The notes beneath the pieces were generated by a model. That model ran no database searches. It was not told where the DNA came from and worked only from the letters and a program-made list of their open reading frames with translations. Positions 1 through 64,000 of a stretch of 64,000 bases of DNA are shown one piece after another. Source of the stretch: an uncultured Clostridia bacterium (GTDB lineage Bacteria; Bacillota; Clostridia; Christensenellales; UBA1242); contig CALWNC010000002.1 in NCBI GenBank assembly GCA_944382715.1, positions 8,738 through 72,737 on the forward strand. Reading direction: 5' to 3'. Position 1 is the first letter of the stretch. The number at the start of each line of letters is the position of its first letter. The position numbers were made by a program, and so were the translations under genes.

Positions 1-636
1 ATTGCAAAAAAACATGGAATAATAGTATTTTCAACGCTTACTGGTTTTAAAAATATCTGTGGACTTGTTAATGAATTTGAAAAGGCAAGAACTAATAACG
101 ATGAAGAAAGGGCATTTACCTTTGTTATGGGTTATGAAGAATCCTATGGATATCTGATTGGTGATCATGCTAGAGATAAAGATGCAGTTGTTTCAAGTAT
201 GATAATTTGTGAGATGTGTGCTGAACTTAAATCTCAAAATAAAACAGTTTGTGATAGACTTGAAGAAATTTATAATGAATATGGGCAGTGCAAAGACGCA
301 TTAGATAGTTTTACATTTAAGGGAAAAGATGGCTTAGAAAAGATTAATAGTATGATGGTAAAAATTAGAAATGAAAGTGTGCCATTTGATAATATTGAAA
401 CCATGATTGACTATACAAAGGAAGTTCCACAAGATTGTGGTTTTGGATTGCTTCCAAAATCTAATGTTCTTAAATTCTTTTTTAAAGACAAGTCGTGGAT
501 AGCAATAAGACCTTCTGGGACTGAACCTAAAATTAAGATTTATTATTCTATAAAGGGCAAAACCAAGGAAGAAACTGAAGAAAATTATAAAAGATATAGA
601 AGTATGATTAAAGAAAAATTGGGAATCGAGGATTAG
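1..636 (+). CDS. phosphohexomutase (PMM/PGM family), C-terminal part; 5' end outside the window
   Basis: Frame 1 is open from nt 1 (IAKKHGIIVFSTLTGFKNICG...) into the listed ORF. GYEESYGYLIGDHARDKDAV and the RPSGTEPKIKIYY phosphate-binding loop are PMM/PGM signatures. The gene directly precedes manC/manA. Confidence 0.8.
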   Translation: MAKKHGIIVFSTLTGFKNICGLVNEFEKARTNNDEERAFTFVMGYEESYGYLIGDHARDKDAVVSSMIICEMCAELKSQNKTVCDRLEEIYNEYGQCKDALDSFTFKGKDGLEKINSMMVKIRNESVPFDNIETMIDYTKEVPQDCGFGLLPKSNVLKFFFKDKSWIAIRPSGTEPKIKIYYSIKGKTKEETEENYKRYRSMIKEKLGIED

Positions 637-642
637 TAACTT

Positions 643-1956
643 ATGAATATTATTCTGCTTTCAGGAGGAAGTGGAAAGCGTCTTTGGCCACTTTCAAATG
701 ACATAAGAAGTAAACAATTTATAAAACTCTTTAAAAATGAAAACAACGAATATGAATCTATGGTTCAAAGAGTTTATGGTCAAATATCAAGAAATATCAA
801 TGCTCCAGTTACCATAGCAACGAGTAAATCTCAAGTTAGTGCAATAAAAAATCAGCTTGGTGAAAAAGTTTCCGTATGTATAGAACCTTGCAGGAGAGAT
901 ACCTTTCCTGCAATTGCGCTTGCAAGTGCATATTTAAAATATGAACTTGGGGTAAGTGAAGATGAATGTGTTTGTGTTTGTCCAGTAGACCCGTATGTTG
1001 ACGATTCATATTATAAGACGGTGGGGAGTTTAGAAAAGTATGTAATTAATGGCTCGGCAAATCTTGTATTGATGGGAATTGAACCTACATATCCAAGTGA
1101 AAAATATGGATATATAATACCTAATGACTCAAAAGAAATCAGTAAAGTTCTTGAATTTAAAGAAAAACCATCAAAGACAGTTGCAGAAGAATATATTGCT
1201 AAAAATGCTCTTTGGAATGCTGGCGTATTTGGATTTAAACTAGGTTATTTGCTTGAGAAAGCTCACAATATTATTGAATTTACGGATTATAGAGATTTAT
1301 ATCAAAAATATGATAAGCTAGAGAAAATAAGCTTTGACTATGCCGTTGTTGAAAAAGAAAAAAATATTCAAGTTGTTAGGTATAATGGTGATTGGAGAGA
1401 TGTTGGAACATGGACGATGATGAGTGAAGTTATGCCAGAACAAACCAAGGGTAATGTTAAACTTGATGAATTTTCTACAAATACCAATGTAATTAATGAA
1501 CTTGATATTCCAATTATTGGTATGGGCTTAAAAAATATGGTAGTAGTTGCAAGTAGTGATGGAATTTTAGTTTCTACCAAGGATAGATGTGATAATATAA
1601 AGCCATATGCAGAAAGCTTGGGTGAGGCTGTTAAAATAGCCGAGAAATCTTGGGGAACTTATCAGGTAATTGATATTCAGCTTACGAGTTTAACTGTTAA
1701 AATATCACTAAAAGAAGGCCACTTTATGAGTTATCACCATCACGAATTTAGAGATGAAGTTTGGAATTTTGTTTCTGGAAAAGGGGTTATAATTGTTGAC
1801 GGAATAAAAAGAGAAGTTTCTGCAGGTGATGTTGTTCGAATTTCTGCTGGCTGTAATCATACGGTTAAGGCAATAACGGACATCTCAATTATAGAGGTTC
1901 AAATTGGTGAAAATATAAGTGTTTCAGATAAAATTAAGCAGGAGATTGACTTTTAA
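643..1956 (+). CDS. manC: mannose-1-phosphate guanylyltransferase (nucleotidyltransferase domain plus C-terminal cupin)
   Basis: N-terminal LLSGGSGKRLWPLS nucleotidyltransferase loop. C-terminal cupin motif SYHHHEFRDEVWNFVSGKG. Sits beside a PMM-like gene and manA. Confidence 0.85.
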   Translation: MNIILLSGGSGKRLWPLSNDIRSKQFIKLFKNENNEYESMVQRVYGQISRNINAPVTIATSKSQVSAIKNQLGEKVSVCIEPCRRDTFPAIALASAYLKYELGVSEDECVCVCPVDPYVDDSYYKTVGSLEKYVINGSANLVLMGIEPTYPSEKYGYIIPNDSKEISKVLEFKEKPSKTVAEEYIAKNALWNAGVFGFKLGYLLEKAHNIIEFTDYRDLYQKYDKLEKISFDYAVVEKEKNIQVVRYNGDWRDVGTWTMMSEVMPEQTKGNVKLDEFSTNTNVINELDIPIIGMGLKNMVVVASSDGILVSTKDRCDNIKPYAESLGEAVKIAEKSWGTYQVIDIQLTSLTVKISLKEGHFMSYHHHEFRDEVWNFVSGKGVIIVDGIKREVSAGDVVRISAGCNHTVKAITDISIIEVQIGENISVSDKIKQEIDF

Positions 1957-1958
1957 TT

Positions 1959-2918
1959 ATGTATATTATGAAGCTTATACCAGCTGGAAAGGATTATCTT
2001 TGGGGAGGCAATAAACTTAAAGAAAAGTATGGTAAAAAGTTAGATTTAGAGCCACTAGCAGAAACTTGGGAATTTTCTTCACACCCTGATGGACTTTCTG
2101 TTATTGAAAACGGCGAGTTAAAAAACAAAACTTTATTAGAGGTTTTTGATTTATACCCCGAATTGTTTGGGAAAAATGCTTCTAAGGAAAAATTTATTCC
2201 AATTTTAGTAAAATTGATTGATGCAAAAAATAGACTTTCTGTTCAGGTTCACCCAAACGATGATTATGCCTTAAAGTTTGAAAATCAAAATGGAAAAAAT
2301 GAGATGTGGTACATTTTGGAAGCTACAGAAGGAGCTAAACTGGTTTATGGCTTTGAGTACGATATGACACCAGAATTAATTAAAAAATCAATACAAGACG
2401 GAACTATTGAAAAGCATTTACACTTTGAACAAGTAAAAAAAGGTGATGTGTTTTTTATACCAGCTGGAACAGTACATGGTATAGGTGAAGGAATTGTTCT
2501 TGCTGAAATTCAAGAAAATTCAAATGTTACATATAGACTCTATGACTATGATAGAGTTGACAGGTATGGAAATAAACGCAAACTTCATATAGATAAGGCA
2601 ATTGATGTGCTTAATTTGAAAGCATTTAATGGTAAAGTCTGTCAATCAAAACTAATAGAATTTACTCCAAATTGTTCAGTTGAACAGCTATGTACTTTTT
2701 CAAAATTTAGTGTGCAGAAATATTCTTTAAAGGGGAGATTGGATTATAGTGCGTATAAAGATGCATTTTCAGTTTTGCTAAGTATTGATGGACATGGAAT
2801 TTTTAGTTTTAACAATGAAAAATTAGAAATTCAAAAGGGAGATTGCTTTTTTATCCCAGCAGGTATAAAGGATTTTCAAATCTATGGTGATTTAGAATTA
2901 ATTAGGGTAAATTGTTAA
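1959..2918 (+). CDS. manA: class I mannose-6-phosphate isomerase
   Basis: YLWGG, QVHPND, EMWYIL and GTVHGIGEG motifs typical of Firmicutes type I PMI. Length is ~316 aa. Confidence 0.85.
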   Translation: MYIMKLIPAGKDYLWGGNKLKEKYGKKLDLEPLAETWEFSSHPDGLSVIENGELKNKTLLEVFDLYPELFGKNASKEKFIPILVKLIDAKNRLSVQVHPNDDYALKFENQNGKNEMWYILEATEGAKLVYGFEYDMTPELIKKSIQDGTIEKHLHFEQVKKGDVFFIPAGTVHGIGEGIVLAEIQENSNVTYRLYDYDRVDRYGNKRKLHIDKAIDVLNLKAFNGKVCQSKLIEFTPNCSVEQLCTFSKFSVQKYSLKGRLDYSAYKDAFSVLLSIDGHGIFSFNNEKLEIQKGDCFFIPAGIKDFQIYGDLELIRVNC

Positions 2919-2933
2919 AAGATAGGAGAAATT

Positions 2934-4049
2934 ATGAGAATTTTACATATTAGCAATTATTTTTTTCCACATATTGGTGGAATTGAACAAGTTGCTAGGG
3001 ATATTGTAAATACACTAACAGAGCACGAGCAAAAGCTTATTTGCTTTAATCATGAAAAGGGTACAAAAAAAGAGATTTTTGATGGCATTGAGGTTATAAG
3101 AGTTGGTTGTCAAGCAAAAATCTCTTCGCAATCACTAGCTATTGGTTATGGAAAAGAACTAAAAAAAATAATGAATGAATTTAATCCAGAACTTGTAATA
3201 TTTCATTATCCAAACCCATTTGTTGCTCATTATTTAAGAAAATATTTAAAAAGAGATTTCAAGCTTATTATTTATTGGCATTTAGATATAGTCAAGCAAA
3301 AATTTCTAAAACGATTTTTTAAAGGTCAAACCCTTGCACTTCTTCGTCGTGCAACAAGAATTGTTGCAACCAGTCCAAACTATATTGATGGAAGTGAATT
3401 TTTACCTGCATTTAAAGATAAATGTATTGTAATTCCAAATTGCGTAAATTCGGCAAGATTTCAAATTGATGAAGAAACTAAAGATGAGGCAAGAAGAATA
3501 AGAGAAAAAAATAATGGAAAGATTATTTGTTTTGCTGTTGGAAGACATATTCCATATAAGGGAATGGAACAACTTGTTCGTGCCAGCAAGCATTTAAATG
3601 AAAATTATAAAATCTTTATTGGTGGCAGTGGTCCACTGACTGATAGCTTAAAAGAACTTGCAAAAGAAGATAGCAAAATTGATTTTATTGGTAAAGTTTC
3701 AGATAAAACACTTGTGGGGTATTATTTAGCATGTGATATATTCTGTTTCCCATCTATAACTAAAAATGAGGCCTTTGGAATAGCACTTGCAGAAGGAATG
3801 TACTTTGGAAAACCTGCAGTTACATTTACAATTCCGGGCAGTGGAGTAAACTTTGTAAGTGTAAATGGAGAAACGGGGATTGAGGTTGAAAACTCAAACT
3901 CTGAAGCTTATGCCAAGGCTATTTTACAGCTTGGGGAAGATAGTGAGCTTAGAGAAAGACTGGGCAAAAATGCTAGAAAAAGAGTTGAAGAGAATTTTAC
4001 TTATCAAAAATTTCAAATAAATATAAAAAATTTAATAGAAAATATTTAA
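2934..4049 (+). CDS. GT4-family glycosyltransferase
   Basis: N-terminal MRILHISNYFFPHIGG. C-terminal E-x7-E region EAFGIALAEGMYFGKPAV. Confidence 0.8.
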   Translation: MRILHISNYFFPHIGGIEQVARDIVNTLTEHEQKLICFNHEKGTKKEIFDGIEVIRVGCQAKISSQSLAIGYGKELKKIMNEFNPELVIFHYPNPFVAHYLRKYLKRDFKLIIYWHLDIVKQKFLKRFFKGQTLALLRRATRIVATSPNYIDGSEFLPAFKDKCIVIPNCVNSARFQIDEETKDEARRIREKNNGKIICFAVGRHIPYKGMEQLVRASKHLNENYKIFIGGSGPLTDSLKELAKEDSKIDFIGKVSDKTLVGYYLACDIFCFPSITKNEAFGIALAEGMYFGKPAVTFTIPGSGVNFVSVNGETGIEVENSNSEAYAKAILQLGEDSELRERLGKNARKRVEENFTYQKFQINIKNLIENI

Positions 4050-4141
4050 CACATGAAAAATTATTAAAATTGCAAAAACACTAAAAAATATTGCAAATTT
4101 CAATAAAAAATGCACCTTTTAGATAAAATAAGGATAGAAAT

Positions 4142-5185
4142 ATGAATATAGCAATTGATTGTAGATATATTGGAAAATCAGGAATAGGTAGAGTTTGCGA
4201 GGGTATATTGGATAATTTAGATTATACTCAAAATACTTATTTTTTAATTGGCAAAAGAGAAAATCTAGAAAAATATCAACCAGCAAACATTATTGAAGAT
4301 AATACTGAGCCATATTCAATTAAGGGAATTCTCTCTTTTGATAAAAACATTAATAAGATTTGTGACGCATTGATAATCCCAAACTTTTTAATACCATTAA
4401 ATGTTAAAATTCCCACTTATACAATAATGCACGACCTTGCATTTTTGGATGTAAAAGAAACTACAAAGGGATTTATTGATAAGCTGTTAAAAAAATATCT
4501 TCTTAAAAGATGTATGAAAAAGTCTAAAAAAATTGCTTGTGTATCAAATTTTACTAGGTCAAGGTGTGAGCATTTTTATGGAGAACTTTCAAAAAAATGT
4601 TATACAAATTATGTTGGACTATCAAATACAATTTTAAATGCTAATGTTAATGGAATAGAAAAAAATAATGTGATTGTTTTTGTGGGAAATGTAAAGCCTC
4701 ATAAGGGACTAAGGACATTAATAGAATCCTATAAAAAACTGCAAAATACAGATTATAAATTGAAAATTATAGGTGAAAAAGATAATTTTGCAGTTAAACT
4801 TGACACTGAAGATATTAATGTTGATGGGGTTGAATTTACGGGAAAATTATCAAACTTTGAACTTGTGAAAGAAATTGCTTCTGCAAAATTGCTGGTGCAA
4901 CCTTCTATATATGAGGGATTTGGTGTTCCACCTCTAGAAGCTCTTTATCTTGGGACAAAACCTATAATTAGTGATATAGAGGTATTTAACGAAATATATA
5001 GTGACTTTGATGTTGATTTTTTTAAATGTGGAGACGCTGAAGATTTGGCAAATAAAATAAAATCAGCAGTTACAGTTGTTTCAAATCAAAGACAAAAAAT
5101 TGATGAAAAGTATAACTACACAAAATTTACAAATTCACTATTAGAAAAAATATTTGATGAGGAATTAGTTTATAATGGAAAATAA
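4142..5185 (+). CDS. GT4-family glycosyltransferase
   Basis: EGFGVPPLEALYLGTKPI (E-x7-E) and a GT-B-like layout. Confidence 0.75.
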   Translation: MNIAIDCRYIGKSGIGRVCEGILDNLDYTQNTYFLIGKRENLEKYQPANIIEDNTEPYSIKGILSFDKNINKICDALIIPNFLIPLNVKIPTYTIMHDLAFLDVKETTKGFIDKLLKKYLLKRCMKKSKKIACVSNFTRSRCEHFYGELSKKCYTNYVGLSNTILNANVNGIEKNNVIVFVGNVKPHKGLRTLIESYKKLQNTDYKLKIIGEKDNFAVKLDTEDINVDGVEFTGKLSNFELVKEIASAKLLVQPSIYEGFGVPPLEALYLGTKPIISDIEVFNEIYSDFDVDFFKCGDAEDLANKIKSAVTVVSNQRQKIDEKYNYTKFTNSLLEKIFDEELVYNGK

Positions 5186-6278
5186 GAAAAATATTTTAAT
5201 TAATGGATTATCAATGTCTTGGGTAAATAAGAAAACAGGAATTGAAGAATTTACCAAAGAAATTATTTACAGACTAGATAAGATAAACAATGATAAAATA
5301 AAATTCTATTATATTTATGATAAAGATGGTCCCAACAAGATTATTATACCGAATGAACTAGTAAATATTGAATGTATACCTGTAAGAAATCCTAAATATA
5401 AAGATGGTCGAGAATATAAAGAAAACTTAAGATTTTCATTTCTTTGGAGAAGTAAACTTATAAGAAAATATGCAAAAAAATTTAATGCAATAGTATTTTG
5501 TCCAACAATGTCTCCAATAATCTGCAAAAATCAAATACCTGTTATTCATGATATTAGACCAAGAGTTACAAAATTTGATCCATTTGTTTATAGATTAAAG
5601 CATAGAATCTATTTAAAAATAGTGAAACACTGTTGTAAAAAATTTTTAACGGTTTCAAATTATCAAAAGGATTTAATAAGTAAATACTTAAAAATTAAAA
5701 AAGATAACATAACTGTAATATATCCTGGTTATGAGCAGATTTCAAATGTAGTTCCTGATATGAATATTTTCAGCAAGTATCCAAATATTAAACCTAAAGA
5801 GTATTATTATGCATTAGGTAGTTTAGCTCCTCATAAAAATTTTAAATGGGTAATTGAAGTTGCTAAGCGAAATCCTCAAAAAACATTTGTTATTGCTGGA
5901 GGAAAAGATTTAAAAGCTTGGGAAGATAATATTGAAGTAAAAGGATTTGAAAATTTAATATTTACTGGATATGTAACAGATGAGGAGAATAAGGCTCTGT
6001 ATCTAAATTGTAAGGGGTTTTTGCAACCATCAAAATTTGAGGGATTTGGAACTCCACCATTAGAGGCTTTGTCATTAGGAGCTAGTGTTGCAGTGGCAAA
6101 TGCAACATGCTTGCCAGAAATTTATGAAGATTGTGTGCATTATTTTGATCCTGATGACTATGATATTGATTTAGATTTGCTTTTTTCAGAAAAAGTTGCA
6201 TCGCCTGAGAAAGTTTTGAAAAAATGTAATTGGAAAAATTATGTTGAGACTTTATATAATTATTTTATGAGTTTGTAA
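5175..6278 (+). CDS. GT4-family glycosyltransferase
   Basis: EGFGTPPLEALSLGASVA (E-x7-E). Overlaps the previous GT gene by 11 nt, consistent with an operon. Confidence 0.75.
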   Translation: MENKKNILINGLSMSWVNKKTGIEEFTKEIIYRLDKINNDKIKFYYIYDKDGPNKIIIPNELVNIECIPVRNPKYKDGREYKENLRFSFLWRSKLIRKYAKKFNAIVFCPTMSPIICKNQIPVIHDIRPRVTKFDPFVYRLKHRIYLKIVKHCCKKFLTVSNYQKDLISKYLKIKKDNITVIYPGYEQISNVVPDMNIFSKYPNIKPKEYYYALGSLAPHKNFKWVIEVAKRNPQKTFVIAGGKDLKAWEDNIEVKGFENLIFTGYVTDEENKALYLNCKGFLQPSKFEGFGTPPLEALSLGASVAVANATCLPEIYEDCVHYFDPDDYDIDLDLLFSEKVASPEKVLKKCNWKNYVETLYNYFMSL

Positions 6279-6306
6279 TTAGAATTTAAATGTATAGGAA
6301 GAGTTA

Positions 6307-7839
6307 ATGGCTGATACAAGAACAAAAAATATAATGAGAAATACAATAACTGGTTTTGTATTTAGAGTAGTTAGTATGCTACTTCCTTTTTTTGTTCGCA
6401 CTGTTATCATTCAGAAACTTGGCAATGAATATTTAGGATTAAGTTCGCTTTTTACATCAATCTTGCAAGTTTTGTCTATGTCTGAACTTGGTTTTTCTAC
6501 TGCTATTGCATATAGTATGTTTAAGCCAATTTCAGAGGGCGATAAGCCAAAAGTAAATGCTCTTTTAAAACTTATTAGAAATGTCTACAGAGTAGTTGGT
6601 CTTGTAATTTTGGTGGTTGGTCTTGTTTTAACACCATTTTTACCACATTTGATAGAGGGCGATTATCCTGCTGATATTAACTTATATTTGCTTTATTTTA
6701 TTTATTTGTTTAACACAGTTATTAGTTACTTTATGTTTTCATACACAAGTTCGCTTCTTGCGGCAAATCAAAGGACAGACATTGAAAATATTATTTCATT
6801 AATAGCAAATATTATAATGTATGGCTGTCAAATAATTGTATTAATTCTGTTTCAAAATTATTATATTTACATTATCTTTTTACCAGTCAGCACGCTACTA
6901 ATTAATGTTTTAAGATATATAATGGTTAAAAGGCTATACCCAGAATATGTATGTAAGGGAAGTATTGAAAAAAGTGAAAAAGTTGTTATTTATAAAAATA
7001 TAGGTGCACTTGCTGGTTATAAACTCAGTAGTGTCATTATCTCGTCAATTAGCAATATAATTATCTCTGCATACTTAGGTTTAAATATCCTTGCAATCTA
7101 CGGCAATTACTATTATATTTTAAATGCACTTTTTGCTATAATTTCAATGATTTATACTTCACTGACTGCTAGTATAGGGAATAGTATAGTAGAGGACACT
7201 GTTGAAAAGAATTATAAGGATTTTAGGACTTTAACATTTTGCAATGTTTGGCTTATTGGTTGGATGGCAATATGTCTGCTTTGTTTGTATCAACACTTTA
7301 TTAAACTTTGGCTTAAAACTGATGATTATTTACTTCCAAACACAACAATGTTTTTGTTTGTAGCATATTTTTATTTATGGAAATTTAAAGATATGCTTTC
7401 AACTTATAAAGATGCGGCGGGAATGTGGAGAGATGATTTTTTCAAGCCATATGCTGTAACTGTGGTAACATTAATTTTAAATCTTATTTTGGTAAAATAT
7501 TTCGGAATTAATGGTTCTTTAATTGCTGGAATTATTGGGTTTTTTGTAATTTCAATGCCATGGGAAACTCATGTATTTTTCAGAAGATATTTGAAAAGGT
7601 CAGAGTGGCGTTATTATCTAAAAATGTTGGTTTATACTATTATTATAGTTATTTTGGCAATAATTACCTATCCCATTTGCAGTTTTTTACCAAGCGAAGG
7701 GATATTAGGACTAATATTAAAGGCACTTGTTTGTCTATTTGTTCCTAATATTTTGGTGATACTTATTTCATTCAAAACACCAGAATTTAAAAGCGTTTGG
7801 GATAAAGCTAAATCTATTTTGAAAAAAAATCATAACTAA
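6307..7839 (+). CDS. wzx: MOP-superfamily oligosaccharide flippase (Wzx-like)
   Basis: 510 aa and polytopic, with at least 12 hydrophobic segments. The N-terminus (RNTITGFVFRVVSMLLPFFVRTVIIQKLGNEYLGL) is typical of polysaccharide-biosynthesis flippases. Last gene of the glycosyltransferase operon. Confidence 0.75.
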   Translation: MADTRTKNIMRNTITGFVFRVVSMLLPFFVRTVIIQKLGNEYLGLSSLFTSILQVLSMSELGFSTAIAYSMFKPISEGDKPKVNALLKLIRNVYRVVGLVILVVGLVLTPFLPHLIEGDYPADINLYLLYFIYLFNTVISYFMFSYTSSLLAANQRTDIENIISLIANIIMYGCQIIVLILFQNYYIYIIFLPVSTLLINVLRYIMVKRLYPEYVCKGSIEKSEKVVIYKNIGALAGYKLSSVIISSISNIIISAYLGLNILAIYGNYYYILNALFAIISMIYTSLTASIGNSIVEDTVEKNYKDFRTLTFCNVWLIGWMAICLLCLYQHFIKLWLKTDDYLLPNTTMFLFVAYFYLWKFKDMLSTYKDAAGMWRDDFFKPYAVTVVTLILNLILVKYFGINGSLIAGIIGFFVISMPWETHVFFRRYLKRSEWRYYLKMLVYTIIIVILAIITYPICSFLPSEGILGLILKALVCLFVPNILVILISFKTPEFKSVWDKAKSILKKNHN

Positions 7840-7857
7840 ATGTAGTTATGATTTTTT
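7826..7857 (+). terminator. rho-independent terminator after wzx
   Basis: Stem aaaatcataact / agttatgatttt overlapping the stop codon, followed by a T-run. Confidence 0.6.
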
Positions 7858-7902
7858 AAAAAACGCAAAATTTATGGAAAAATTGCTAAAATTTATGTAA
7901 AT

Positions 7903-8175
7903 TTATTGAGTATCTGCAGAATTATCCATATTTTCAGAAGCATCTTTGAATGAAATTACCTTTCTTAAGTCATAGTCAGATGTTATCTTTTTGGAAATTC
8001 TGCCCATAAGATTTAAAGGATAGCATTTTTTTATAATAGTTTCCAGTTCTGCATCTTCTATCCAGTTTTTTTCTTTATACTTTAATACCTTTGAAATTTG
8101 TTTATTTTCAAATGTACAAGAAACTAGTGTTTGTTTTTCATTGTACAATAAATAATAAATTTTATTTCTATCCAT
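7903..8175 (-). CDS. hypothetical protein (90 aa)
   Basis: Isolated ORF with no recognisable motif. Confidence 0.4.
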   Translation of the reverse strand: MDRNKIYYLLYNEKQTLVSCTFENKQISKVLKYKEKNWIEDAELETIIKKCYPLNLMGRISKKITSDYDLRKVISFKDASENMDNSADTQ

Positions 8176-8307
8176 ATTTCACCTTATTTTAATTTTAGCA
8201 TAATGTTTTTTATATTTCAATTAATTTAATAATATTTTATATTTTGGTTATTGACTTAGCCGTTAATGTATGTTAGAATTTATATAAAGAAGGAGAAAGG
8301 ATAGAAA

Positions 8308-8943
8308 ATGGGTTTTTATAAAAGCAAACTTAAAAAGTACTTAAAAAATATGTCGGTTAATACGGATAATTTGGAAAATTATAGAAAAAGAATTACTGAG
8401 GGCTTAGCACACCAGTTAGATGAGTATTTAGAAGATATGAAATATGCTCCTAGAACAGAAATATTTGGAATAAGTGAGATTCCAGTTGAAGAAATTTTTA
8501 AAAATAGTATGGTTGCCGAACATGAATTAAAATTTTTAAAAACTTTAAGTGATGAAGATTTTTTTCATTATCTTGTAAATGTTGAAAATTATGATTTAAT
8601 TCAGGTTGAAAATAGGGAAAAAGAAATAAGAGATGCCTATGATGGCAAGGTTCAGAAGTATATAAACAAAGAGGGATTAGTTGGAAAAGCATCTAATCTA
8701 TTTGGTACTGACAGGCGTAAAATTGAAAAAAATTCAAAACTTAGAGATAATGCTCAAAGAAATTTAGATTATGCAATTGAAAGTAGAAGTGAATTCAATT
8801 CACTCAAAGAAGAGGAACAAGTTGCATACATTATTGGTAGATATGAATTTGATGGTAAAACAAAATTTGATGTTAAGGGTTTTGAAGAATATAAAGAGAG
8901 TTTAAGAATAAACGAACAAGAACAGCAATCTAGCTCAAAATAA
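8308..8943 (+). CDS. hypothetical protein (211 aa, charged, helical-looking)
   Basis: ORF preceded by aaggagaaagg. No recognisable motif. Confidence 0.55.
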   Translation: MGFYKSKLKKYLKNMSVNTDNLENYRKRITEGLAHQLDEYLEDMKYAPRTEIFGISEIPVEEIFKNSMVAEHELKFLKTLSDEDFFHYLVNVENYDLIQVENREKEIRDAYDGKVQKYINKEGLVGKASNLFGTDRRKIEKNSKLRDNAQRNLDYAIESRSEFNSLKEEEQVAYIIGRYEFDGKTKFDVKGFEEYKESLRINEQEQQSSSK

Positions 8944-8947
8944 AAAA

Positions 8948-8992
8948 AAGATGAAATTCTTTAATGCTATTAAGGGATTTCATCTTTTTTGT
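8948..8992. terminator. bidirectional terminator between convergent genes
   Basis: Stem aagatgaaat / atttcatctt, flanked by an A-run and a T-run. Confidence 0.6.
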
Positions 8993-9050
8993 TTATAATA
9001 TTACGTTTTAATTTTAATATTTTATTAAGGTAATTATAATTTCATATTAT

Positions 9051-10073
9051 TTATCTTTGAACTCGACCTGATGCATCTCCACCAACGAGTTGTAAAACTT
9101 CAGCTTCTGAAACAAGATTAAAATCACCGGGAATTGTATGTTTAAGTGCACTTGCAGCAACTGCAAATTCCAGTGCTTTTTCCTGTTCATTCCACTTTAA
9201 AAGTCCATGAATTAATCCACCTGCAAATGAGTCGCCACCACCTACACGGTCAACAATAGGGTTAATATCATAGTGTTTTGACTCGTAAAAATCTTTTCCG
9301 TTATAAATTAATGCCTTCCAACCATTGTGAGATGCACTGTAAGATTCTCTAAGTGTTGAAACCACATATTTAAAATTAAACTCATTTAACATTTGCTCAA
9401 ATATTTTGTGATAGCCACTTGCATCAGTTTTTCCACTTAAAACGCTTGCATCAGGTTTAAATCCCAAGCAGAGCTCTGCATCTTCTTCATTACCGATACA
9501 AACATCAACATATTGCATAAGTGGTCGCATAACTGATATTGCCTTTTCACTTGTCCAAAGTTTTTTTCTAAAGTTTAAGTCACAAGATACTGTCACACCA
9601 TATTTTTTAGCAGTAATTAGTGCCTGTTTTAAAATTTCAGCAGTTTTATCGCTGAGTGCAGGAGTGATTCCAGACCAGTGAAACCAATCAGCATCTTTAA
9701 ATATCTTGTCAAAATCAAAATCTGAGGCTTCTGCCTCTGCGATAGAAGAATTAGCTCTGTCATAGATTACCTTACTTGGTCGCATAGAGTTTCCAGATTC
9801 TAGGTAATATATGCCAAGTCTATTACCACCACGAGCAATGTAGTCGGTATGAACGCCGTATCTTTGAAGAGCATTAACGGCAGATTGACCAATTTCGTGA
9901 CTAGGAACCTTACTTACAAAGTATGCATCGTTGCCATATCCTGCAAGTGATACGGCTACATTTGCTTCGCCACCACCATAACATACATCAAAATTTTGAG
10001 CCTGAACAAATCTTGAGTTTCCCTCAGTTGAGAGTCTGAGCATAATTTCGCCCATTGTAACTATCTTTGCCAT
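9051..10073 (-). CDS. kdgK: 2-dehydro-3-deoxygluconokinase (PfkB family)
   Basis: MGEIMLRLS...YGGGEANVAVSLAGYG at the N-terminus. C-terminal VDRVGGGDSFAGGLIHGLL ribokinase-family motif. Confidence 0.85.
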   Translation of the reverse strand: MAKIVTMGEIMLRLSTEGNSRFVQAQNFDVCYGGGEANVAVSLAGYGNDAYFVSKVPSHEIGQSAVNALQRYGVHTDYIARGGNRLGIYYLESGNSMRPSKVIYDRANSSIAEAEASDFDFDKIFKDADWFHWSGITPALSDKTAEILKQALITAKKYGVTVSCDLNFRKKLWTSEKAISVMRPLMQYVDVCIGNEEDAELCLGFKPDASVLSGKTDASGYHKIFEQMLNEFNFKYVVSTLRESYSASHNGWKALIYNGKDFYESKHYDINPIVDRVGGGDSFAGGLIHGLLKWNEQEKALEFAVAASALKHTIPGDFNLVSEAEVLQLVGGDASGRVQR

Positions 10074-10687
10074 TAATTTTCTCCTTTGACTATACTTTTA
10101 ATTTTTAAACAATTTTGAGTTATTTCTTCAGGCGTTCCTTTTGTTATCCAAGACCCACCACAAGCGAAGATACTTTTGCAATTTAAAAATTCTTTTAGGT
10201 TGTCTTCATTTACGCCACCTGTTGGCATAAATTTTACAGATGGAAAAACTGATGATAAAGATTTTATAGCTTTAAGTCCACCATATACTGAGGCAGGGAA
10301 GAATTTAACTCTCGTAATTCCAAGATTAACTGCACGCATAATTTCCGTTGGTGTAATGGTGCCTGGAAAATATGGAATGTTATGTTGTTTGCAAATGTTT
10401 GCAATTTCTTCGCTTAATCCTGGTGAAACAATAAATTTAACGCCCAGAGCGATTGCTTCTTTGCATTGAGTTTCATTTATGACCGTTCCTGCACCAATTG
10501 CCATATCTGGAAATTTATCAATTGCAATTTTAATGCATTCACTTGCACAATCTGTTCTAAAACAAATTTCGGCAATTTTAATTTGTCCGTTACAAAGTGC
10601 TGTTAAAGTTGGTTCAACTTCGCTTGTGTTGTTAAAGACTATAACGGGAACAACTTTTGTTTCTTCAATAATATCAATTAAATCCAT
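10073..10687 (-). CDS. eda: KDPG / 4-hydroxy-2-oxoglutarate aldolase
   Basis: VVPVI, GAGTV, FIVSPG, PGTITPTEI and VKFFPA motifs. Its stop abuts the kdgK start. Confidence 0.85.
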   Translation of the reverse strand: MDLIDIIEETKVVPVIVFNNTSEVEPTLTALCNGQIKIAEICFRTDCASECIKIAIDKFPDMAIGAGTVINETQCKEAIALGVKFIVSPGLSEEIANICKQHNIPYFPGTITPTEIMRAVNLGITRVKFFPASVYGGLKAIKSLSSVFPSVKFMPTGGVNEDNLKEFLNCKSIFACGGSWITKGTPEEITQNCLKIKSIVKGEN

Positions 10688-10820
10688 TTTAATCTCCTTT
10701 TTTGTTTGTAAATTTTATAGATTAAATCCACACATTACATTTATAAGTATATTTAAAATAGATAAATAAGTCAAAAGTTTTAAGATTAGATGCAAAAAAA
10801 TATTAGAAACACACACATAT

Positions 10821-10892
10821 TTTTTTAAAAAAAGCCTAATTATCAAGATATAAACTTTTATTAAAAATTTGGAATATCTTGGATAATAAGGC
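10821..10892 (-). terminator. long-hairpin terminator downstream of the gtr-like operon
   Basis: Arms 10834-10850 and 10875-10892 are complementary with about 2 mismatches. A T-run follows on the minus strand. Confidence 0.5.
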
Positions 10893-11093
10893 TAATTTTA
10901 ATATATTTTTAATTCATTTTGCACTTTTTTGTATTTATGTACTCATTTAAAAATTAATTTAACAAAAAAAATAATAAATCTTTTTAATTATAAATATTAA
11001 AACAATTAATAATAAACATAAGAAATATAAAAAAATAATAAATATTTGTTAATTTTTTATAAGTTATAATGAAAAATTGCGTTTTTTACACTA

Positions 11094-11522
11094 TTATAAT
11101 TTTTCAATTAAAAATTTCATAAAGATAAAGTTTAAAATCATTGTGAAAGGTGTAATGCAAATTTTTATAATAACTTTAAGATTTTCTAAAATAAATGAAA
11201 TATTTAAACTTGTAACATAATCAGAAATTGCTTTATAAATGGTTTCAGCAATTAGAGAAACTATACAAACAAAACAAATTTGATAAATTAGATAAATCAA
11301 ATATTTACAGTTAATACTTATTTTTTGATTTTTAGAATTTATAAAGAGTTTTTTTGTTGATGTAAAAAAGACATAAGTTACTGCGGGGATAGAGCTTAAA
11401 ATATTTGAAACAAACACGCTAAGATTTAAAAATTTGGTAAGCAAGAAAAAACTTGAAAAGTCAAGTATCCAGCCTATTCCAGAAATACAAAAAAATTTAA
11501 ATGCCTGAAGTATTAACTTTTT
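11094..11522 (-). CDS. GtrA-family small membrane protein (putative lipid-linked sugar translocase)
   Basis: About 140 aa with four hydrophobic segments. The likely start is MKKLILQAFKFFCISGIGWILDF at 11522; the track ORF extends to 11603. Last gene of the operon. Confidence 0.65.
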   Translation of the reverse strand, partial: KKLILQAFKFFCISGIGWILDFSSFFLLTKFLNLSVFVSNILSSIPAVTYVFFTSTKKLFINSKNQKISINCKYLIYLIYQICFVCIVSLIAETIYKAISDYVTSLNISFILENLKVIIKICITPFTMILNFIFMKFLIEKL

Positions 11523-12672
11523 CATTTCTTTCACCATTATATGTTGCTTTAAAGGCTTCAAGCTCTTCAGGTGTTCCCAAGACATGAACGCTTTCACTAT
11601 CAATAATATTTATGTAAACTGGTAATCCCTTTTTTATCATAAGATTATACATGGGTGCAATATATTTTTCATTTTTTGTTAAGTTTTTCGGATCACCATA
11701 AAATTCATTATATATTGTCTGATACAGGTTAGGGGAAGAAAAATAATACAAACCTAGTGAGCAATTATTTGATATTCTTGTTTTTTCTTTAACCTCAATT
11801 GCTTTTCCTTGTGCGTCAGTTTTTACAAAACTCCAATGGTCACCATCTGCATAAAAACATGGAATAAATCCTTCTCCTTTTATGTCATAAATGCTTAGGC
11901 TTGATGGTTCAATAAATGTGTCAATATTAAAAAATAGTATACCACTGTTTTCACTGCAAAAAGGAATTGCTAAAAGTCCTGTTGTTGCTTGACCATCTGT
12001 TTTTTCTTTAATTTCAACAATTTTGATGTTACTAATTCCAAGATCTTTGCATTTTGAAATTATAAATTCTTTAGAATTTGTATCTTCTCTCACAACGAAT
12101 ATATATGTATTAATTATTGGTTTAAGATTTTTTAAACTTGTTAAGGACCATTCAAAAAGGGTTTTTCCCTTTGCTTCAATCATAAATTTTGGAATAGAGT
12201 ATCCAGCTTCGCTAAATCTACTACCACTACCTGCCATTGTAATAACAATATCTAAATTTTTTTGATTTTCATCTTTATTTTTTACCTGTGAATTTTTACA
12301 TATTATTTCAAGCTCATCTAATGGCTTGTCCAAAAATTCATTTGGTCTAACTGCGCGATCGTCAATGTAAAATCCTTTAAATCCTGGCCATGGTTTTCCA
12401 TAAATTAGTTCGTCAAAGGGAATTTGCCACTTTTCAAGCCAGTTTAGTAGTATTTTTGCAGTATTTTTGTTTATTAAACCCAAATTTCCATTGTATGAAT
12501 TCATATTTCTTGAAGTGAATAGAACAATCTTTGCGCCATATTTTTTATAATCTTTAATTTTTTTTATCATTTCAAAATTTGGAACAATATCTTCATATTT
12601 CATATCTTTAGTTTTGATTGGGCAAATAGTTCCATCTATGTCAAAGATAAATGTATAGGTGTTATTTTCCAT
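11497..12672 (-). CDS. HAD-phosphatase-like / sugar-phosphate nucleotidyltransferase fusion protein
   Basis: N-terminal FIFDIDGTICP is HAD motif I. The central ITMAGSGSRF loop is nucleotidyltransferase-type (G-x-G-x-R). Confidence 0.7.
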   Translation of the reverse strand: MENNTYTFIFDIDGTICPIKTKDMKYEDIVPNFEMIKKIKDYKKYGAKIVLFTSRNMNSYNGNLGLINKNTAKILLNWLEKWQIPFDELIYGKPWPGFKGFYIDDRAVRPNEFLDKPLDELEIICKNSQVKNKDENQKNLDIVITMAGSGSRFSEAGYSIPKFMIEAKGKTLFEWSLTSLKNLKPIINTYIFVVREDTNSKEFIISKCKDLGISNIKIVEIKEKTDGQATTGLLAIPFCSENSGILFFNIDTFIEPSSLSIYDIKGEGFIPCFYADGDHWSFVKTDAQGKAIEVKEKTRISNNCSLGLYYFSSPNLYQTIYNEFYGDPKNLTKNEKYIAPMYNLMIKKGLPVYINIIDSESVHVLGTPEELEAFKATYNGERNEKVNTSGI

Positions 12673-13664
12673 TAATCTTTTTTCCTTATGTCTAAAATTT
12701 TATCTAAAATTTGAATTCCTGTAATTAGCATAGCATATTGTTGGGAAATGCTTTCACTATGAAGTGGTATCATACTTAAAAATAATAAAGATTCTATAAA
12801 ATAGATTTCTTTAGTTTGTGATGTTACTAAGTCGTCAAAAATCTCAAAAAAGATTTTTACTAAATCAGTTGTATCTTGAGTTTCTACACTATAACTAAAT
12901 TCATTTAAGTTACTATTATAAGACAGTATAAATTTATCCTTTATAATAAAATCATATTTTCCATCAATTGAATGCAAAATTTTAGCATATTCATATCTTT
13001 GGTCACCATAAATGTCTTGATCGCCAAAAGAGCCACGAGGGTCGACTAAAATAATGTTTGTGTAATCATTATTTATTAAAATATTAGAAAAACACATATC
13101 ACCATGTATTATTGTAAACTCATTTACATTATAGAGAACCTTTGGAATATAAATTTTAAGTAATCTTATGATGTCATCTAAACTCAAATATGTTATACCA
13201 TTTATAGTAATAGGTACGCTAAAAATTTTAGAAAAATTGTTATTGTTACGAAGTTTTTCAAGTCTAGTAGTAGTTTTATATAAGTACATATTTTCTAAAT
13301 CTTTTTTAGTGTTATTTTTAATGGTAAATTTTTGGAATTCCTCACAACACGACTTTAGCAATTTAAAAACTTTAATCCAACCATTTTCGTCAAGTTTATT
13401 ATTCAATAAAAGATAGTGCAAAGTATCATACTTATAAAACTTCATTTCTATAAAAGTATTTGAGTCATCTAAACCATAATTAAAGATTTCCGGCTTGTAT
13501 TTACACAATTGATTAGGTAATTTTAAATACCACTTAATTTCTTTTTGTAATTTTTTTGTATCCAAACTTTCTTTTCTAAAGACATTATTTTTAAGTATTA
13601 TAGTATTAAATATTCTTGGACTTACATATAAGTTTGGATTTACTGACTTTTGTGTTTGTTTCAT
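12672..13664 (-). CDS. APH/choline-kinase-family small-molecule kinase
   Basis: HGDMCFSNILI (H-x-D-x4-N catalytic loop) followed by VDPRG. Confidence 0.7.
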   Translation of the reverse strand: MKQTQKSVNPNLYVSPRIFNTIILKNNVFRKESLDTKKLQKEIKWYLKLPNQLCKYKPEIFNYGLDDSNTFIEMKFYKYDTLHYLLLNNKLDENGWIKVFKLLKSCCEEFQKFTIKNNTKKDLENMYLYKTTTRLEKLRNNNNFSKIFSVPITINGITYLSLDDIIRLLKIYIPKVLYNVNEFTIIHGDMCFSNILINNDYTNIILVDPRGSFGDQDIYGDQRYEYAKILHSIDGKYDFIIKDKFILSYNSNLNEFSYSVETQDTTDLVKIFFEIFDDLVTSQTKEIYFIESLLFLSMIPLHSESISQQYAMLITGIQILDKILDIRKKD

Positions 13665-13679
13665 AATTTTTCCTTATGT

Positions 13680-14477
13680 TTATTTTTTTATGATAATTTG
13701 TGATTCATATTTGTAATTTTTATTTAATCTTTTATCTTTTGTAACAAATCTTTTTTTGCCAAACAGATATGAAAGGGCGATTTTTAATGTAGTAAATGAT
13801 TGTTTAACCATTTTTACATTGGAGCGTTGACCAGCTTCTTCCCAAGTAATCGGGAAAAACAAAATTCTATGTTTTAAATAACAAGAGCATAAAATCATTT
13901 CATAGTTAAATGTTAAATTGTCTTTTGTTTTTATCCACCAATCATCATTAAAAATAGAAACCTTATACATATTAAGACCACTGCCAAGATCCTTAAGTTT
14001 TTTTCTAGAAACAACAGAATAAATAATATTAAAAACTCTATTGCCAAAAATTCTAAATTTTGCGTAGCTTATAAGCTTTGATTGCTTCATAAACCTAGAG
14101 CCAAACAGGCAATCATAATCTTTGTATGTCTCATTTTTGAGATAGGGCAAAATGTCAATAATTTTTCCTTGATTGTCTCCATGTAGCGTAATTAGATAAT
14201 CAAATTTGTTTTGTTTTGCATATTTAATTGCAACCTTGTGAGAACCTCCAAGCCCATAATTTTCTTTATTTTCTAAAATGGTTATTGGTAAAAAATTCTC
14301 AGAATTTTTTATGTAGTTTTGAACGGTTTTAAGAGTATTGTCCTGACTTCTGTTATCAACAACTAAAACCTCACTTATAAAATTTCTAATTTCATCACTA
14401 AGTAATTGGTCCAAGGTAAAAGAAATTTCATTTTCACAGTTATATGTAGGAATAAATACTAGAATTTTATCTTCCAT
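13680..14477 (-). CDS. GT2-family glycosyltransferase (GtrB/CsbB-like polyprenyl-phosphate glycosyltransferase)
   Basis: VFIPTYNCENEI, VVDNRSQDNT and HGDNQ, the GT-A DxD-type region. Confidence 0.75.
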   Translation of the reverse strand: MEDKILVFIPTYNCENEISFTLDQLLSDEIRNFISEVLVVDNRSQDNTLKTVQNYIKNSENFLPITILENKENYGLGGSHKVAIKYAKQNKFDYLITLHGDNQGKIIDILPYLKNETYKDYDCLFGSRFMKQSKLISYAKFRIFGNRVFNIIYSVVSRKKLKDLGSGLNMYKVSIFNDDWWIKTKDNLTFNYEMILCSCYLKHRILFFPITWEEAGQRSNVKMVKQSFTTLKIALSYLFGKKRFVTKDKRLNKNYKYESQIIIKK

Positions 14478-16288
14478 AAAAGCTCCTTATTTTTAAAAAT
14501 TTCAAAAGACTTTTTAAATTTTTTTGTTCTCTTTTTGTTTATTATTTTTGATTTTCTTATGCAGTTTTTAGTCTTTTTTGATTTAAAAATATTAAATTTA
14601 ATTGTAACTTTATAGAAAATATAGAAATAACATATCAAATAAAAGCACAAATAATACATAAAGAAGGTTGCTGGTGCCGTTAAAAAAATTATTCCAAACT
14701 TAATAATTAATGCTAAAATAATTAAAAAATTGTAGAAATTAATTTGTTTTTTACATGTGCCAGTTACTTTTGTAATAAAGCATATTAAATATTTTATCGC
14801 AAGTGCTATTAAAAGAATTACTGCAGGAAAAAGTGAGTAGATAATCATTCCAACTATGCTCATCTCTCCATTTTCTCCACCTTGCAAAATTAACATAACA
14901 ACTTTTCTGAGCTTTGGGCAAATTTCGTGCTCAATAATGCCATATCCATATGATGATTTAGGATTATTAGGTGAATTATTTATAAAAATCTCAAAATCAT
15001 ACAATCCGTTTGTGCTTAAAAATAATATAAAATCAATAATAAATATTGGGCCTAAATATTTAAGGGTTAGCTTTATGTATAATGAATATAATTCATTAAT
15101 GTCACTTTTTGTTATATCTTGGTTTCTAAGTAATGAATTAAGATTATAATTATAGGCATTGTGAGCTTTAAGGTCAGAGGAATCTGAGTCATTAAAAAAT
15201 AATTCAATAACTAATTGAGTATTTATGTATTTGTCGATTTTATCAATAAGAGGGTCATTTAATGTGTAAGCAAATTTAATTAGATAAATAAGTTTTGATC
15301 CCAGGGCAACATAGTTATAATAGTTGTCAAAGGTGGTATTTTCGCCTGGTGTAACTGTATAAGTTGGATCTTGCCATTCTTGAAACATAGAATTATCAAG
15401 TTTTGTTTTTTGCATAGCATATTTTTGTGGTAAATAAATAAAACATGAACAAATTATTATAGTAGAAAGAAAAATTGAAACAAGCTTTTTTGTAAGATTC
15501 TTTCGAATTGATAGCAAAAGTGCAAAGATAAATATCACATATAGTGGGATAGACTCTGTTCTCCACAAGCCAATAATCGGAATTAGCACTCCAAATTCAA
15601 TTAGTTTTGGGATTGTTGGCTTGTCAAATTTAATAAAAATAGCAATAAGTTCGACAACTATTAAAAGTTCTAAAAATGTACAAAGTGTTGCTCTAAGGGG
15701 ATTAAGAGCAAAAAGAATTACTGGTGGCAAGCAAAATGGAATAAATAAACATATGACATTAATTTTCTTCAAGTTCATCTTTAGATTTAAAAAGAAAGAT
15801 ACTTTTTCAATAATAAAGCCTACAATTGCAGATAGAAAAATAATCTGAAATAATACTATAAAAAGTGGCGAGATAAAGGTAAACATTGCAAGTATGTAAA
15901 ATAACTGAGTTAAAACATGATGCCAGCCGTAAAGAATAAACCTTTTGCTATAAACAAGTATTGTGAATTCGTCATTAACATAATTTCCCGGAAAGGTAAG
16001 TAGATAAAAAACAAAAAGTATGGCAAAATAAATTAAAAAATATTTAACAAATCGAACAAATCTTGGGGATTTTATTTTTAGTTTTAAAATTAGATTATAA
16101 ATTAATTGATAAAGAATAATAAAAAAAGCACAACATATCATCATTGATAAAATATAAAAAATAGTGCTTTCTAAAGTTTTAAAAACATCAATAAATGTAA
16201 AAAAATAACAAAGAAATAGATTTAATAGAAAGTGGAGAAGTGAAATAAATAATAATAATTTATTAAACCTAAATTTAAAATAATCCAT
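14459..16288 (-). CDS. large polytopic membrane protein, candidate GT-C-type (YfhO/GtrC-like) glycosyltransferase
   Basis: About 610 aa. Many TM segments flank a ~150-aa hydrophilic region, and the tail is basic. The likely start is MDYFKF at 16288; the track ORF starts at 16324 inside a palindrome. First gene of the GT2/GtrA operon. Confidence 0.55.
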   Translation of the reverse strand: MDYFKFRFNKLLLFISLLHFLLNLFLCYFFTFIDVFKTLESTIFYILSMMICCAFFIILYQLIYNLILKLKIKSPRFVRFVKYFLIYFAILFVFYLLTFPGNYVNDEFTILVYSKRFILYGWHHVLTQLFYILAMFTFISPLFIVLFQIIFLSAIVGFIIEKVSFFLNLKMNLKKINVICLFIPFCLPPVILFALNPLRATLCTFLELLIVVELIAIFIKFDKPTIPKLIEFGVLIPIIGLWRTESIPLYVIFIFALLLSIRKNLTKKLVSIFLSTIIICSCFIYLPQKYAMQKTKLDNSMFQEWQDPTYTVTPGENTTFDNYYNYVALGSKLIYLIKFAYTLNDPLIDKIDKYINTQLVIELFFNDSDSSDLKAHNAYNYNLNSLLRNQDITKSDINELYSLYIKLTLKYLGPIFIIDFILFLSTNGLYDFEIFINNSPNNPKSSYGYGIIEHEICPKLRKVVMLILQGGENGEMSIVGMIIYSLFPAVILLIALAIKYLICFITKVTGTCKKQINFYNFLIILALIIKFGIIFLTAPATFFMYYLCFYLICYFYIFYKVTIKFNIFKSKKTKNCIRKSKIINKKRTKKFKKSFEIFKNKELLWKIKF

Positions 16289-16300
16289 ATATTGTATTAT

Positions 16301-16319
16301 ACTAGACAATTTGTCTAGT
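16301..16319. promoter_or_regulatory. perfect 19-bp palindrome (candidate operator) in a divergent promoter region
   Basis: actagacaa-t-ttgtctagt lies between the membrane-protein gene and the XRE gene. Confidence 0.45.
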
Positions 16320-16352
16320 GTCAAGACATTTTATCTAGTTTAAACACATAAT

Positions 16353-16565
16353 ATGGGTATGGATATAAAATTTTGTGAGAATTTAAAGAGCATTAGAAAA
16401 GAGTGTAATCTAACGCAAAAACAGGTGGCAGAAAAGATGAATGTTGTTGAAAGTTGTTATGCGAACTGGGAACAAGGAAGAACTGAGCCAAACATTGATT
16501 CAATTAGAAAACTAGCCAAAATTTTTAATGTTAGTATTGATGAATTATTTAATGGAAATTTATAG
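16353..16565 (+). CDS. XRE-family HTH transcriptional regulator (70 aa)
   Basis: LKSIRKECNLTQKQVAEKMNVVESCYANWEQGRTEP...LAKIFNVSIDELF. Confidence 0.85.
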   Translation: MGMDIKFCENLKSIRKECNLTQKQVAEKMNVVESCYANWEQGRTEPNIDSIRKLAKIFNVSIDELFNGNL

Positions 16566-16570
16566 AAGTA

Positions 16571-16614
16571 AAAAGATAGTTTTTAACTTTTTCGTGATTA
16601 AACTATCTTTTTTA
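16571..16614 (+). terminator. rho-independent terminator
   Basis: Stem aaaagatagttt / aaactatctttt followed by Ts. Confidence 0.6.
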
Positions 16615-17197
16615 ATTGCATAAAATTTTTAAAAGAGTTATTATTTTTAATTAGTAAGGTTATTTAAAAAATTAAAAGTGCACAAATATGATTAAACTGT
16701 AATTTTTTCTAATATTTTTACAAACATTTACAAAATTAATAATTTTTGATAAAAAGGGAAATGATAAAAATGTAATAAAAAATAAGCTACAAAAAAATTG
16801 ATAAAGCTTTAGAATTTTGTTGGATAATTTTAATTATTATTGAAAAAGTGTTTGGTTGAGTTATTAATTAAAAAGATTTAGAATATTTACAAGAATTCAA
16901 ACATTGAGATAAAAGAGCAATTTTAGATTTAATTTTTTAAATAATGGCTCTAAAAATGATTAATTTTTAAAATTTATAGCACTCACTGATACATTTTTAG
17001 GTAAATATCTATATTTTCCATCTTTAAGAGAACAACTAAAATTAAAAAGTTATTATAAAATAATAATGATAGGACTTTATGGTCGTTAAGACACAAAAAC
17101 AAAAAAACGCAAAAGAAGAAAAAAATTATTGAAGAGAAAGAATAATAAAACATTACTTAGCAATAAAATTCTCTTTAAAATTTATTAAGAGGTAGGT

Positions 17198-17515
17198 ATG
17201 AAAAAAGAATTTACTTATGATGATGTTATTTTTAGGTTTGGATATTATAGAAATAAAAATAATTTATCAGCAAGAGATTTAAGTTTGCAACTTGATTATG
17301 GAGCATCACAGGTTAATAGAATAGAGAGAAAGAAAGTAGAATTAAAAGTTTCGACGCTTTTAAAATTTATGGAACTTGTAGGGATAACTCCACTTGAATT
17401 TTTCTATCCAGATTTAGAAAGTTATAAATATGATATAGAACTTATAAAAATACAATCAAATTTATCAAGTGAAGATAAACAAATGTTAATAGCACTGGCA
17501 AAGAAAATTAAGTAG
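17198..17515 (+). CDS. XRE-like HTH protein (105 aa)
   Basis: NNLSARDLSLQLDYGASQVNRIERKKVELKVSTLLKFMELVGITPLEFF. Confidence 0.7.
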   Translation: MKKEFTYDDVIFRFGYYRNKNNLSARDLSLQLDYGASQVNRIERKKVELKVSTLLKFMELVGITPLEFFYPDLESYKYDIELIKIQSNLSSEDKQMLIALAKKIK

Positions 17516-17545
17516 AGATAGATTTAAAAGTAGAGATAAGTTTAT

Positions 17546-18083
17546 ATGATAAATGCAAAAGAAAAAGAAGAGATAGATAATCTAGTTAAGAGATTCAAGT
17601 TAAATAATGACATGGAAGCCTTTGAAACACTGTATAAGAAAACAAGTAGAGAGATAGCGACCTTTTTAAAATATGCAGGAGCAGATGAATTTACTATAGA
17701 CGATGTGTTGTCCACAACATTTATGCTGGTTTATCAAAAGGCAAAACATAAAGTTAAATGCAAAGATTGTTATTTTTGGATATTTAAAGATAGCAAAATA
17801 TACATTATACAATTATAATAGGAAATTTAAAAGAGAAACAAGCTATGAAACAATTGAATTTGAAATTGAAGATAGAAAGCAGAGTAATTTTGAGGAATAT
17901 GTATCAATAAAAGATTTGATAGATAATCTTTCGAATATGGAAAAGCAAATTTTGCAGTTAAAAGTTTATCAATCTATGACATATAATCAAATTGCCGAGA
18001 TTTTAAATATATCAAAATCGACAGTAATAAGAAGATATGACAGAATAAGAAAACTGATAGAAAGGATAAACAAAGATGAATGA
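17546..18083 (+). pseudogene. ECF-type sigma-70 family factor split by a +1 frameshift
   Basis: The region-2-like part (17546-17818 frame) and the rest lie in frames offset by 1. The second frame carries FGYLKIAKYTLYNYNRKFKRE plus region 4, LSNMEKQILQLKVYQSMTYNQIAEILNISKSTVIRRYDRI. Removing one A from the run at 17743-17746 restores one ORF. Confidence 0.75.
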
Positions 18084-18735
18084 GAAAATTGAAAAAGAGA
18101 TTGAAGAATATTTTGAATCGAATGCCCCAAAGCCAAGTGAAAAAACATATGAAATGACGCTAAAAAAAATTGAAGAAAATTTAGCAGGCTCAACTGCTAA
18201 GAAAAAAATCTCTTCAAAGCTAAAACTAATCATGAGTTTGTCTATAATTTTGGTGGTGGCATTGTCTGTGGTGCTTGGAGTATTGATAACTAAAAATAGT
18301 GGCAGTAAAAGGCATTACTATATGGAAAATGAGTTAGTAAGTGTGGATATATCCGAAGTAGAGGTTCAAAAATACATAAATGACAATTATCCAAAGTATA
18401 ATTTTTTATTTAGTGAAGAATATGAAATAGAAAATTGCTATTCTTATAATTATAAAAATGCATTAACAGTGCTAAATTTTACTGCAGTAAAGAAAGAAGT
18501 GCCATATACAGAAATAGAATTTAAATTAATAACTGATTATTATTATTTGTACGCAGAAGATGAAAACTATAAAAAATCAGCAACAGTAGAAAGTAACAGT
18601 GAATATACGATGTATTATACTGAAGTTTCCGAAATATATTCGACATATGGTTATGCTCTTTTTGAGTATCAAGATTATAGAATATATTTGAAATTCGACA
18701 TAGTAGACAAAAACATCTTAGAAAATTTCAAATAA
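18076..18735 (+). CDS. putative anti-sigma factor (single-pass membrane protein)
   Basis: ATGA start/stop overlap with the sigma gene. Short cytoplasmic N-terminus, one TM (LIMSLSIILVVALSVVLGVLI), then an extracellular domain. Confidence 0.55.
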   Translation: MNEKIEKEIEEYFESNAPKPSEKTYEMTLKKIEENLAGSTAKKKISSKLKLIMSLSIILVVALSVVLGVLITKNSGSKRHYYMENELVSVDISEVEVQKYINDNYPKYNFLFSEEYEIENCYSYNYKNALTVLNFTAVKKEVPYTEIEFKLITDYYYLYAEDENYKKSATVESNSEYTMYYTEVSEIYSTYGYALFEYQDYRIYLKFDIVDKNILENFK

Positions 18736-18798
18736 ACCCAAAATTCTGACAACATCTAACCTTCTCAAAACATTATATTAGTAGAGGAGGTAAAAATT

Positions 18799-19635
18799 AT
18801 GAAGAGAAGTTTTTTATCAATATTAACTGCATTAATAATGATACTATGTGGAAATTTATTATTGTCAAATGAAAGTGCAAACGCAATGTCAAGCGTAAGA
18901 TACTATGGAGAAGTTAATTACTCAGAAACTGACCCAGGTTCGAATATAACATATGTAACATATGATATTTACTATGACAGTTATGAGATGGACGATACAC
19001 ATTTAGAAAGATTGTGCCCAAACTATGAAAATGTCAATCATGCAAATTCTTGTGCACCAATGGCGGCAACGATAATAGTTGGATATTATGACTATGAGTT
19101 TGAAAACCTTGTTCCAAACTATTCGACATGCTATTATTATAATGGAACTTATGGTTATAGACCAAGGTCAAGTGAAGTGCAAGATGTAAAAGACCAACTC
19201 TATACGCTAATGGGAACAAATACTGAAAGCCCGGGAACATCAGTCGCACAATTCAAATCCGGCTTTACAAGCTATGTAAATAGTAAGGGCTTAAACATAA
19301 GTTATAATTCTTGTGGAAATACATTTAACTTGCAGACTGCAATTAATTATTTAAATCAAGGACAGCCAATAGCAGTGTTTGTTAGCGGGTACGAATATTT
19401 TCCAGAAGTGGGACTGTATAGAGAAGACGGACATTTTTCAATGGGAGGACGAAGTAGTACCAACACCCATGTATTTGTGGCATATGGATATAGACAATAT
19501 AGGTATTATGACGAGAATGGGCTGTTTAAAACAGAAAACTATCTAGTAGTTGTGTTTGGTGACGGAACTCAAGGACTACTTTCTATAGATAGGGTAACAA
19601 ATATTGATGAAGCATATGCAATAGACATTTATTAA
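18799..19635 (+). CDS. secreted papain-fold cysteine peptidase-like protein (C10/C39-like)
   Basis: Signal peptide MKRSFLSILTALIMILCGNLLLSNESANA. Candidate catalytic Cys in NSCAPMAATIIVGYYD and His in NTHVFVAYGY. Confidence 0.5.
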   Translation: MKRSFLSILTALIMILCGNLLLSNESANAMSSVRYYGEVNYSETDPGSNITYVTYDIYYDSYEMDDTHLERLCPNYENVNHANSCAPMAATIIVGYYDYEFENLVPNYSTCYYYNGTYGYRPRSSEVQDVKDQLYTLMGTNTESPGTSVAQFKSGFTSYVNSKGLNISYNSCGNTFNLQTAINYLNQGQPIAVFVSGYEYFPEVGLYREDGHFSMGGRSSTNTHVFVAYGYRQYRYYDENGLFKTENYLVVVFGDGTQGLLSIDRVTNIDEAYAIDIY

Positions 19636-19870
19636 AATATCTCAGGTTATAGAAAAACTCCGCAATTGAAAAATTAAATAAATTTTTCTTGTTGCGTTTA
19701 CTGTAAAATGCCTAAAAACAGTCATTTAGGATAACTAAACTCCTGCTTTTAGGCATTGTTTTTTTTGTAACCTGAATAATTGTTTACACTCTGAGACATT
19801 TATTAAAAATGTCTTTTTTGCGTATTTAGTTAATTTATAAATTCTATTTTTGCGAATTTTAGTAGCACAA

Positions 19871-20230
19871 ATGAAGAAGGTAAAGGAGATATTAAAAATC
19901 TATAGAATAAATAAGACTTACAAACGGGATTTAGAAAATGAGCTAGCTAAAGAAGTGGAAAATGTGGACCATCGAAAATTTCTCGAAAGAGAACTTAATC
20001 AAGTAGTCGAAATAATTGAAGATGTCGATAAAACTATCTCATCTTTAAGTCAACCAAACAAAAGTTTAATTTTTTATAGGTATATAAAGGGTATGTCTTA
20101 TGAAAGTATTGCTTTCAGGTTAAATTATTCCGTGCAAAGAATATATCAACTTTTAAATTTAGCACTAAATGAATTTCTAGAAAAATATATTAACATACAA
20201 AAAGAAAAAATAAGAGAAGAAAAAGATTAG
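19871..20230 (+). CDS. small sigma-70 region-4-like DNA-binding regulator (phage late-activator RinA/ArpU-like size and layout)
   Basis: About 120 aa. C-terminal LSQPNKSLIFYRYIKGMSYESIAFRLNYSVQRIYQLLNLALNEFL. No region 2. I prefer the ATG at 19871; the track starts at TTG 19850. Confidence 0.6.
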   Translation: MKKVKEILKIYRINKTYKRDLENELAKEVENVDHRKFLERELNQVVEIIEDVDKTISSLSQPNKSLIFYRYIKGMSYESIAFRLNYSVQRIYQLLNLALNEFLEKYINIQKEKIREEKD

Positions 20231-20251
20231 AGTAAATTAGAGTAAATTTTA
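20226..20251 (+). promoter_or_regulatory. 26-nt conserved element, copy 1 (tandem TAGAGTAAAT x2)
   Basis: attagagtaaattagagtaaatttta is identical to 28322-28347. It overlaps the regulator stop codon, 55 nt upstream of the RHS start. Confidence 0.55.
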
Positions 20252-20256
20252 ATTAT

Positions 20257-20296
20257 CCTGTGAATTAGGTAGAACACCTACCGAGTAAATCACAGG
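20257..20296 (+). promoter_or_regulatory. 5' leader hairpin whose 3' arm overlaps the RHS Shine-Dalgarno
   Basis: Outer stem cctgtga / tcacagg and inner stem ggtag / ctacc. The SD ggag begins inside the 3' arm. Confidence 0.4.
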
Positions 20297-20305
20297 AGAA
20301 AAATT

Positions 20306-23300
20306 ATGTATAAAAAGATAGACAAAAGTAATTGCATTGCAGTAACACAATGCGAAGGCTACGCAAAAGTTGAATACACGCCAAGTTTTGATAGTAGCCA
20401 CATTAAACTAATAAGGTCACTGCTCGTATTTAATCGAAGTAACATAACTGGCACATACGACTTTGATGTAGTGGTAAACGGAGCAGTCATTGACCAAATA
20501 AAAATGGATAGCGACAGTGTAAAGGCAAAAATTTGCATTGATATAACCGATGAACTGAGTGACCTTTTAAAGTCAGGTGACATAACACTTGAAATAAAAT
20601 TAAACGGTTTGCAGGGACTTACCAGCAATGGAAGTTTTGAAGTAATAAGCCAGTATATTCCTTCAAAACAACAACTTTCACAGGGAAGTTATAAAGGTAT
20701 TTCAGCAAAAAGAGCAGGAAGTGTCAGTGTTAATCTCGTGACGGGCGAATTAAGACTTGTGCATACTGACGAAAGTAGCAATGAAAAAGTATTGCCACTA
20801 GGTGAAAGCCATATATTTAATTCGTTTGACGATAATGAAAACAAAGTTAGTGTAAAACTTGAAAATGACGAAATATCACTTCCAAAATTACACACGGGAA
20901 AGGGCTGGCGACTTGCGCACGAGCAGTATCTTGTTAAAGAGCGAGCCGAAAGTGGAATGTTAGATAATAACACGGCGACAAGATATACTCTTGTTGCAGG
21001 TGACGGGAGTGAAATTCAGTTTGACCAAAAATACTACTATGAAAAGCAGGTTAATGGTGAAACTGAAAAGATATATTTGTGTCCAAGCCAAGTAATTGTT
21101 GACTATGACGAATCACTATCATTTGTAGAAGACGGAGAAAATCAAACGAAGCACGAAGTTAAAAGTGAAATTGTAAGCGATAGCGACCTAGTATTGACGC
21201 CAAGACTAGAAGCTGAAAACGGCACAGAAAAAATTTCAAAGGACATTGAAGAGATTGAGAATATAAAGGCTCAAATTGAAGAATTAAAATCGGCAAGAGA
21301 AAGCGTGATTGAGAGTTTGAAACTCAATAGATATGCAGAAAGAGTCTTTTTAAAGTCAACAAGTGCGTCTGATGAGCAGACAAAAGGTCAACTGCTTAGC
21401 TATTTGGCACAGGCAAAAAACTTTGAACTAACAAAAGAAAACTATGAAAAAGAAAAAGACTATGCACTAAACAGTATTAACTATAAAATTGAAAGTAAAA
21501 ACGAATTAAATGGAAAAGAGAATAAGACAAGTAAAGACAACATTCAATTGAATATGTTAAATAGAGAAATCCAAATTTCAGAGACAAACTACAAGTATAA
21601 GTGGGGTGAAGGTTGGAAAGACTTGTCGCAGAACACAAGTATTAGCTGTGGAAATAATGAAAATATTGACGAGCTTGTTTCAAAGATAAATTCTTTAGAG
21701 AACGCGGGAACAATTGACGGTGTTACTCTAACTGAATATGACTGTAAACTAATAAATAGTACCAAATCATCGCTACTACTTAGCCTAGACTTTACAGATG
21801 AGCAAAAGAGTTATCAAGAGTATCAGCTCAGCATTGAAAAACAAGAACTTTGCAAAAATTTGGATAATTACAGCCAAAACATTGAAAAACTAATTTATAC
21901 GCTAAATGAATATAAAAAGCAAGTTCCAGAATACTATTTGTCAAATGCCGAAAAAACACTAATGTTTGGGTTTGCAAAATTCAGGGAGCAGTCAATGGCA
22001 GTAAGTAATCTAAAAAGTTCGCAGGATATCGTAAACTTAATTGAAAATGCAATTCAAGAAAATCTGCTTGAAAATTTGGATTTGGGCGAGAGCGTGGAGT
22101 ATGAAATTAGTAACAATGTGGACATTTATAGACTGATTGCAATTTTTGATAATTATAGTAATGCAGTATATGTCGAGTATAGTGACGGCGAAAGCTATGA
22201 CGAGAGCAAAATCGTATCGCTTAGCGACTCAGACGACTCAAAAATTACTTTTAAATATAATGATGACGGCTTGCTAGAGAGTATAGAAAGTGATAGGGGA
22301 AAAAGGACAAATTACTTTTATACTGGCGAAAGATTGACAAAAATCACATACTCAGACGAAACCGAGTCAAATTATGAGTATAACGCAGATGGGAAACTTG
22401 TAAAGGTAACAGACAGTTCGGGCTACTTTGTTCGTTTTGACTACTCTTTGGCAAACCATATCAAAGTTTATGAGGGAAACAAGTACAGCACCATAAGTAA
22501 AGAGCCAGAGGTTGCAGTAAATGAGTCAGGCACAGCGAGTGAACTTGAAAGACTGCTTTGTGACATAGAACTTTACGACTATAAAATGACAACAATAACT
22601 GATAGAAAAGAGAATATTCAGACATATATTTTTGATAGATTTGGCAAGGTCGTAACAGTTTATGAAGGCAAAATTAACGAGCAAAACTCACAGGCTAGTA
22701 ATGTAAAGTCAGTTTCACATTCATATAAAGACAATAAACGCACAGTAACCGTAAAAAAACTTCCAAATGCAAAGAATTTGCTTCGAGTTTACACGGAAAA
22801 TTATGTAGGTGACGAAGTTTATGCTGGCGATGATGTCTACCCAACACTTTACGAAAATATGCCCGATAAAACTATCTATAGTGTAAGCGCCACAAAATCT
22901 TTTACTGTAAAGCAAGATGTTGTCCAACTTTTAAATCTTGGTACAAAAAGCTTTGTATTTTCTGGTTTTGCAAAGGCAGACGCTGGCTACACTGACATAT
23001 ACGGCGAAGATTCGTATGACGAACTTGAAAATATGTTAATTTCAAACTCAGACACAAATAGACAAAACCGAAAGTTTGAACTTAGAGCAAGTTTAACTTT
23101 TGAAGATTATAAAACTAGAGAAATAATTATTCCGTTTGACTGGATGCAAACTAACTGGCAGTATGCAGAACTCCCAATTGTAATAGGCGAAGATGAAACA
23201 TTAAAAAATATATCTCTAAAATTTGACTATACAGACAATATTGGAGGTGCAAAAATCTTTGGTTTTTCACTTAAAGAAGCCGAAGTGGAGCAAAGCGAAT

Positions 23301-26203
23301 ATAATAGCAAAGGTCAGCTAATCGCCCAAACAAATAGCTTGCAAAAGACAAAAATAAACTATAACTTCTCCGAAGAAACAAATTTGCCACTTTCAGCGTC
23401 ACTCACATATAAGGGCAAAAACTTTGTAATAAAATATTTTTATGGCTCAAATAAAGAACTTTTAAAGAGTATAGACTATAAAGGAAATGTGCAAGAATTT
23501 GAGTATAACGACAAAGGACAAAAGATAAAAACAATCTCATATAACACAAACGACCCGACAACAAAACGCGTAGAAGAAATCAAACTAGACGAAACGGGCA
23601 AGCAAACTTCTCTGCTTGACGAGTTTGGTAGAGAAACACAAACCTACAATTACCTTAGTGGAACAAATATCACCTCCTCTATAACTAATAACAATGGGCT
23701 AAAACTCAGTTATTGTTATGACCCACTAAGTGAAAATTTAACGGGAATTTGTGCAAGTGCAGGCTATGAGAGTAATGAAAATATTTACGGCTACACTTTG
23801 GGAGAACTTACCAGTTTAACCCACAACGATTTTTCAGTAAACTTTGCCTATGATGGATACGGCGAACTTAAATCTATTAAAATAGACGGCGAAGATAACG
23901 ACTATGTAACCTTATCTCAAAACGATAACGGCGAAATAAAAACATATGCTAGTGGAGAACTTGTTGAAACCGTATTGGATAGTGATGGCGATGTAACAAA
24001 AGTGAATTTTGGGACGGAAACTGAAACCGAAACAATAGTTACCAATACTTACGATGACGCCAAAAATTTAACCAGCCAGACGGAAAACTTATATGGCAAA
24101 CAATTTACTTATTATTATGGTCAAGACGCCTTTGGCAATGAAAATTCAGTCGAAAAGACAGAAATTGACAGTAGTGGAGAAATACCAGTAGAAACAAAGC
24201 TTTATGGCATAGAGTCCACATATGATAAAACGGGGCTAATAAAAAGTGCAGAAGTTTCATTTGAAGGTGTTGAAGATAAAGAAATCACTCTGCTTTCTGA
24301 GTACGAATACGATGAAACAACACCAGAAAGCCAACTCAAAAAGATTAACTATACCGATTATTATCCAACATCGGCTACCTATGGAAGAACTTACAAAACC
24401 TATCAAGAATTAGAGCAGGATAATTTTGGCAGAATTAAAAGGGTGTCACTTGGAGATAGCGTTGGCGAAATTTTAAGCAAAAATTATAGTTACGCCAAAA
24501 AAGGCGAAAACACTTCAGACCTAGTTTCAAGCATATGGTACGGAGCAAATGGCGAAATGAAAGATTCCTTAAAATTTGCCTATGACCAAAGCGGAAATAT
24601 AACCAAAGTTTATGAAAATGGCATATTAATTGCAAGGTACGAATACGACGAACTTTCAAGAATAGTGAGAGAAGACAATAAAAAACTTGACAAGACCTAT
24701 TTTTATGAGTACGATAAAGGTGGAAACATTGTAAGAAAGTTAAGCATAAAGTTTAACTTGTCTAACAAAGAAACAATAACAACTTCGCCAACCGAAATTC
24801 GTTATAGCTACAAGTCGAACGGTTGGAAAGACCAACTGCTTAGCTATAATGGTGAAGAGTGTGAGTACGACAAACTTGGAAATCCTACACTTTATAGGGA
24901 TAAAGCTCTCACTTGGGGGAAACTCAGGAACCTAGAAGAATTTGTTATTGATGAAAATAACAGTGTTTCATATACATATGATAAAAATGGTATTAGGAAT
25001 ACTAAAACTAGTACCATAAAAAGTACAAATGAAGAAAATTCCGAAATAACTACAATAGTAACCAAAAAGTTTTTGTATAATGGCACAAGACTATTAATGC
25101 AAAATAATGGTGACTCAGCGACCAATAATGGCTACAACTCAAAATTATACTTTCACTATGGGGTAGATGGGCTAATTGGATTTACACATGTAAAATCTAC
25201 TTATTTAATATACAATTATTACTATAAGAAAAATGCCCAAGGAGACATAATAGGAATATATGATTCCAGTGGGAAAGAAATAGTAAAGTATTACTATGAC
25301 GCATTTGGGAATGTAAAGGCTTATTATAATTCAAGTGCAAATTACTACTATGAAATTACTGAAACATCTTCAACCACAAATGCAGTAATAGGCAGATTAA
25401 ACCCATTTAGGTACCGTGGCTATTACTACGACCAAGAGACCAAGTTGTACTATCTAAACAGCAGATATTACGACCCAGAAACAGGCAGATTTATAAATGC
25501 CGATGATATTAGCTACCTAGATAAAGACACAATAAACGGCTTAAACCTATATGCATATTGTGGAAATAATCCTGTAATGAACATCGACCCAAATGGACAT
25601 ATTTTTCTTACTTTTTTAATATTTTCTATTATTACAGGTGCTATTGTTAGTGGAGTATCCAGTGGTGTTAAATCATATATTAGTGGAGAAAGAGGAAGCG
25701 ATTTAGTAGGCTCTGTTTTAAGTGGAGTTGTTGAAGGTGCAGGCTTAGGAGCAATAATGGCATTAGGTGGTGCCGCTGGATTAGTGGCTACTGGTATTAG
25801 TGTTACTAATTTTGCATTATCTTCAATAGCTGCCCTGAGTGTTTCTATGGCGATTGGTTTTGGAACAGGTCTATTATCTTATTCATTAGATAATGTAATA
25901 AGCAAAGACAAAAATTGGAATTTTAAAGACTTTTTGAAATCGGGGATTTCTTCTAGTATTCAATCCGTTATTACATTTAGCTTCTCTTACTTAGGTGGTA
26001 AATTAGGTTTATTTAATAACAAATTAACTAATATGTCATTTCAAGATTTTATGCAATATAAATTTAATATTACAGGAGATATATCTATTTTACAATCTAT
26101 AATTTATGGATTCGAAATTTTATTTTCAAATAATATTACCAAATACATTTTTATTAATTTACCTGGATTCATATTTAGAAATGCAGTTAATAAGGTTATA
26201 TAG
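20306..26203 (+). CDS. RHS/YD-repeat polymorphic toxin (1965 aa) with a hydrophobic glycine-zipper C-terminal domain
   Basis: Many YD repeats, for example YNDDGLLESIE..YFYTGERLTKITY..YEYNADGKLVKVTD. Canonical RHS core end PFRYRGYYYDQETKLYYLNSRYYDPETGRFINAD...YAYCGNNPVMNIDPNGH. A 200-aa Gly/Ala/Ser-rich hydrophobic tail follows. Confidence 0.9.
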   Translation: MYKKIDKSNCIAVTQCEGYAKVEYTPSFDSSHIKLIRSLLVFNRSNITGTYDFDVVVNGAVIDQIKMDSDSVKAKICIDITDELSDLLKSGDITLEIKLNGLQGLTSNGSFEVISQYIPSKQQLSQGSYKGISAKRAGSVSVNLVTGELRLVHTDESSNEKVLPLGESHIFNSFDDNENKVSVKLENDEISLPKLHTGKGWRLAHEQYLVKERAESGMLDNNTATRYTLVAGDGSEIQFDQKYYYEKQVNGETEKIYLCPSQVIVDYDESLSFVEDGENQTKHEVKSEIVSDSDLVLTPRLEAENGTEKISKDIEEIENIKAQIEELKSARESVIESLKLNRYAERVFLKSTSASDEQTKGQLLSYLAQAKNFELTKENYEKEKDYALNSINYKIESKNELNGKENKTSKDNIQLNMLNREIQISETNYKYKWGEGWKDLSQNTSISCGNNENIDELVSKINSLENAGTIDGVTLTEYDCKLINSTKSSLLLSLDFTDEQKSYQEYQLSIEKQELCKNLDNYSQNIEKLIYTLNEYKKQVPEYYLSNAEKTLMFGFAKFREQSMAVSNLKSSQDIVNLIENAIQENLLENLDLGESVEYEISNNVDIYRLIAIFDNYSNAVYVEYSDGESYDESKIVSLSDSDDSKITFKYNDDGLLESIESDRGKRTNYFYTGERLTKITYSDETESNYEYNADGKLVKVTDSSGYFVRFDYSLANHIKVYEGNKYSTISKEPEVAVNESGTASELERLLCDIELYDYKMTTITDRKENIQTYIFDRFGKVVTVYEGKINEQNSQASNVKSVSHSYKDNKRTVTVKKLPNAKNLLRVYTENYVGDEVYAGDDVYPTLYENMPDKTIYSVSATKSFTVKQDVVQLLNLGTKSFVFSGFAKADAGYTDIYGEDSYDELENMLISNSDTNRQNRKFELRASLTFEDYKTREIIIPFDWMQTNWQYAELPIVIGEDETLKNISLKFDYTDNIGGAKIFGFSLKEAEVEQSEYNSKGQLIAQTNSLQKTKINYNFSEETNLPLSASLTYKGKNFVIKYFYGSNKELLKSIDYKGNVQEFEYNDKGQKIKTISYNTNDPTTKRVEEIKLDETGKQTSLLDEFGRETQTYNYLSGTNITSSITNNNGLKLSYCYDPLSENLTGICASAGYESNENIYGYTLGELTSLTHNDFSVNFAYDGYGELKSIKIDGEDNDYVTLSQNDNGEIKTYASGELVETVLDSDGDVTKVNFGTETETETIVTNTYDDAKNLTSQTENLYGKQFTYYYGQDAFGNENSVEKTEIDSSGEIPVETKLYGIESTYDKTGLIKSAEVSFEGVEDKEITLLSEYEYDETTPESQLKKINYTDYYPTSATYGRTYKTYQELEQDNFGRIKRVSLGDSVGEILSKNYSYAKKGENTSDLVSSIWYGANGEMKDSLKFAYDQSGNITKVYENGILIARYEYDELSRIVREDNKKLDKTYFYEYDKGGNIVRKLSIKFNLSNKETITTSPTEIRYSYKSNGWKDQLLSYNGEECEYDKLGNPTLYRDKALTWGKLRNLEEFVIDENNSVSYTYDKNGIRNTKTSTIKSTNEENSEITTIVTKKFLYNGTRLLMQNNGDSATNNGYNSKLYFHYGVDGLIGFTHVKSTYLIYNYYYKKNAQGDIIGIYDSSGKEIVKYYYDAFGNVKAYYNSSANYYYEITETSSTTNAVIGRLNPFRYRGYYYDQETKLYYLNSRYYDPETGRFINADDISYLDKDTINGLNLYAYCGNNPVMNIDPNGHIFLTFLIFSIITGAIVSGVSSGVKSYISGERGSDLVGSVLSGVVEGAGLGAIMALGGAAGLVATGISVTNFALSSIAALSVSMAIGFGTGLLSYSLDNVISKDKNWNFKDFLKSGISSSIQSVITFSFSYLGGKLGLFNNKLTNMSFQDFMQYKFNITGDISILQSIIYGFEILFSNNITKYIFINLPGFIFRNAVNKVI
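24352..24771 (+). repeat. RHS core segment duplicated at 27702-28122
   Basis: Direct nucleotide alignment at offset 3350. Only scattered substitutions and a 1-nt indel near the 3' end. Confidence 0.9.
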
Positions 26204-26211
26204 TTGTTATT

Positions 26212-26697
26212 ATGATAATAATAAAAAAAAATAAAAGAATTATAATAAATATTTCTCTAATAGTTGTTTTTGGATTTATATTTATATCCACTATGGCTTA
26301 TTTCTTTGGTTGGAGTTTTGATTTAAATTCATTTTTGATTTATTTAGCGATTATAAGTACCACGACAATTTTAATTTTATTTGTTTGTGTTATTTTAATT
26401 AAATTAAATAAGAAAAAATTTGTTTTTACAAAAGAAACAGTTAAATTGTATAATAAAAATGAATTAATTTTTGAATTGGATACAAATGACATTGAAAATT
26501 TAATATATATTAGGTTTTTATGGTTTATCCTCTTTCAAATAGGTGCGGGATACTTACATATGAAATTTATTAATAATGAAAATATTAAACCATCAATTAA
26601 ATTTGCAAATGGAGATAAAATTTATTCTTTATCAGTTTCATTAAAAGAGGCTAAGTTAATAGCAAATCTTTTAGATATAAAAATTAAAATTAAGTAA
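26212..26697 (+). CDS. putative cognate immunity protein (membrane protein, 161 aa)
   Basis: Starts 8 nt after the RHS stop. Two to three TM segments. The position is typical of RHS immunity genes. Confidence 0.55.
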   Translation: MIIIKKNKRIIINISLIVVFGFIFISTMAYFFGWSFDLNSFLIYLAIISTTTILILFVCVILIKLNKKKFVFTKETVKLYNKNELIFELDTNDIENLIYIRFLWFILFQIGAGYLHMKFINNENIKPSIKFANGDKIYSLSVSLKEAKLIANLLDIKIKIK

Positions 26698-26859
26698 ACT
26701 TATTAAAATATTTGATAATATTTTTTATCATAAATAATAATATAGATATCTTGAAACATATAAAATAGTTTTAGAAAAATTCAGTTTTAGGCATAACAAT
26801 GTGTTGGTGATATTTTGACATTTTGGTATGTTGCACTTTAAGGGAGAGTTTGTTTATTT

Positions 26860-27156
26860 ATGAAAAAATATAAATTGACAGAAGAAGAAAAAGTTGTTGT
26901 GAACAAATTTTGCAACTTTAGTATCCCTTTTATATTTAAGGCAGGGAAATATTGTAGATATATGGAGTATTTTGAATATGTTGATTCTGAAATTTGCTAT
27001 AAACTTTTAAAAGGTAAATGTATTGATGAAAAAAATTATCAAATGATTGTTTTAAAGGGTGATAATATAAAAAGAGAAGAGTTAGATAATAATGCCCTTG
27101 AATTTTATGATTTATATTTACTTCTTAAAGATATGGTTAAAAAATATCATGGCTAA
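26860..27156 (+). CDS. hypothetical small protein (98 aa), possibly an orphan immunity protein
   Basis: ORF preceded by gggagag. No motif. The call rests on location in the toxin locus only. Confidence 0.4.
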   Translation: MKKYKLTEEEKVVVNKFCNFSIPFIFKAGKYCRYMEYFEYVDSEICYKLLKGKCIDEKNYQMIVLKGDNIKREELDNNALEFYDLYLLLKDMVKKYHG

Positions 27157-27653
27157 ACTTTTTACGAAACAAGATAGAGCATAAAGAAGAAAATTTTTGT
27201 TAATAAGTATGGTTGTTTTAAATATATTTACTTAGAAAAGCAGGTTTCCCGCTTGCAAGGTATCAAGTTACCTTGTGGCAAATTACTTAAATTGTTTATT
27301 TAATGTACCTAATAAAATTAAATAATAAATTAAAATTAAATAAATAAAATATAAGACAAAATAGCAATACATATCTAAATAAACCCAAATAAAAAATAAT
27401 AAAAAATAATTATAAATAATTTGTATTTTAGGATTATTAAGAATTAGTAATATATGTAAAAATAATAAAAAACAAAAATAAAAAATTTAATAAGGAGGAT
27501 CGCAAAAATAGAATTTAAAGATTTAAAAAAATACGCTCCATCGTTTACATATATTATGAAAATTAATAATCCAAAATATAAAATTTATGATTATATAAAA
27601 ATAAAATAAAAAAAATAAGTAAAAAATTATTCTATAGTTTAATATTAATAAAC

Positions 27654-27692
27654 AAAAACCCAGAGAAAAAATATATCTCTGGGTATTTTTAT
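27654..27692. terminator. bidirectional hairpin terminator
   Basis: Stem cccagaga / tctctggg, flanked by an A-run and a T-run. Confidence 0.5.
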
Positions 27693-27701
27693 ATTTAATT
27701 T

Positions 27702-28122
27702 TACCGACTATTACCCAACATCGGCTACCTATGGAAGAACTTACAAAACCTATCAAGAATTAGAGCAAGATAATTTTGGCAGAATTAAAAGGGTGTCACT
27801 TGGAGATAGCGTTGGCGAAATTTTAAGCAAAAATTACAGCTACGCCAAAAAAGGCGAAAACACATCAGACCTAGTTTCAAGCATATGGTACGGAGCAAAT
27901 GGCGAAATGAAAGATTCTCTAAAATTTGCCTATGACCAAAGCGGAAATATAACCAAAGTTTATGAAAATGGCATATTAATTGCAAGGTATGAGTACGACG
28001 AACTTTCAAGAATAGTGAGAGAGGACAATAAAAAACTTGACAAGACCTACTTTTATGAATACGATAAAGGTGGGAACATTGATTGACAAGTTAAGCCAAA
28101 AGTTTAACTTGTCTGACAAAGT
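27702..28122 (+). pseudogene. orphan RHS core fragment (copy of aa ~1350-1490 of the main RHS gene)
   Basis: Near-identical to 24352-24771. It has no start context, and a 1-nt indel gives a premature stop (…YDKGGNID*). Confidence 0.85.
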
Positions 28123-28258
28123 TTCTATTTACAAATGATAAAAAGAAAATTTTTTAATTTTCAACATTAATGCACAAAAGAAGAAAATAATTTAAATAGA
28201 CCAGAAATCTATTTTAATTATGAGAAAAACAAAAGAAGAAAATATTATTATTTAAAAA

Positions 28259-28291
28259 ATATGAAGTAAATTTTATTGCTTCATATTTTTT
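28259..28291 (+). terminator. rho-independent terminator preceding the second conserved element
   Basis: Stem atatgaag / cttcatat followed by a T-run. Confidence 0.55.
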
Positions 28292-28321
28292 ATGTCTTTT
28301 AAAAAATAGCTATGTAAAAAT

Positions 28322-28347
28322 ATTAGAGTAAATTAGAGTAAATTTTA
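28322..28347 (+). promoter_or_regulatory. 26-nt conserved element, copy 2
   Basis: Identical to 20226-20251. A leader hairpin follows at 28361-28385 (ttgataagc / gcttatcaa). Confidence 0.55.
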
Positions 28348-28410
28348 AATATACTTAGAATTGATAAGCAGGCGAGGCTTATCAAAAAAAGACTAAGGAG
28401 GAAAAACAAT

Positions 28411-28446
28411 ATGGAAATTTTAGTGGAGATTTATACATATGAATAG
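28411..28446 (+). other. 11-codon upstream ORF (MEILVEIYTYE) carrying the only strong SD of this unit
   Basis: aaggagg at 28395-28401 lies 9 nt before the ATG at 28411. The uORF stop overlaps the ATG at 28439 of the next ORF, which has no SD of its own. Confidence 0.35.
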
Positions 28447-29044
28447 CTTTATTAACACACTTCAAAACTATCCTGTAAGAATTGTAGTAGTATCTGTGCT
28501 TGTAATAATTCTTACAAATCTTTTAAAGGTACCTATAAAAAGTGTAATTCAAAATTCGACTGAAAAATTAAAAAATATGTTAAGTGTAGTGATTATATTT
28601 ATTCCACTTATTTTGTCATTTTGCCTAACAATTTTAAACTCAGGATTATTTCACGAAGTTTGGTTTTCAGAACTAGTTTTTAGCGATGTTATAACATCTT
28701 GGTTATTGTCGCTTTCACTCTACTCAATTGTATCTAAATTATGGGCGTTAGTTACTGGAGTTTTAACTGGTAAAACTGATATTGACCAAATGCAAAAGGA
28801 CATTCAAGATATTACAAGTGAACTTAATTTGGATAAAGAAACTCTTACTTCACTTAACAATACACTAAGTAATTTAGTTAAACATAGAGATAACATTATT
28901 TCAAATAATGATATTGACATGGAAGAAGTTTTGAATTTAGATTTTCAAATAAAAAATCTTGAAGAACAAAAATCAACATTAAATCTAAAAATTGTAAATA
29001 GCGAAAAACAAATGAAAAGCTATAAAAGAAAACTAAAAAAATAA
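28439..29044 (+). CDS. polytopic membrane protein with C-terminal coiled coil (201 aa; holin-like role is speculative)
   Basis: Three to four hydrophobic segments in residues 10-110. A heptad-like charged tail follows (LNLDFQIKNLEEQKSTLNLKIVNSEKQMKSYKRKLKK). Confidence 0.55.
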   Translation: MNSFINTLQNYPVRIVVVSVLVIILTNLLKVPIKSVIQNSTEKLKNMLSVVIIFIPLILSFCLTILNSGLFHEVWFSELVFSDVITSWLLSLSLYSIVSKLWALVTGVLTGKTDIDQMQKDIQDITSELNLDKETLTSLNNTLSNLVKHRDNIISNNDIDMEEVLNLDFQIKNLEEQKSTLNLKIVNSEKQMKSYKRKLKK

Positions 29045-29057
29045 AAAGGAGAAAATT

Positions 29058-31313
29058 ATGAATTTTAAAAATAGAAACGCAACAAAACCAAATAGAGTAA
29101 CCATTACGCCAGAAAATGGTACTGCATTTACAGCAACAATTTCAAGAAATGATAGTCCAGTTTACAACCAAGAAGGGACTATGCTAACAGCAGAAGTATT
29201 TAATCAAATGTGTGATGACATTAATGCTAGTAATTCATTTGTTACGGGCGCAGAAAGTAGACTTCAAACGGTTGAAAGTGCCATTAATAACTTAGAGGTA
29301 AAAACCATTGTTGTTGACGAAAATACAAATCCTTCAGCTTCAATTTCGTCGTCAACTGATAACAAATTTAAAACAATTACATTTAATCTTCCAAAGGCAA
29401 AGCAAGGGAAATCATATAGAAATATGGGTGAATGGGTAAACACAAAAAGCTATGTTAATGATGAAAATTTTATTGATACAGTTTTTCTCAATGGTTGCAC
29501 ATATTTTTGCAAAATCAGCAATAACAATGTTCAGCCAGTTGACAACTCTGATTCTCAGTATTGGGGTTTGCTGGCTCGCCGTGGTGGGGAAGGCTCAGTT
29601 ACTATTGTTGATAATTTAAACAGTACAAGTTCTGACGCAGCTCTTTCAGCTAATCAGGGTAATTACATTAAGCAAAATTATGCTTTAAAATCGGGCAGTG
29701 TATATAAAGGAACTTGCCAAACTGCACAGTCAACAACAACGAAAGAAGTTGTCTGTGATGGGTTTGTCCTAGAAACTGGTGCAACCATTGATGTCAAATT
29801 TGATAATGCATCTGTATCTAGTGCGTACCTAAATGTAAACTCAACTGGTGCAAAGCAAATTAAATATCAATCGACTTCATATGGTCTATCCAATATTAGT
29901 GGGAGTTCTTATATTAGTGTTAGTTTTGGAGCTTGGAGTTCTGGCGACATCGTTAGATTTATTTATAATGGAACTTACTGGGTTGAAATATTTAATGTGT
30001 CAAGGGGAGTTAATGTTGGAAAACAAAATGCCTACAGTGCCGACAGTGCAACTTACGCAACATATGTTCGCACAAAATACGAGTCACCAACAGCCTCTAC
30101 CAAAAGATACTTAACTTTTGTTGATAGCAACAATTCTTCTTCACTTTCTGAGCAGTTATATACTGACGATGGAATTTCTTACGACAGTTACAACAACACT
30201 CTTCAAGTTGAAAATCTTTCTGACGGAACTATTAGTAAGCCTGTTTCTGAAATAATTTCTACAACTCAGCTTCCAATTGGTGCAATTTTTCAATCTGCAG
30301 TAAAACTAAATGACAGTGCATACCATGCACTTGATGGTTCTAGTTACTCGCAAAGTGGCATCTATTCAGAGTTTGTTTCTTGGCTCAAAGCACAGGTGTC
30401 TGCCGGTAATGCCACTACTTGCACTGAAGATGAGTTTTCAAATTCAGTTTCAAATACTGGCAACTGTGGAAAATTTGTAATAGACAATAACAACAATACT
30501 TTTAGGTTTCCCAAAATTACAAGATTTGTGCAGGGTATCTCTTCTGACAGTGAGATAGGCAATTCTATTGTTGCAGGTATTCCAAATATTAAAGGTGGAT
30601 TGGAACATACAGTTTCACTTGAGGGAACAAAACCAGCAAATGCTACGGGTTGTTTTAGCTGGAGTTTTTTGCAAGAAGGACATCATTATGAAATTAAATC
30701 AGGTGGCAATTCATGTGACCCAGTATTTAATGCCAATGACGGTTCAGCAATTAAGGGATTATACAGAGATGACGCAACTACAGTTCAGCCACAGGCAACT
30801 CAGTACCCATTTTACATAGTAGTTGCAAATTCAGCCAAAACAAGTGTTCAAACCAACATTGACAATATAACTAGTGACATAAATAACATTAATAGCAAAA
30901 TAGATAATAAATTTTGTTGTGATGGTTTTTTTATAAAAAATAAGACTTATACTTTTAATGAGAATTTATCTACAAATGTAATAGTAAAAGTGCCAGAAAT
31001 AACCAACAATTTAGAAGTTGAAACATTTACAATTAACACAAATGGAAGACCTCTTATTGTTTCAGGAAGCATATTTGGAACTTTTCAAAATATGTATAAT
31101 GCACAATTGAAGATTTGTATTGATGGCGTAGAAACCGAATTATTTGACACTTGGCAAGATGTTTCACATTGTTTTGAATTTACAAGAATAATCAAGGGAA
31201 TTCAAAAAGGTGATCATAGTGTGAAATTTATTATTAAAGGAAATGGACAAACAGATCAAACCTTTAATATTCCAAATCATGCAACAAATTATTTTGCAAT
31301 ATATGAAATTTAA
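29058..31313 (+). CDS. phage tail-fibre / receptor-binding-like protein (751 aa)
   Basis: N-terminus KPNRVTITPENGTAFTATISRNDSPVYNQEGTMLTAEVFNQM. Fibre motif VDNLNSTSSDAALSANQGNYIKQNY. Collar-like segment PIGAIFQSAV..YHALDGSSYSQSGIYSEFVSWL. Confidence 0.6.
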   Translation: MNFKNRNATKPNRVTITPENGTAFTATISRNDSPVYNQEGTMLTAEVFNQMCDDINASNSFVTGAESRLQTVESAINNLEVKTIVVDENTNPSASISSSTDNKFKTITFNLPKAKQGKSYRNMGEWVNTKSYVNDENFIDTVFLNGCTYFCKISNNNVQPVDNSDSQYWGLLARRGGEGSVTIVDNLNSTSSDAALSANQGNYIKQNYALKSGSVYKGTCQTAQSTTTKEVVCDGFVLETGATIDVKFDNASVSSAYLNVNSTGAKQIKYQSTSYGLSNISGSSYISVSFGAWSSGDIVRFIYNGTYWVEIFNVSRGVNVGKQNAYSADSATYATYVRTKYESPTASTKRYLTFVDSNNSSSLSEQLYTDDGISYDSYNNTLQVENLSDGTISKPVSEIISTTQLPIGAIFQSAVKLNDSAYHALDGSSYSQSGIYSEFVSWLKAQVSAGNATTCTEDEFSNSVSNTGNCGKFVIDNNNNTFRFPKITRFVQGISSDSEIGNSIVAGIPNIKGGLEHTVSLEGTKPANATGCFSWSFLQEGHHYEIKSGGNSCDPVFNANDGSAIKGLYRDDATTVQPQATQYPFYIVVANSAKTSVQTNIDNITSDINNINSKIDNKFCCDGFFIKNKTYTFNENLSTNVIVKVPEITNNLEVETFTINTNGRPLIVSGSIFGTFQNMYNAQLKICIDGVETELFDTWQDVSHCFEFTRIIKGIQKGDHSVKFIIKGNGQTDQTFNIPNHATNYFAIYEI

Positions 31314-31323
31314 AAGTGCAAAA

Positions 31324-31357
31324 AAAGCTAAATTTTTATAAATTTAGCTTTTTTTAT
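31324..31357 (+). terminator. rho-independent terminator
   Basis: Stem aaagctaaattt / aaatttagcttt followed by a T-run. Confidence 0.7.
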
Positions 31358-31497
31358 TAAAATTTTGATAAGAATTGCGATTTTTAAGTATTAATTTATT
31401 GATTTTTTCTGAAAAATTCAATAAATAACTACTTATATAAATAAATTATAAAGATTATAAATTAAAGTTTTACAAAAGTTAACGCAAATTTTGTACA

Positions 31498-31995
31498 TTA
31501 CTTATTAAATTTAAATAGAATAGGAGTACAAGACAAAATATTCAAAAATGGTGCATTTCTTGACGATTTTAAACCATATGCCACATTAATAAATCCAGCA
31601 ATATTAACTCCACTTGTCACGCAGATAATAGTATCATTGTTATCGTACATTGAAATTAAATCTTTTACAGCATTCATTATTCTGTTTTGACATTCAACCC
31701 AAGATTCACTTTCACGGCTCCTATACTCGTCAAATCTTTTATCAAGTATAATTGGAACATTTAGTTTGCTATTAATAATTTCTGCAGTTTTTTTGCTTAT
31801 GTTATTATTTGGAGTATAAATTGCCTTTATGTTCAAACCATTTTCAGAAATTGTTTTTGAGATAAGCTGAGAGCATAAGGTAGCGTCCTTTACTTCTAAA
31901 TCACTTATATTTTCATTTTCCATCAAATCATTTTGCAATATATGATTTGCGTGATGACAATAAATTATATTCATAAATGCCTCCAAAAAATTCAA
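31498..31995 (-). CDS. histidine-phosphatase-fold-like protein with degenerate catalytic motifs
   Basis: The layout resembles the phosphoglycerate-mutase family. However, the RHG position reads YCHHANH and the distal SHG reads VTSGVN. Confidence 0.35.
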   Translation of the reverse strand: MNFLEAFMNIIYCHHANHILQNDLMENENISDLEVKDATLCSQLISKTISENGLNIKAIYTPNNNISKKTAEIINSKLNVPIILDKRFDEYRSRESESWVECQNRIMNAVKDLISMYDNNDTIICVTSGVNIAGFINVAYGLKSSRNAPFLNILSCTPILFKFNK

Positions 31996-31998
31996 TTT

Positions 31999-32793
31999 TT
32001 ATATACATAAATTGATTATTCTTAAAAATTCGTCTATGTCTTTAACTTCAAATGAAACTATCTTCCCGTTCAGCTTAGCATTTGGGTAGTTTGAATATTT
32101 CTTTGCTAGTCTATAATTTGTGTATTCTATTTCCAAACTATCCACCTTTGGTAGATAGATATTTTTATTGTTTTCAAAAATATTATTTTTTTTCATTTCT
32201 TTTAAGGATATTTCAATTTCATTCATTACTTTTTTAGGCGATTTGCTAATGTAAGAAGTGTTTGATAAATTTTTAGTAATAACATTATTTATTTCGGGGA
32301 AAATATTTTGTGCTTCTTTAACTGCACTTTCATCTCCAAGTATAAATATAGTAGGAACATTATATATTGATGAATTTATAATTGCCAGTGTGGTTTCACC
32401 AATTCTCTTGCCATTAAGTCTTACTTCATAAACAATATCATCACTGATAGTATGAGAAAGAGGGTACTTAAATTCTCCACCTGCAGCATGATATCCTATT
32501 AACATCACTGCACTATAAGAACTGTCTAATCCAGTTAAATTTCTACCATCGTCACCACGAATAATTTTGCAATTTTCAGGTAAATCTTTTATTAGTATAT
32601 TTGTTTCTGTCCAGTGACCATCTTTAACGCAAATTTCGTCGTACTCACGACTCATAATTTCACATACTTTTAATACTTCGTTTGTCATTATTTCTTGAAA
32701 CTGCGAGTATACACTTGATTTTTGATTAACCTCGTCCCAGTTGCAGTTTCCCGTTGTTCCTTCCATATCACAGGCAACATATAATTTTTTCAT
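31999..32793 (-). CDS. M55-family D-aminopeptidase (DppA-like)
   Basis: MKKLYVACDMEGTTGNCNWDEV N-terminus and a length of 264 aa. Confidence 0.65.
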   Translation of the reverse strand: MKKLYVACDMEGTTGNCNWDEVNQKSSVYSQFQEIMTNEVLKVCEIMSREYDEICVKDGHWTETNILIKDLPENCKIIRGDDGRNLTGLDSSYSAVMLIGYHAAGGEFKYPLSHTISDDIVYEVRLNGKRIGETTLAIINSSIYNVPTIFILGDESAVKEAQNIFPEINNVITKNLSNTSYISKSPKKVMNEIEISLKEMKKNNIFENNKNIYLPKVDSLEIEYTNYRLAKKYSNYPNAKLNGKIVSFEVKDIDEFLRIINLCI

Positions 32794-32953
32794 ACAAAAC
32801 TCCTCACTATTGTTAATTTTTTATCTATATTTTCACCTTGAATAAAAATTAGTAATCATGTTTTTACTTACTATTTTTTTAGACTTATTATTTTATTATA
32901 TTTATGCTAAAGTGTAATTAATTGTTTTTATTATTCACCAATTTAACTAGCAT

Positions 32954-33552
32954 TTATTTATTTTGACTTTGTTTTATCACTAAAATTTTATCATAGATAT
33001 CATACCAAGAATAACATCTCAATATGTTTTTCCCGTCACACATTTTATTATATCTTGCGTCATAACATATTACTGGAATAAACTCAGACAATGTATTAAT
33101 GTGTTTTGGAGAGTCGTCAATCATAATATCAATTTTATTTTTTCACACTCACTTTGTTTGTCTTTCCCAGTCCACACTATATTGTCATAAATAATATTAT
33201 ATCTGTTAAGCCAATCAATTACAATCTCTTTCATATTTTCGGTAGAAATGTCACAGTATGATAGGTCGCTAGTTCTTGCTGTTACGATATAAATTTCATT
33301 TCCGTCATTTTTCAATTTTTTAATTACTTCCGAGGCGAAATCCCTTGCTGGATATTTAATATAGTCATAAATTGCCTTTCCCCAAAATAAATTATCTTCT
33401 GCTTGACTTCCGTTAAAGATTTGTTTACTTCCATATCCGTTAGGATTAACTAAATGTTTACTTGTGTTCTCAAAATAAAATTTGCTACCATATTCAATTT
33501 CAAATTGTTCTACATTTGTTAAGACGCCATCAATGTCAATTCCAATTCTCAT
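32954..33552 (-). pseudogene. HAD-type 5'(3')-deoxyribonucleotidase (NT5C-like) split by a -1 frameshift
   Basis: The 33121-33552 frame starts MRIGIDIDGVLTN. The expected C-terminus (DIMIDDSPKHINTLSEFIPVICYDARYNKMCDGKNILRCYSWYDIYDKIL) is in another frame at 32954-33130. The shift lies in T/A runs at 33133-33143. Confidence 0.7.
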
Positions 33553-34067
33553 AATATCACCTATGTAAATTACTTTAATTTTAAAAATTCTTTAAATTTG
33601 CATTAATAACAAAAATATTTAATATTAAATTAATAAAAATGCAGTTTTTGAATTAAATTTCAATAGAATTTTATAAAATTATAAATATTTACTGCAAATC
33701 TACAGTATATTTCTTAAAAAATAAATGAAATTTTAAGAAAACAATAAATAAATATCAAATAAATATTAATTACTAATTGTATTATATCATATTTTTATTT
33801 TTTTGCATAGATTTTTACATTTTAACTAAATTTTTTTTAGTAAATTATTGATTAAAAAAATGTTTTTATTGGTTATATTTAATAATTAAAATTTTACAAA
33901 TAAAATTATAATATTCAATTAAGAAAATTTTTTATTTTTTAAAACCATATACAAAGCTTTAAAATTATGGTAAAATTATTTTAATTATTTCATTACTGAA
34001 AATTTATTTTAATTTAAAGTTTATCTGTAAAAACTAGAACAAAGCTGTATTAGGGGGGGGAGAATAA

Positions 34068-34541
34068 GTGATAACAATAAAAACTGAAATAAATGAAGAT
34101 GCACAGAGAGCACTTACTAAAAGGATTCAAAGAATTTACCTTGCACTAATAGTTATTAGTAGTATTGGTCTCTCGGCTTATATTGTGTTCAGTGTGATTT
34201 TTATTGATGCTGATTATCTTGAATATTTACTTCTTTTTGCCATTCCATTTGGATTTAGTCTAATTTTTTACATTACCATAAATACAAATATTAAGAAAAT
34301 GGAAGAAAACAAATTTGTAAATGAGTATGAATTTGAAAATGAATACTTTAATGTAAAGACTTCTAGAGACGGAGATGAGATTGGTACTCAAAAAATTTAT
34401 TATAAAGATATTGTAAAAATTAAGGAAGATAATGAGTATATTTTTATTTATATTAATAGGACTAATGCTTATATTGTTAAAAAGGATAATGCCAGCTTGG
34501 AAAATTTACAAAGACTTAAAGTAATGTTAAATATCGAATAA
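34068..34541 (+). CDS. small membrane protein (two TM segments plus a soluble domain; YcxB-like layout)
   Basis: GTG start 7 nt after a G8-AG tract. Hydrophobic segments LALIVISSIGLSAYIVFSVIFI and LLLFAIPFGFSLIFYITI. Confidence 0.45.
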   Translation: MITIKTEINEDAQRALTKRIQRIYLALIVISSIGLSAYIVFSVIFIDADYLEYLLLFAIPFGFSLIFYITINTNIKKMEENKFVNEYEFENEYFNVKTSRDGDEIGTQKIYYKDIVKIKEDNEYIFIYINRTNAYIVKKDNASLENLQRLKVMLNIE

Positions 34542-34671
34542 TATACTTTACAATGTGCTTTTATATGTATTTTATTTTTGGTTTCAAATAGATTTTTAAT
34601 ATTTGTATATTATTTTTATGCCCTCATTATTTTAAGTGACAAAACTATAAATTTTTTGTTATTATAATCAT

Positions 34672-35265
34672 ATGGAAACTACAAATTTTATTATTGTTTC
34701 AGGCTGTGCAGGTGCTGGAAAAACGACACTATCGAAAATTTTATGTAACAATATTCACGCAATTTATGTTAACAAGGACACTGTTTGTGAGAAATTTACT
34801 AATTTAGTTTTAAAAACAAATGGTTTTAATGTAAATAGTAGGGAGAATTCATTTTATAAAGATTTTGTACGTCCAGTTGAATATCAAACAACGTTTGATT
34901 TATGCAAAGAAAATTTAAGGTTAAAAAATGATGTAATTTTGGAAATTCCTTTGATTGCAGAGATTGGAGATTATCAAAAATTAGATAACCTTATTGATTT
35001 TGACAAAATGAAAAACGAAAATATTTTAGTAAAAATTATCTGGATAAAACACAATGAAAAATTGGAGCACGAAAGAATTTCATTACGAAATTTTTTAAGG
35101 GACCAAAATAAGCTTAAAAATTGGGAAGAGTATAGTGAAAGTGTTAAAAATATTGTACCCACGAAAGAGATTAATCCATTCATTTTCGATGGTGAAAACT
35201 TTGAGCAGGAACTTGTAAGATTAGAAAATTGGCTAAATCAAATGAATTATGATTATATAATCTAA
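34672..35265 (+). CDS. P-loop NTPase / small-molecule kinase-like protein
   Basis: Walker A IIVSGCAGAGKTTL. Confidence 0.55.
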   Translation: METTNFIIVSGCAGAGKTTLSKILCNNIHAIYVNKDTVCEKFTNLVLKTNGFNVNSRENSFYKDFVRPVEYQTTFDLCKENLRLKNDVILEIPLIAEIGDYQKLDNLIDFDKMKNENILVKIIWIKHNEKLEHERISLRNFLRDQNKLKNWEEYSESVKNIVPTKEINPFIFDGENFEQELVRLENWLNQMNYDYII

Positions 35266-35479
35266 TTTAGTCTGATTTATAACTACGCAATAACAAAATG
35301 AGCTATTTTAATGTAAATGTAAAAATTATAAAAAATAAATTTCTTATAAAAATTTAATTTTAACGCAAATTATTTATAAAACTTGAATAAATTATATTTT
35401 TTTAATAAAAAGACTGCAAAAATGCAGTTTTTTTTGTTAAAATTATTATTTTAATGAAAATATTTTTAAAATTGAAATT

Positions 35480-35967
35480 CTAAATTTTTATGCTATGCCA
35501 AATATCAATTTCATCTTTTGTTGGTTCTTCCCATCTAGATAATAACTTATTCATAAGATACTCATCTAAATAATAATTATAACCACCATTACCCTCTAAA
35601 ATTTCTTTATTCCTTTTTTTTATGTTTTCTTCCCATAAGTCTTTATCAATATCTATATAGTGCCATTCACACTTTATTTTATGATTTTTATAAAAGTCTT
35701 TAATAAATTCTCTATCTTGTTTTGTCCAAAATCCCCAATCAATAATTACATTACAATCAATTTTAATTAATTCAACAGATTTAGATAAAAAATATTTCCA
35801 AATTCTCTTTGACATTTCGTCGTGATTTTCACCAAGATTATTTTCAAATAAAAAGTAAGTAATTTCATCACAAGATAAGATTACGGCTTTTTCTTTTTCT
35901 TTTAGTTGATTTGCATAATATGTCTTTCCACTGCATATTTTCCGCAAATTGCTATTATTTTTGCCAT
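35480..35967 (-). pseudogene. P-loop kinase-like protein with a 1-nt frameshift in the Walker A codons
   Basis: The ATG at 35967 gives MAKIIAICGK. The rest (ICSGKTYYANQL...) is in the next frame. One extra A in the run at 35938-35941 would restore CGKICSGKT. Alternatively the gene starts at a TTG. Confidence 0.55.
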
Positions 35968-36216
35968 TTTATATTCCTAACTATTTTACTAGGATTATAA
36001 TTTATTGTAATAGAATTTTTGAAAAAAGTAAATTAAACTTATTATTTTATTGAAAAAATTTATTAGATTAGTAAAATTGTTAAATTAAATTATTGAGTTT
36101 TTTAAATTTTATTTTATATAATTTTAGTAGCTGTATAAAATTATGTGATTTAGAATTTAAAGAAACATAATCAATATTTTGAAAATAATTTAGATTATGA
36201 TAGATTAAGAGAAAAT

Positions 36217-36444
36217 TTGGCAATTAGAATTAAAAATGAAGTTATAAATATTTGTAAAAACAAAAATAATAATGGTAAAATATTATCACAAGATGATATA
36301 TACATTTCAGATTATGCAAAAGATAGTTATCAAAAAGGCAATGGCGATTATGAATGGTTTGCAGAAACATTTACAAATTTAGAGTTATCTAATAATCCAA
36401 AGCCAATTGCACTTGCATTAAAAGAATATTTAAGGGGGTTATAG
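36217..36444 (+). pseudogene. probable 3' remnant of a polymorphic-toxin gene
   Basis: No ATG (TTG in the track). It ends ...YEWFAETFTNLELSNNPKPIALALKEYLRGL, and this tail recurs at 36785-36868. A tightly coupled small acidic ORF follows. Confidence 0.45.
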
Positions 36445-36445
36445 C

Positions 36446-36784
36446 ATGGATTTAGCACCAATTTATTTAAAATATGAAGATGATTTTGAATATAAAGATA
36501 GTGGAGAAATTCTTTTTAAACCAACAGCCAGCAATTATGCAATAAAAGCTTATTTTCTTCAAGAATCAATCTATAAACAAATTAAAGGCGATAATGCGAT
36601 TATTAATTTTATGATTGATGAATTTAAGAAAAGCAATATATATGTTTTAAAGAGCGAAGCTGAAAGAAAAGCAATCATCAAATTTTTAAAAGATAATTCT
36701 AATATTGAAGAAATACTCAGAGAAGAAGATGACGAAGAAGATGATGAAGATTCTGATTATGACGATGTTATAGTAATATCTTAA
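36446..36784 (+). CDS. small acidic immunity-like protein (112 aa)
   Basis: Starts 1 nt after the upstream stop. Poly-D/E tail. Paralogous to 36871-37182 (MIDEFKKSNIYVLKSEAERKAIIKFLKDN versus MIEMFKNSKCYQAKTEEERQEIIQYLIDN). Confidence 0.55.
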   Translation: MDLAPIYLKYEDDFEYKDSGEILFKPTASNYAIKAYFLQESIYKQIKGDNAIINFMIDEFKKSNIYVLKSEAERKAIIKFLKDNSNIEEILREEDDEEDDEDSDYDDVIVIS

Positions 36785-36868
36785 CAATTAAAAACTATAT
36801 TCTTAGAACTTGCAGAAAAACCAGCACCAATAGCACTTGCTCTTGGTGACTATTTAAAGGAGTACGAA
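36785..36868 (+). pseudogene. 28-codon toxin-tail remnant
   Basis: QLKTIFLELAEKPAPIALALGDYLKEYE matches the end of 36217-36444. Its stop overlaps the next ATG (TAATG). Confidence 0.45.
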
Positions 36869-36870
36869 TA

Positions 36871-37182
36871 ATGAAATTATATTATTTTATGTATCCAGAA
36901 CACAAAAATGAATATGTTAAAGTTGAAGAATCAGAAGATAATGTTGTTGGACTTGAACCTGCCGACAATGCAACAAAGGAAGCTATTCAAGGATTATATA
37001 GATTTAATGTAAATGCGAGAGTTCATCAAAAACATTATGATGAAAAAGACATTAGCAATCAAATGATAGAAATGTTTAAAAATAGTAAATGCTATCAAGC
37101 AAAAACAGAAGAAGAAAGACAAGAAATAATACAATATTTAATAGATAATCCAGAACCAGATAATCCATTTATAGATTATTAA
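36871..37182 (+). CDS. small immunity-like protein (103 aa), paralog of 36446-36784
   Basis: Shared motif block with the upstream small ORF and the same position relative to a toxin-tail remnant. Confidence 0.55.
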   Translation: MKLYYFMYPEHKNEYVKVEESEDNVVGLEPADNATKEAIQGLYRFNVNARVHQKHYDEKDISNQMIEMFKNSKCYQAKTEEERQEIIQYLIDNPEPDNPFIDY

Positions 37183-37205
37183 TAAAAACTTCATTTTAAT
37201 TCTAG

Positions 37206-37559
37206 TTGCCTTCAAAAATGGAGGTGACTATGACAACGCAAAGAGAACTTAAAAAACAAAACCGAAATAAAATTATATTAGAAGCTGAAAATCTGAAAGA
37301 ACAAATAAATCAGCTTACTATTTCTGAGCAGTCTAAAAGTAGACTGCTATTTTCCGTTGCAAGCATTATTTTACTTACAGAGGCACAATCAGAGGCAATA
37401 AGGCTTGCCGATGTTGTTTGCTTTGATTTTAAAAATAAAAGAGAAAAGGAAGTACAAATTAAAAAAGCATTACGCAAAGAGCTTAATAATATTCTTTTAC
37501 CAAAAGAAGAAACAACTTCAAGTGAACTTCAAATGAATTTTGAAAATTTAGAAAATTAG
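37206..37559 (+). CDS. hypothetical protein (~113 aa)
   Basis: ORF with no motif. The start is probably the ATG at 37218. Confidence 0.4.
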   Translation: MPSKMEVTMTTQRELKKQNRNKIILEAENLKEQINQLTISEQSKSRLLFSVASIILLTEAQSEAIRLADVVCFDFKNKREKEVQIKKALRKELNNILLPKEETTSSELQMNFENLEN

Positions 37560-37654
37560 ATATAAGAAATCAGTCAGTCAATTAAGTAAAAATAAGTATA
37601 TAAATAATAACCTGCCGTTCGGTAAATTAATAATAACGGTCAGTCAGGTTCAAA

Positions 37655-38049
37655 AAATTTGTGGCAAAGAAAATTTTGAAAAAATCATAAAGGCAGTTGA
37701 GAAAGTTGCAAAGTCGCAGTCCATCAAACTCGGTGGGCTGGTCAAGTCGCCCGGCGAAGTTCTGGATAAAATTGTTGGGCTACTACTCACCGAGGGGGGC
37801 TGGCGAGCAAATAAAAATTAAGCTTAACAACTTATCCGAGGCAAGTGGAATAACAAGTCCAACAGCTTATTTAATTGCTTTACTTTACAACCTAGCAATA
37901 GATTTTGAGAAAGAATTTAAACACATTGTTTCTCAGTTCCCATTAAAACAAACAAAAAAACAAAATAGTGATGCACTCAGACAACGAACTTACACAAAGA
38001 AGAACTTAAAAGTTTTTATGACTACTTAGACGAAGAAATTAAAACTTAG
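37655..38049 (+). pseudogene. decayed gene remnant with several frameshifts, locally GC-richer
   Basis: Protein-like stretches lie in three frames. They read NFEKIIKAVEKVAKSQSIKLGGLVKSPGEVLDKIVGLLLTEGG, then KLNNLSEASGITSPTAYLIALLYNLAIDFEKEF, then EELKSFYDYLDEEIKT*. One break is at a G6 run. Confidence 0.55.
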
Positions 38050-38212
38050 TCTAAAATTGTCGAATTGAATATATTTTTGTCGATTTGAACATTTTTGAAT
38101 AATAAAAGTTATTATGAAGTAAGCTCAAAAATTGTTTAAAAATTTTGAGAGCACTTTAAATTAGAATTTCTGAATAAACAGCTCAACCCTCATTGCAATT
38201 GAATTTTGTTAG

Positions 38213-38491
38213 TATGGCTGCGCAAATGCACCTGAATTCGAACCTTTTGATAAAATAACGAATGCCAACCTTGGGAAAAGGGAGTTTGAAACCGAAATTG
38301 GCAAAACTGTATCTGCAAATCAGAAGGTTGAAACCAAAAATAAGAAAAGGGGAAGACCTAAAGCAAAAAACAAAACAACCCCACCAGCTATTCAAAAATT
38401 TTCAAACCACATCAAATTCATCGACTACATCCCAACCCGTGAAATCATAACATACCGACACCTCTTCGCCTACGGCTTTTATGTGGAATAG
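38213..38491 (+). pseudogene. start-less ORF remnant (92 codons)
   Basis: Open frame with no ATG. It ends ...RGRPKAKNKTTPPAIQKFSNHIKFIDYIPTREIITYRHLFAYGFYVE*. Confidence 0.35.
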
Positions 38492-38569
38492 CTATGTACG
38501 AATTTTGTCGAATGAATTGATTTTGTTTATTAATTTGTTATAATATAGACAAAATATGCGGAGTCTCGT

Positions 38570-40171
38570 ATGGCTATATTTAATTTATTTAAGATTAATG
38601 AAACAAGAAACGAAATTTTTAAAGAATTATATAATTCATCTAATAAATTTTCTGTTACTTGCGATGGTGAAGAATTTATTTTGACTTTATATACAGATGT
38701 AGAACAGTATCAACCTACATCATTAAGTTGGAACTGGTTACTAACTGAGGCTAAATTGAATGTAAAAACGTATTTTAAACAGCCAAAAGCAATTTTATAT
38801 TTAGTATATAATGATATTATTTATGCATTGTCTTTTGGTAGTGCGTTTTATGATGTAGATAAATATTGTGATAAAGACTTTGCATTTAATTTTGCAAGAA
38901 AATTTAAATATAAAAAAATCAAGTCGACTTCACAGGCAATTCCAAGTTCTAATAGAAATAAAATAATAAACTCTTATGTAAATAACGAATATTTTGAATA
39001 TGATACGGGTGGTGCATATTTAAAAATTAAAGGTCAAATTGTTGTAGAAGATGGATTTGATTTATTTAAAAATAATATTGAGGTAGGAACCTCGATAAAA
39101 TTTTCTGTCAATAATCCATCTTTTGAAAAATTTATTGAAATTGTCAAATATGTATCTAAGAAGTTAGAAGAGTCAACAGATCAATCTTTAATTCCCTTAT
39201 TTCAACCTATAAGAGATAAAGACAAAATAGAACAATTAAATAGTTTTATGTACAATAATTTTGATATAGATTCTTGTAATATTACATTTTCAGATTTTGA
39301 TATCATAGGAACTAATGAATATTTTTATTCTCAAAGTGCAGAGTATCGTGTATATTGTGATGGGAAAAGAGGTAGTCTTGACTATCTTTCTTTAGATAAA
39401 ATAAAAGAATTTTGTTTAAATAAAAATATAAATTATAAAGAAAAGTTTTTTGATATTTATGTTAAACTGGAAGGAGAGAATAAAGCACATTCAATTAGAG
39501 AGTTTATTGATTATCCAATTGAAAATGAGAACGCAGTTTTAATAAAAGGTGAATGGTATCAATATAATTCTGATTTTATAAATTCATTGGACGAATCATT
39601 AAATCATTTGAATTGTATTCATGATAAAAGATTCGATTGGAATGAAGATTTTTACAAAGATTTTATAAATAGTAAGAAACAAGAATTTAAATTAAAAGAG
39701 AAGTATAAAGATTATGATGATGAAGAATTAGTAGAAGCCATAACAAAAACCTTTTATAAGGAAAGGGTATTTAATGAGTATATAGCAGATAAGTATAACT
39801 TTATTTGTGGAGATAGAGTATTGACAAGACTTGATGGAGGGAATAGTATCGAACTAAATGATTTGTATAAAGACAATTGCATATATGCAGTAAAAATAGG
39901 AAATAGTTCAGGTAAATTATGTTATTGCGTAGACCAAATGGTAACAGCTATGAATTGTATAAAAAATAAAGTTGTCGAATTTAAACATGATATAAAAGAA
40001 GTATGTATAGTTTTATTAATAAAAAAACGTAGTGGTTATCCCGAAGGAGATGATAAATTTGATATAACAAGTCTGAAATATATAGCATTAAAGAATGCAC
40101 TGAATAGTTGGATGAAAGAAGCTAGAAATTTATTTTATGAGCCAAAAGTTATTATTGGTTATACTGATTAA
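38570..40171 (+). CDS. 533-aa orphan protein, possibly of the sporadically distributed TIGR04141/DUF6119-like type (recalled from memory, unverified)
   Basis: Stand-alone gene with its own terminator. N-terminal AILYLVYNDIIYALSFGSAFYDV...DFAFNFARKF and C-terminal IYAVKIGNSSGKLCYCVDQMVTAMNCI blocks. Confidence 0.35.
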   Translation: MAIFNLFKINETRNEIFKELYNSSNKFSVTCDGEEFILTLYTDVEQYQPTSLSWNWLLTEAKLNVKTYFKQPKAILYLVYNDIIYALSFGSAFYDVDKYCDKDFAFNFARKFKYKKIKSTSQAIPSSNRNKIINSYVNNEYFEYDTGGAYLKIKGQIVVEDGFDLFKNNIEVGTSIKFSVNNPSFEKFIEIVKYVSKKLEESTDQSLIPLFQPIRDKDKIEQLNSFMYNNFDIDSCNITFSDFDIIGTNEYFYSQSAEYRVYCDGKRGSLDYLSLDKIKEFCLNKNINYKEKFFDIYVKLEGENKAHSIREFIDYPIENENAVLIKGEWYQYNSDFINSLDESLNHLNCIHDKRFDWNEDFYKDFINSKKQEFKLKEKYKDYDDEELVEAITKTFYKERVFNEYIADKYNFICGDRVLTRLDGGNSIELNDLYKDNCIYAVKIGNSSGKLCYCVDQMVTAMNCIKNKVVEFKHDIKEVCIVLLIKKRSGYPEGDDKFDITSLKYIALKNALNSWMKEARNLFYEPKVIIGYTD

Positions 40172-40172
40172 T

Positions 40173-40200
40173 AAAATTGCCGATGTCGGCAATTTTATTT
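40173..40200 (+). terminator. perfect hairpin terminator
   Basis: aaaattgccga-tg-tcggcaatttt followed by Ts. Confidence 0.8.
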
Positions 40201-40210
40201 TGTGGATTGA

Positions 40211-40239
40211 TTGACTTAATTGCCGATATCGGCTATAAT
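40211..40239 (+). promoter_or_regulatory. near-consensus sigma-A promoter with a palindromic operator in the spacer
   Basis: ttgact, a 17-nt spacer and tataat. The spacer contains gccgatatcggc. Confidence 0.65.
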
Positions 40240-40272
40240 CTACAATAGAATAAAAATCAAGGAGTTTTGTTA

Positions 40273-40452
40273 ATGGGTGTTTTAACAGTTAGCGAAATCG
40301 CAAAAAAGTGGAAAATAAGCGAAAGGTCAGTGCGCAACTATTGCAAGCAAGGCAGAGTAAAAGGTGCGGAACAGAAAGGTAAATTATGGCTAATTCCTGA
40401 GGATGCTAAAAAACCAGAAAGAGTAGAACGCAAAATAATGTCTTGCAAATAA
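40273..40452 (+). CDS. small MerR/excisionase-type HTH protein (~59 aa)
   Basis: LTVSEIAKKWKISERSVRNYCKQGRVKGAEQKGKLWLIPEDA. aaggag lies upstream of the ATG at 40273. Confidence 0.7.
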   Translation: MGVLTVSEIAKKWKISERSVRNYCKQGRVKGAEQKGKLWLIPEDAKKPERVERKIMSCK

Positions 40453-40612
40453 TAATGTTCCGTTTATAATTAAAGATAAATACTAATTTTATTGCTTATC
40501 TGAACTAAAAGAGTGGAGCACTGGGTGTGGTCATTCAACAAATACTGTACGCGTTGTCAAGATGAATTTTAAATATTTGATATGTTTTACGATAGACAAA
40601 AGAGGAGATTAA

Positions 40613-41479
40613 ATGACGGATTTATTAGAATATATTAATGCTAAAAGGGAGACGGAATTATTTGATATTAAGGAGCATTATTACTCAACAGATAAGAAAT
40701 TTGATTTGATTAAGGATATTGTTTCGTTTGCAAATAATAAAAATAATAGTGATAAATATATAGCATTTGGTATAAAAGATAAGACATGGCAAGTTGTTGG
40801 GGTCAAAAAGAGTGATATTCCTCAGATATCTGATATTGAGCAATTTTTAAATCAATATATAGAACCAAATCTACAAATTAGTCTGGAATCATGCACCTTA
40901 AAAAATAAAACAGTGATTGCAATTAAAATACATGGTGATAATACGAATCGTCCATATATGATAAAAAAGACATCTCCAAATAATGGGAAAAGCTGTATTA
41001 GATGTGGTGAAATTTATTTAAGAAAAGGGACCATGAATTGTATAGCGAATCGAGTAGATATTGATGAAATTTATGCTTTAAACAATAATTTGGATGTTTG
41101 TTTGAAAACAGAAGATATAAAAATAAATGAAGTTATAGGACTATTAAAATCTGAAAAATATTTGTCATTAGATGTTCAATTTAATAATAATTTAAAAGAA
41201 AATTACAATATTCAAAAGATACATCTTAAAATTAAAATTAACAACGAGATTGTAGTACTAGATGAATGTAAAGAATCTATAGGGACAATAAGTAACAGTG
41301 ATCGCTATTTTATAAACCAAAATAGACCTCTTATTATACAACAAAGTAGTACTTGTTTTAGGTATCTTAATTTTAGGGTAGAACAAAATTTTGTTAATAA
41401 AATTAAGCAGGATAGCATTAAGTCTATCGAAATACTAATTAATGTAGGAAAAGATGAAAAAGATTATAAACTTATATGA
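40613..41479 (+). CDS. AlbA_2 / Schlafen-core-like domain protein (288 aa)
   Basis: N-terminal ETELFDIKEHYY...DLIKDIVSFANNKNNSDKYIAFGIKDKTWQVVGV fits the divergent-AAA/AlbA_2 pattern. The C-terminal half is unassigned. Confidence 0.5.
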   Translation: MTDLLEYINAKRETELFDIKEHYYSTDKKFDLIKDIVSFANNKNNSDKYIAFGIKDKTWQVVGVKKSDIPQISDIEQFLNQYIEPNLQISLESCTLKNKTVIAIKIHGDNTNRPYMIKKTSPNNGKSCIRCGEIYLRKGTMNCIANRVDIDEIYALNNNLDVCLKTEDIKINEVIGLLKSEKYLSLDVQFNNNLKENYNIQKIHLKIKINNEIVVLDECKESIGTISNSDRYFINQNRPLIIQQSSTCFRYLNFRVEQNFVNKIKQDSIKSIEILINVGKDEKDYKLI

Positions 41480-41492
41480 TAAGGAGTTTGGT

Positions 41493-42221
41493 ATGAACTA
41501 TTCACCATTAAGATATCCTGGTGGAAAAAATAAGTTATATCCCTTGGTAAAACTTATGATAAATAGAAAGAGTAATGATTTAACCTATATTGAGCCATTC
41601 GTAGGGGGAGGTGGGTTGGCACTTGCATTGTTATATAATGGAGATGTAAAAAAAATAGTAATCAATGATTATGATAAAGCGATATATTCTGTTTGGAGAG
41701 CAATATTAACAGAGACAAACAAATTTATAGACTTAATCAATAATACTCCTGTCACTATAGAAGAATGGTATCATCAAAGATCAATTTATTTAAATAAAAA
41801 TAAAAAATATTCATTAGAACTCGGTTTTGCTACTTTTTTTCTAAATAGAACAAATAGGTCAGGTGTTTTAAAAGCTGGACCAATAGGAGGTTATTCGCAA
41901 AAAGGAGTATATAAAATTGATTGTAGATATAATAAAGAACAATTAATTAAGAAAATAATAGATATCTCTAAAAATAAAAACAAGATAAAATTATACAATT
42001 ATGACATTAGAACTTTTATAAAAAAGATAATTCCATTATACAAGGACGCCTTTATATATTTTGATCCTCCATATTTTAATAGGAGAGGAAGATTGTCGAA
42101 ACTAACCTCTCGAACTTATCAAAATACTGAATTTATCAGCATTTATAAGTATGGTTTCCGCTTGAAAGGTATCTATTTTATATCAAATTTATATCAAAAA
42201 TATATCACGAAAATCATATAA
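41493..42221 (+). pseudogene. Dam-type (D12 class) N6-adenine DNA methyltransferase, 3'-truncated
   Basis: LRYPGGKNKL, FVGGGGLALALL, FIYFDPPY and YFISN are present. The roughly 50 C-terminal residues expected after the ISN block are missing, and the ORF runs into the recombinase 3' end. Confidence 0.65.
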
Positions 42222-43698
42222 AAATGCTAACTTCTTTTGATATATTTTGATAAGTTTTGCCATATTTGAAGGTTTTTTCATACCTTCTTTTTTTTATTAA
42301 ATTAAATGTAGAGTAGTTAGTATCGTAAGGACAATTTAAATAAATATCGACTGTGTCTTCATCTATTATTATTTTGTTTATTATGGAAGAAACAAATTCG
42401 TAGTCGTCTAGTTTTAAGGCATTTGAAAAATATTTTTTAATATATGGTTTTTTAAATTTTTCATTATCTTTACTATTTTCATAAAGTATTTCAGCATTTA
42501 GTTCAGTTATTCTGCTTTCAAGAAATTTTATTCTATTATTAGTTGTATCATTAACAATTCCATTTTCAACAGCTTGAATAAGATTGTTTAATGATTTTTC
42601 ACATTTAGCTTTTTCATCTTCATATTTTTTAAGCTGTTCCAGATTTTTTTTCTGCCTATATTTTGCTATAAGAATACTTGAGATTAAATCAATGTTATTA
42701 GAGTTTGAAATAAATCCTTTAATAAACGATGTTAAATAATCTTCAAGAAAAACTTTATTATAAGCCGTTGCATTGCATTTATGTATTCTTTTTTTATTAT
42801 GGCATTTATAATATCTGTAAGTTTTATTATATCTTGTAGTTCCATTATCAACATTAAAAAGTGCTCCACATTGTTTACAAAAAATTTTACCTCTATAAAT
42901 ATAAAGTTCTTTTATATTGCCTCCATGTCGGTAAGTTTTTTTAAGGGTGACAACTTTTTTAAATACATTCCTTTGAATGATGGGTGGGTAGATATCGTGA
43001 AAATATTCACCATCGTAATGATACAAACCAGTATAATATTCTTTCCTGAGAATTTTACGAACTGAATCTTCTGAAAATGGTTTGCCTGTTTTATAATAAA
43101 TTTTCTTTCTTCTAAGTTTCTTTGCTATATCCGTACAATGATGACCCATTAAATATTGTTTGAAAATAAACTTAACAACATCTGCCTCTTTTTCGTCTAT
43201 TATAAGTTTTTTATCTTTGATTTGATAGCCATATGGTCTGATACCACCATAATAATTTCCTTTCATTCTAGATTCTCTTAAACCACGCTTAACTTTTTGA
43301 GAGAGTTCAGCAGAGTAATATTGATTTAATCCTTCTAATAAACTTTCTAAGATTATGCCTTCAGGTGTGTCTGGAATGTTTTCCATAGCTGAAACAACAG
43401 TTACTCCAATGTCTTTCAAATTTTTTTTGTGAATAACAGATTCGTATTTATTTCTTGAAAATCTATCAAACTTATAAACTAAAATACAATCCCATTGTCT
43501 TTTTTTAGCGTCTGCTAACATTCTTTGAAATTCAGGTCGATTATCATTAGTGCCTGTCATTGCTCGGTCAACATAATATTCTAAAATTTTAATTCCATTT
43601 CTTTCGGCATATTCTTTACAAACACGCACTTGTCCTTCAATACTTTGCTCTGTTTGACTATCGCTAGAATATCTAGCATAGACAACAGATATTTTCAT
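42214..43698 (-). CDS. large serine recombinase
   Basis: VVYARYSSDSQ catalytic-serine motif and FDRFSRN. Recombinase domain plus a Cys-rich zinc ribbon (CKQCGALF...YYKCHNKKRIHKC) and a coiled-coil C-terminus. Confidence 0.9.
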   Translation of the reverse strand: MKISVVYARYSSDSQTEQSIEGQVRVCKEYAERNGIKILEYYVDRAMTGTNDNRPEFQRMLADAKKRQWDCILVYKFDRFSRNKYESVIHKKNLKDIGVTVVSAMENIPDTPEGIILESLLEGLNQYYSAELSQKVKRGLRESRMKGNYYGGIRPYGYQIKDKKLIIDEKEADVVKFIFKQYLMGHHCTDIAKKLRRKKIYYKTGKPFSEDSVRKILRKEYYTGLYHYDGEYFHDIYPPIIQRNVFKKVVTLKKTYRHGGNIKELYIYRGKIFCKQCGALFNVDNGTTRYNKTYRYYKCHNKKRIHKCNATAYNKVFLEDYLTSFIKGFISNSNNIDLISSILIAKYRQKKNLEQLKKYEDEKAKCEKSLNNLIQAVENGIVNDTTNNRIKFLESRITELNAEILYENSKDNEKFKKPYIKKYFSNALKLDDYEFVSSIINKIIIDEDTVDIYLNCPYDTNYSTFNLIKKRRYEKTFKYGKTYQNISKEVSIFI

Positions 43699-43995
43699 TA
43701 TACCTCCTTTATAGATACCTGTATGAATACTATATCATAAAAAAGCAGTAAAATTCAATAAATGGAAGATTTTTATATGTTTTTTCATAAAATTTTTATC
43801 AATTTTGCGTTTTTTAATAAATATTGATTTAAAAATTTTATAAAAATATGAATTTTTTTTATTTTATTCACCATTAAATTATCGTATACAAAAAGGGTAG
43901 GGAAGTTTTATTATAAAATTTTGGATAAATAAAATTAATTTTTTTTGATTTATTTGATTTATATATAAAAATTATTTATGCTATAATAATACCAT

Positions 43996-44196
43996 ATGGA
44001 AGATAGTATGATAATAGTGTCAAATAAAATTCAATGTAAACATTGTGGAGAAATAATTGAATCAACAAGTGTTCATAATTTTGTATCTTGTAAGTGTGGA
44101 AAAGTTGCAGTTGATGGTGGTAAAGACTACTTAAAAAGATGTGGAAACAAAGAGGACTACATTGAATTATCTATAACAAAATCAACCAAATCTTAA
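43996..44196 (+). CDS. small zinc-ribbon protein (66 aa)
   Basis: CKHCGE...CKCG four-Cys pattern. A hairpin terminator follows at ~44215-44245. Confidence 0.5.
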   Translation: MEDSMIIVSNKIQCKHCGEIIESTSVHNFVSCKCGKVAVDGGKDYLKRCGNKEDYIELSITKSTKS

Positions 44197-44301
44197 ATAA
44201 TTTTATAAAAATTAAAGTCGGATATAGTTATCCGACTTTTTATCTTTTCCTAATTTAAAAATAAATTAGATATTTTTTGGACTCAAATTCAATTAATAAA
44301 A

Positions 44302-44664
44302 TTATTTATATTCATTATATTTTTTATTGCAACCTTTAACTTTTTCAACTGGATATTTCTCATTGTTTTTTTCAATTTTTGATTTTATGGATTCAGATAG
44401 ATCTATATCATTCATTTGTGCAAATCTTAAAACAAAATAAAATACATCTGAAAGTTCTTCTTCAACTTCTTTTCTTTTTTCAGATTTCATAAGTTTTTCC
44501 ATGTCTGCTTCAGATTTAAATCTAAAAATTTGTAAAAGTTCATTCGCTTCAGTTGATATTCCTATTGCCAAATCTTTTGGATTATGAAATTGATCCCAAT
44601 CTCTTGCTTCGCAAAAGTCTCTTACAATTTTTTTTAGCTCTTCAATAGTTGATTCATTATCCAT
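44302..44664 (-). CDS. MazG-like nucleotide pyrophosphohydrolase (small all-alpha NTP-PPase)
   Basis: FCEARDWDQFHNPKDLAIGISTEANELLQIF...EEELSDVFYFVLRFA is the EExxE/D-type MazG/DCTPP1-like pattern. Confidence 0.75.
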   Translation of the reverse strand: MDNESTIEELKKIVRDFCEARDWDQFHNPKDLAIGISTEANELLQIFRFKSEADMEKLMKSEKRKEVEEELSDVFYFVLRFAQMNDIDLSESIKSKIEKNNEKYPVEKVKGCNKKYNEYK

Positions 44665-46531
44665 TATTAACTCCTAAAAGTTTTTTAATATAATTAGCTA
44701 AAGGTTTATCTTCACAATAAATATAACAACCTTTTTGGCCTCTTGTTAAAAGTGTTTTATATGTATTTTTTATAAGAACATTTGCCAGTTTATCACTTGA
44801 ACTTCTTATACCTGAAGATTTATCATCTTTAGAAATCATAGTTCTATCTGTTATAACTTCTCCCTTAGACTCATCAAATCTTACATCCTTACCAATAATA
44901 ACTCCAACATAATCAAACTCTAAACCTTGTGCTGTATGGATACAACCAACTTCTTCAAAGGATTTTGGGTTCACAGCCCATAATTTATCATCTTCCAAAT
45001 TCCATTTTGCTTTAAATCCATTTTCCAAAATGATATCAAAATCGCCACGTTTATTCTTAACATTCCAATCATAGCAATATCCAGCAACCATTCTTGCTTT
45101 ATTATGTTCTTTATTTTTTTCTCTAAGAAAATCTCTCATTTCATTTGGATCATCGAACACTTTTATATCAAAATTAAGATCACTAAAATCAATTTCAATA
45201 AATTCACCTATTTGCAAAATATCATTCACTAATTGTATATATTGATCACTTCCATTACACCTAAATTGAGAGCGTAATATTGTGCTTTCATTTTCAATGA
45301 CTCTACTGCCTAGCATGTTTGCCCATTTATGAATTTCTTCTATAGAACCTATATCTTTATTTGTTATTCTTTGATCTTCATCAATTAAGAAAATTGTAAA
45401 TAAAGATGCTGCTATACATTCTTTTACTTGATTTTCACCATAGAAATCACCATACATTTTTTTAACCAATCTATGAGCTTCGTCTACAATAAGGCAATCA
45501 TATGCGTTCTCTGGCACATGACTTAATCCAAAAGGGGATCTAAATAATTGTTTTATATTTACTGCTTTTTTTAGATCTGAATTTGCTAACAAATTAAGAT
45601 ATACTTCTCTAGGAGCACTATTTTTAGTTACATAACTTGCATTTAATTTTTGTTGAGTAAACTCATTTAATAAATTTATTGCAAGTACTGATTTTCCAGT
45701 TCCTGGACCTCCTTGAATTATGATTGTTCTCTTTTTCATATCTTTAAGGCATTGTTTCATTATTAATTTACACATATCAAATGCAACAACTTGATCGTCT
45801 AATAATACAAATTCCTTATTACCTTTCATTAAAGATACTAAATAATCTTGCAATGCTTTAGATGGCTTAATTCTTCCATTATCAATCTCATAGAGTAAAT
45901 CTCCATTGGTTGATTTTTTATAAATATATTTTTTTATAAAATTTCTCATTTCCATTACTTGATTTTTAATGAAAAAAGGTGCTTCATCGTACCAAACTTT
46001 ATAAATTTTATCATTCAATGCATCTAAATATTGTGGTTCATAATTGTGAAGATAGGCACATGGTATAACTCCAATATGTTGGTCTACTATTTGATCAGAA
46101 GAATTTTTTATAAAAACAGCATAAGAATATGCTTGATATGATGGATGGCTTACATCTCTATAATTATGTCCTGTATATGTTCTAACACTATGCAACATTT
46201 CATCATCTATTTTTTCAGCTTTTTGCCATTGCTTTAATTCTATAACAACAACATTATCATTACCATTTTTATCAGCTCCAGAAATAATAAAATCAACCCT
46301 TTTAGAAGTTCTGGGAAGTTGGTACTCGATAGTAATACCAGCATCCTCAGGTATTTCTTTATCATTTAACACCATCTTCATAAAGGGAAGTGAATTTTGC
46401 CAAGCGTTATACTCACTTTCTTGTCCACCAGATAATCCTTTTTCTCTTAATTTATTATAAATAATATCCGAAATTTGATTCATCTCTACATCATAATCAA
46501 ATTGCTTTTTTGAAGTATTGTAAACAATCAT
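44657..46531 (-). CDS. DUF2075-type (Schlafen-helicase-like) SF1 ATPase with an N-terminal PD-(D/E)xK-like module
   Basis: RVDFIISGADKNGNDNVVVIELKQW is nuclease-like. Walker A is IIIQGGPGTGKSVLAINLL and Walker B is CLIVDEAHRL. The C-terminal motif is IHTAQGLEFDYVGVIIG. Overlaps the MazG-like gene by 8 nt. Confidence 0.7.
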   Translation of the reverse strand: MIVYNTSKKQFDYDVEMNQISDIIYNKLREKGLSGGQESEYNAWQNSLPFMKMVLNDKEIPEDAGITIEYQLPRTSKRVDFIISGADKNGNDNVVVIELKQWQKAEKIDDEMLHSVRTYTGHNYRDVSHPSYQAYSYAVFIKNSSDQIVDQHIGVIPCAYLHNYEPQYLDALNDKIYKVWYDEAPFFIKNQVMEMRNFIKKYIYKKSTNGDLLYEIDNGRIKPSKALQDYLVSLMKGNKEFVLLDDQVVAFDMCKLIMKQCLKDMKKRTIIIQGGPGTGKSVLAINLLNEFTQQKLNASYVTKNSAPREVYLNLLANSDLKKAVNIKQLFRSPFGLSHVPENAYDCLIVDEAHRLVKKMYGDFYGENQVKECIAASLFTIFLIDEDQRITNKDIGSIEEIHKWANMLGSRVIENESTILRSQFRCNGSDQYIQLVNDILQIGEFIEIDFSDLNFDIKVFDDPNEMRDFLREKNKEHNKARMVAGYCYDWNVKNKRGDFDIILENGFKAKWNLEDDKLWAVNPKSFEEVGCIHTAQGLEFDYVGVIIGKDVRFDESKGEVITDRTMISKDDKSSGIRSSSDKLANVLIKNTYKTLLTRGQKGCYIYCEDKPLANYIKKLLGVNNG

Positions 46532-47004
46532 AAATTAATCCTCTTACCCGAATTATATCATAAAAATAAAAAAATGTATTAAATAAACATACATTTTTTA
46601 TTTAAATATATAAATCTAGTTTAATTTGCTTTCGTAGTGGCTTGGTTTTCATATGTGTAATAAGAAAAAACTTTGCAATAGATAAATCTATTAATTTGTG
46701 CCTTTATTTAGTAAAAATATAAATTTCCAATAATGGCAAAAAAGGGGCCTCTATCATCTTTACAAACTATTATTTAATAAGCTAATGTTAAGGTCTTATT
46801 GTTATTTCGGAAAAATAAGTTCCTAAATTTTTAAAAAATCTACTCGTATCTTTTTACGAAAGAAAAGACGAACAGAAAATAAAATACTTTATGAGCAAAA
46901 CTAATGGAAAGAATTTTAAAATAAATTAAAAGCTGTTATTATTAGTAACATTATAATTAATTGTGATGATATAAGATTATTTCAATAATAGAAAAGTATA
47001 TAAA

Positions 47005-48147
47005 TTATTCATTATCTTTTGTTGTATATCTATCTATTTCATAATTTAATTTATCAATTTCATCATTTAATTTTGCTGTTTCATTAATTATATCTTCCTT
47101 ATTATTTAATAAATATTTAAGATAATACAATTTCTCATTTTCAGAAAGTTTTTTACTATTCGCAATAATATTAAATATCTTTTCATACACATCATATTTA
47201 TATGATAAATTCATAACTTTATTTTTTAATCCATTTATTTTGTAATGTCTAATATTTTTATTCATGAAAACATAATCAAAAAATGTTTCATCGTTTATGT
47301 TAATTGGTTCAATTTTTACTTCTTCTAATATTTTTTCATCTATATTGGTTGTTGAAAACTTTAAAAAACTTTCTAAAGTATACATATGAAATATTCTATT
47401 ATTTGTTTCAGACATAAATTCTTTTCTTAGTTCAATCCTTGGACCTATCGTTTTTCCATTTATTATATTCCACCAATCAGGTTTTTTATCATTGGTTATA
47501 AATATTACATCTTTATTATTATCCTTAGCATATTTAATAATTTCTTTCCATATTATTAAATCACCATATATATTATTTAATATATCACTGTTCTTTTTTT
47601 TAGACTCATCTTTATATCCAGGAGGAATTTCTTTTTTGAATCTTTCTTCGCCCTCTTTTTCAATTAATGCTATTTCGTCAGAAGTATAACTAATACCTGT
47701 TTTACCTTCAAATAATTCTAGTAATTTTTCTAATATTATATCCTTATTAAAATCTTTTACTAACAAATTTTCATTACAATGTTTATCAATCCATTTATTT
47801 AATTTATTGGAGTAATTTAAACATTCCTCATTTGAATCATTTATATTAAATACATTAGATAATTTTTTTAAATATGTTTTAGTTTCTTCTTTTAATTCTT
47901 CATAATTTTTTATATTATCTAATATTATCTTTATCCTGTTTTTCATAAATTCTTCTGCTATTTGATGAGGCATCCAAATTCGATCTTTAATTTTTTTAAT
48001 GGCATCAAAAAATGCGTCCCTCGCATCATTTGTTAAGCCATACAATCTTAAAAATATATTTGTATCAAAAATAAATGTTGCTTTATTCCATAATTTTGAT
48101 TTTTCAGTTGTATTTAATTCAATATATTCCTTTATAGAATTTCTCAT
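47005..48147 (-). CDS. PIN-like domain protein (380 aa) with a coiled-coil C-terminus
   Basis: ATFIFDTNIFLRLYG...DRIWMPHQIAEEFMKNR and DVIFITNDKKPDWW blocks, typical of stand-alone PIN-like nucleases. Confidence 0.55.
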   Translation of the reverse strand: MRNSIKEYIELNTTEKSKLWNKATFIFDTNIFLRLYGLTNDARDAFFDAIKKIKDRIWMPHQIAEEFMKNRIKIILDNIKNYEELKEETKTYLKKLSNVFNINDSNEECLNYSNKLNKWIDKHCNENLLVKDFNKDIILEKLLELFEGKTGISYTSDEIALIEKEGEERFKKEIPPGYKDESKKKNSDILNNIYGDLIIWKEIIKYAKDNNKDVIFITNDKKPDWWNIINGKTIGPRIELRKEFMSETNNRIFHMYTLESFLKFSTTNIDEKILEEVKIEPININDETFFDYVFMNKNIRHYKINGLKNKVMNLSYKYDVYEKIFNIIANSKKLSENEKLYYLKYLLNNKEDIINETAKLNDEIDKLNYEIDRYTTKDNE

Positions 48148-48266
48148 ATGTCAATCTCCTAATAAATAGTATATAAAATTTTTATTAAAAATAAATAACC
48201 ACTTTATTTTATAAATGCTAAAATTATTATTTCATATAATTTTACTAAAATAGAATTGATTTTAAA

Positions 48267-50036
48267 TTATTCTTTTTTAGAAAAATATTGCTTTACTAAT
48301 AGTTCTACTCTTTGATTACAAGATTTGTCATTTATATTTTCTTCTTTTAATTTAATTAAATAATTGTATAAGTCATCTTTGCATTCTTTAATATTATTTA
48401 CTACAACTTGACATATTAAATGATTTAATTGCCATGAGTCTTCTGTGATATCATTTGTTATATTTGTTAAATAAAAATTATTAGACTTTAACAATTTAAG
48501 TATAGCTTTCTTTGTATCGTCATTATATGTATCAAAATTTTTAGAAATTTTTGCAATAATGCTTCCAATATTTTTTTTGTTTGATTGATTCAGCTCTTGT
48601 ACAATATCAAAGTTTTCTCTTTCCTTACAATAATCTTCATATTTTTTAGCCAACAACTTAAACTTATTATTATTTTCTCCAATTAAATTAAATTTAAATT
48701 GCAACTCTTTTAATTTATTAAATAGTCTATCTTCATCAATAAAGCTCAAATCTAAATAATCATAATATGAACACCATTCATTTAAGAACTGATTAATTAG
48801 ACTATAACTATATTTGTTTTTGTTAGGCATACCCAGTATGTAGTCAAATCGTTTTTTTGCAGCTTTAATTTTATTTTTGTCAGATAAGTAAAAACAACTT
48901 TCAAAAAGAACTTTATTATTTTTATTATCCCCAAAAAAATCATCAATAAAAGAAATATTGTTTTTATCATTAACCAAATAAACACAATGTAAATACCTAT
49001 TAAAATTTGGCTCGATTGAATTTTGTGGTATACCAAATTTATTCTTATTATAAAATGTTATAGATCCTATAACCGAATTATCAAAAAACATTAAGTTCGC
49101 TTTATCTTTTATACTATTATTTAAATCATTGGTATATTTATGAGTAAAACTTTCAATTGTTATATACATACAACATCTAAATAATATTTTTAAATCCACG
49201 TTTTTATATTTCTTATTGTTTATATAATTTTTCAAAATATTAAACAGTCTATTAGTTTTGATAAGTAAACGAAGATTTTTATTAAATTCTTTTAATCCAT
49301 CTTCTTCAATATAACCTTTATTATTTCCCAATATTTCAAGCATAATATCTTCTGGAGTTTCATCTATCGTGTATATTTTATCAAATACTTTTTCTTTATA
49401 TTCTCCTAAAATATCTTCACCCCAATTTACTTTAGAAACTACATAAGTTTTTTCATCAATCTCTAAATTATACTTATTTTTAAGTTTTCCATATTTACAT
49501 TTTAAATCTGCTAAAACAACAACTTTAAAACCTTGTAGTATTAAGTTATTTATATAACCCAATAAATCGTCATTTGAAATTAAATCGCTTTTTCTTTCAA
49601 AATCATCAATAACAACTAAATATTTCTTCTTTAGTTTATTATTACTTTTATTTAAAGAAATGCTATTGGAATCTATTTTTGCTTCAGCACTAACTTTTAA
49701 ATTATCACTTAATTTTAAATCATAATTAATTTTTGCATTAATATTAATTAATTTAACAGCACAACTAATTATTGTTAAAACTTGATTTTTTTTCTTATTA
49801 ATCAAATTGTATAGTTCAGTATTTACTTCATCTAAACTTTTTTTACCAAATAATGAAATATAATAAAATTTCCATTTTTTATGTTTCTTTTTAATTTTTT
49901 TATCATTTAAAAATAACTTAGCTTGATATGTTTTTCCAATACCCCAATCACCATCAAATAAAATTGCACTAAGATCACTATTTAAAAAATTATCTAATTC
50001 ATTATAAATCTCATTTACTTTCATAATTGCTCCCAT
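48267..50036 (-). CDS. KAP-family P-loop NTPase (589 aa)
   Basis: FDGDWGIGKTYQAKLF Walker A, LVVIDDFER Walker B, and a long helical C-terminus. No obvious TM insert. Confidence 0.65.
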   Translation of the reverse strand: MGAIMKVNEIYNELDNFLNSDLSAILFDGDWGIGKTYQAKLFLNDKKIKKKHKKWKFYYISLFGKKSLDEVNTELYNLINKKKNQVLTIISCAVKLININAKINYDLKLSDNLKVSAEAKIDSNSISLNKSNNKLKKKYLVVIDDFERKSDLISNDDLLGYINNLILQGFKVVVLADLKCKYGKLKNKYNLEIDEKTYVVSKVNWGEDILGEYKEKVFDKIYTIDETPEDIMLEILGNNKGYIEEDGLKEFNKNLRLLIKTNRLFNILKNYINNKKYKNVDLKILFRCCMYITIESFTHKYTNDLNNSIKDKANLMFFDNSVIGSITFYNKNKFGIPQNSIEPNFNRYLHCVYLVNDKNNISFIDDFFGDNKNNKVLFESCFYLSDKNKIKAAKKRFDYILGMPNKNKYSYSLINQFLNEWCSYYDYLDLSFIDEDRLFNKLKELQFKFNLIGENNNKFKLLAKKYEDYCKERENFDIVQELNQSNKKNIGSIIAKISKNFDTYNDDTKKAILKLLKSNNFYLTNITNDITEDSWQLNHLICQVVVNNIKECKDDLYNYLIKLKEENINDKSCNQRVELLVKQYFSKKE

Positions 50037-50369
50037 ATCTAAAAAATATTTAAAATTTAACTATTCTAATTATAATAAAATTAATATAAGTTGTAAATAC
50101 CAAAATAAAACCTTATAAATTTGCTTTTGGGTTCGTTGTTGTAGCATAGTTTTCGTAAAAGTCAACTGAAAAAATTATCACTTAAAATTTAAATAAATAG
50201 TTTAAGTCAGATAGAAATATCTGGCTTTTTTTTATTGCCATTTTTAATGCAATAATTTTTTCTTTTTCGTTGACTTTTACTACTTAATTTAAAATGAAAA
50301 AATCAATTAACCAAACAATGCTACACCTTCCTCTGCCAAAAGGCAAATTTATATAAGGAGGAATAAAAG

Positions 50370-50600
50370 ATGGTTAGTAAAACAAGTTATTACTTAAAAG
50401 AATTTGAGTTTTATGATGGCGAATCCTTTATAACATTCAACATTCTTAACTTCAACGAAGATAAAAACACCGTTGAAGTCGCCATTACTGATAGAGGTCG
50501 AATAACTGTTTCAGAATTTGACATCTATAAAGATTTTAATGGCAATTACATTGAGTATAAGCATATGCTCAACAAAATTTATTTAAAAAATTTTAATTAA
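50370..50600 (+). CDS. hypothetical small protein (76 aa)
   Basis: aaggagg SD. First gene of a tightly packed same-strand block. Confidence 0.5.
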   Translation: MVSKTSYYLKEFEFYDGESFITFNILNFNEDKNTVEVAITDRGRITVSEFDIYKDFNGNYIEYKHMLNKIYLKNFN

Positions 50601-50612
50601 AAGGAGTAAAAA

Positions 50613-51155
50613 ATGGAAGAAATCGAAATTGTAATCGGTTCTTGGGGTTCTTACAACGAATGCAATGAAAGAAGCCTTGGCTCTAAATGGTTAAGACTTT
50701 CAGAGTATTCTGACTGGGAAGAGATAGAAACCGAATTAAAAAATCAAGGATTTATACTCGATGGAATTGATGAAGAATTATTTATTCAAGATGTAAGTGG
50801 TTTTCCTGACACAAATGTAAATTGGGATTATATACACCCTAAAAGATTCTTTGAAATTTTAAAAGAATCTGAAGTTTTAGAAAATTTATATAAATGTGAA
50901 ACATTTGAAGCATTTTTAGAAGTTGAATCTTTTGATGAATTTGAACGCAGAGTTGAGAGTAAAGGCTCTGATTGGGACGAAGATATTTATTTGTATAGAA
51001 ATCAAGATTGGTATGACTTAGGTTATAACCTTTTACATGATTGCTATAAAATACCAGATTTTATTGATAGTTATGTAGATTATCAAAGATTTGGTGAAGA
51101 ACTTAGATTTGATGGCTATCAAGAATATAGTGATGGAATTATAGAAATTAGATAA
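50613..51155 (+). CDS. ardA: antirestriction protein ArdA
   Basis: Acidic 180-aa protein. N-terminal IVIGSWGSYNECNERSLGSKWLRL and C-terminal YVDYQRFGEELRFDGYQEYSDGIIEI match the Tn916 Orf18/ArdA pattern. Confidence 0.75.
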   Translation: MEEIEIVIGSWGSYNECNERSLGSKWLRLSEYSDWEEIETELKNQGFILDGIDEELFIQDVSGFPDTNVNWDYIHPKRFFEILKESEVLENLYKCETFEAFLEVESFDEFERRVESKGSDWDEDIYLYRNQDWYDLGYNLLHDCYKIPDFIDSYVDYQRFGEELRFDGYQEYSDGIIEIR

Positions 51156-51165
51156 GGAGAAAATT

Positions 51166-51579
51166 ATGAATATTGAAAGAGAAATTAAAAAACAAAAAGC
51201 TATTGAAAATTTAGAAAAATTAGATATTTATGAACCTTACATTAAAGGTTTTAAAGACGAAGATAACATTTGTTATTTTGAAAATTATGGTGGTTTTTGG
51301 GCTTGGCAAGAACCAGAGTTAATTGAAAAAGTAAAAGAGCTAGAAGAAAAATATAATTGTTTAGTATATGCAATTACTCATGAATACACTGAAATTGGTG
51401 AAATGTATTCTTTCTTAATTGTTACTGATTATGAAGAAGAATTTGATATGTTACTTGAAAATTATGGAAATCAATATTACGCATTTGCATATGTTTGGAA
51501 CAAAGATGATGAAGATAGTAGCGAATTTGGAACTGTTGTGCTATCAAGTTTTGGTGGTGGAATAAGGAGGATTGGCTAA
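51166..51579 (+). CDS. hypothetical acidic protein (137 aa)
   Basis: Tightly packed in the ArdA block with an SD present. No motif. Confidence 0.5.
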   Translation: MNIEREIKKQKAIENLEKLDIYEPYIKGFKDEDNICYFENYGGFWAWQEPELIEKVKELEEKYNCLVYAITHEYTEIGEMYSFLIVTDYEEEFDMLLENYGNQYYAFAYVWNKDDEDSSEFGTVVLSSFGGGIRRIG

Positions 51580-51886
51580 TATGGAAAAACAAAAAGTTTA
51601 TATGATTCAATTAGATTATACAACACCAGATTATGATGATGTAGATACATACCTATTCAAAAACAAAGAAGATGCTATAAAAGAATTTTTTAGACTTATA
51701 GATGTTGAAAAGAAAACATCTTGGGTTAAAGATGCTTACACAAATGGTGTATTAGATACTGAACAATATGATTTAGATACCAATATTGATGATGATACTG
51801 CTGAAGAATATTTCTGGACAATAAGTGCAAATTATGATTGGTATTACAGAACAAGTATTGAATTAAGAATTATGGAGGTTCAATAA
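51572..51886 (+). CDS. hypothetical acidic protein (104 aa)
   Basis: Overlaps the upstream gene by 8 nt. No motif. Confidence 0.5.
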   Translation: MANMEKQKVYMIQLDYTTPDYDDVDTYLFKNKEDAIKEFFRLIDVEKKTSWVKDAYTNGVLDTEQYDLDTNIDDDTAEEYFWTISANYDWYYRTSIELRIMEVQ

Positions 51887-52093
51887 ATGAAACCATTTAA
51901 AACATACGCTTTTATTCAATCATTAAATTTTGGAAAAATAAACTCTACAAAGCAAGATGAAGTTGAAATAATTGAAGAATTAGCAAACAATCAATATAAG
52001 GCAAAATATCGTGGTGTTATATGCACTGCGATATTTAATTGCTTTAATTGTTGCTACTATGTAGATGATGTTTATGGAATTATAAAGGAGTAA
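51887..52093 (+). CDS. hypothetical small Cys-containing protein (68 aa)
   Basis: Start abuts the upstream stop. The CTAIFNCFNCCYYVDDVYG block resembles small ORFs I recall from Firmicutes conjugative elements (from memory). Confidence 0.45.
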   Translation: MKPFKTYAFIQSLNFGKINSTKQDEVEIIEELANNQYKAKYRGVICTAIFNCFNCCYYVDDVYGIIKE

Positions 52094-52097
52094 AATT

Positions 52098-52343
52098 ATG
52101 AGAAATTTAAAAGAAGTTAGACCTTTACTTAGTGCAATTTATTGCATTAATAGAACAGGCTCAAAAGATGAAGATATTGAAAAAATACTTGATTATGCAT
52201 TTAGAAGATTGTTTGACCAAAATACTAACTTATTAAAACTAGCTTGTATTGGAAGAACAAAAGAAGAATCAATGCCTGAAATTAAACAGATTTTAAAAGA
52301 AGATACTTTTATGGATGTTGACTATGAAAGTAATAGCAAATAA
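52098..52343 (+). CDS. hypothetical small protein (81 aa)
   Basis: Packed ORF with no motif. Confidence 0.45.
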   Translation: MRNLKEVRPLLSAIYCINRTGSKDEDIEKILDYAFRRLFDQNTNLLKLACIGRTKEESMPEIKQILKEDTFMDVDYESNSK

Positions 52344-52539
52344 TAAATATGGTTATAAGTTGTGCTATTCATTAAAAACAAGAAAAAGAAAGTTAATAAT
52401 AGATTGTGTAACTAATACATATGGTTTAGCACGATTTGAAAAACAACAAAGATTAAAAACAAGCAATATAAGAGATTGGTATATATTGCCAATTAGAAAA
52501 AGAGAATATAAGAATCTTTGGAAAGACTGTCCGTTTTAG
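52324..52539 (+). CDS. hypothetical basic small protein (~71 aa)
   Basis: Packed ORF. The likely start is MKVIANN at 52324. Confidence 0.4.
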   Translation: MKVIANNKYGYKLCYSLKTRKRKLIIDCVTNTYGLARFEKQQRLKTSNIRDWYILPIRKREYKNLWKDCPF

Positions 52540-52572
52540 GATGGTCTTTTCATTATTTTAAGAGGAGGGAAT

Positions 52573-53208
52573 ATGAGTAAATTAAATCTTGCTACGAAAA
52601 ATGCAGAGCAAGAGAAAATTAAACAATACTTGGAAAATAATGCAAATGAAATACTAATTAAAAAAATAAATGAAGGTGTCAAAATTGTAAAAGATAACAA
52701 GTCTGTTATAAACAAAAAAGACCTAGATGGTTTTTGGAATTATGCAATTGAAGAAGCACGAAAACAAGTTAACAAAAATGCTAGAGGTGCAATAGTTGAA
52801 GACCAAATTGTCTATAGTTGGGCTATTCATTATTTTGAAGAAGATTCAATTGAAGGAAGTCTTTTTAACGAAGATGGCACTGAATATAAACCACAAGCAA
52901 AGATTGAGCCAAAACAAAATAATATTGTTGAAAAGCCAAAAAACAATCAAGAATCATTTTTTGATATTTTAACAGCCTCACAAGAAAAACTGCAAAACAA
53001 TGCAAAAAATACAGAAAAAATAGTAAAAAATATAGAAATAAATGAAAATAATTGCGAAAATCAAAATTTACAAGAAGATTATGAGCCAGATATTTTATTT
53101 GATGATAACTACACTATAAATAAAGTTACTGGTGAAGTAATACAAAAAAATGAAAATGATTTTGAAAAATTAAACAATTTACTTGGTGGAAAATTAATTA
53201 TTAAATAA
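52573..53208 (+). CDS. PcfK-like protein (family that includes the Cas9 inhibitor AcrIIA9)
   Basis: KIKQYLENNA...DGFWNYAIEEARKQVNKNARGAIVEDQIVYSWAIHYFEEDSIEG matches the PcfK block. A PcfJ-like gene follows immediately, as on pCF10. Confidence 0.5.
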   Translation: MSKLNLATKNAEQEKIKQYLENNANEILIKKINEGVKIVKDNKSVINKKDLDGFWNYAIEEARKQVNKNARGAIVEDQIVYSWAIHYFEEDSIEGSLFNEDGTEYKPQAKIEPKQNNIVEKPKNNQESFFDILTASQEKLQNNAKNTEKIVKNIEINENNCENQNLQEDYEPDILFDDNYTINKVTGEVIQKNENDFEKLNNLLGGKLIIK

Positions 53209-53220
53209 GGAGAAAAATTT

Positions 53221-54540
53221 ATGAGATTTACATTTAATGACATTAAGCCAATACCAAAATATATTGAGAGTCTAATTAAAAAGAAGGATAAGAAAAATTA
53301 TAATTATTATTCAGGTCACACTAGATTTTACAGCTATTTAGCAAAATTAAAAAATGAACTAGTGCAAGTGTATGTTGCAGTTAAAAGTAAAAATAAGAAA
53401 TGGTATTGCAAACAAGTTGCCGTGCATTTTATGCATGAAAATGAATGTATGGTAAAAGATATAGAATTTTATTATTTTACTGGATATGTTGTTGGTTGGT
53501 ATGAACAGGGACTTACAAAATCTCAAAAATGGTTTGAAAATGGTTGGGACATAGCTTATGATAAATACTTTAATATGAACTCATTAGTTGTAAATAAAGA
53601 ATATGCACTCAAATTCAATAGATATAAATACTCTGCCGTTGATAATTATTACGGTACAAACATTTTGAAATACTTAAGGATTTATGAAAAATTTCCTATT
53701 GCTGAAATGTTAGTTAAACTAGAACTTCAAAATTATGCAACTAGCAAAATGCTATTAAATAAACTTTCAAAAGATAAAGCATTTAGAAAATGGATATACA
53801 ATAATAGATGTGAAATACAAATAAAAGGGTATTATGTATCAACAATTTTGAATGCCTATAAAGATAATAAAAGTTTATCACAAACTCAAAGATTTGAAGA
53901 AAATAAAAAGTACTTTTCTAGACAAGATAATTTTAAACGCATAAAGAATTTTATAGACAAAAGTGAATATGCTAAATTTTTTGATTATCTAAAAAGTAAT
54001 GACATAGATTTGAATTCATATAATGATTACCTTTCAGCATGTGAATATTTAAGGTTAGATTTGAGTTTGGCAAAAAATAAAAACCCACATAATTTTAAAA
54101 AATGGCACGATATTAGAATTGATGAATATAACACTGCAAAGGCAATGGAAGATTACAAAAAACGCAAAATGCTATATAAAAAGTTTGAAAAAGTAGCAAA
54201 AAAATACTTATTTATGCAATCTGATGCAGAAAATGGTTTTGTTATAGTAATTGCAAAAAGCCCAGCAGAACTTATTAATGAAGGTGAAGTTTTACATCAT
54301 TGTGTTGGCAGAATGAACTATGACCAAAAATTTGTAAAAGAAGAATCTTTAATATTTTTTGTGAGAAATAAAGAATGTATAGACAAACCATTTGTTACAC
54401 TTGAGTATTCATTAAAGACACATAAAGTGCTTCAATGCTATGGTGAATATAACAGTCAGCCGAGTGATGCAGTGATTGATTTTATTAAGAAAAAATGGCT
54501 ACCATATGCTAACAAAAAATTAAAAATGATGGTGGCTTAG
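53221..54540 (+). CDS. PcfJ-like protein
   Basis: C-terminal LINEGEVLHHCVGRMNYDQKFVKEESLIFFVR...PFVTLEY block characteristic of PcfJ. Confidence 0.65.
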   Translation: MRFTFNDIKPIPKYIESLIKKKDKKNYNYYSGHTRFYSYLAKLKNELVQVYVAVKSKNKKWYCKQVAVHFMHENECMVKDIEFYYFTGYVVGWYEQGLTKSQKWFENGWDIAYDKYFNMNSLVVNKEYALKFNRYKYSAVDNYYGTNILKYLRIYEKFPIAEMLVKLELQNYATSKMLLNKLSKDKAFRKWIYNNRCEIQIKGYYVSTILNAYKDNKSLSQTQRFEENKKYFSRQDNFKRIKNFIDKSEYAKFFDYLKSNDIDLNSYNDYLSACEYLRLDLSLAKNKNPHNFKKWHDIRIDEYNTAKAMEDYKKRKMLYKKFEKVAKKYLFMQSDAENGFVIVIAKSPAELINEGEVLHHCVGRMNYDQKFVKEESLIFFVRNKECIDKPFVTLEYSLKTHKVLQCYGEYNSQPSDAVIDFIKKKWLPYANKKLKMMVA

Positions 54541-54548
54541 GAGGTATT

Positions 54549-54860
54549 ATGAATAACTATTTTAGAATAACTGGCTATTGGCCAGAAAACGATATATGTT
54601 TTATTATTGATAGCAATGGAATGTTTGAAAAACTTTGGCAATTTAGTTCCTTTCTAATTCAGAAGGGGATTAAAGTGCTTGAAGCGTCAAAAGAAGAACA
54701 AATGCTTGATGTTAATATTAAAAATGTTGAATATGACAGTAATCACATATTCTTAAGAGCAAATTCAAAAGGTAAACCAGAATATAAAGAAGAAACCATA
54801 AACAACATTTCCTATAAAGCAATAAAGGTTGCCGACAAAATTTATATTCCGAATAAATAA
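54549..54860 (+). CDS. hypothetical protein (103 aa)
   Basis: Last ORF of the block. A hairpin follows at ~54866-54897. Confidence 0.45.
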   Translation: MNNYFRITGYWPENDICFIIDSNGMFEKLWQFSSFLIQKGIKVLEASKEEQMLDVNIKNVEYDSNHIFLRANSKGKPEYKEETINNISYKAIKVADKIYIPNK

Positions 54861-54914
54861 AAATAAAAAGCCAGGAGTAAACCTCTTGGCTTTTTAATTT
54901 GCTTATTATTTTAT

Positions 54915-57900
54915 TTAAACTTCCCAATACAACTTAGGATAATTTTCACCATCAAATATCCATATATTATTTGGATTTATTATCATATCTTCATTAGATA
55001 TAAATTCTCCATAATTAATAAAATTAGGATTTTTTAGATATTCATCATTTGTCATGCTAGTTTCTATTTTTATTGTTTCTGATCCACCACCATTATATGT
55101 AACTTGTTTTGTTATAGTAGAATTTGATGATTCATAACAATTATACATATTACCTATTTTAATATATATACCGGTTGCATAACTAACTGCCCATGTTCCA
55201 TCTAATCCTACTGCAGTAATATCACCAGCAATAAATGAGTTACTAATGACTCCTTTATTTTTTACAACATATGCACCACAATAAATAGAGCACTCATCTG
55301 CATAAGATCTTAAATTTGCAGAACTATAACAATATGAAATATTACCATAATTATTAATAGCAAAGTTTGCTATATAGATATTATCATAAGGTCTTGTAAC
55401 ATTAATTAAGCCTTCTATGTAACAATTTCTTATTGTTCCATTATTATTTATTACAATAGCTGCCGCACAATTACGAGCTTGTAAGGAGGCATTTATTTTA
55501 CATTTATCAATTGTACCATCATTAGTATTTGATATTACTACTGTTTCACTTCCAGTAATTGTTGCATTTTCAAAATTAATATTATAAATATAACCTTTAT
55601 TATAATAGAATAAAGTATTTGAAAGATTTATAATGCTATATCCACAACCATCTATAATTCCTGTAAATGGGTTATTTTCACCTCCAAATGTAGTAAATGA
55701 AGAGCCTTCCAGGTTAATATTCTGAGTGAGATAATAATTCCCATCTAAATTATTTTTAATATTTAAGAATTCAGAAATATTAGAAATTGGAATAAAAGAG
55801 TTGTCTTGTGACCATACAGCCCCAAATTGTTTATCTCCATAACTACCAGCTTCAATAATTAATTCTTTTGTTGGTTCCGTTAAATCAGATCCAATCCAAC
55901 CTTCAAAAATATAACCATCTCTTATAGGGTTATTAATATAAATATCTAAATCTTCTATAGTATATGAAGTAGCATTTTCAGTTATTATTTTTCCATCGTT
56001 TAAACTATAAGATATTCTATAAGATAAAAGTTCCCACATTGGGTAAACTAATGTATTTTCTGGTATACTCCAAGTTGAAGTAGAATTTCCATAATTATCT
56101 GTTAATTGGACTCCGGTTGCATTCATACCAGAATACCAACCATTAAAAATATATCCATTTTTCTCAGGAATAGGCAAAGTATATGCTGTATCAAAAGTTA
56201 CATTTTCAGTATTATTACTTAATATAACATCATTATCAACAATCATTGTTACTTCATAATCATTTGCTTCCCATTTAGCAGTATATGTAATTGGATAATT
56301 ACTCATTACAAATGAATATGTATTTTTACTTGTAATGAGTTCTGTTCCATTAAACCAACCAACAAATTTATAACCTGCATTTGTATTAGCAACAATAGTA
56401 ACATTACTATTGAACTCTTTTAAACCTGAGCCTTCAACGCTACCAGCATTGTTATTATTAGTATTAAGAGTTAATTGATATTCATTAATTTTGTAATGGG
56501 CAATTAGTTCTGCTTCATATGGTTTATCCCATATTTCTATGGATTCACCTAAATTATTTGTATATTGCTTATTATTTGAATCAAACCAACCTAAAAATAT
56601 AGCTTCTTCTCTAGTAGGTGTTGGCAAAGTAAAGTGCTCACCATATATAAGTTCTTTTGTATTTTGTGATAAGGTATTTCCGTTATTAACATCTAAAGAA
56701 ATTAAATATTTGTTAGCTGACCAAACAGCAGTAAATTCAATATTTGTATCAGGAATTGTTACTTCTAAAATTTCAGATGATGATACTATAACATCATTAG
56801 AATACCAACCAATCCAAGTATAGCCAGCATTTGTAATTGCTGATAAAGTTTGTTTGCTATTATAATCAAAGTTACCAACTCCTTGTATTTGGCCAGCTTC
56901 ATTTATATTTTTAATAACACTAATATTATATTGATTTATTGACCACTGAGCATATAAATTTATATTCGATGGAATATTATAATTATTAAATATTGTTCCA
57001 GGTGAATAACTAGTCCCACTTCCATCATCTTTAGTATTCCAACTTTCTAATGTATAACCTTCTCTTATAAATTCAGAATTATTTTTCAATGTAACATAGG
57101 AATCATATGTTATATCTTGAAAGGATGAAATATTATTTCCAAAATTTGAAAAATAAGTTATTGTTAAATTTTTTGCAATCCAATTTGCTGTAATTGTTAT
57201 ATTTGAATTAATTGGCTTACTAAAATCGTAATCCCAGCCATTAAAAATATATCCTTCTCTAACAGGATCTTGATATGTTGCTAAATCACCTTCCTGAACT
57301 ATTTGATTGGTTATAAATTCACCACCTGCAGTATTAAAAGTTATGACATACAATGGTTTTCTACGAATGTTTATTTGATAGATTTTTTGTTCACCAACAT
57401 TATTTTCAATAATAATATAAAATGTATTATTTCCAACTTGTAAATCTACTGTTTTGGATTTTATTTCAGTTAACCCATTTATATCATAATATACACTCCA
57501 AGTGTTAGTTCTTGGAACTTCAATTATATTATTAAAAGAAAAAGTTTCAGCATTATTATCTACAACGCATGTAGCAGTTTGATTTTCATTATCAATTTCG
57601 AAAATGGTTGATTCTTCAATTCTAGGATTTCGTGGAATAAAAAAATAACATAATAAAGTTGTTAAACCCAGAATAAAGACTATAGAAATAGTAGTTATTA
57701 ATGAAGTCCAGAATCTTTTTCTTTTTTTCTTATTTAAACTATTTTCTTTATTTATTACTACCAAATTTTCATTTATTTCAATTTTGTTTTGATCACTATC
57801 ATTTTCTTTATTGGTTTTTACTAATTCATCTAGTGTAATATTAAAGATTTCTGATATTTTACTTAAGTATTCAATATCTGGGATTCCATTACCACATTCC

Positions 57901-58007
57901 CATTTGCTAATAGTTTTATTTGATACATTAAGTTTATTAGCTAAATCTTGTTGAGATAGATGATTTGTTTTTCTTAGTTCAGAAATTCTTTTACCTATAT
58001 TATTCAT
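54915..58007 (-). CDS. membrane-tethered XRE-HTH protein with a ~900-aa extracellular Listeria-Bacteroides-repeat / GLUG-like domain
   Basis: N-terminal IGKRISELRKTNHLSQQDLANKLNVSNKTISKWECGNGIPDIEYL. One TM (FWTSLITTISIVFILGLTTLLCYFFI). Repeated ...REGYIFNGW... units. FTGIIDGCGYSIINL is a GLUG-type motif. The likely start is MNNIGK at 58007. Confidence 0.7.
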   Translation of the reverse strand: MNNIGKRISELRKTNHLSQQDLANKLNVSNKTISKWECGNGIPDIEYLSKISEIFNITLDELVKTNKENDSDQNKIEINENLVVINKENSLNKKKRKRFWTSLITTISIVFILGLTTLLCYFFIPRNPRIEESTIFEIDNENQTATCVVDNNAETFSFNNIIEVPRTNTWSVYYDINGLTEIKSKTVDLQVGNNTFYIIIENNVGEQKIYQINIRRKPLYVITFNTAGGEFITNQIVQEGDLATYQDPVREGYIFNGWDYDFSKPINSNITITANWIAKNLTITYFSNFGNNISSFQDITYDSYVTLKNNSEFIREGYTLESWNTKDDGSGTSYSPGTIFNNYNIPSNINLYAQWSINQYNISVIKNINEAGQIQGVGNFDYNSKQTLSAITNAGYTWIGWYSNDVIVSSSEILEVTIPDTNIEFTAVWSANKYLISLDVNNGNTLSQNTKELIYGEHFTLPTPTREEAIFLGWFDSNNKQYTNNLGESIEIWDKPYEAELIAHYKINEYQLTLNTNNNNAGSVEGSGLKEFNSNVTIVANTNAGYKFVGWFNGTELITSKNTYSFVMSNYPITYTAKWEANDYEVTMIVDNDVILSNNTENVTFDTAYTLPIPEKNGYIFNGWYSGMNATGVQLTDNYGNSTSTWSIPENTLVYPMWELLSYRISYSLNDGKIITENATSYTIEDLDIYINNPIRDGYIFEGWIGSDLTEPTKELIIEAGSYGDKQFGAVWSQDNSFIPISNISEFLNIKNNLDGNYYLTQNINLEGSSFTTFGGENNPFTGIIDGCGYSIINLSNTLFYYNKGYIYNINFENATITGSETVVISNTNDGTIDKCKINASLQARNCAAAIVINNNGTIRNCYIEGLINVTRPYDNIYIANFAINNYGNISYCYSSANLRSYADECSIYCGAYVVKNKGVISNSFIAGDITAVGLDGTWAVSYATGIYIKIGNMYNCYESSNSTITKQVTYNGGGSETIKIETSMTNDEYLKNPNFINYGEFISNEDMIINPNNIWIFDGENYPKLYWEV

Positions 58008-58217
58008 ACTTTTCTCCATAAAAAAATTATAACACAAAAAATAATAGATTGCACTATAGAATTATCTATTTTATAAAGATAAAATCTATAATTAGTAGAA
58101 TATTAACAATAAACAATTAAATTATTTATAATATGATTGAAAAAATAGATAATTTTATTCTAAATTTTTATTTTTAAATTAATTTATAAAAATTCTTGTA
58201 TACTTTTAATGGATTAT

Positions 58218-59204
58218 TTAATCATTATATTGATTTTGCATTTCATTAATAATAGATTTAATCTTATTTCTAGTTTCAAGTGGCTCTAGAATTTCAACAT
58301 ACTGACCATATTGAAGAGCCCAGAAAATTAATGACTCTTCATTAACTTTCAAACTAGCAATAATTTCATTATCAATCTTTTCAAGATTTACATCTTTTCC
58401 AAACCACTCAATAAAATCATTAACTTTATCTTCCGTGTTAATTTTTACCTTTGCTTTAACAGATTTTCCAAAAGCCATATAGATATGTTCTTTTATATAT
58501 TCTTTCATTGAAAAATTTTCTTGATTGGATAGGGTATTAATAGGCTTAACATCTTCGTCAAGAATTTTAATATTTGAAATAAAATCTATCTTGTAATTTG
58601 AAAGGTCATTATATTTATTATAATTGCAAACAAGATAATATTTACCCTTATTATTAACCATAAAATATGGATTGATTTTATAAAATTTACCATCACCTTT
58701 AAGTTTAATTTTTTTATCAATACCATAAGCTCCATATTGAAATTCAACTTTCTTTTTCTTTTCAATGGCTTCACTCAAAATTTCAATATTTAAAAATATT
58801 TCTTTATTGTCATTTATAATTTCATCATCTATTTTTTCAAGGTATTTATATTTCTTCTTTTTGTAAATACTTAAATTTTTAGTAAGCTTATCAACCAAAT
58901 CCTTTACATATCTTGTTGGCATTGAATGAGAGGAGTAAATTGCGTCAATTAAATATAAAAGTTCACCTTCTTCAAAGTCTCTAAAACCTAAATATAAACC
59001 ACGATTACCTTTTTTAACGATATCATATCCGAAATTTTGCAGAATAGAAACATCTCTCGCAACTGTTTTTCGTTCAATCTCGATACCAAAGGTATTGTAA
59101 AGTTTATTTTGTATCATATCATAAGTTAATAAATGAGTTTCATCAGAATATTGCTTAAGAACTTTAAGAGTATATAAAATAGACCCTTTCTTTTCGTTTA
59201 ACAT
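58218..59204 (-). CDS. WYL-domain transcriptional regulator (wHTH-WYL-WCX; BrxR/CapW/PafBC-like layout)
   Basis: N-terminal wHTH (LTYDMIQNKLYNTFGIEIERKTVARDVSILQNFGYDIV). WYL block (FYKINPYFMVNNKGKYYLVCNYNKYNDLSNYKIDFISNIKIL). Confidence 0.7.
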   Translation of the reverse strand: MLNEKKGSILYTLKVLKQYSDETHLLTYDMIQNKLYNTFGIEIERKTVARDVSILQNFGYDIVKKGNRGLYLGFRDFEEGELLYLIDAIYSSHSMPTRYVKDLVDKLTKNLSIYKKKKYKYLEKIDDEIINDNKEIFLNIEILSEAIEKKKKVEFQYGAYGIDKKIKLKGDGKFYKINPYFMVNNKGKYYLVCNYNKYNDLSNYKIDFISNIKILDEDVKPINTLSNQENFSMKEYIKEHIYMAFGKSVKAKVKINTEDKVNDFIEWFGKDVNLEKIDNEIIASLKVNEESLIFWALQYGQYVEILEPLETRNKIKSIINEMQNQYND

Positions 59205-59250
59205 TTCATCCTCCAGAATTTTATAGTATTACATTATTAGTATAGCATAC

Positions 59251-59276
59251 TTAAAATCCTAAAAAAAGGATTTTAA
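59251..59276. promoter_or_regulatory. 10-bp-arm palindrome in the WYL/helicase divergent intergenic region (candidate operator)
   Basis: ttaaaatcct-aaaaaa-aggattttaa. Confidence 0.35.
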
Positions 59277-59470
59277 AATTAAATTAATTGCAACGTGTGA
59301 GACTTGTCCTGAATAAGATAAGAAGACACATAATTGTCAATTTTATTAAAAATCTGTATTCATACAATACTTTTATTTGGAATTTAATTAAAAAATTTTA
59401 TAATTATTAATAATAATTAATATTCAATAATTTCATGTTATGATATACTCATATTAGAGGAGATTCTTTT

Positions 59471-62400
59471 ATGTTTAAATTATTTGGCCGAAATAAAGAT
59501 GTCCCTGAAGAAGTAAAACAAATTTTGAAATACAACGAAGAGTTAAAATCTTTAATTAACTCTGATAATTATCTTTCTAGAAAAGATTGTTTTTATATGA
59601 TTGGAAAATATGCTGAGGTTTATAATTTTTTTAAAACAATTTATACATCTCAATTGATTAAATCATATTCAAAGAAAAATGGTGTTGATATAAATGTTAT
59701 AACAAATTTTCTAAGTGACTATGAAAATTTTAATAAAATAATAGCTTCAAGGAATAATTCATATGTAGAAGAGAAATTGAAAGTTGAAAAAGAATATTTG
59801 GATAACATATTAAAAGAAGTTGATCCCAAAATTTTATTGGATAATGATCAAAGAAAAGTTATTTTAACAGATGAAGATTATTGTTTAGTTATTGCAGGTG
59901 CTGGTGCTGGAAAAACTACGACGGTTGCAGCAAAAGTTAAATATTTGGTTGAAAGGAAAAAAATAGATCCTAAACAAATATTGATTATTTCTTTCACTAA
60001 TAAGGCTGTTGGTGAATTAAGAGAAAAAATAAATAAAGATTTAAATATAGATTGTCCAATTACTACATTTCACTCTGCAGGCAATGCTATATTGAGAAAA
60101 AAAACTGATGAAAAATTAAATATTGTTGAAGGTGGATTTTTATATAATTCAGTTAGAGATTATTTTATTCACAAAATTAAAGATAAAAGAGTTGCGGATA
60201 ATATAGTTTTATTTTTTGGTAGTTATTTCGAAACTCAATATGAAGGAACTAATAAGAATGAGTATTTAAACCATATTATTAAATCTGACTTTTCTACAAT
60301 GAAAAGTAATTTGAATGAATATCAATATCAAGGAATTATTAATAACAAAAAGGTTACTTTGAATAATGAAATTGTTAATTCTGTTCAAGAGTTAAAAATT
60401 GCAAATTTTTTATACTTAAATGGTGTTGATTATGAATATGAACCTATTTATCCATATCATATCTTCATGGCAAAAAAAAGATATACTCCAGATTTTTTAA
60501 TTAAACAAAATGGAAAACTTTTATATCTTGAGCATTTTGGAATTTCAGAAAGTGGTCAAAATAATAGATTTTCGCCAGATGAACTTCAAAAATATAAAAA
60601 GCACATTAATGATAAAATATTAATTCACAAAAAGCATAATACTAATTTAATTTATACTTTTTCTGAGTATAATGATGGTGTTGATTTTATTGAACATTTA
60701 AGAGCCCTTTTATTAGATAATGGTATTAATTTATCACCAAAACCATCTGAAGAAATTCTTGATAAATTAAGTAAAATTCAAGAGAACAAATATATTTCTA
60801 AAATGGTTTTCTTAATTTGTGATTTTATTAGTAATTTTAAGGTAAATGGATACACAGAAGAAAAATTTTATGAATTTATAAGAACAACAAAAAGTGAAAG
60901 AACAAAGTTGTTTTTGGAAATTTGTAGAGAATGTTATTTAGAATATCAAAAAGATCTTGCAAAAAATAATGCTGTTGATTTTCAAGACATGATAAATGAT
61001 GCTGCTAGAGCTTTACGAGAAGTAGAAAGTTTGAAAAGTAAGTTAGATTTTAGATATATAATAATTGACGAATATCAAGATATTTCAAGACAAAGATTTG
61101 ATATGGCAAAAGAGTTATCAAAAGTTACGGATGCTAAGATTATTGCAGTAGGTGATGATTGGCAATCAATATTTGCATTTAGTGGTTCAGATGTTTCTTT
61201 GTTTACTAAATTTTGTGAAAAAATGGGCTATGGAGAAGAATTAAAAATTACAAGAACATATCGTAATGCTCAAGAAGTTATTGATATTGCTGGTGGTTTT
61301 ATCCAAAAAAATGATGCACAAATAAAAAAATCTTTAATTTCACCAAAACATATTGAAGATCCAGTCATTATTGTAAGCTATGATGATAGTCCAAAAAAAT
61401 ATGATGAAACAGCTAAAGAGGCTGGTCCTTTGTATAAAATGGCTGAAGCATTGGAATATGCTATTTCTGAAATTATTAACAAAACAGGAAAGGAAAGTAG
61501 TATTTTACTCATTGGTAGGTATAATTATGATGGTGAAAACTTAACAAGAACAGGAAAATTTGATTATAATACTAAAGGTAATAGAGTAATTTCTAAAAAA
61601 TTTCCATCTGTAAATATTACATTTTTAACAGCACATAGTTCTAAAGGTTTAGGATATGACAATGTTATTATTATAAATGCTAAGGATGCTATTTATGGTT
61701 TTCCTTCTAAAATTGAAGATGATCCAGTTATGAAGCTTGTAACAAAACAAGATAATGAGATTGAGTATGCTGAAGAAAGGAGATTATTTTATGTTGCTCT
61801 AACTAGAACAAAAAATAGAGTTTATTTAATTGTCCCAGAAAAGCATCCTTCAGAGTTTGTTATGGAAATTAAAAATGAATATAATAATATTGTTTTGAAA
61901 GGAGAAGAATTAAAGCCAGAACAAAGAACGTTGATGACTAAAAATTTATGTCCAATATGCGGATATCCTTTACAACGAAGATACAAAAAAGGATGTTCTA
62001 TGAATTTATGGGTTTGCACAAATGAACCTGAAGTTTGTGGATTTTTATCTAACAATTTAATTGGTGGAAAAATGTCTATACAAAAATGTCCAGATTGTTT
62101 AGATGGATATTTGATAGTAAAGACAAAAAATAATTATCCATTTTTAGGTTGTACAAATTATAAATCAGATGGTACTGGATGTAACCATACTGTTTCGTTA
62201 AAGGATTTTGAATTGCAAGGCAATGATGATTCAATTGTTGAAAAAGAAAATGTTGAAAAATTATCTAATGATATAACAGAAACATCATTATTTGATTTAT
62301 CATTAATAAAAAAAGATTCAGAACAACCTAAAATGTCAGAATCTATTGAAGATAAAAGTGAAGATGAGGAGAAAAATCCATATTATTTTTCAGATAAAAA

Positions 62401-63592
62401 TTTAAATGAACTTGCCATTAAGTTAAGGGAATTTGCTGAGACTCAGGGAGAAAAAGAAAATGTTGATTTTTGGAAAATTTTAAGGAAAAAGGCAATTATA
62501 TCGCTGTGTTTAAATAAGCCAACAACACTTCAAGAAATGCAAAAATCGTGTAACCTTTTAGGTTCTGTAAAAATTAATAAGTATGGTAATCAAATTATTA
62601 ATATTATAAAAAACCATATAGAGAAAGAAAAGGAAAATAAAATCTCAGATAATAATATTCCATCACCTGAAAAAGCTAATAATATAAAAATTACAAAAAA
62701 GAAAAAGAAATTTTTTGATAGTAAATTCTTGAATGGATTAGCTTTACGACTTCAAGATTATTCTATAAATCAAGCTCAAAAAGAAAATATAATTTCAAAG
62801 TTGGTGTTGAAAAATACAGCCATTGAAAGCATATGTTATAATCTACCTCTTACAAAAGAAGAATTTTATTCTAAAAGGGTATTGTTGGGGAAAAGAGAAG
62901 TTGAAAAATATGGTGATGATGTAATTAATATTATTAAAAAGTATATTAGGGAGCAGAATGAGTATAATCCTATCATACCTAAATTAAATTTAAGAGTTTT
63001 AGATGTTTGTCAAAGGATAATCAGTGTATGTTGTGATATTAGTAAAGGTGGATTAAAAAATATACCTACTTTAGTGGGAGTTTTAAGAGGGAAAATTCCA
63101 GTAGGAAATAATAATGAGCAATTTAAAAATATTAAACATTTTGGATTACTACAAAACATTAAAACACATGTTGTTTTTAATTTAATTGAGTATTTAGTAG
63201 AAGAAGGAATTTTTATAAAAGGTAATCATGTTGACCCTTTCATTAAAGTTAATATCCCTTATTATTTAGATAATATAGATAAGTCAAGGATTTTTGATAT
63301 TTTTGAGAATGATAACGAAAATAGAATTATTAAAATTGAAGATAATGAGGAAGAAGTAAATAAATATAATAAGAAGCTATATGAAGAGTTGGCCAAATTA
63401 AGAGAACAAATTGCTACTAGAAAAAATTGTCAATTATATATTGTCGCTACTAATGAATTATTAAAAAGACTTTCATATTACATGCCAGTGCAAAGGAATG
63501 AATTTTTATCAATAAAGGGAATTAGAGATAGGTGGTATGATTCATATGGTCAAGCATTTGCTGAAATTATAAAAAATTTCAGACAAGATTAA
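59471..63592 (+). CDS. 1373-aa UvrD/Rep-type SF1 helicase fused to a Vsr/PD-(D/E)xK-like insert, Zn ribbons, an RQC-like domain and three HRDC-like domains
   Basis: Helicase motifs VIAGAGAGKTTT, IIIDEYQDIS, GDDWQSIFAFSG, TRTYRN, TAHSSKGLGYDNVIIIN and RRLFYVALTRTKNRVYLI. Insert SVQELKIANFLYLNGVDYEYEP...YTPDFLI...LYLEHFG. Zn ribbons CPICGYPL.. and CPDCLDGYLIV..LGCTNY..GC. HRDC-like segments near aa 980, 1090 and 1300, and an RQC-like segment near aa 1170-1260. Confidence 0.75.
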   Translation: MFKLFGRNKDVPEEVKQILKYNEELKSLINSDNYLSRKDCFYMIGKYAEVYNFFKTIYTSQLIKSYSKKNGVDINVITNFLSDYENFNKIIASRNNSYVEEKLKVEKEYLDNILKEVDPKILLDNDQRKVILTDEDYCLVIAGAGAGKTTTVAAKVKYLVERKKIDPKQILIISFTNKAVGELREKINKDLNIDCPITTFHSAGNAILRKKTDEKLNIVEGGFLYNSVRDYFIHKIKDKRVADNIVLFFGSYFETQYEGTNKNEYLNHIIKSDFSTMKSNLNEYQYQGIINNKKVTLNNEIVNSVQELKIANFLYLNGVDYEYEPIYPYHIFMAKKRYTPDFLIKQNGKLLYLEHFGISESGQNNRFSPDELQKYKKHINDKILIHKKHNTNLIYTFSEYNDGVDFIEHLRALLLDNGINLSPKPSEEILDKLSKIQENKYISKMVFLICDFISNFKVNGYTEEKFYEFIRTTKSERTKLFLEICRECYLEYQKDLAKNNAVDFQDMINDAARALREVESLKSKLDFRYIIIDEYQDISRQRFDMAKELSKVTDAKIIAVGDDWQSIFAFSGSDVSLFTKFCEKMGYGEELKITRTYRNAQEVIDIAGGFIQKNDAQIKKSLISPKHIEDPVIIVSYDDSPKKYDETAKEAGPLYKMAEALEYAISEIINKTGKESSILLIGRYNYDGENLTRTGKFDYNTKGNRVISKKFPSVNITFLTAHSSKGLGYDNVIIINAKDAIYGFPSKIEDDPVMKLVTKQDNEIEYAEERRLFYVALTRTKNRVYLIVPEKHPSEFVMEIKNEYNNIVLKGEELKPEQRTLMTKNLCPICGYPLQRRYKKGCSMNLWVCTNEPEVCGFLSNNLIGGKMSIQKCPDCLDGYLIVKTKNNYPFLGCTNYKSDGTGCNHTVSLKDFELQGNDDSIVEKENVEKLSNDITETSLFDLSLIKKDSEQPKMSESIEDKSEDEEKNPYYFSDKNLNELAIKLREFAETQGEKENVDFWKILRKKAIISLCLNKPTTLQEMQKSCNLLGSVKINKYGNQIINIIKNHIEKEKENKISDNNIPSPEKANNIKITKKKKKFFDSKFLNGLALRLQDYSINQAQKENIISKLVLKNTAIESICYNLPLTKEEFYSKRVLLGKREVEKYGDDVINIIKKYIREQNEYNPIIPKLNLRVLDVCQRIISVCCDISKGGLKNIPTLVGVLRGKIPVGNNNEQFKNIKHFGLLQNIKTHVVFNLIEYLVEEGIFIKGNHVDPFIKVNIPYYLDNIDKSRIFDIFENDNENRIIKIEDNEEEVNKYNKKLYEELAKLREQIATRKNCQLYIVATNELLKRLSYYMPVQRNEFLSIKGIRDRWYDSYGQAFAEIIKNFRQD

Positions 63593-63790
63593 AAAATTTT
63601 AAATAAAAATTATTATAATGGCTAAAAATATGGGAAAAGTAAATTAATAATATTTAATTGAAGATTGAAATTATAAAATAAAAAAGAGATTGATTTATAC
63701 ATTTCTGTTAATCAATCTCTTTAATTTATATAAAGCGATTAATAATTCAATTATTAAAAATGTTTTGGCATTTTGTAAATAAAAACAAAA

Positions 63791-64000
63791 TTAAAATTTA
63801 GAGTAGTGATCACTTTCTATTTCGGAATAATTTTCAGCTTCTTCTTGCATGGATTTTCTAAATATATTAAAAAACCAATTTGGAATTTTTATAAAACTTT
63901 TTCTATAATAAAATAATTTTTCTTCGAGGACATAAAGGTCAGTCATTGAAATATTATTTTTTGCTTTATACGAAATAATTATTGCGCTAAGATCCTTTTG
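63791..64000 (-). CDS. 3' end of an unidentified minus-strand gene (5' part outside the window)
   Basis: Frame open from nt 64000 down to a TAA at 63791-63793 (…EAENYSEIESDHYSKF*). A hairpin with a T-run on the minus strand lies at ~63682-63721. Confidence 0.4.
   Translation of the reverse strand, partial: QKDLSAIIISYKAKNNISMTDLYVLEEKLFYYRKSFIKIPNWFFNIFRKSMQEEAENYSEIESDHYSKF

Follow-up and report, generated by a model that had tools for sequence, protein, structure and literature searches.

A candidate phage-derived regulon joining an RHS toxin, a membrane protein and a tail fibre in uncultured Clostridia

The RHS polymorphic toxin described here lies in a locus in which two transcription units, one encoding the toxin and an immunity-like protein and the other a membrane protein (mem) and a phage-type tail fibre, follow copies of the same 26-nt element, the first of them directly downstream of a small regulator gene. 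The window (the whole stretch of 64,000 nucleotides that was analyzed) was compared with diverged loci and phage contigs, designated by L numbers; all data are metagenome assemblies from a narrow clade. The comparative genomics argues for a real system, not prophage debris. We hold it somewhat better than an even bet that uncultured Clostridia have conserved this locus as a phage-derived regulon, in which mem would release the RHS toxin and the fibre from a sacrificed producer. No description of such an arrangement was found in the literature searched.

Layout of the locus

Table 1. Features of the locus (positions in the window)
Feature	Position	Strand	Remarks
HTH_3 (XRE-type) regulator	17198-17515	+	Pfam HTH_3, E 3.3e-7
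Regulator	19871-20230	+	119 aa
Operator 1	20227-20252	+	26-mer TTAGAGTAAATTAGAGTAAATTTTAA; starts at the regulator stop codon
Leader hairpin 1	20256-20297	+	-18.2 kcal/mol; z = -4.6; 0/200 shuffles as good
RHS polymorphic toxin	20306-26203	+	1965 aa
Immunity-like membrane protein	26212-26697	+	161 aa, hydrophobic
98-aa ORF	26860-27156	+	also a gene call of the source assemblies
Orphan internal RHS fragment	27695-28121	+	similarity to the RHS gene
Operator 2	28323-28348	+	exact second copy of the 26-mer
Leader hairpin 2	28354-28397	+	-16.8 kcal/mol; z = -3.2
11-codon uORF	28411-28446	+	MEILVEIYTYE; seen in the sequence itself
Membrane protein mem	28439-29044	+	201 aa
Tail fibre/receptor-binding protein	29058-31313	+	751 aa, phage-type

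Every ORF was found where an earlier note, made from the sequence alone, had placed it, and the regulator call is identical to that in the source metagenome. Between the two units lie AT-rich junk and an orphan RHS fragment that is 96% identical to positions 24345-24644 and 91% identical to 24737-24770. This fragment is a recombination scar, and RHS fragments flank mem in L060 and L062 too. The 98-aa ORF, for which no homologue was found in the related loci, is possibly an orphan immunity gene or an unrelated gene. Pfam scans covered 48 of the 51 window ORFs of at least 100 aa (the other three lie near 34.7-35.9 kb and 11 kb, and two of them are AAA_33 by source annotation) and gave no match to any phage structural, T7SS, secretion, capsid or tail-like family, in keeping with the earlier statement that no other phage structural genes are nearby; about one third of the scanned ORFs match no family whatever.

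Operators and leader hairpins

The 26-nt element occurs exactly twice in the window (shuffled sequences predict 0 copies), and the similarity around the two copies runs for 47 nt at 89% identity. A 10-nt sequence, TTAGAGTAAA, stands in it twice as a direct repeat, and a -10-like box comes next, TTTAAT at 20248-20253 in operator 1 and TTTAAA at 28344-28349 in operator 2. The phage contig L077 has the 20-mer formed by the two repeats at the stop codon of a 134-aa homologue of the regulator, where it is followed by TGTGTTATAAT, an HNH-motif gene and a terminase-small-like gene, with a -10 box standing between the 20-mer and this HNH/terminase late operon. A second phage contig, L078, carries at least five tandem 20-mer units ahead of an HNH-like ORF and a 551-aa ORF of terminase-large size, and other phage relatives of the regulator have a conserved motif directly 3′ of its stop codon. 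This position, at a phage regulator's stop codon and ahead of a late operon, makes it very likely that the element is a phage late-promoter operator.

The identity of the operator to that of genuine phages, 20 of 20 nt, would also suit a satellite that hitch-hikes on a phage, a reading we consider fairly unlikely. Here, phage late promoters would let a phage, resident or infecting, or a tailocin with its genes elsewhere, switch the island on; the particle would supply the lysis exit and a carrier for the fibres, which would dock on its tail by their N-terminal anchor, RHS would be freed in the burst, and mem would serve, for example, in lysis timing or superinfection control. The lack of endolysin and tail genes in the locus fits this scheme, as do the tRNA gene that L060 and L062 adjoin, in the manner of mobile islands, and the inovirus-like element beside L009. 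However, G+C content is 48% in the phages that have the identical operator and ~27% at the locus, so that they and the locus are unlikely to share a host. Moreover, the window, L009, L065 and L073 each have their own activator gene, so no helper is needed for expression, and mem is linked specifically to RHS, not to fibres or phages.

Each operator is followed by a leader hairpin, and both copies and both folds uphold the earlier description of two units behind one element. The 3′ arm of hairpin 1 extends into the Shine-Dalgarno (SD) sequence of the RHS gene, and an analogous hairpin (z = -6.3) precedes the RHS gene of L009. Hairpin 2 is followed by a first SD sequence, AAGGAGG, 3′ of which lies the uORF, overlapping the mem start codon. 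L060, L061 and L062 resemble this leader, having a first SD sequence, a short ORF that may be present or absent, and a second SD sequence. A hairpin of the AGATAAG/CTTATCT type with an SD sequence is conserved in position in these three loci and in L009; RNAalifold did not yield a consensus structure from the short AU-rich leader alignment. Hairpins of this type at 5′ ends shield Firmicutes mRNAs from 5′-end-dependent decay.

The regulator and its neighbors

In the regulator, the match to Pfam Sigma70_r4_2 is confined to residues 57-106 (E 2.7e-6). Among PHROG families it matches phrog_36 ‘transcriptional regulator’ (1.7e-12) and phrog_248 ‘transcriptional activator’ (6e-8), and 49 relatives were found in IMG/VR phage contigs. 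Phage late activators of the RinA, ArpU, LtrC and Alt type are likewise small proteins with a C-terminal sigma-70 region-4-like helix-turn-helix, encoded immediately 5′ of their target promoter, and genuine phage relatives have the same TTAGAGTAAA repeats ahead of an HNH/terminase operon. The kinship with late activators proposed earlier is supported, and extends to the operator type and its position directly 3′ of the activator gene. Unlike phage late activators, which control packaging, morphogenesis and lysis, the regulator would target the RHS operon and the mem/fibre operon in a locus that is not a prophage, and the curated RinA model scores it at 16.7 bits, under its 31.9-bit cut-off. 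The regulator has homologues immediately 5′ of RHS, with 47% identity in L009 and 45% in L073, and a further one in L065, where it precedes mem.

We infer that the regulator activates both elements. In the proposed mechanism, this region-4-only activator would bind the tandem 10-nt repeats, which would stand in for the -35 region at two promoters. The first, set at the regulator's own stop codon, would transcribe the toxin and immunity genes, the second mem and the fibre gene, and both transcripts probably begin at a stable 5′ hairpin that reaches into the ribosome-binding site.

The regulator had been taken for the only dedicated one, but others lie near: an HTH_3 gene is present, and a split ECF sigma gene and an anti-sigma-like gene lie between the two. 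A 48.5%-identical homologue of the HTH_3 protein is encoded in the diverged locus L073, ~3 kb away from its mem operon. The HTH_3 regulator may belong to the system, tentatively as its upstream repressor.

Conservation of the gene set

Related loci were retrieved via mem or fibre homology, not via RHS. Regulator, RHS, mem and fibre are found together in diverged loci of other uncultured Clostridia, the co-occurrence that the earlier note had proposed to look for, and matching clade-specific operators stand before both units. Nine mem loci have enough flanking sequence to be informative, and eight of them include an RHS gene from the same subfamily (the window, L009, L060, L062, L070, L073, L080 and L082); in the seven besides the window, mem adjoins the RHS gene. 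The ninth, L065, has a regulator and mem and lacks RHS and fibre, so an RHS-independent role of mem is possible. In L070, L081 and L082, mem is placed 11 nt 5′ of RHS in one operon, and mem is the one partner that accompanies this RHS subfamily in every locus type.

Clade-specific variants of the operator were found in 10 further instances. They take the form TTATAGnAAA x2 in L009, L060, L062 and L080, ATTAGAAnGC x2-3 in L073, and TTAGAG/TTAGAT at a spacing of 10-11 nt in L065. Within a locus, an identical variant stands ahead of RHS and of mem or the fibre gene. Regulator and operator vary together across loci, and the co-regulation and functional linkage of the two units are well supported.

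This recurrence bears on another reading, in which the fibre and membrane genes are what is left of the tail end of an ordinary decayed prophage, unrelated to the RHS gene, and the repeated element is a leftover duplication. The fibre is indeed phage-type, the regulator family is phage-borne, and the RHS fragment and AT-rich junk between the units look the part. However, the four gene families and their matching operators recur in varied orders and orientations, Pfam recognizes capsid or tail-tube genes in none of the related loci, mem is missing from phage collections, and in L070 and L082 it is operonic with RHS. We regard this reading as highly improbable, and the comparative data already contradict it.

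The RHS toxin and its immunity gene

The toxin matches RHS_repeat (1.5e-15) and, at residues 1687-1765, Rhs_assc_core (2.5e-20). Besides the RHS shell it has an N-terminal domain of ~130 aa, predicted to be mostly beta-strand, and, roughly at residues 300-600, a helical insertion of ~300 aa. Its N-terminal model has low confidence (pLDDT 42) and is too poor for use. The protein had been said to have neither a signal peptide nor an LXG/WXG N-terminus, and neither a hydrophobic signal-like N-terminal segment nor an LXG/WXG match was found. The core ends with the motif NPVMNIDPNG (nt 25568-25597), followed by a Gly-rich, hydrophobic C-terminal domain (nt 25598-26200). Hydrophobic (Gly-zipper) segments begin straight after this motif in all six RHS family members examined, and probably aid entry into, or attack on, the target membrane. 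Full-length homologues with 30-34% identity occur in L009, L070, L073 and L082. The immunity-like gene begins 9 nt past the RHS stop codon, and its product matches no family; a small, non-conserved ORF occupies its position in every related locus.

The membrane protein mem

As described earlier (3-4 TM with a coiled-coil tail), mem is a membrane protein, with three hydrophobic/transmembrane segments and, at its C-terminus, a charged tail of ~95 aa whose matches are all to coiled-coil proteins. Its N-terminus is acidic and its first loop basic, which fits an N-out/C-in topology like that of class I holins. Its homologues with E < 1e-3 fall into 95 clusters at the 50% identity level, from a set of 1.84 billion representatives, and the matches listed are mostly 190-220 aa long. 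The 50 members scanned gave no consistent Pfam or PHROG family, and mem was found neither in 50,697 phage genomes nor, by three pattern scans, in IMG/VR.

Across loci, mem is conserved at 25-40% identity with the same architecture, although RHS C-terminal domains and immunity genes differ; a role for mem as the immunity protein was rejected on this ground. A related suggestion, in which mem would handle the hydrophobic C-terminal domain in the producer, as a chaperone or as a second immunity factor, draws on the Gly-zipper segments that open this domain in every RHS of the subfamily and on a membrane protein that is always near. The variation of C-terminal domains and downstream immunity genes beside a conserved mem leaves it very little room, as do L065, where mem occurs without RHS, and L070, where an orphan RHS cassette has its own small downstream ORF and no mem. 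In addition, the RHS shell encloses the toxin domain in characterized RHS proteins.

In the explanation that we favor, mem would be a release factor: a holin-like membrane lesion or triggered autolysis would free the RHS cocoon and the fibre, the producer cell would be sacrificed, and the immunity protein would spare kin. We infer this holin-like role, which the earlier note had suggested and which is not established: no holin family in Pfam or PHROGs is matched, mem at 201 aa exceeds the length of typical holins, and an endolysin beside mem is conserved in none of the loci.

The missing lysin gene would suit a non-lytic scheme, in which mem would act as a dedicated translocator or membrane anchor, with a cytoplasmic coiled coil that recruits the RHS helical insertion, and RHS (with or without fibres) would be exported to the cell surface or tethered there for contact-dependent inhibition, as a signal-peptide-independent analogue of Bacillus subtilis WapA. 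It is consistent with mem and the RHS subfamily forming a conserved two-gene module, both with long helical, coiled-coil-like regions, and holin-type proteins, e.g. TcdE and the T10SS, can mediate non-lytic secretion (PMC9527704, PMC12150058). We find this scheme distinctly unlikely. To bring a folded cocoon of ~220 kDa through both membrane and wall is much to ask of a 3-TM protein of 200 aa, cell-wall anchoring domains (LPXTG, SLH, CWB) were not detected in RHS or fibre, and phage fibres as a rule assemble in the cytoplasm.

The tail fibre

Fibres of these loci are phage-type, with polymorphic distal domains and chaperone-like partner genes. An N-terminal anchor motif of ~60 aa is common to the fibres of related loci and those of the genuine, siphophage-like phage contig L076, which favors docking on a phage tail, as in the satellite reading. 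Over residues 400-618 the fibre shares 36-49% identity with phage fibre proteins, one of which follows a phi29 gp9-type tail knob. AlphaFold models residues 620-751 with confidence, as a beta-sandwich whose best Foldseek matches are C1q/TNF-like heads, e.g. BclA, the phage 1358 RBP and the phi812 spike knob.

The fibres lack a signal peptide, so a lysis-type exit is needed. Under the preferred release model, the fibre probably confers target-cell binding. Its reading as a cargo or targeting module of RHS, put forward earlier, is not established: the compact loci L070 and L082 have mem and RHS, a different regulator and no fibre, so the fibre is dispensable for core function.

Comparison with known systems

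The earlier parallel with the C. difficile PaLoc stands in function only; it fails for the activator, since TcdR is a full sigma factor and the regulator a region-4-only protein of ~120 aa. TcdR belongs to the group-5 sigma factors and has both region 2 and region 4, as does UviA of Clostridium perfringens, which with UviB and bacteriocin BCN5 makes up the same activator-toxin-release layout. In the PaLoc (TcdR, TcdA/B, TcdE, TcdL), whose components are phage-derived, a small sigma-related activator drives a signal-less large toxin and a small, putative release membrane protein (PMC12150058, PMC12485765), a layout and an origin that the present locus would share. However, TcdE is a recognizable phage holin and mem matches no holin family, and in contrast to PaLoc and BCN5 the cargo here is an RHS antibacterial-type polymorphic toxin with its immunity protein, plus tail fibres.

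Tc toxins of Yersinia entomophaga, RHS-containing complexes without a secretion signal, leave a dedicated subpopulation through a phage-derived type 10 secretion system/lysis cassette (PMC10847048, PMC10847046); release is proposed here. That system is Gram-negative, with other regulators and a holin, endolysin and spanin cassette, whereas the present locus has no endolysin. The TcA translocator of Y. entomophaga binds the receptor, and phage fibres occupy the place of the receptor-binding component here.

Tailocins (R-/F-type pyocins, diffocins) and MuF toxins reuse phage parts in bacterial antagonism, as proposed here, with fibres setting the target range, phage-type regulation and release by lysis. 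MuF toxins of temperate phages are evidence that phage biology can carry polymorphic toxins along (PMC5576092). Unlike in tailocins, sheath, tube, baseplate and head genes are found in neither this nor the related loci, and the present toxin, an RHS cocoon, is neither a tail nor a head-associated MuF fusion.

Also close are Gram-positive RHS/YD proteins (B. subtilis WapA; LXG-RHS exported via the T7SS), which share the RHS shell, the core-end cleavage motif, a C-terminal toxin that varies, a neighboring immunity gene and an orphan fragment. The present RHS differs in having no Sec signal, wall-binding repeats or LXG/WXG domain, in its distinctive N-terminal domain and helical insertion, in the hydrophobic segments that open its C-terminal domain, and in its obligatory partner mem. 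This gene set may explain how signal-less RHS toxins exit Gram-positive cells and find their targets.

A phage-type activator and its operator

All ORF positions in the earlier note proved exact (Table). The regulator, 119 aa long, carries a C-terminal helix-turn-helix resembling region 4 of sigma-70 (Sigma70_r4_2 at residues 57-106, E 2.7e-6, above the Pfam cut-off), region 4 being the only sigma region matched, and its gene lies directly upstream of a putative target promoter, as expected of the late-activator-like protein that it had been taken for. Its top matches among phage families are phrog_36 'transcriptional regulator' (1.7e-12) and phrog_248 'transcriptional activator' (6e-8). Activators of the RinA/ArpU/LtrC/Alt kind are small (about 110-170 aa), with a C-terminal region-4-like helix-turn-helix, and are encoded directly 5′ of the promoter that they activate. 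The regulator fits this description in size, domain and gene position, and is predicted to activate the promoter behind it. Such activators run packaging, morphogenesis and lysis genes in phages, whereas the putative targets here are the RHS and immunity-like genes in unit 1 and the membrane protein (mem) and fibre genes in unit 2. Against the curated RinA model TIGR01636 the regulator scores 16.7 bits (cut-off 31.9); judged by sequence, it is a distant relative of RinA and not a RinA equivalog. The group-5 sigma factors TcdR, UviA and BotR, in contrast, are about 180-190 aa long and possess regions 2 and 4, and ECF-type models align only to the C-terminal two-thirds of the regulator with scores far under their cut-offs.

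The sequence TTAGAGTAAATTAGAGTAAATTTTAA occurs exactly twice in the window, where none would be expected by chance, and similarity around the two copies spans 47 nt. It is built of two 10-nt direct repeats (TTAGAGTAAA) followed by a -10-like hexamer, and the first copy starts at the stop codon of the regulator. A sigma-70 promoter scan flagged neither copy, an uninformative result, though one compatible with an activator-dependent promoter lacking a -35 box.

Relatives of the regulator (28-46% identity) are encoded in 49 further IMG/VR phage contigs. A conserved motif directly follows the regulator stop codon in most of 21 phage contigs examined, and a terminator-like hairpin is present in many of them. 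The annotated Clostridium phage phiCs5676-1 encodes its relative ~1 kb short of the right end of a linear record that opens, on the left, with the terminase gene. Scanning IMG/VR for the operator 20-mer returned three contigs. In one (L077, 48% G+C) it sits at the stop codon of a 134-aa regulator homologue; behind it come TGTGTTATAAT, an ORF whose HNH motif reads CxxC...HH...CxxCH and a second ORF, terminase-small-like. A second (L078) has at least five tandem ATTAGAGTAA units and TGGTATAAT, then an HNH-like ORF and ORFs of 117 and 551 aa. Because the 20-mer stands, in phages, at the end of a regulator homologue or ahead of HNH-like and terminase-like ORFs, the element, aligned over fourteen instances, is very likely a phage late-promoter operator and both window promoters are very likely captured phage late promoters.

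The third contig (L079; IMG/VR, 161 kb, 31% G+C) bears the 20-mer where a coding region ends, immediately ahead of a Shine-Dalgarno (SD) sequence and start codon, with a third unit TTAGATAAAA ahead of it; no regulator homologue was found near this 20-mer, which is treated as unexplained. Among phage contigs L011-L058, many show a GTGnTATTATGATAnCATCG motif right behind the stop codon of the regulator relative, and in many a terminator-like hairpin stands between that motif and the late genes. This arrangement suggests a promoter-plus-terminator, antitermination-like leader in that branch.

Leader hairpins

Both element copies are followed by a leader hairpin, in agreement with the earlier note. 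The hairpins fold at -18.2 kcal/mol (z = -4.6) and -16.8 kcal/mol (z = -3.2), and the 3′ arm of each reaches into the SD sequence. With a start ~7 nt past the -10 box, each mRNA would open with its hairpin. Stem-loops at the 5′ end and SD-like sequences are established stabilisers of mRNA in Firmicutes. RNAalifold found no consensus structure for seven short AU-rich leaders, so that conservation of the hairpin rests on single-sequence folds and on reading of the sequences.

In unit 2, an 11-codon upstream ORF behind the first SD overlaps the mem start codon. The mem/fibre units share an order of hairpin, first SD (often with a short ORF), second SD and true start codon (Table), which may reflect translational coupling or an mRNA-stabilising SD.

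Features of the window and of related or viral contigs
Feature	Location	Strand
HTH_3 (XRE-type) gene	17198-17515	
Split ECF-type sigma factor, overlapping ORFs	17546-17818; 17703-18083	
Anti-sigma-like membrane protein	18076-18735	
Secreted 278-aa protein	18799-19635	
Regulator, 119 aa	19871-20230	
Operator, copy 1 (start)	20227	
RHS, 1965 aa	20306-26203	
Immunity-like ORF	26212-26697	
98-aa ORF	26860-27156	
Copy of internal RHS segment 24345-24770	27695-28121	
Operator, copy 2 (start)	28323	
Upstream ORF of 11 codons in the double-SD leader	28411-28446	
Membrane protein (mem), 201 aa	28439-29044	
Fibre, 751 aa	29058-31313	
DUF6119	38570-40171	
SLFN/AlbA_2 with D12 methyltransferase	40613-42221	
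Serine recombinase	42214-43698	minus
MazG-like and Schlafen-type helicase genes	44302-46531	minus
PIN_8	47005-48147	minus
ArdA	50613-51155	
PcfK/PcfJ	52573-54540	
1040-aa HTH_3 and Flg_new repeat protein	54915-58037	minus
WYL regulator; 1373-aa UvrD/HRDC helicase	within 36000-64000	
Double-SD leader, L060	~9940-9985	
Double-SD leader, L061	~2660-2705	
Double-SD leader, L062	~7760-7800	
tRNA 3′ end and start of unit, L060	~9530-9800	
tRNA 3′ end and start of unit, L062	~7640-7660	
HTH_3 homologue, L073	12322-12630	
661-aa multi-pass membrane protein, L065	2897-4882	
P-loop protein, L009	7289-8113	
Rolling-circle Rep (REP_ORF2-G2P), L009	8581-9615	
Operator 20-mer, L079	2886-2905	

The RHS toxin and its immunity-like partner

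RHS/YD polymorphic toxins combine a repeat shell with an Rhs-associated core that closes on a DPxG-type end. The window protein has both (RHS_repeat, 1.5e-15; core TIGR03696, 2.5e-20, residues 1687-1765), its core-end motif reading NPVMNIDPNG at residues 1755-1764. Such systems also feature a variable C-terminal domain, a cognate immunity gene and orphan cassettes. The same pattern is present here: the C-terminal domains of six family members differ, each with its own different small ORF behind, a hydrophobic 161-aa ORF starts 9 nt after the window RHS gene, an orphan RHS fragment lies at 27695-28121, and one related locus (L070) holds an orphan RHS. Toxicity and immunity are predicted functions.

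All members of the subfamily share an N-terminal domain of ~130 aa, predicted to be mostly beta-strand, and a helical insertion of ~300 aa early in the shell. The C-terminal region starts with Gly-zipper hydrophobic segments right behind the core-end motif, and some members have a soluble domain beyond them. The N-terminal region is rare: a search with residues 1-665 returned a single homologue in the database, so a useful alignment could not be built. AlphaFold reached a pLDDT of 42 for residues 1-320, a model too poor for the fold search.

In line with the earlier note, no match to an N-terminus of the LXG or WXG type was found in the protein with Pfam or NCBIfam. Toxins of that type combine an N-terminal LXG or WXG100 domain with type VII secretion (T7SS) genes nearby, and neither was found for the RHS described here. 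Export by T7SS was rejected on the same lack of a match and because no EssC-type gene was found among the scanned window ORFs.

Just upstream of unit 2 lies a 96% copy of an internal RHS segment. Between it and the immunity gene is an ORF of 98 aa, for which no homologue was found in the related loci. Both look like scars of RHS cassette recombination.

A conserved membrane protein

Mem consists of three hydrophobic segments and a charged tail of ~95 aa. A HMMER scan of 1.84 billion representatives yielded 95 clusters at E < 1e-3, most of those listed being 190-220 aa long. No consistent family emerged when 50 members of the mem family were scanned against Pfam and PHROGs, and no holin family was listed. 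Mem itself returned only coiled-coil noise from Pfam, PHROGs, PADLOC and PDB sequences, including a PbeC match limited to the tail. Three pattern scans of IMG/VR did not detect the family, and tblastn gave no match in 50,697 phage genomes.

The acidic N-terminus, basic first loop (K-PIKK...KRK) and charged tail fit a predicted N-out/C-in topology. Class I holins are small three-TM proteins of N-out/C-in orientation with a charged C-terminus; mem, with its 201 aa and long tail, is larger than is typical of them, and no match placed it in a described holin family. Holins of this class have an adjacent endolysin gene and kill the cell through a membrane lesion when expressed; a lysin gene beside mem is conserved in none of the loci examined. 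Mem was also considered as an immunity protein and rejected, since it stays constant while the RHS C-terminal domains and immunity genes change.

Fibres of phage type

The earlier view of the 751-aa protein as phage-fibre-like agrees with both its homology and its fold. Residues 400-618 are 36-49% identical to phage fibre proteins, one of them behind a phi29 gp9-type knob, and Foldseek returned 243 viral matches at E <= 1e-3, headed by tail fibre and minor tail proteins. In the structural model, the confident part (residues 620-751) would form a C1q/TNF-like head of the sort known from BclA and receptor-binding proteins of phages. The window fibre and those of related loci have in common an N-terminal anchor motif of ~60 aa, and the same motif opens fibres in a genuine phage contig (L076), downstream of a 1477-aa ORF of tape-measure size. 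The distal parts are polymorphic, with Gp10_C in L064, an alanine zipper and tail-fibre PHROGs in L073 and Gly_rich_2 in L080. Behind several of the fibres come small proteins resembling fibre chaperones.

The window fibre thus fits the homology and fold of phage tail fibres and receptor-binding proteins. The genes of phage tail fibres accompany those of the tail or baseplate to which the fibres attach. Genes for a tail or baseplate were recognised neither in the window nor in the related loci.

Conserved linkage in related loci

The window belongs to a 334-kb metagenome scaffold, and the same locus recurs in sister assemblies. Exact fibre matches came from the same strain only; locus L009 was reached through distant fibre homologues. 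Here, a regulator homologue (47% identity) lies directly 5′ of an 1811-aa RHS, 32% identical to the window RHS over nearly its full length, and a small ORF follows. A mem homologue and two fibres are found ~4 kb from the RHS. The repeat variant TTATAG(C/T)AAA, twice, with TATAAT stands behind the regulator stop codon and again before the first fibre gene.

Searches that started from mem led to further loci, all from uncultured Clostridia or metagenomes. L060, L061 and L062 have the operator ahead of mem and fibre; in L060 and L062 the RHS gene is convergent and a tRNA gene adjoins. One strand of L073 has a regulator (45% identity), then RHS and an immunity-like ORF; the opposite strand encodes mem, then a fibre-like protein, then a protein of 283 aa, and ATTAGAAnGC variant repeats stand before both RHS and mem. 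The order in L080 is that of the window: RHS, immunity-like ORF, operator, mem and fibre. In a compact form (L070, L081, L082), mem ends 11 nt before the RHS start, the fibre is absent and the putative regulator is of another kind. L065 holds only the regulator, TTAGAG-type repeats and mem, amid housekeeping genes.

An RHS gene of the same subfamily is present in eight of the nine loci with enough flank. The proposed co-occurrence of regulator, RHS, mem and fibre is therefore borne out by related loci, with matching operators before both units in L009 and L073. It is well supported that RHS and mem, usually together with fibres, are a conserved functional module and not the debris of a prophage, and equally that a region-4-only activator and a repeat operator of the type used by real phages stand before both units.

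Behind mem in L065 comes a multi-pass membrane protein that, to judge from its sequence, resembles an LtaS/sulfatase-type enzyme, a hint that mem, outside RHS loci, may serve the cell envelope. In L060 and L062, the mem or fibre unit begins right behind a tRNA 3′ end (…CTGGACGCACCA), and in L060 two copies of the tRNA 5′ half flank an insert of ~150 nt, suggestive of an integration scar. L009 has an S24 (LexA/CI-like) repressor at its edge. Its positions 1-9615, adjacent to the RHS/fibre locus, may represent an inovirus-like prophage, encoding besides this repressor a P-loop protein whose sequence suggests a Zot-type assembly ATPase (no Pfam match), a rolling-circle Rep and large membrane-anchored proteins, one with Flg_new and LRR repeats.

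Surroundings of the locus

Pfam scans covered 48 of the 51 window ORFs of at least 100 aa. Polysaccharide genes lie upstream of the locus and housekeeping genes downstream, followed by a defence and mobile-element island, a mosaic that occupies 36000-64000 (Table). About a third of the scanned ORFs have no family match, and Rfam and tRNA scans of the window found nothing. No genes for phage structure (terminase, capsid, tail), tailocins or T7SS were recognised among the scanned ORFs; the statement that other phage structural genes are missing nearby holds within that set. A tailocin locus was rejected because tail and baseplate genes were recognised neither in the window nor in the related loci, and a decayed prophage was rejected on the conserved gene linkage, on the lack of recognisable head or tail-tube genes in the related loci and because the phage collections scanned yielded no mem.

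Upstream of the regulator, an HTH_3 gene has a 48.5%-identical homologue in L073, ~3 kb from the mem operon. This gene and the L009 S24 repressor may act as the switch upstream of the system. The unit that separates the HTH_3 gene from the regulator carries no operator. Its ECF-type sigma factor is split, which could be a frameshift, pseudogene or assembly error; behind it come a membrane protein resembling an anti-sigma factor and a secreted protein, matched to no family, whose sequence includes the Cys/His motif NSCAP...HVFVAYGY.

Proposed release and delivery, and known systems

Gram-positive RHS toxins without Sec, LXG or wall-anchor signals are not known to have a route of exit from the cell and of delivery to a target. 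Here, mem would release the signal-less RHS and the fibres, through a holin-like lesion or induced autolysis, and the fibres would direct the toxin to target cells. Several observations speak against release and targeting: mem has no holin homology, an endolysin is conserved in none of the loci, fibre-less loci exist, and L065 pairs regulator and mem without RHS. Two rival readings have lower odds. In one, considered unlikely, the locus is a hitch-hiker dependent on a helper phage or tailocin, and the fibres would attach to a particle encoded elsewhere. The other, non-lytic display of RHS at the cell surface, appears quite improbable.

The earlier parallel with the C. difficile toxin locus PaLoc stood in part. 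The two would work alike, but the regulator is not a TcdR-type sigma factor and mem, in the place of the holin, is not a recognisable one (PMC12150058, PMC12485765). UviAB-BCN5, the UviA/UviB system of bacteriocin BCN5, would also work alike, and the locus is not a member of that system. The same is true in function of type 10 secretion (T10SS) release of Tc toxins, whose lysin is absent here (PMC10847048). T10SS and lysis cassettes place a holin and a peptidoglycan hydrolase, with or without a spanin, beside the cargo, whereas this regulon has no hydrolase. The nearest candidate is the 278-aa secreted protein, which carries no operator and is unmatched to any family. A comprehensive survey of polymorphic toxin trafficking leaves holins unmentioned (PMC3482391), and an RHS/fibre/membrane-protein regulon turned up nowhere in our search of the literature on RHS with holins or tail fibres in Firmicutes.

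The locus would be a case of phage-derived regulated toxin release, and the possibility of a new delivery route is a real one. The most specific reading, a tail-less, fibre-targeted RHS bacteriocin, is a speculative one with rather low odds. RHS would be physically coupled through its helical insertion or N-terminal domain to trimeric fibres as a receptor-binding module, and released from sacrificed producers by mem as a so far unrecognised holin-like family, under a captured phage late-gene switch. If true, polymorphic toxins of Gram-positive bacteria would have a new delivery route that needs neither Sec nor T7SS nor contractile machines.

Implications

The window locus and at least eight relatives bind one RHS subfamily to one conserved, wholly uncharacterised membrane protein, and most of them add phage tail fibres and a phage late-gene switch to this linkage. 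The parts list is short and testable: an activator with its 10-nt repeat operator, a membrane protein, a toxin/immunity pair and a fibre. As the locus shows, a non-phage weapon can be put under captured phage late promoters and their activators. The system extends the PaLoc/BCN5/T10SS theme to polymorphic interbacterial toxins of gut-type anaerobes. Fibre-directed toxins of this kind could serve as programmable narrow-spectrum antibacterials.

What the first reader, a model, noticed from the sequence alone, without database searches (positions are those of the whole stretch)
20226..20305. Identical 26-nt element (tandem TAGAGTAAAT x2) plus SD-occluding hairpin upstream of the RHS gene
ATTAGAGTAAATTAGAGTAAATTTTA at 20226-20251 is repeated exactly at 28322-28347, where the surrounding sequence is unrelated. 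It can be read as a weak -35 (TTAGAG), a 17-nt spacer and a -10-like hexamer (TAATTA here, TAAATA at copy 2). The 10-bp direct repeat looks like an activator site. Downstream, cctgtga...tcacagg forms a hairpin whose 3' arm runs into the ggag of the RHS ribosome-binding site. This suggests a second, translational layer of control.
Basis: seen in the sequence. Interest (0 to 1): 0.6.

Follow-up and report, generated by a model that had tools for sequence, protein, structure and literature searches.

The report
Phage-type activator promoter driving RHS toxin
The repeated 26-mer is most likely the binding site and promoter for a small phage-derived activator encoded just upstream, which switches on an RHS toxin and its partner genes; this kind of switch is known from phages, but I found no description of it on a toxin cassette.

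Summary
The 26-mer is exact at both coordinates, and identity actually runs 27 nt. The genome holds four copies of the tandem 20-mer. All four lie 50-80 nt upstream of a gene, in two paralogous RHS loci.

The element starts inside the stop codon of a 119-aa protein (19871-20230) that has only sigma-70 region 3/4. This is the layout of the phage Ltr/ArpU/RinA late-activator switches: direct repeats right after the activator gene. About eight independent homologous loci from other bacteria show the same rule. ATTAG is repeated every 10 bp, and the last ATTAG is followed after exactly 13 nt by a TAnnnT -10 hexamer. The gene downstream is usually an RHS gene. The repeats travel with the small activator gene, not with the neighbouring ECF sigma module.

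The hairpin is real (-18 kcal/mol). Its 5' arm overlaps the inferred -10 (TATCCT, 20254-20259) and lies upstream of the predicted start site. It can therefore mask the ribosome-binding site only on read-through transcripts. It is not conserved at the other three copies.

The scan has reported the same switch in other genomes and in this genome's second locus.

The parts
19871..20230 (+). Gene for a 119-aa Ltr-like activator with sigma-70 region 3/4 only. Its TAG stop (20228-20230) lies inside the first ATTAG repeat.
   Evidence: Pfam Sigma70_r4_2 scores 27.4 bits against a cutoff of 25.7. phrog_36 'transcriptional regulator' E 1.7e-12. It aligns to FliA residues 136-238 only, so there is no region 2. 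The paralogue on contig C1 is 46% identical, with the recognition helix LNYS(V/I)QRIYQLLN conserved.
20226..20252 (+). Operator copy 1: ATTAGAGTAA x2 plus ATTTTAA, at about -40 to -14 of the predicted promoter.
   Evidence: The core is invariant in all 4 genomic copies.
20254..20259 (+). Inferred -10 hexamer TATCCT, 13 nt after the second ATTAG. The predicted start site is about 20264-20268.
   Evidence: All 4 own copies have TAnnnT at this position. The N13 spacing is exact in L012, L017, L050, L052, L053, L054, L055 and L059. The start site has not been mapped.
20257..20296 (+). Nested hairpin: outer stem CCTGTGA/TCACAGG, inner stem GGTAG/CTACC at 20268-20282. The 3' arm overlaps the ribosome-binding site.
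   Evidence: -18.2 kcal/mol, z -4.5. RNA starting at 20266 keeps only the inner stem and the ribosome-binding site is unpaired.
20295..20308 (+). Ribosome-binding site GGAG (20295-20298) and ATG (20306) of the RHS gene.
   Evidence: ORF list.
20306..26203 (+). Target gene 1: RHS protein of 1965 aa.
   Evidence: Pfam RHS_repeat E 1.5e-15. Homologous RHS genes follow the Ltr gene and its repeats in L050, L052, L053, L054 and L059.
28255..28290 (+). Intrinsic terminator just upstream of copy 2, isolating it as a separate transcription unit.
   Evidence: -13.5 kcal/mol, z -6.2, followed by a T-run.
28322..28348 (+). Operator copy 2, identical to copy 1 over 27 nt.
28350..28355 (+). Inferred -10 hexamer TATACT of copy 2.
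   Evidence: Same N13 spacing as copy 1.
28362..28384 (+). Leader hairpin of copy 2 at the predicted 5' end of the transcript. It does not cover the ribosome-binding site.
   Evidence: -9.0 kcal/mol, z -3.6.
28439..31313 (+). Target genes 2: a 201-aa protein with three hydrophobic segments and a coiled coil (28439-29044), and a 751-aa tail-fibre-like protein (29058-31313).
   Evidence: Hydropathy scan. Phage_fiber_rpt hit. Homologues follow the same kind of promoter in L012 and L017.

Best explanation
The element is the cognate operator, fused to a promoter, for the small Ltr-type (phage late transcriptional regulator-like) activator encoded at 19871-20230 and by its paralogue on contig C1.

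**Proposed mechanism (inferred).** Activator molecules bind the ATTAG-containing 10-bp units on one face of the helix, at roughly -40 and -30. From there they recruit or position RNA polymerase carrying the housekeeping sigma factor. The promoter has a good -10 (TAnnnT, 13 nt after the last ATTAG) and no -35.

**Regulon (inferred).** Four such promoters in two paralogous loci form one small regulon:
- the RHS toxin (20306-26203);
- a three-segment membrane and coiled-coil protein;
- a tail-fibre-like protein;
- their counterparts on contig C1.

**Shown here:**
- exact conservation of the element at 4 sites in otherwise diverged loci;
- overlap of the element with the regulator's stop codon;
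- the same phased-repeat, N13, -10 layout downstream of homologous regulators in about eight independent loci;
- co-occurrence of the repeats with the regulator and not with the ECF sigma module.

**Inferred, not shown:** protein binding, activation, the start site and the sigma factor used.

**The hairpin.** It is specific to this copy. This is the only one of the four copies with no terminator between the regulator gene and the target. The most likely role of the hairpin is to mask the toxin's ribosome-binding site on read-through transcripts. Transcripts started at the activated promoter begin inside or after the 5' arm and should be translatable. I give this second point about 0.35-0.4.
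For: 1. The 26/27-mer is exact; 0 matches are expected by chance. The composite motif ATTAG-N5-ATTAG-N13-TAnnnT occurs 4 times in the 1.61-Mb genome. All 4 are these sites, all on the + strand upstream of genes. About 0.8 are expected from base composition.
2. The two loci are paralogous at only 35-64% protein identity and about 67-70% DNA identity, yet the 20-nt core is 20/20 identical in all four copies.
3. [quoted passage not shown] Those repeats are necessary and sufficient for specificity (PMC3753634). Phi13 Ltr and TP901-1 Alt behave likewise; the Alt repeats span -76 to -32 (PMC13123087). I saw the 80alpha example directly: TGGCAGT x2 right after the rinA stop.
4. The regulator is sigma region 3/4-only. 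It hits Sigma70_r4_2 above cutoff and phrog_36 at E 1.7e-12. All 25 aligned homologues hit phrog_36, 11 hit DUF1492 and 9 hit TIGR01637 arpU weakly.
5. Loci found through the regulator alignment show ATTAG at 10-bp period overlapping or following its stop, then N13, then a -10. These are L012, L017, L050, L052, L053 (5 repeats), L054, L055 and L059. In 421 kb of fetched loci the composite motif occurs only at those places.
6. The downstream gene is an RHS in L050, L052, L053, L054, L059 and L016/L018/L051. It is the membrane-protein/fibre pair in L012 and L017.
7. L050 and L059 carry the regulator, repeats and RHS with no sigma/anti-sigma/peptidase module within about 3.8 kb upstream; the same holds for L053 and L054 within the 1.7-2.5 kb held. 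L011 and L014 carry the module without the regulator and have no repeats.
8. Copies 2-4 each sit just after a strong intrinsic terminator.
9. Repeat sequence changes with the recognition helix. RIYQ goes with ATTAG, RIFQ with TATAG in two lineages, and other helices with other repeats.
Against: - There is no experimental or transcript evidence.
- Similarity to characterised Ltr proteins is remote. hhalign against RinA gives E 0.033 (probability 1.5%) and against Alt nothing. TIGR01637 is below its cutoff. Only two weak tblastn hits appear in GenBank phages.
- The proximal repeat reaches about -21, closer to the -10 than in the published cases.
- The window's own regulator gene has lost its ribosome-binding site through an insertion. 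In this strain the activator may have to come from the C1 paralogue.
- Exceptions exist. L049 and L056 have the regulator without visible repeats. L069 breaks the helix/repeat correlation.
Confidence: 0.8

Rival explanations
1. The element is a promoter read directly by the ECF-type sigma factor of the neighbouring module (17546-18083 here, intact on contig C1), with the repeat acting as its -35 region.
For: An ECF sigma, a single-pass membrane protein (anti-sigma-like) and a secreted C39-like peptidase lie just upstream in both own loci and in L012, L016-L018 and L051.
Against: - The repeats occur with the small regulator where no sigma module is present (L050, L053, L054, L059).
- They are absent where the module occurs alone (L011, L014).
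- The downstream hexamer is a housekeeping-type TAnnnT.
- A 2- to 5-fold 10-bp tandem is not how ECF -35 elements look.
- The window's sigma is frameshifted while the element is intact.
Confidence: 0.07
2. One reading: the hairpin is part of the primary transcript and gives a second, translational layer of control over the RHS gene. It would be opened by a factor, temperature or ribosome traffic.
For: The hairpin is strong and well above shuffles, and its 3' arm pairs with two bases of GGAG. Hairpins whose 3' arm covers the ribosome-binding site or the ATG also occur in L050 (-11.9 kcal/mol, z -3.8) and L054 (-8.7, z -2.2).
Against: - In all these cases the 5' arm lies in or directly after the -10, upstream of the expected start site, so it would be absent from the activated transcript.
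- Only a weak 5-bp counterpart at copy 2 and none at the two C1 copies.
- Only 2 of the 4 ribosome-binding-site bases are paired.
- No Rfam family matches.
- Three strain variants are 100% identical here, so there is no covariation to read.
Confidence: 0.1
3. The repeats are recombination or cassette-boundary sites (or iterons) that bracket the roughly 8-kb RHS cassette and mediate its shuffling, rather than a transcription signal.
For: In both loci two direct copies bracket the RHS block (8.1 and 7.7 kb apart). The two loci are circularly permuted relative to each other. A serine recombinase lies near the regulator in L054.
Against: - Every copy has a fixed position and orientation relative to a -10 hexamer, a ribosome-binding site and a start codon.
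- Most homologous loci have a single site, directly after the regulator gene.
- No inverted-repeat core or recombinase is associated with the element in this genome's loci.
Confidence: 0.03

Closest known systems
Ltr superfamily late-gene switches of phages of Gram-positive bacteria: RinA (80alpha, phi11), ArpU (phiFL2A), LtrA (Sigma70_r4), LtrB (DUF1492), LtrC (phi55), Phi13 Ltr (PMC3753634, PMC13123087)
   Same: - A small regulator with a C-terminal sigma-region-4-like helix-turn-helix.
- Two to five short direct repeats at about one helical turn, starting at or just after the regulator's stop codon.
- A downstream housekeeping-type -10.
- Repeat sequence that is specific to the regulator variant.
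   Different: - The target is an RHS toxin and a membrane-protein/fibre pair, not terS and the morphogenesis genes.
- No phage structural or packaging genes flank the locus.
- There are four promoters in two loci rather than one.
- The proximal repeat abuts the -10 (N13) and no -35 is present.
- Sequence similarity to RinA and Alt is not significant.
Alt activator of lactococcal phage TP901-1 (four imperfect direct repeats at -76 to -32; cited in PMC13123087)
   Same: Several phased direct repeats reach down to the -35 region of an activator-dependent late promoter.
   Different: There is no detectable sequence relationship (hhalign probability 0.1%). Here there are only two repeats, placed closer to the -10.
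T4 MotA-dependent middle promoters (from general knowledge, not tested here)
   Same: An activator box centred near -30 replaces the -35 element, about 12-13 bp upstream of a normal -10.
   Different: MotA needs the co-factor AsiA and is unrelated in sequence. Its site is a single box, not tandem repeats. This is an analogy of geometry only.
Clostridioides difficile PaLoc logic: TcdR sigma, holin-like TcdE and large toxins (from general knowledge; also named in scan note e1-5035903)
   Same: Signal-peptide-less toxins are co-regulated with a small holin-like membrane protein by a dedicated sigma-family regulator.
   Different: TcdR is a complete group-5 sigma factor with region 2. The regulator here lacks region 2. 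The toxins are unrelated (RHS shell versus glucosyltransferase toxins).

Membership tests
Ltr-superfamily late-activator switch | Small regulator (about 100-180 aa) with a C-terminal sigma-70 region-4-type helix-turn-helix and no region 2 | tested here: met
   The protein is 119 aa. Sigma70_r4_2 scores 27.4 bits against a cutoff of 25.7. It aligns to FliA 136-238 only. Of the 25 homologues, 18 hit Sigma70_r4 and 11 hit DUF1492.
Ltr-superfamily late-activator switch | [quoted passage not shown] | tested here: met
   The TAG stop 20228-20230 lies inside the first ATTAG. The same holds in L018, L052-L055, L059, L060 and L071-L079.
Ltr-superfamily late-activator switch | Repeat sequence specific to the regulator's C-terminal region | tested here: inconclusive
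   RIYQ helices go with ATTAG repeats. RIFQ goes with TATAG in L018 and L071. Other helices go with other repeats. The lineages are few and L069 is an exception.
Ltr-superfamily late-activator switch | The regulator binds the repeats and the repeats are required for activation (EMSA, reporter) | not testable with these tools
   Needs bench work.
Ltr-superfamily late-activator switch | Located at the end of a phage early region and drives terS, morphogenesis and lysis genes | tested here: not met
   The targets are the RHS gene, a membrane protein and a fibre-like protein. The flanks are glycosylation and metabolic genes, with no terminase, capsid or portal.
Ltr-superfamily late-activator switch | Detectable sequence homology to a characterised member (ArpU, RinA, Alt) | tested here: inconclusive
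   TIGR01637 arpU scores 24.5 bits against a cutoff of 43.1 for the C1 paralogue; 9 of 25 homologues hit it weakly. hhalign to RinA gives E 0.033, to Alt 0.42. The phrog_36 match is strong.
Ltr-superfamily late-activator switch | Small basic protein | tested here: met
   pI is 8.98 (window) and 9.10 (C1). Across the clade it ranges from 5.3 to 9.6.
ECF sigma-dependent promoter | The element co-occurs with the ECF sigma gene across genomes | tested here: not met
   Repeats occur without the sigma module in L050, L053, L054 and L059. The module occurs without repeats in L011 and L014.
Known cis-regulatory RNA (riboswitch, leader, thermometer family) | Match to an Rfam covariance model | tested here: not met
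   The only hits are chance-level (E 0.2-0.6, far below gathering scores). No gathering-level hit occurs in the whole window.

The most novel reading that the evidence does not exclude
A phage late-gene switch has been domesticated as the master switch of a leaderless-RHS toxin system in gut anaerobes. One activator would co-fire the toxin, a holin-like membrane protein and a fibre-like targeting protein, suggesting release by controlled lysis.

The switch would also carry a start-site-selective safety catch. The ribosome-binding site or start codon of the toxin is masked by a hairpin whose 5' arm lies in the promoter. Read-through transcripts from the regulator gene would then be untranslatable, and only transcripts started at the activated promoter would make toxin. 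The same geometry appears in this window, in L050 and in L053/L054.
Probability: 0.3. Interest if true: 0.7.

Novelty: new variant of a known kind. Interest (0 to 1): 0.48.

Why it matters
RHS toxins of Gram-positive gut bacteria that lack any export signal have no known regulation or release route. This element gives a concrete, testable handle.
- A short operator (ATTAG phased at 10 bp, then 13 nt, then a -10) marks the genes that fire together with the toxin.
- It can be used to find the regulon in metagenomes.
- It shows that the phage late-activator design is reused outside phages.

The hairpin geometry, if real, would be a simple way to keep a toxin gene silent although it sits directly behind its own activator gene. 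The mechanism class itself is ordinary and already published for phages.

Tried and rejected
- **Pattern search in the family.** I searched the 20-mer with up to 2 mismatches in 400 genomes of the same family. There were 4 hits, all with 2 mismatches, against 8 hits for the reversed control pattern. This is chance level, so the exact sequence is not shared with relatives.
- **Peptidase as anchor in genome contigs.** One distant hit only.
- **Peptidase homologues across the order.** 62 of 401 genomes, at 26-38% identity. Among the 29 best-matching loci fetched from other genomes (L020-L048), none is followed by the regulator, so they were no use for footprinting.
- **Class-wide search with the regulator alignment.** It found 62 of 399 genomes, but these are distant, mostly phage-type homologues with other repeats and no RHS downstream. 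This confirms the general layout but adds nothing for the ATTAG clade or the hairpin question.
- **tblastn against GenBank phages.** Two weak hits.
- **hhalign to Alt and RinA.** Not significant.
- **Rfam.** No family.
- **Strain variants L082 and L083.** The leader is 100% identical, so no covariation test of the hairpin was possible.
- **The 18-bp tandem at 17510-17544**, between the XRE gene and the sigma gene. I considered it as a related site, but it is absent from the C1 paralogue.
- **Iteron and recombination-site readings.** Rejected because of the fixed promoter geometry.

Full report
**1. The observation**

The 26-mer is present exactly at 20226-20251 and 28322-28347 on the + strand. 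There is no other match with up to three mismatches, and shuffles expect none. Identity runs one base further, to 27 nt. TRF calls both places a 10-bp unit in 2.3 perfect copies.

The window is G000:C2:8738-72737, from a 1.61-Mb genome of about 29% G+C. The tandem 20-mer has four exact copies in the whole genome: two in the window and two on contig C1, 7.7 kb apart. All are on the + strand, 50-80 nt upstream of a start codon with a ribosome-binding site. It is therefore neither a genome-wide repeat nor part of a larger duplication. Alignment of the four regions shows a 34-nt conserved block, AAARAT-TAGAGTAAAT-TAGAGTAAAT-TTKAAWTA, in otherwise dissimilar sequence.

**2. Context**

The two loci are diverged paralogues, at 35-64% protein identity and about 67-70% DNA identity, and they are circularly permuted.

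| Locus | Gene order ([element] marks a copy) |
|---|---|
| Window | XRE-type HTH (17198), ECF sigma (split, 17546-18083), single-pass membrane protein (18076), secreted C39-like peptidase (18799), 119-aa sigma-region-4 protein (19871-20230), [element], RHS 1965 aa, small membrane protein, RHS fragment, terminator, [element], 201-aa membrane/coiled-coil protein, 751-aa fibre-like protein |
| Contig C1 | [element], 198-aa homologue, RHS 1708 aa, further genes, [element], 349-aa fibre-like protein, then the same regulatory module ending with a 109-aa paralogue of the small protein |

The flanks of the window locus are glycosylation and metabolic genes. No phage structural genes are present.

**3. 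The small protein**

It matches Sigma70_r4_2 above Pfam's threshold and phrog_36 'transcriptional regulator' at E 1.7e-12. Against solved structures it aligns only to residues 136-238 of FliA, that is regions 3-4 without region 2. It therefore cannot be a complete sigma factor.

Of 25 homologues collected here:
- all 25 hit phrog_36;
- 18 hit Sigma70_r4;
- 11 hit DUF1492;
- 9 hit the ArpU model weakly.

These are the family definitions used for LtrA, LtrB and ArpU in the paper that defined the Ltr superfamily. That paper showed by reporters and EMSA that such proteins bind 2-4 direct repeats lying immediately distal to their own coding sequence, and that the repeats carry the specificity (PMC3753634). 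A 2026 paper reports the same for Phi13 Ltr and cites -76 to -32 for TP901-1 Alt (PMC13123087). In phage 80alpha I read TGGCAGT twice, 11 bp apart, directly after the rinA stop. In the window, the TAG stop of the small gene (20228-20230) is the TAG of the first ATTAG.

**4. Comparative test**

Homologues of the C39 peptidase led to loci with the same module. An alignment of the small protein then found 33 further loci in metagenomes and viral contigs.

Printing the stop-codon region of each shows one rule. ATTAG, sometimes nTTAG, is repeated 2-5 times at a 10-bp period, often running through the stop codon. The last ATTAG is followed after exactly 13 nt by TAnnnT.

| Site or locus | -10 hexamer after N13 |
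|---|---|
| Four own sites | TATCCT, TATACT, TAAACT, TATAAT |
| L012, L017, L055, L059 | TATAAT |
| L052 | TATACT |
| L053, L054 | TAAAAT |

L050 also fits (TATTAT). L060 has N14.

A second type uses TATAG: L016/L018/L051, whose unit TATAGTAAAT differs from the window's unit by one base, and viral contigs L071-L079. More distant phage homologues carry quite different repeats at the same place.

The composite motif occurs 4 times in the genome, all at these sites, against about 0.8 expected. In 421 kb of fetched loci it occurs only at the regulator-distal sites.

**5. Which protein reads the element**

The repeats accompany the small regulator where no sigma, anti-sigma or peptidase module is present. 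These are L050 and L059 (about 3.8 kb of upstream sequence held) and L053 and L054 (1.7 and 2.5 kb held). In L059 and L054 the neighbours are a divergent CI-like repressor, an ImmA-like peptidase and a serine recombinase. The repeats are absent where the module occurs without the regulator, in L011 and L014. This favours the small regulator over the ECF sigma and over the XRE protein.

The recognition helix is almost identical in the two own paralogues, LNYS(V/I)QRIYQLLN. That fits the identical operators in both loci and predicts cross-talk between them.

**6. Targets**

Downstream of the repeats lies a homologous RHS gene in L050, L052, L053, L054 and L059, and an RHS fragment in L016/L018/L051. 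In L012 and L017 the downstream genes are homologues of the membrane protein and the fibre-like protein.

I found no paper linking Ltr/ArpU-type regulators to RHS toxins in two full-text searches. The scan's own earlier notes describe the same wiring in other genomes and in this genome's C1 locus.

**7. Promoter geometry**

With the -10 at 20254-20259, the two units lie at about -39 to -20. No -35 hexamer is present; the sequence 17 nt upstream is AGTAAA.

Their -10 would read GAATTA at the two C1 copies. The N13 rule across loci supports TATCCT instead.

Copies 2-4 each follow a strong intrinsic terminator (-13.5, -16.3 and -18.6 kcal/mol). They are independent units that need their own promoter.

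**8. The hairpin**

It is real: -18.2 kcal/mol with z -4.5, and z -5.8 in my own script. However, its 5' arm (20257-20263) overlaps the last three bases of the -10 and ends at or before any plausible start site (20264-20268).

RNA beginning at 20266 keeps only the inner GGTAG/CTACC stem, and the ribosome-binding site is free. The two C1 copies have no comparable occluding stem, and copy 2 has only a weak 5-bp outer stem touching the SD.

Copy 1 is the only one without a terminator between the upstream gene and the target. The simplest functional reading is that the hairpin masks the toxin's ribosome-binding site on read-through transcripts from the regulator gene.

The same geometry, with the 5' arm in the spacer/-10 or directly after the -10 and the 3' arm on the ribosome-binding site or ATG, is seen in other loci:

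| Locus | Free energy (kcal/mol) | z |
|---|---|---|
| L050 | -11.9 | -3.8 |
| L054 | -7.4 to -8.7 | -2.2 to -3.8 |
| L053 | weaker | weaker |

L055, L059, L018 and window copy 2 show it only faintly. This is suggestive, not established. The examples are few, the sequences are AT-rich and no start site has been mapped.

**9. State of the window's own regulatory module**

Two other assemblies, L082 and L083, carry the same locus with an identical leader. Relative to them the window has two lesions:
- An extra T at 17783-17785 frameshifts the sigma gene.
- An insertion of about 190 nt between the peptidase and the regulator gene replaces the regulator's GAGGAG ribosome-binding site and adds two terminator-like hairpins. 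Part of this insertion recurs at C8:38567-38672.

The C1 module looks intact.

**10. Limits**

There is no transcript evidence and no binding evidence. Homology to RinA and Alt is not significant by hhalign against single sequences. Membership in the Ltr superfamily therefore rests on domain definitions, on layout and on the behaviour of the repeats across loci.

**11. Verdict**

- The activator-site reading is right.
- The hexamers are probably shifted by 4 nt.
- The translational-control reading needs to be recast as acting on read-through transcripts only.
- The mechanism belongs to a known kind, the phage Ltr switch, used here in a setting not described in the literature searched: an RHS toxin cassette outside a phage.

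Noticed in passing
window 17783-17785: The ECF sigma gene is frameshifted by one extra T (GGATATTTAAAG versus GGATATTAAAG in strain variant L083 and in the C1 paralogue). It could be a real pseudogene, slippage or an assembly error.
   Followed up: yes
window 19636-19870: An insertion of about 190 nt, relative to L082 and L083, lies between the peptidase and the regulator gene. It carries two terminator-like hairpins and replaces the regulator's GAGGAG ribosome-binding site with TAGTAG. 108 nt of it recur at 85% identity at G000:C8:38567-38672, which suggests a small mobile repeat.
   Followed up: partly
window 28411-28446: An 11-codon upstream ORF (MEILVEIYTYE) with a strong AAGGAGG ribosome-binding site ends 5 nt after the ATG (28439) of the 201-aa membrane-protein gene. 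This suggests translational coupling or reinitiation.
   Followed up: no
window 17510-17544: An 18-bp tandem (AAGTAGAGATARRTTTA x2) fills the gap between the XRE gene's stop and the sigma gene's start. It shares TAGAG with the element but is absent from the C1 paralogue.
   Followed up: partly
L005 6058-6091 (G000:C1:258058-258091): The terminator just upstream of the first C1 copy is a perfect palindrome that contains one repeat unit and its complement (ATTAGAGTA|CTCTAAT).
   Followed up: no
L017 about 8120-8160: A single ATTAGAGTAAAT, the window's exact unit, lies upstream of the first gene of the regulatory module in a different organism whose own operator is ATTAGCAAA-type. It may be a feedback site or chance.
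   Followed up: no
L071-L079 (IMG/VR viral contigs), about 4225-4400: In these phages, TATAG x3 repeats overlapping the regulator's stop are followed by a -10. Then comes a conserved G-rich leader of about 130 nt, ending in a terminator-like hairpin before the next gene.
   Followed up: no
L059 1028-3768; L054 62-2410: In loci without the sigma module, the regulator-RHS unit sits next to a divergent CI-like repressor. L059 adds an ImmA-like M78 peptidase, a WYL protein and a LexA-like S24 protein. L054 adds a large serine recombinase. This is a lysogeny-type switch in front of a toxin.
   Followed up: partly
L020-L048: C39-like secreted peptidases at 26-38% identity are common in the order (62 of 401 genomes). 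They were not found in the 20 genomes of the own family sampled. The fetched loci (L020-L048) lack the small regulator downstream.
   Followed up: partly

Follow-up and report, generated by a model that had tools for sequence, protein, structure and literature searches.

The analyzed stretch of 64,000 nucleotides, referred to as the window, contained two overlapping genes on the minus strand that were predicted to encode a nuclease-helicase and a MazG-like pyrophosphatase (Table 1). Both reading frames described in an earlier note on this DNA were recovered at the same positions. The helicase gene ends in ...GGA GTT AAT AAT GGA TAA, and the start of the MazG gene is embedded in it as ATG GAT AA. 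The AAGAGG ribosome-binding site lies 8 nt ahead of the helicase ATG. The putative promoter was recognized by consensus resemblance only; it has no -35 element and was hence absent from the list of a generic promoter scan. The hairpin downstream is placed between the MazG stop and a convergent DUF7695 gene, and the region contained five terminator-like sites, compared with 0.5 expected from shuffles. Neither a credible small ORF nor an above-threshold Rfam match was found in the 473-nt region upstream. These signals indicate that the gene pair has its own putative promoter, ribosome-binding sites, and terminator.

Table 1. Features of the helicase-MazG gene pair, with positions in the window.
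Feature	Position	Strand	Evidence
Helicase gene, 624 aa; NERD-like PD-(D/E)xK N-terminus and DUF2075/Schlafen-group-3 SF1B helicase	44657..46531	-	ORF, PF09848, AF2, Foldseek, hhalign
Nuclease-like core, aa ~60-165; invariant E69, D80, E98-x-K100	46037..46354	-	Alignments, AF2 model, alignment with Nhi-like
Helicase core, aa 267-608; Walker A G274-GPGTGKS-281, Walker B D350-E-A-H353	44708..45733	-	Pfam, invariant columns, fold search
MazG-like gene, 120 aa; DCTPP1/RS21-C6-type all-alpha NTP pyrophosphatase	44302..44664	-	PF12643, PDB matches, metal residues
Junction: 8-nt overlap ATGGATAA (44657-44664), with AGGAG ribosome-binding site (44671-44675) ahead	44657..44675	-	Sequence reading
Putative operon promoter and ribosome-binding site: extended -10 TGATATAAT (46552-46560), AAGAGG (46540-46545)	46540..46560	-	Sequence reading
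Bidirectional intrinsic-terminator-like hairpin, 11-bp stem, 4 GC pairs	44214..44239		Terminator scan

The 624-aa protein matched the SLFN-g3_helicase/DUF2075 family (PF09848) over its helicase core with an E-value of 5.9e-94 and a score of 315.7 bits (cut-off, 24), and the full profile (1-354) was covered. Walker A (GGPGTGKS) and the D350-E-A-H353 motif were invariant across the homologue alignments. An AF2 model built from 41 sequences (down to 49% identity) reached a pLDDT of 76; a shallow alignment (16 sequences, at least 69% identity) gave a pLDDT of 56 and an unusable model. The top Foldseek matches of the former were nsp13, RecD2, SLFN14, Dna2, Upf1, and Dda, all with a probability of 1.0, and these results, obtained with the full model, were dominated by the helicase core, so that the nuclease fold was not separable. 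Single-sequence and profile searches of PDB sequences with the helicase returned P-loop matches only. The family comprised 622 clusters at 50% identity (E <= 1e-30) and showed 46-72% identity across phyla. Approximately 12 representatives had 785-826 aa, and an S24 peptidase (LexA/UmuD-type) was present in the four examples checked. In longer representatives of the family, the extra length consisted of an S24 peptidase, PIF1, Sel1, or unassigned sequence. None of those tested was a MazG-helicase fusion, and no Pfam domain of a modified-base reader (SRA, PUA, EVE, or DUF3427) was detected in the 624-aa protein.

The nuclease-like motif that had been quoted for the N-terminus was located at V79-D80-F81-I-I ... 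V-V-I-E98-L-K100-Q-W, and both halves of the architecture originally proposed, a nuclease-like N-terminus and a DUF2075/Schlafen-type SF1 ATPase, were borne out. Residues E69, D80, E98, and K100 did not vary in any of the 41-47 aligned homologues, the most distant of which share 21-31% identity. In the AF2 model the order of elements was helix 38-55, strands 65-71, 78-86, and 92-100, helix 130-144, and strand 154-161. Taken together, alignments and model fit a predicted alpha-beta-beta-beta-alpha-beta core that carries the (E)...D...(D/E)-x-K residues expected for catalysis. Among the 47 N-terminal domains compared, 13 gave weak matches to NERD (best E 0.0013), and HSDR_N_2 or PDDEXK_11 was matched by a few others. 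The N-terminus of the 624-aa protein itself had no Pfam match to a PD-(D/E)xK member, and a profile search of this domain against the PDB found nothing.

The 120-aa protein matched the MazG-like family PF12643 (E 8.9e-14; 51.9 bits, cut-off 27). Among solved structures it was closest to 4qgp, a pyrophosphatase from an archaeon (2.8e-21), and to DCTPP1 of mouse and human (7.9e-20), in agreement with the MazG/DCTPP1-like identity first assigned to it. Its active site was intact. The metal-binding residues E39, E42, E70, and D73 (E-x-x-E ... E-x-x-D) were invariant in 39 sequences and 100% conserved in 47. The protein shares the fold family and metal ligands of DCTPP1 (RS21-C6), and the C-terminal KYP...KY tail is kept. 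At the positions of the cytosine pocket, seven of the eight residues compared were kept or aromatic (F17, W23, F26, H27, F49/W, F77/Y, and Y104, matching F41, W47, F50, H51, W73, Y102, and Y129 in DCTPP1); these seven include the Trp sandwich, which is aromatic in the window's copy. The eighth position, His38 of DCTPP1, which was proposed as a cytosine selectivity filter, is V14 in the window's MazG and variable across the family. The window's copy further departs from its family at Q45, F49, and S72. Family members are minimal catalytic domains of 104-120 aa that carry no regulatory or sensor module. DCTPP1 cleaves C5-modified dCTPs (PMC7162842, PMC13291643); in contrast to the MazG described here, it is a stand-alone eukaryotic housekeeping enzyme with no known nuclease partner.

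Conservation of the linkage was assessed in 80 species-level genomes from at least seven phyla; contigs carrying an identical protein all represented the same element and were uninformative on this point. The co-occurrence count that the earlier note had called for showed a MazG gene near the helicase on the same strand in 46 of the 80 loci. It lay within ~170 nt in approximately 40 of them (~29-30 upstream and 11 downstream), and in five further loci it was located 0.6-4.8 kb upstream with intervening genes. MazG was the sole widely conserved neighbor (44 of 79 loci), the next family being present in 10 loci. Starting reciprocally from MazG, a DUF2075 helicase was found nearby in 27 of 63 assessable metagenome loci, and these helicases were only 26-46% identical to that of the window. 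Gene order was clade-specific and inverted between clades, with junctions ranging from -13 to +166 nt, and a Mantel r of 0.39 was matched by 0 of 2000 permutations. MazG subtypes were also swapped, with a non-orthologous MazG replacement inside a 75%-identical helicase clade, and on Bacillus thuringiensis plasmids a different NTP-PPase and a 25%-identical DUF2075 helicase lay together in one short same-strand cluster with an HNH gene between them. These results indicate that the pairing is not due to chance and that the two genes form one functional unit. The possibility that the adjacency is fortuitous or merely inherited and that the proteins act independently would agree with the many loci without MazG and with the absence of fusions among the candidates tested; it was already disfavored and is close to negligible, because the linkage survives changes of gene order, exchange of MazG subtypes, and movement between phyla and between domains, and is recovered reciprocally from MazG.

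On the other hand, MazG was missing from 29 of 74 assessable loci (39%) and is therefore dispensable for whatever the helicase does; it is an accessory, not an obligate, partner. The 8-nt overlap that the earlier note reported is present in the window, whereas the co-translation that it was taken to imply does not hold as a family trait, because the overlap is not conserved and the order inverts. The conserved feature is co-transcription rather than translational coupling.

Homology of the window to two related loci (L172 and L173) begins at the helicase ATG and stops at the MazG stop, the surrounding mobile or defense settings being unrelated. No conserved synteny was found beyond the pair. 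The cassette occurred in an ICE-like element (ArdA, PcfK, PcfJ), beside a C5-MTase/IS21, beside dndBCDEA, and on plasmids, and its neighbors across loci included Mokosh, Hhe, HNH nucleases, mads genes, and PDC candidates, which supports the mobile and defense-like setting initially suggested for the pair. One copy from Methanobrevibacter (an archaeon) was 47% identical to the window's helicase, as were many Bacillota copies, and this flat identity across phyla and domains points to horizontal transfer. To judge from its sequence distribution, the cassette is a horizontally mobile two-gene unit that is present in many phyla of bacteria and in some archaea. Among the neighbors listed earlier for the window, a PIN_8 gene (E 8.8e-54) and a large serine recombinase were confirmed, whereas the gene labeled KAP (48267-50036) had no Pfam match and corresponded only to the PADLOC candidate PDC-S49 (4e-17). 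An AlbA_2 gene does lie at 40613 (E 1.3e-15), across the recombinase from the cassette; it is not part of the cassette, beyond whose edges the homology to relatives does not extend. In four loci, a large AAA_5 ATPase gene was located 8-15 nt downstream of MazG, and a possible link of MazG to McrB has weak PADLOC support.

The pair was unnamed in the profile libraries and literature searched, and a PADLOC-type scan of the kind that had been proposed matched it to no system, with weak matches to DUF2075 models. The view that it is not a named system therefore stands for the pair, but not for the helicase half, which is a remote homologue of Nhi-like and is not unprecedented. Nhi-like is a validated single-gene anti-phage protein (system SG141 from Bacillus cereus FSL H8-0482; Millman et al., 2022). 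Hhalign gave 96.9% probability and an E-value of 1.8e-10 over 271 collinear columns, a comparison restricted to the N-terminal 399 residues of the validated protein (611 in full), and the E, D, and E-x-K residues as well as the Walker A and B motifs were aligned between the two. Both are composed of an N-terminal PD-(D/E)xK nuclease, a linker, and a DUF2075 helicase, with ~23% identity. Phages escape Nhi-like by losing a DNA methylase (Stokar-Avihail et al.), which agrees with the modified-DNA context of the helicase-MazG family described below. In contrast to this family, which often has a MazG partner, the Nhi-like gene was validated alone, without a pyrophosphatase neighbor. Nhi-like is likely a functional analogue of the 624-aa protein. 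Nhi of Staphylococcus epidermidis (SERP2475) also combines a nuclease and a DUF2075 SF1B helicase in one polypeptide, and its immunity needs the nuclease and helicase motifs alike (Bari et al., 2022); it is a single-gene system rather than a pair, and its phages escape by mutations in core replication proteins, not by methylase loss (Stokar-Avihail et al.).

Membership in several PADLOC models was considered and rejected because the matches were low-scoring and incomplete. The Nhi model scored 52.8 bits, with aa 58-476 aligned to positions 49-377 of its 470, and relatives reached 36-54 bits via the helicase core only; PDC-S41 gave 67 bits in two stretches, the best covering only aa 21-120; and AbiO gave 57 bits at aa 167-477. 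Across the family, these three models scored 36-67 bits. MazG is flagged by DefensePredictor as a predicted, unvalidated defense domain, and the corresponding candidate was rejected as the same system, as it consists of MazG plus a MazG-C kinase and includes no nuclease-helicase. The human Schlafens of group 3 (SLFN11, SLFN5, and SLFN14) share the helicase Pfam family, and SLFN14 is one of the top structural matches; their N-terminus is an AlbA_2-type RNase instead of PD-(D/E)xK, and they have no known link to DCTPP1.

In approximately 10 loci, a SauUSI-type mREase_IV gene (E 1.6e-226) lay a short distance away in the same orientation, and a MutT-like NUDIX gene corresponding to PADLOC PDC-S07 (1.7e-49) was present in eight. 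The cassette, mREase_IV, and NUDIX usually formed one tight same-strand array, for example in the order MazG-mREase_IV-NUDIX-helicase with gaps of 6-13 nt (L057). NUDIX was also considered as a substitute in loci that lack MazG, and this was rejected because MazG was present in six of the eight NUDIX loci. SauUSI is an ATP-driven nuclease-motor protein that cuts DNA containing 5mC or 5hmC (PMC3141236), and MutT homologues have been reported beside SauUSI homologues (Bell et al., PMC7641849). Such loci likewise place an ATP-driven nuclease-motor beside a small nucleotide pyrophosphohydrolase, but the components differ: SauUSI-type enzymes have a PLD nuclease, an SF2 motor, and a DUF3427 reader, whereas the 624-aa protein has a PD-(D/E)xK-like nuclease, an SF1B motor, and no recognized reader, and the pyrophosphatase is a NUDIX rather than an all-alpha MazG. 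The association with SauUSI-type genes, taken with the analogy to Nhi-like, probably points to a link with the restriction of modified (methylated) DNA, which goes beyond the generic nucleic-acid sensor plus nucleotide-pool hydrolase that the earlier note had envisaged. One close relative adjoins a C5-cytosine methylase gene, which is awkward for indiscriminate targeting of 5mC.

The preferred interpretation, with a probability of roughly 0.55, is that the cassette is a mobile, modification-linked nuclease-helicase defense with an accessory sanitizer of modified dCTP. The 624-aa protein would be the effector: its SF1B motor would load onto invading DNA and move along it, and its N-terminal PD-(D/E)xK (NERD-like) nuclease would meanwhile degrade this DNA. 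The preferred target would probably be modified (methylated or hydroxymethylated) foreign DNA, given the Nhi-like analogy and the recurrent operonic association with SauUSI-type enzymes. MazG would cleave derivatives of dCTP, with C5-modified dCTPs as the likeliest substrates, to yield the monophosphate. Two benefits would follow, either of which may be the one that matters: the phage would be deprived of its modified precursor, and modified nucleotides, whether of phage origin or set free by the breakdown of modified DNA, would be kept off the host chromosome, which the cell's own modification-dependent nucleases would otherwise attack.

Alternatively, the pair may act in abortive defense by nucleotide depletion, in a manner resembling dCTP-deaminase and dGTPase defenses; the helicase-nuclease would then mainly sense phage DNA or replication, and an activated MazG would drain canonical dCTP or another dNTP. 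DCTPP1 has a high affinity for dCTP itself and hydrolyzes it (PMC7162842), a complex of the two proteins would be compatible with their tight operonic coupling, and dNTP-depleting defense enzymes are already known. These defenses share the dNTP-pool theme with the cassette, but their enzymes and partners differ and include no nuclease-helicase. We consider this mechanism rather unlikely because MazG carries no regulatory or sensor module, because its absence from 39% of loci, set against the invariant nuclease residues, makes the nuclease look like the effector, and because the frequent NUDIX and modification-dependent nuclease companions suit sanitation better than bulk depletion.

A role outside defense, in which the pair processes damaged or stalled replication intermediates, cleans the dNTP pool, and is mobile by happenstance, is unlikely. 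Such a maintenance function would fit the high conservation across phyla, the S24 peptidase (a DNA-damage-responsive module) of the four longer representatives checked, the housekeeping sanitizer role of DCTPP1 in eukaryotes, and the many DCTPP1-like MazG genes found in housekeeping contexts (PurU, RlmL, and CheZ). However, synteny is not kept outside the pair, which was found on ICEs, on plasmids, and near Dnd, Mokosh, type IV REases, and HNH nucleases; the flat cross-domain identity suggests horizontal transfer, and the helicase is homologous to a validated defense protein. It is highly unlikely that the cassette is cargo serving the mobile element in anti-defense or establishment, like leading-region genes of conjugative elements. 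Both the window and L173 do have the cassette beside the ArdA/PcfK/PcfJ block of a conjugative element, and MazG enzymes are known from phages. Nevertheless, it is transcribed divergently from the ArdA/PcfJ genes, many of its contexts are non-conjugative, and among 2.9 million viral contigs the family-specific motif was present in just 2. This count is from a motif-specific rescan, since generic P-loop matches had swamped the results obtained with the helicase profile.

If the modification-linked defense interpretation is correct, a widespread family that is unrecognized by PADLOC 2.0 would be assigned to anti-phage or anti-plasmid defense. The pairing of a nuclease-helicase with a DCTPP1-type MazG, undescribed in the libraries and literature searched, would represent a new type of accessory for defense systems, namely a nucleotide sanitizer beside a DNA-degrading effector. 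The interpretation would also account for the recurrence of small pyrophosphatases (MazG and NUDIX/PDC-S07) in defense islands and would suggest concretely how a cell that harbors modification-dependent nucleases escapes harm to its own DNA once modified nucleotides have entered its pool. A prokaryotic genetic link would also be provided between Schlafen helicases and DCTPP1, two human families that have been studied separately in the contexts of antiviral defense and cancer drug response.

A more tentative idea, which we regard as possible but doubtful, is that dNTP-pool sanitation forms the self-immunity arm of modification-dependent restriction, a kind of inverted restriction-modification. 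The DCTPP1-like MazG, sometimes with a MutT-like NUDIX, would free the chromosome of modified cytosines and starve the phage, while the Schlafen-type nuclease-helicase, often with a SauUSI-type enzyme, would destroy modified DNA. As an equally tentative corollary, Schlafen-helicase and DCTPP1 could be an ancient immune module, both halves of which persist in animals, and an unrecognized functional link between Schlafen group 3 and DCTPP1 would be predicted. The cassette has a size of 2.2 kb and is directly clonable.

Both open reading frames of the pair were found on the minus strand exactly where the earlier note had placed them, and the 8-nt overlap that it described is real, the MazG start (ATG GAT AA) being embedded in the 3' end of the helicase gene (...GGA GTT AAT AAT GGA TAA). 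No known RNA family and no credible ORF were detected when the 473-nt gap 5' of the helicase gene was searched for RNA families and small ORFs. Owing to the overlap, the ribosome-binding sites, the putative -10 element, the terminator and this empty gap, the two genes are predicted to form a self-contained bicistronic operon.

Coordinates of the cassette, of other genes in the window and of arrays in related loci
Feature	Position	Strand	Remark
624-aa nuclease-helicase ORF	44657..46531	-	sequence read
120-aa MazG ORF	44302..44664	-	sequence read
MazG RBS, AGGAG	7 nt 5' of MazG ATG	-	sequence read
Putative extended -10, TGATATAAT	46552-46560	-	5' of helicase, sequence read
AAGAGG site	8 nt ahead of helicase ATG	-	sequence read
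Strong bidirectional hairpin terminator	44214-44239	.	3' of MazG
RHS-repeat protein, 1965 aa	20306-26203	+	GC 0.33-0.35, about 0.26 elsewhere
DUF6119/TIGR04141 'sporadically distributed' protein, HTH_17 excisionase-like gene, AlbA_2 protein	38570-41479	+	AlbA_2: PDC-S50, 1.4e-22
Dam-type MTase	41454-42221	+	PADLOC PD-Lambda-5_B, 4.4e-85, only profile positions 4-220 of 291
Large serine recombinase	42214-43698	-
PIN_8 gene	47005-48147		adjoins KAP-like gene
KAP-like protein, 589 aa	48267-50036	-	Walker A GDWGIGKT; PADLOC PDC-S49 (4e-17) sole match, no Pfam
WYL/WCX regulator; 1373-aa UvrD-type helicase	58218-63592		divergent; two C-terminal HRDC domains in helicase
MazG-mREase_IV-NUDIX-helicase	L057:2136-7962	same strand	gaps 6-13 nt
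mREase_IV-NUDIX-helicase-MazG-HNH	L014:2594-9438	same strand
MazG-helicase-mREase_IV	L047:4607-9996	same strand
Further multi-gene arrays	L078:6001-13157, L041:740-7878	same strand
dndBCDEA, 109-aa gene, helicase-MazG cassette	P0011 contig (GCA_016648615.1), 1-8214 of the listed locus	same strand

The helicase family is large, with at least 8000 hits in word-indexed searches and 622 clusters (50% identity) at E ≤ 1e-30 in an exhaustive search. A scan limited to a single genome for each species yielded at least 554 relatives, and the best 80 of these (46-72% identity; Bacillota, Bacteroidota, Pseudomonadota, Actinomycetota, Spirochaetota, Fibrobacterota and one methanogen) were used for locus counts. 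DCTPP1-like MazG genes lay on the same strand in 46 of these 80 loci, within 170 nt of the helicase in about 40 (mostly within 30 nt or overlapping), and 0.6-4.8 kb upstream with intervening genes in five further loci. MazG was upstream of the helicase in roughly 29-30 loci and downstream in 11, an order that was clade-specific: downstream in the clade of the window, upstream in a Bacteroidales clade and most others. No other neighbour was conserved: MazG was present at 44 of 79 loci, the second commonest family at 10. MazG is regarded as an accessory rather than an obligate partner, because it was missing from 29 of the 74 assessable loci (39%). The divergences of the two proteins were correlated (Mantel r 0.39, 0/2000 permutations); helicases 79% and 75% identical to that of the window were accompanied by MazGs 76% and 73% identical, and a third (75%) by a MazG of another subtype (42%). 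Partners have thus been exchanged despite the correlated divergence. Starting from MazG in metagenomes, 63 loci could be assessed: 27 had a DUF2075 helicase nearby, which in 22 adjoined MazG directly on the same strand, and helicases only 26-33% identical to that of the window were among them. No MazG-helicase fusion was found among the candidates tested. The two genes might be independent of each other; however, because their linkage outlasts order inversion, subtype replacement and inter-phylum transfer, there is strong evidence that they are functionally coupled.

Related arrangements were also observed. Bacillus thuringiensis plasmid pBT62A (locus L169, 2322-6752) encodes on one strand an NTP pyrophosphohydrolase of a different all-alpha subtype, an HNH endonuclease, a DUF2075 helicase (25% identical to that of the window) and an HD-domain protein, and many megaplasmids of B. 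thuringiensis and B. cereus have the same arrangement. Two loci (L038 and L071, about 6001-9773) carry tandem DUF2075 helicase paralogues downstream of a single MazG, and L041:5047-5988, directly upstream of a helicase, encodes a 313-aa fusion of SAM-dependent methyltransferase and MazG-like domains.

The 624-aa protein matched PF09848 (SLFN-g3 helicase, formerly DUF2075) at aa 267-608 (E 5.9e-94), and Walker A (GGPGTGKS) and Walker B (DEAH) were invariant in family alignments. Its AF2 model (41-sequence alignment, pLDDT 76) resembled the SF1B helicases nsp13, RecD2, Dna2, Upf1, Dda and human SLFN14 in a fold search (probability 1.0). The N-terminal 260 residues gave no significant match in Pfam or PDB sequences; E69 ... 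D80 ... E98-x-K100 were invariant there in homologue alignments, and the modelled order of strands and helices would fit a PD-(D/E)xK core. Weak NERD matches were obtained independently from 13 of 47 diverse N-terminal domains, and HSDR_N_2 or PDDEXK_11 from a few, with no rival fold recurring among the 47. No modified-base reader domain was detected in the protein. A sizeable subgroup of the family (L053:1110-3500, L068:6001-8475, P0178, P0310) carries a C-terminal LexA/UmuD-type Peptidase_S24 domain, which hints at control through RecA/ssDNA or autocleavage; among the top 150 representatives, about a dozen have lengths of 785-826 aa.

The 120-aa protein is a DCTPP1/RS21-C6-type all-alpha pyrophosphatase (PF12643, 8.9e-14), with solved relatives in archaea (4qgp, 2.8e-21) and in mouse and human (DCTPP1, 7.9e-20). 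No substitution of the metal ligands E39, E42, E70 and D73 was seen in an alignment of 39 sequences or in a set of 47 homologues linked to helicases (100% conservation). Of eight DCTPP1 pocket positions compared, seven were conserved or still aromatic, the exception being His38. The window copy belongs to a long-loop subtype and itself has the unusual residues Q45, F49 and S72; many MazG relatives are housekeeping genes.

Scores against the PADLOC 2.0 models for Nhi, AbiO and PDC-S41 were low (36-67 bits), both for the window protein and for its relatives, and arose mainly from the helicase core; membership in these modelled systems was therefore ruled out. Comparison of the family profile by hhalign with Nhi-like, a validated single-gene defence protein of B. 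cereus (sequence from the supplement of Millman et al., 2022), gave 96.9% probability (E 1.8e-10). The 271 aligned columns are collinear and run from the nuclease domain as far as Walker B, with catalytic residues in register; pairwise identity is about 23%. Phages escape Nhi-like by loss of a DNA methylase, and methylated phage DNA is thus what sensitises them. In its native plasmids, the validated gene does not adjoin a pyrophosphatase gene, the 'MazG' candidate of DefensePredictor has a different partner, and no mention of DUF2075 together with MazG was found in the searchable literature. The proposal of the earlier note, that the pair is anti-phage cargo of an unnamed kind, was largely right in spirit but needs refinement: the helicase half is of the broad Nhi-like kind, and the novelty lies in its conserved DCTPP1-type partner and in a wider tie to nucleotide sanitisers and modification-dependent restriction.

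The homology that the window shares with its close relatives L172 and L173 is bounded by the helicase start codon and the MazG stop codon; the two genes therefore move as one cassette. In the window, the cassette lies in an ICE-like element that also encodes a large serine recombinase, ArdA, PcfK and PcfJ; PIN_8, KAP-like (PDC-S49), AlbA_2 (PDC-S50), Dam-type MTase, WYL regulator and UvrD-HRDC helicase genes are further neighbours there. It accompanies a C5-methylase/GHKL ATPase pair with IS21 in one relative and a second PcfJ-type element in another. On the P0011 contig it directly follows a dndB-C-D-E-A phosphorothioation cluster and a 109-aa gene, and may serve there as restriction partner of the Dnd modification module. 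Family copies also occur on bacterial and archaeal plasmids. Immediate neighbours in the 80 loci were heterogeneous (Mokosh, Hhe, HNH nucleases, mads genes, several PDC candidates, a type IV enzyme) and included unrelated metabolic genes. Among 2.9 million viral contigs, only 2 had the family-specific motif, and 4 phage records hold a relative. All these observations fit a horizontally mobile defence gene and do not fit a conserved housekeeping operon, the outcome that the earlier note had set against its proposal. One 22-kb record of hypothetical proteins only ('Microcystis phage Mwe-JY31', PP438423.1, L088) holds a MazG-helicase cassette of 44% identity at 5657-7863, and is either a rare phage-borne copy or not a phage.

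About 10 of 79 loci encode a SauUSI-type PLD-helicase-DUF3427 protein (PADLOC type IV enzyme model mREase_IV, E 1.6e-226) near the cassette and on its strand, usually in one gene array, and MutT-like NUDIX genes are neighbours in 8 loci (full-length match to PADLOC candidate PDC-S07, 1.7e-49). The arrays, which combine these two with the DUF2075 nuclease-helicase, MazG and sometimes an HNH nuclease, may represent a larger 'modified-DNA restriction plus sanitation' supermodule. SauUSI cleaves 5mC and 5hmC DNA (PMC3141236), and MutT homologues beside SauUSI homologues were noted earlier by Bell et al. (PMC7641849). DCTPP1 hydrolyses both dCTP and dCTPs modified at C5, presumably keeping them from being misincorporated (PMC7162842, PMC13291643). 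Four metagenome loci (L111:1798-5527, L112, L122:972-4513, L158) contain a DCTPP1-like MazG followed after 8-15 nt by a 704-1065-aa protein with a C-terminal McrB-type AAA_5 domain (and in L111 by a 421-aa gene); this may be another pairing of MazG with modification-dependent restriction, with weak PADLOC matches.

Judged from sequence, the 2.2-kb cassette is conserved and mobile, and encodes an intact nuclease-helicase and dNTP pyrophosphatase, predicted to be co-transcribed, the former remotely homologous to a validated defence protein. The helicase-nuclease would degrade invading DNA, probably favouring DNA that is modified, and MazG would hydrolyse modified dCTPs. This would starve phages that build modified genomes and keep modified nucleotides out of the host chromosome, shielding the host from its own modification-dependent nucleases. 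Caveats to this reading are the C5-methylase beside the cassette of one relative, the lack of a detected reader domain in the helicase protein, the loss of His38 in MazG and the many MazG relatives that are housekeeping genes. Alternatively, the pair could act through regulated dCTP depletion, serve the element itself or function in DNA repair, the last being favoured by the LexA-type S24 fusions in part of the helicase family.

The last 8 nt of the Dam-type MTase ORF overlap the 3' end of the recombinase gene, and the recombinase-bearing element may have integrated into this MTase gene. On the far side of the recombinase, the genes around AlbA_2 look like a second defence-type cluster. The KAP-like and PIN_8 genes may form a separate two-gene module, and both are absent from the related element L173. 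The WYL/WCX and UvrD-HRDC genes, at the element's far end, are a further pair that resembles a defence island, and the RHS-repeat gene, with its raised GC, may be a polymorphic toxin locus.
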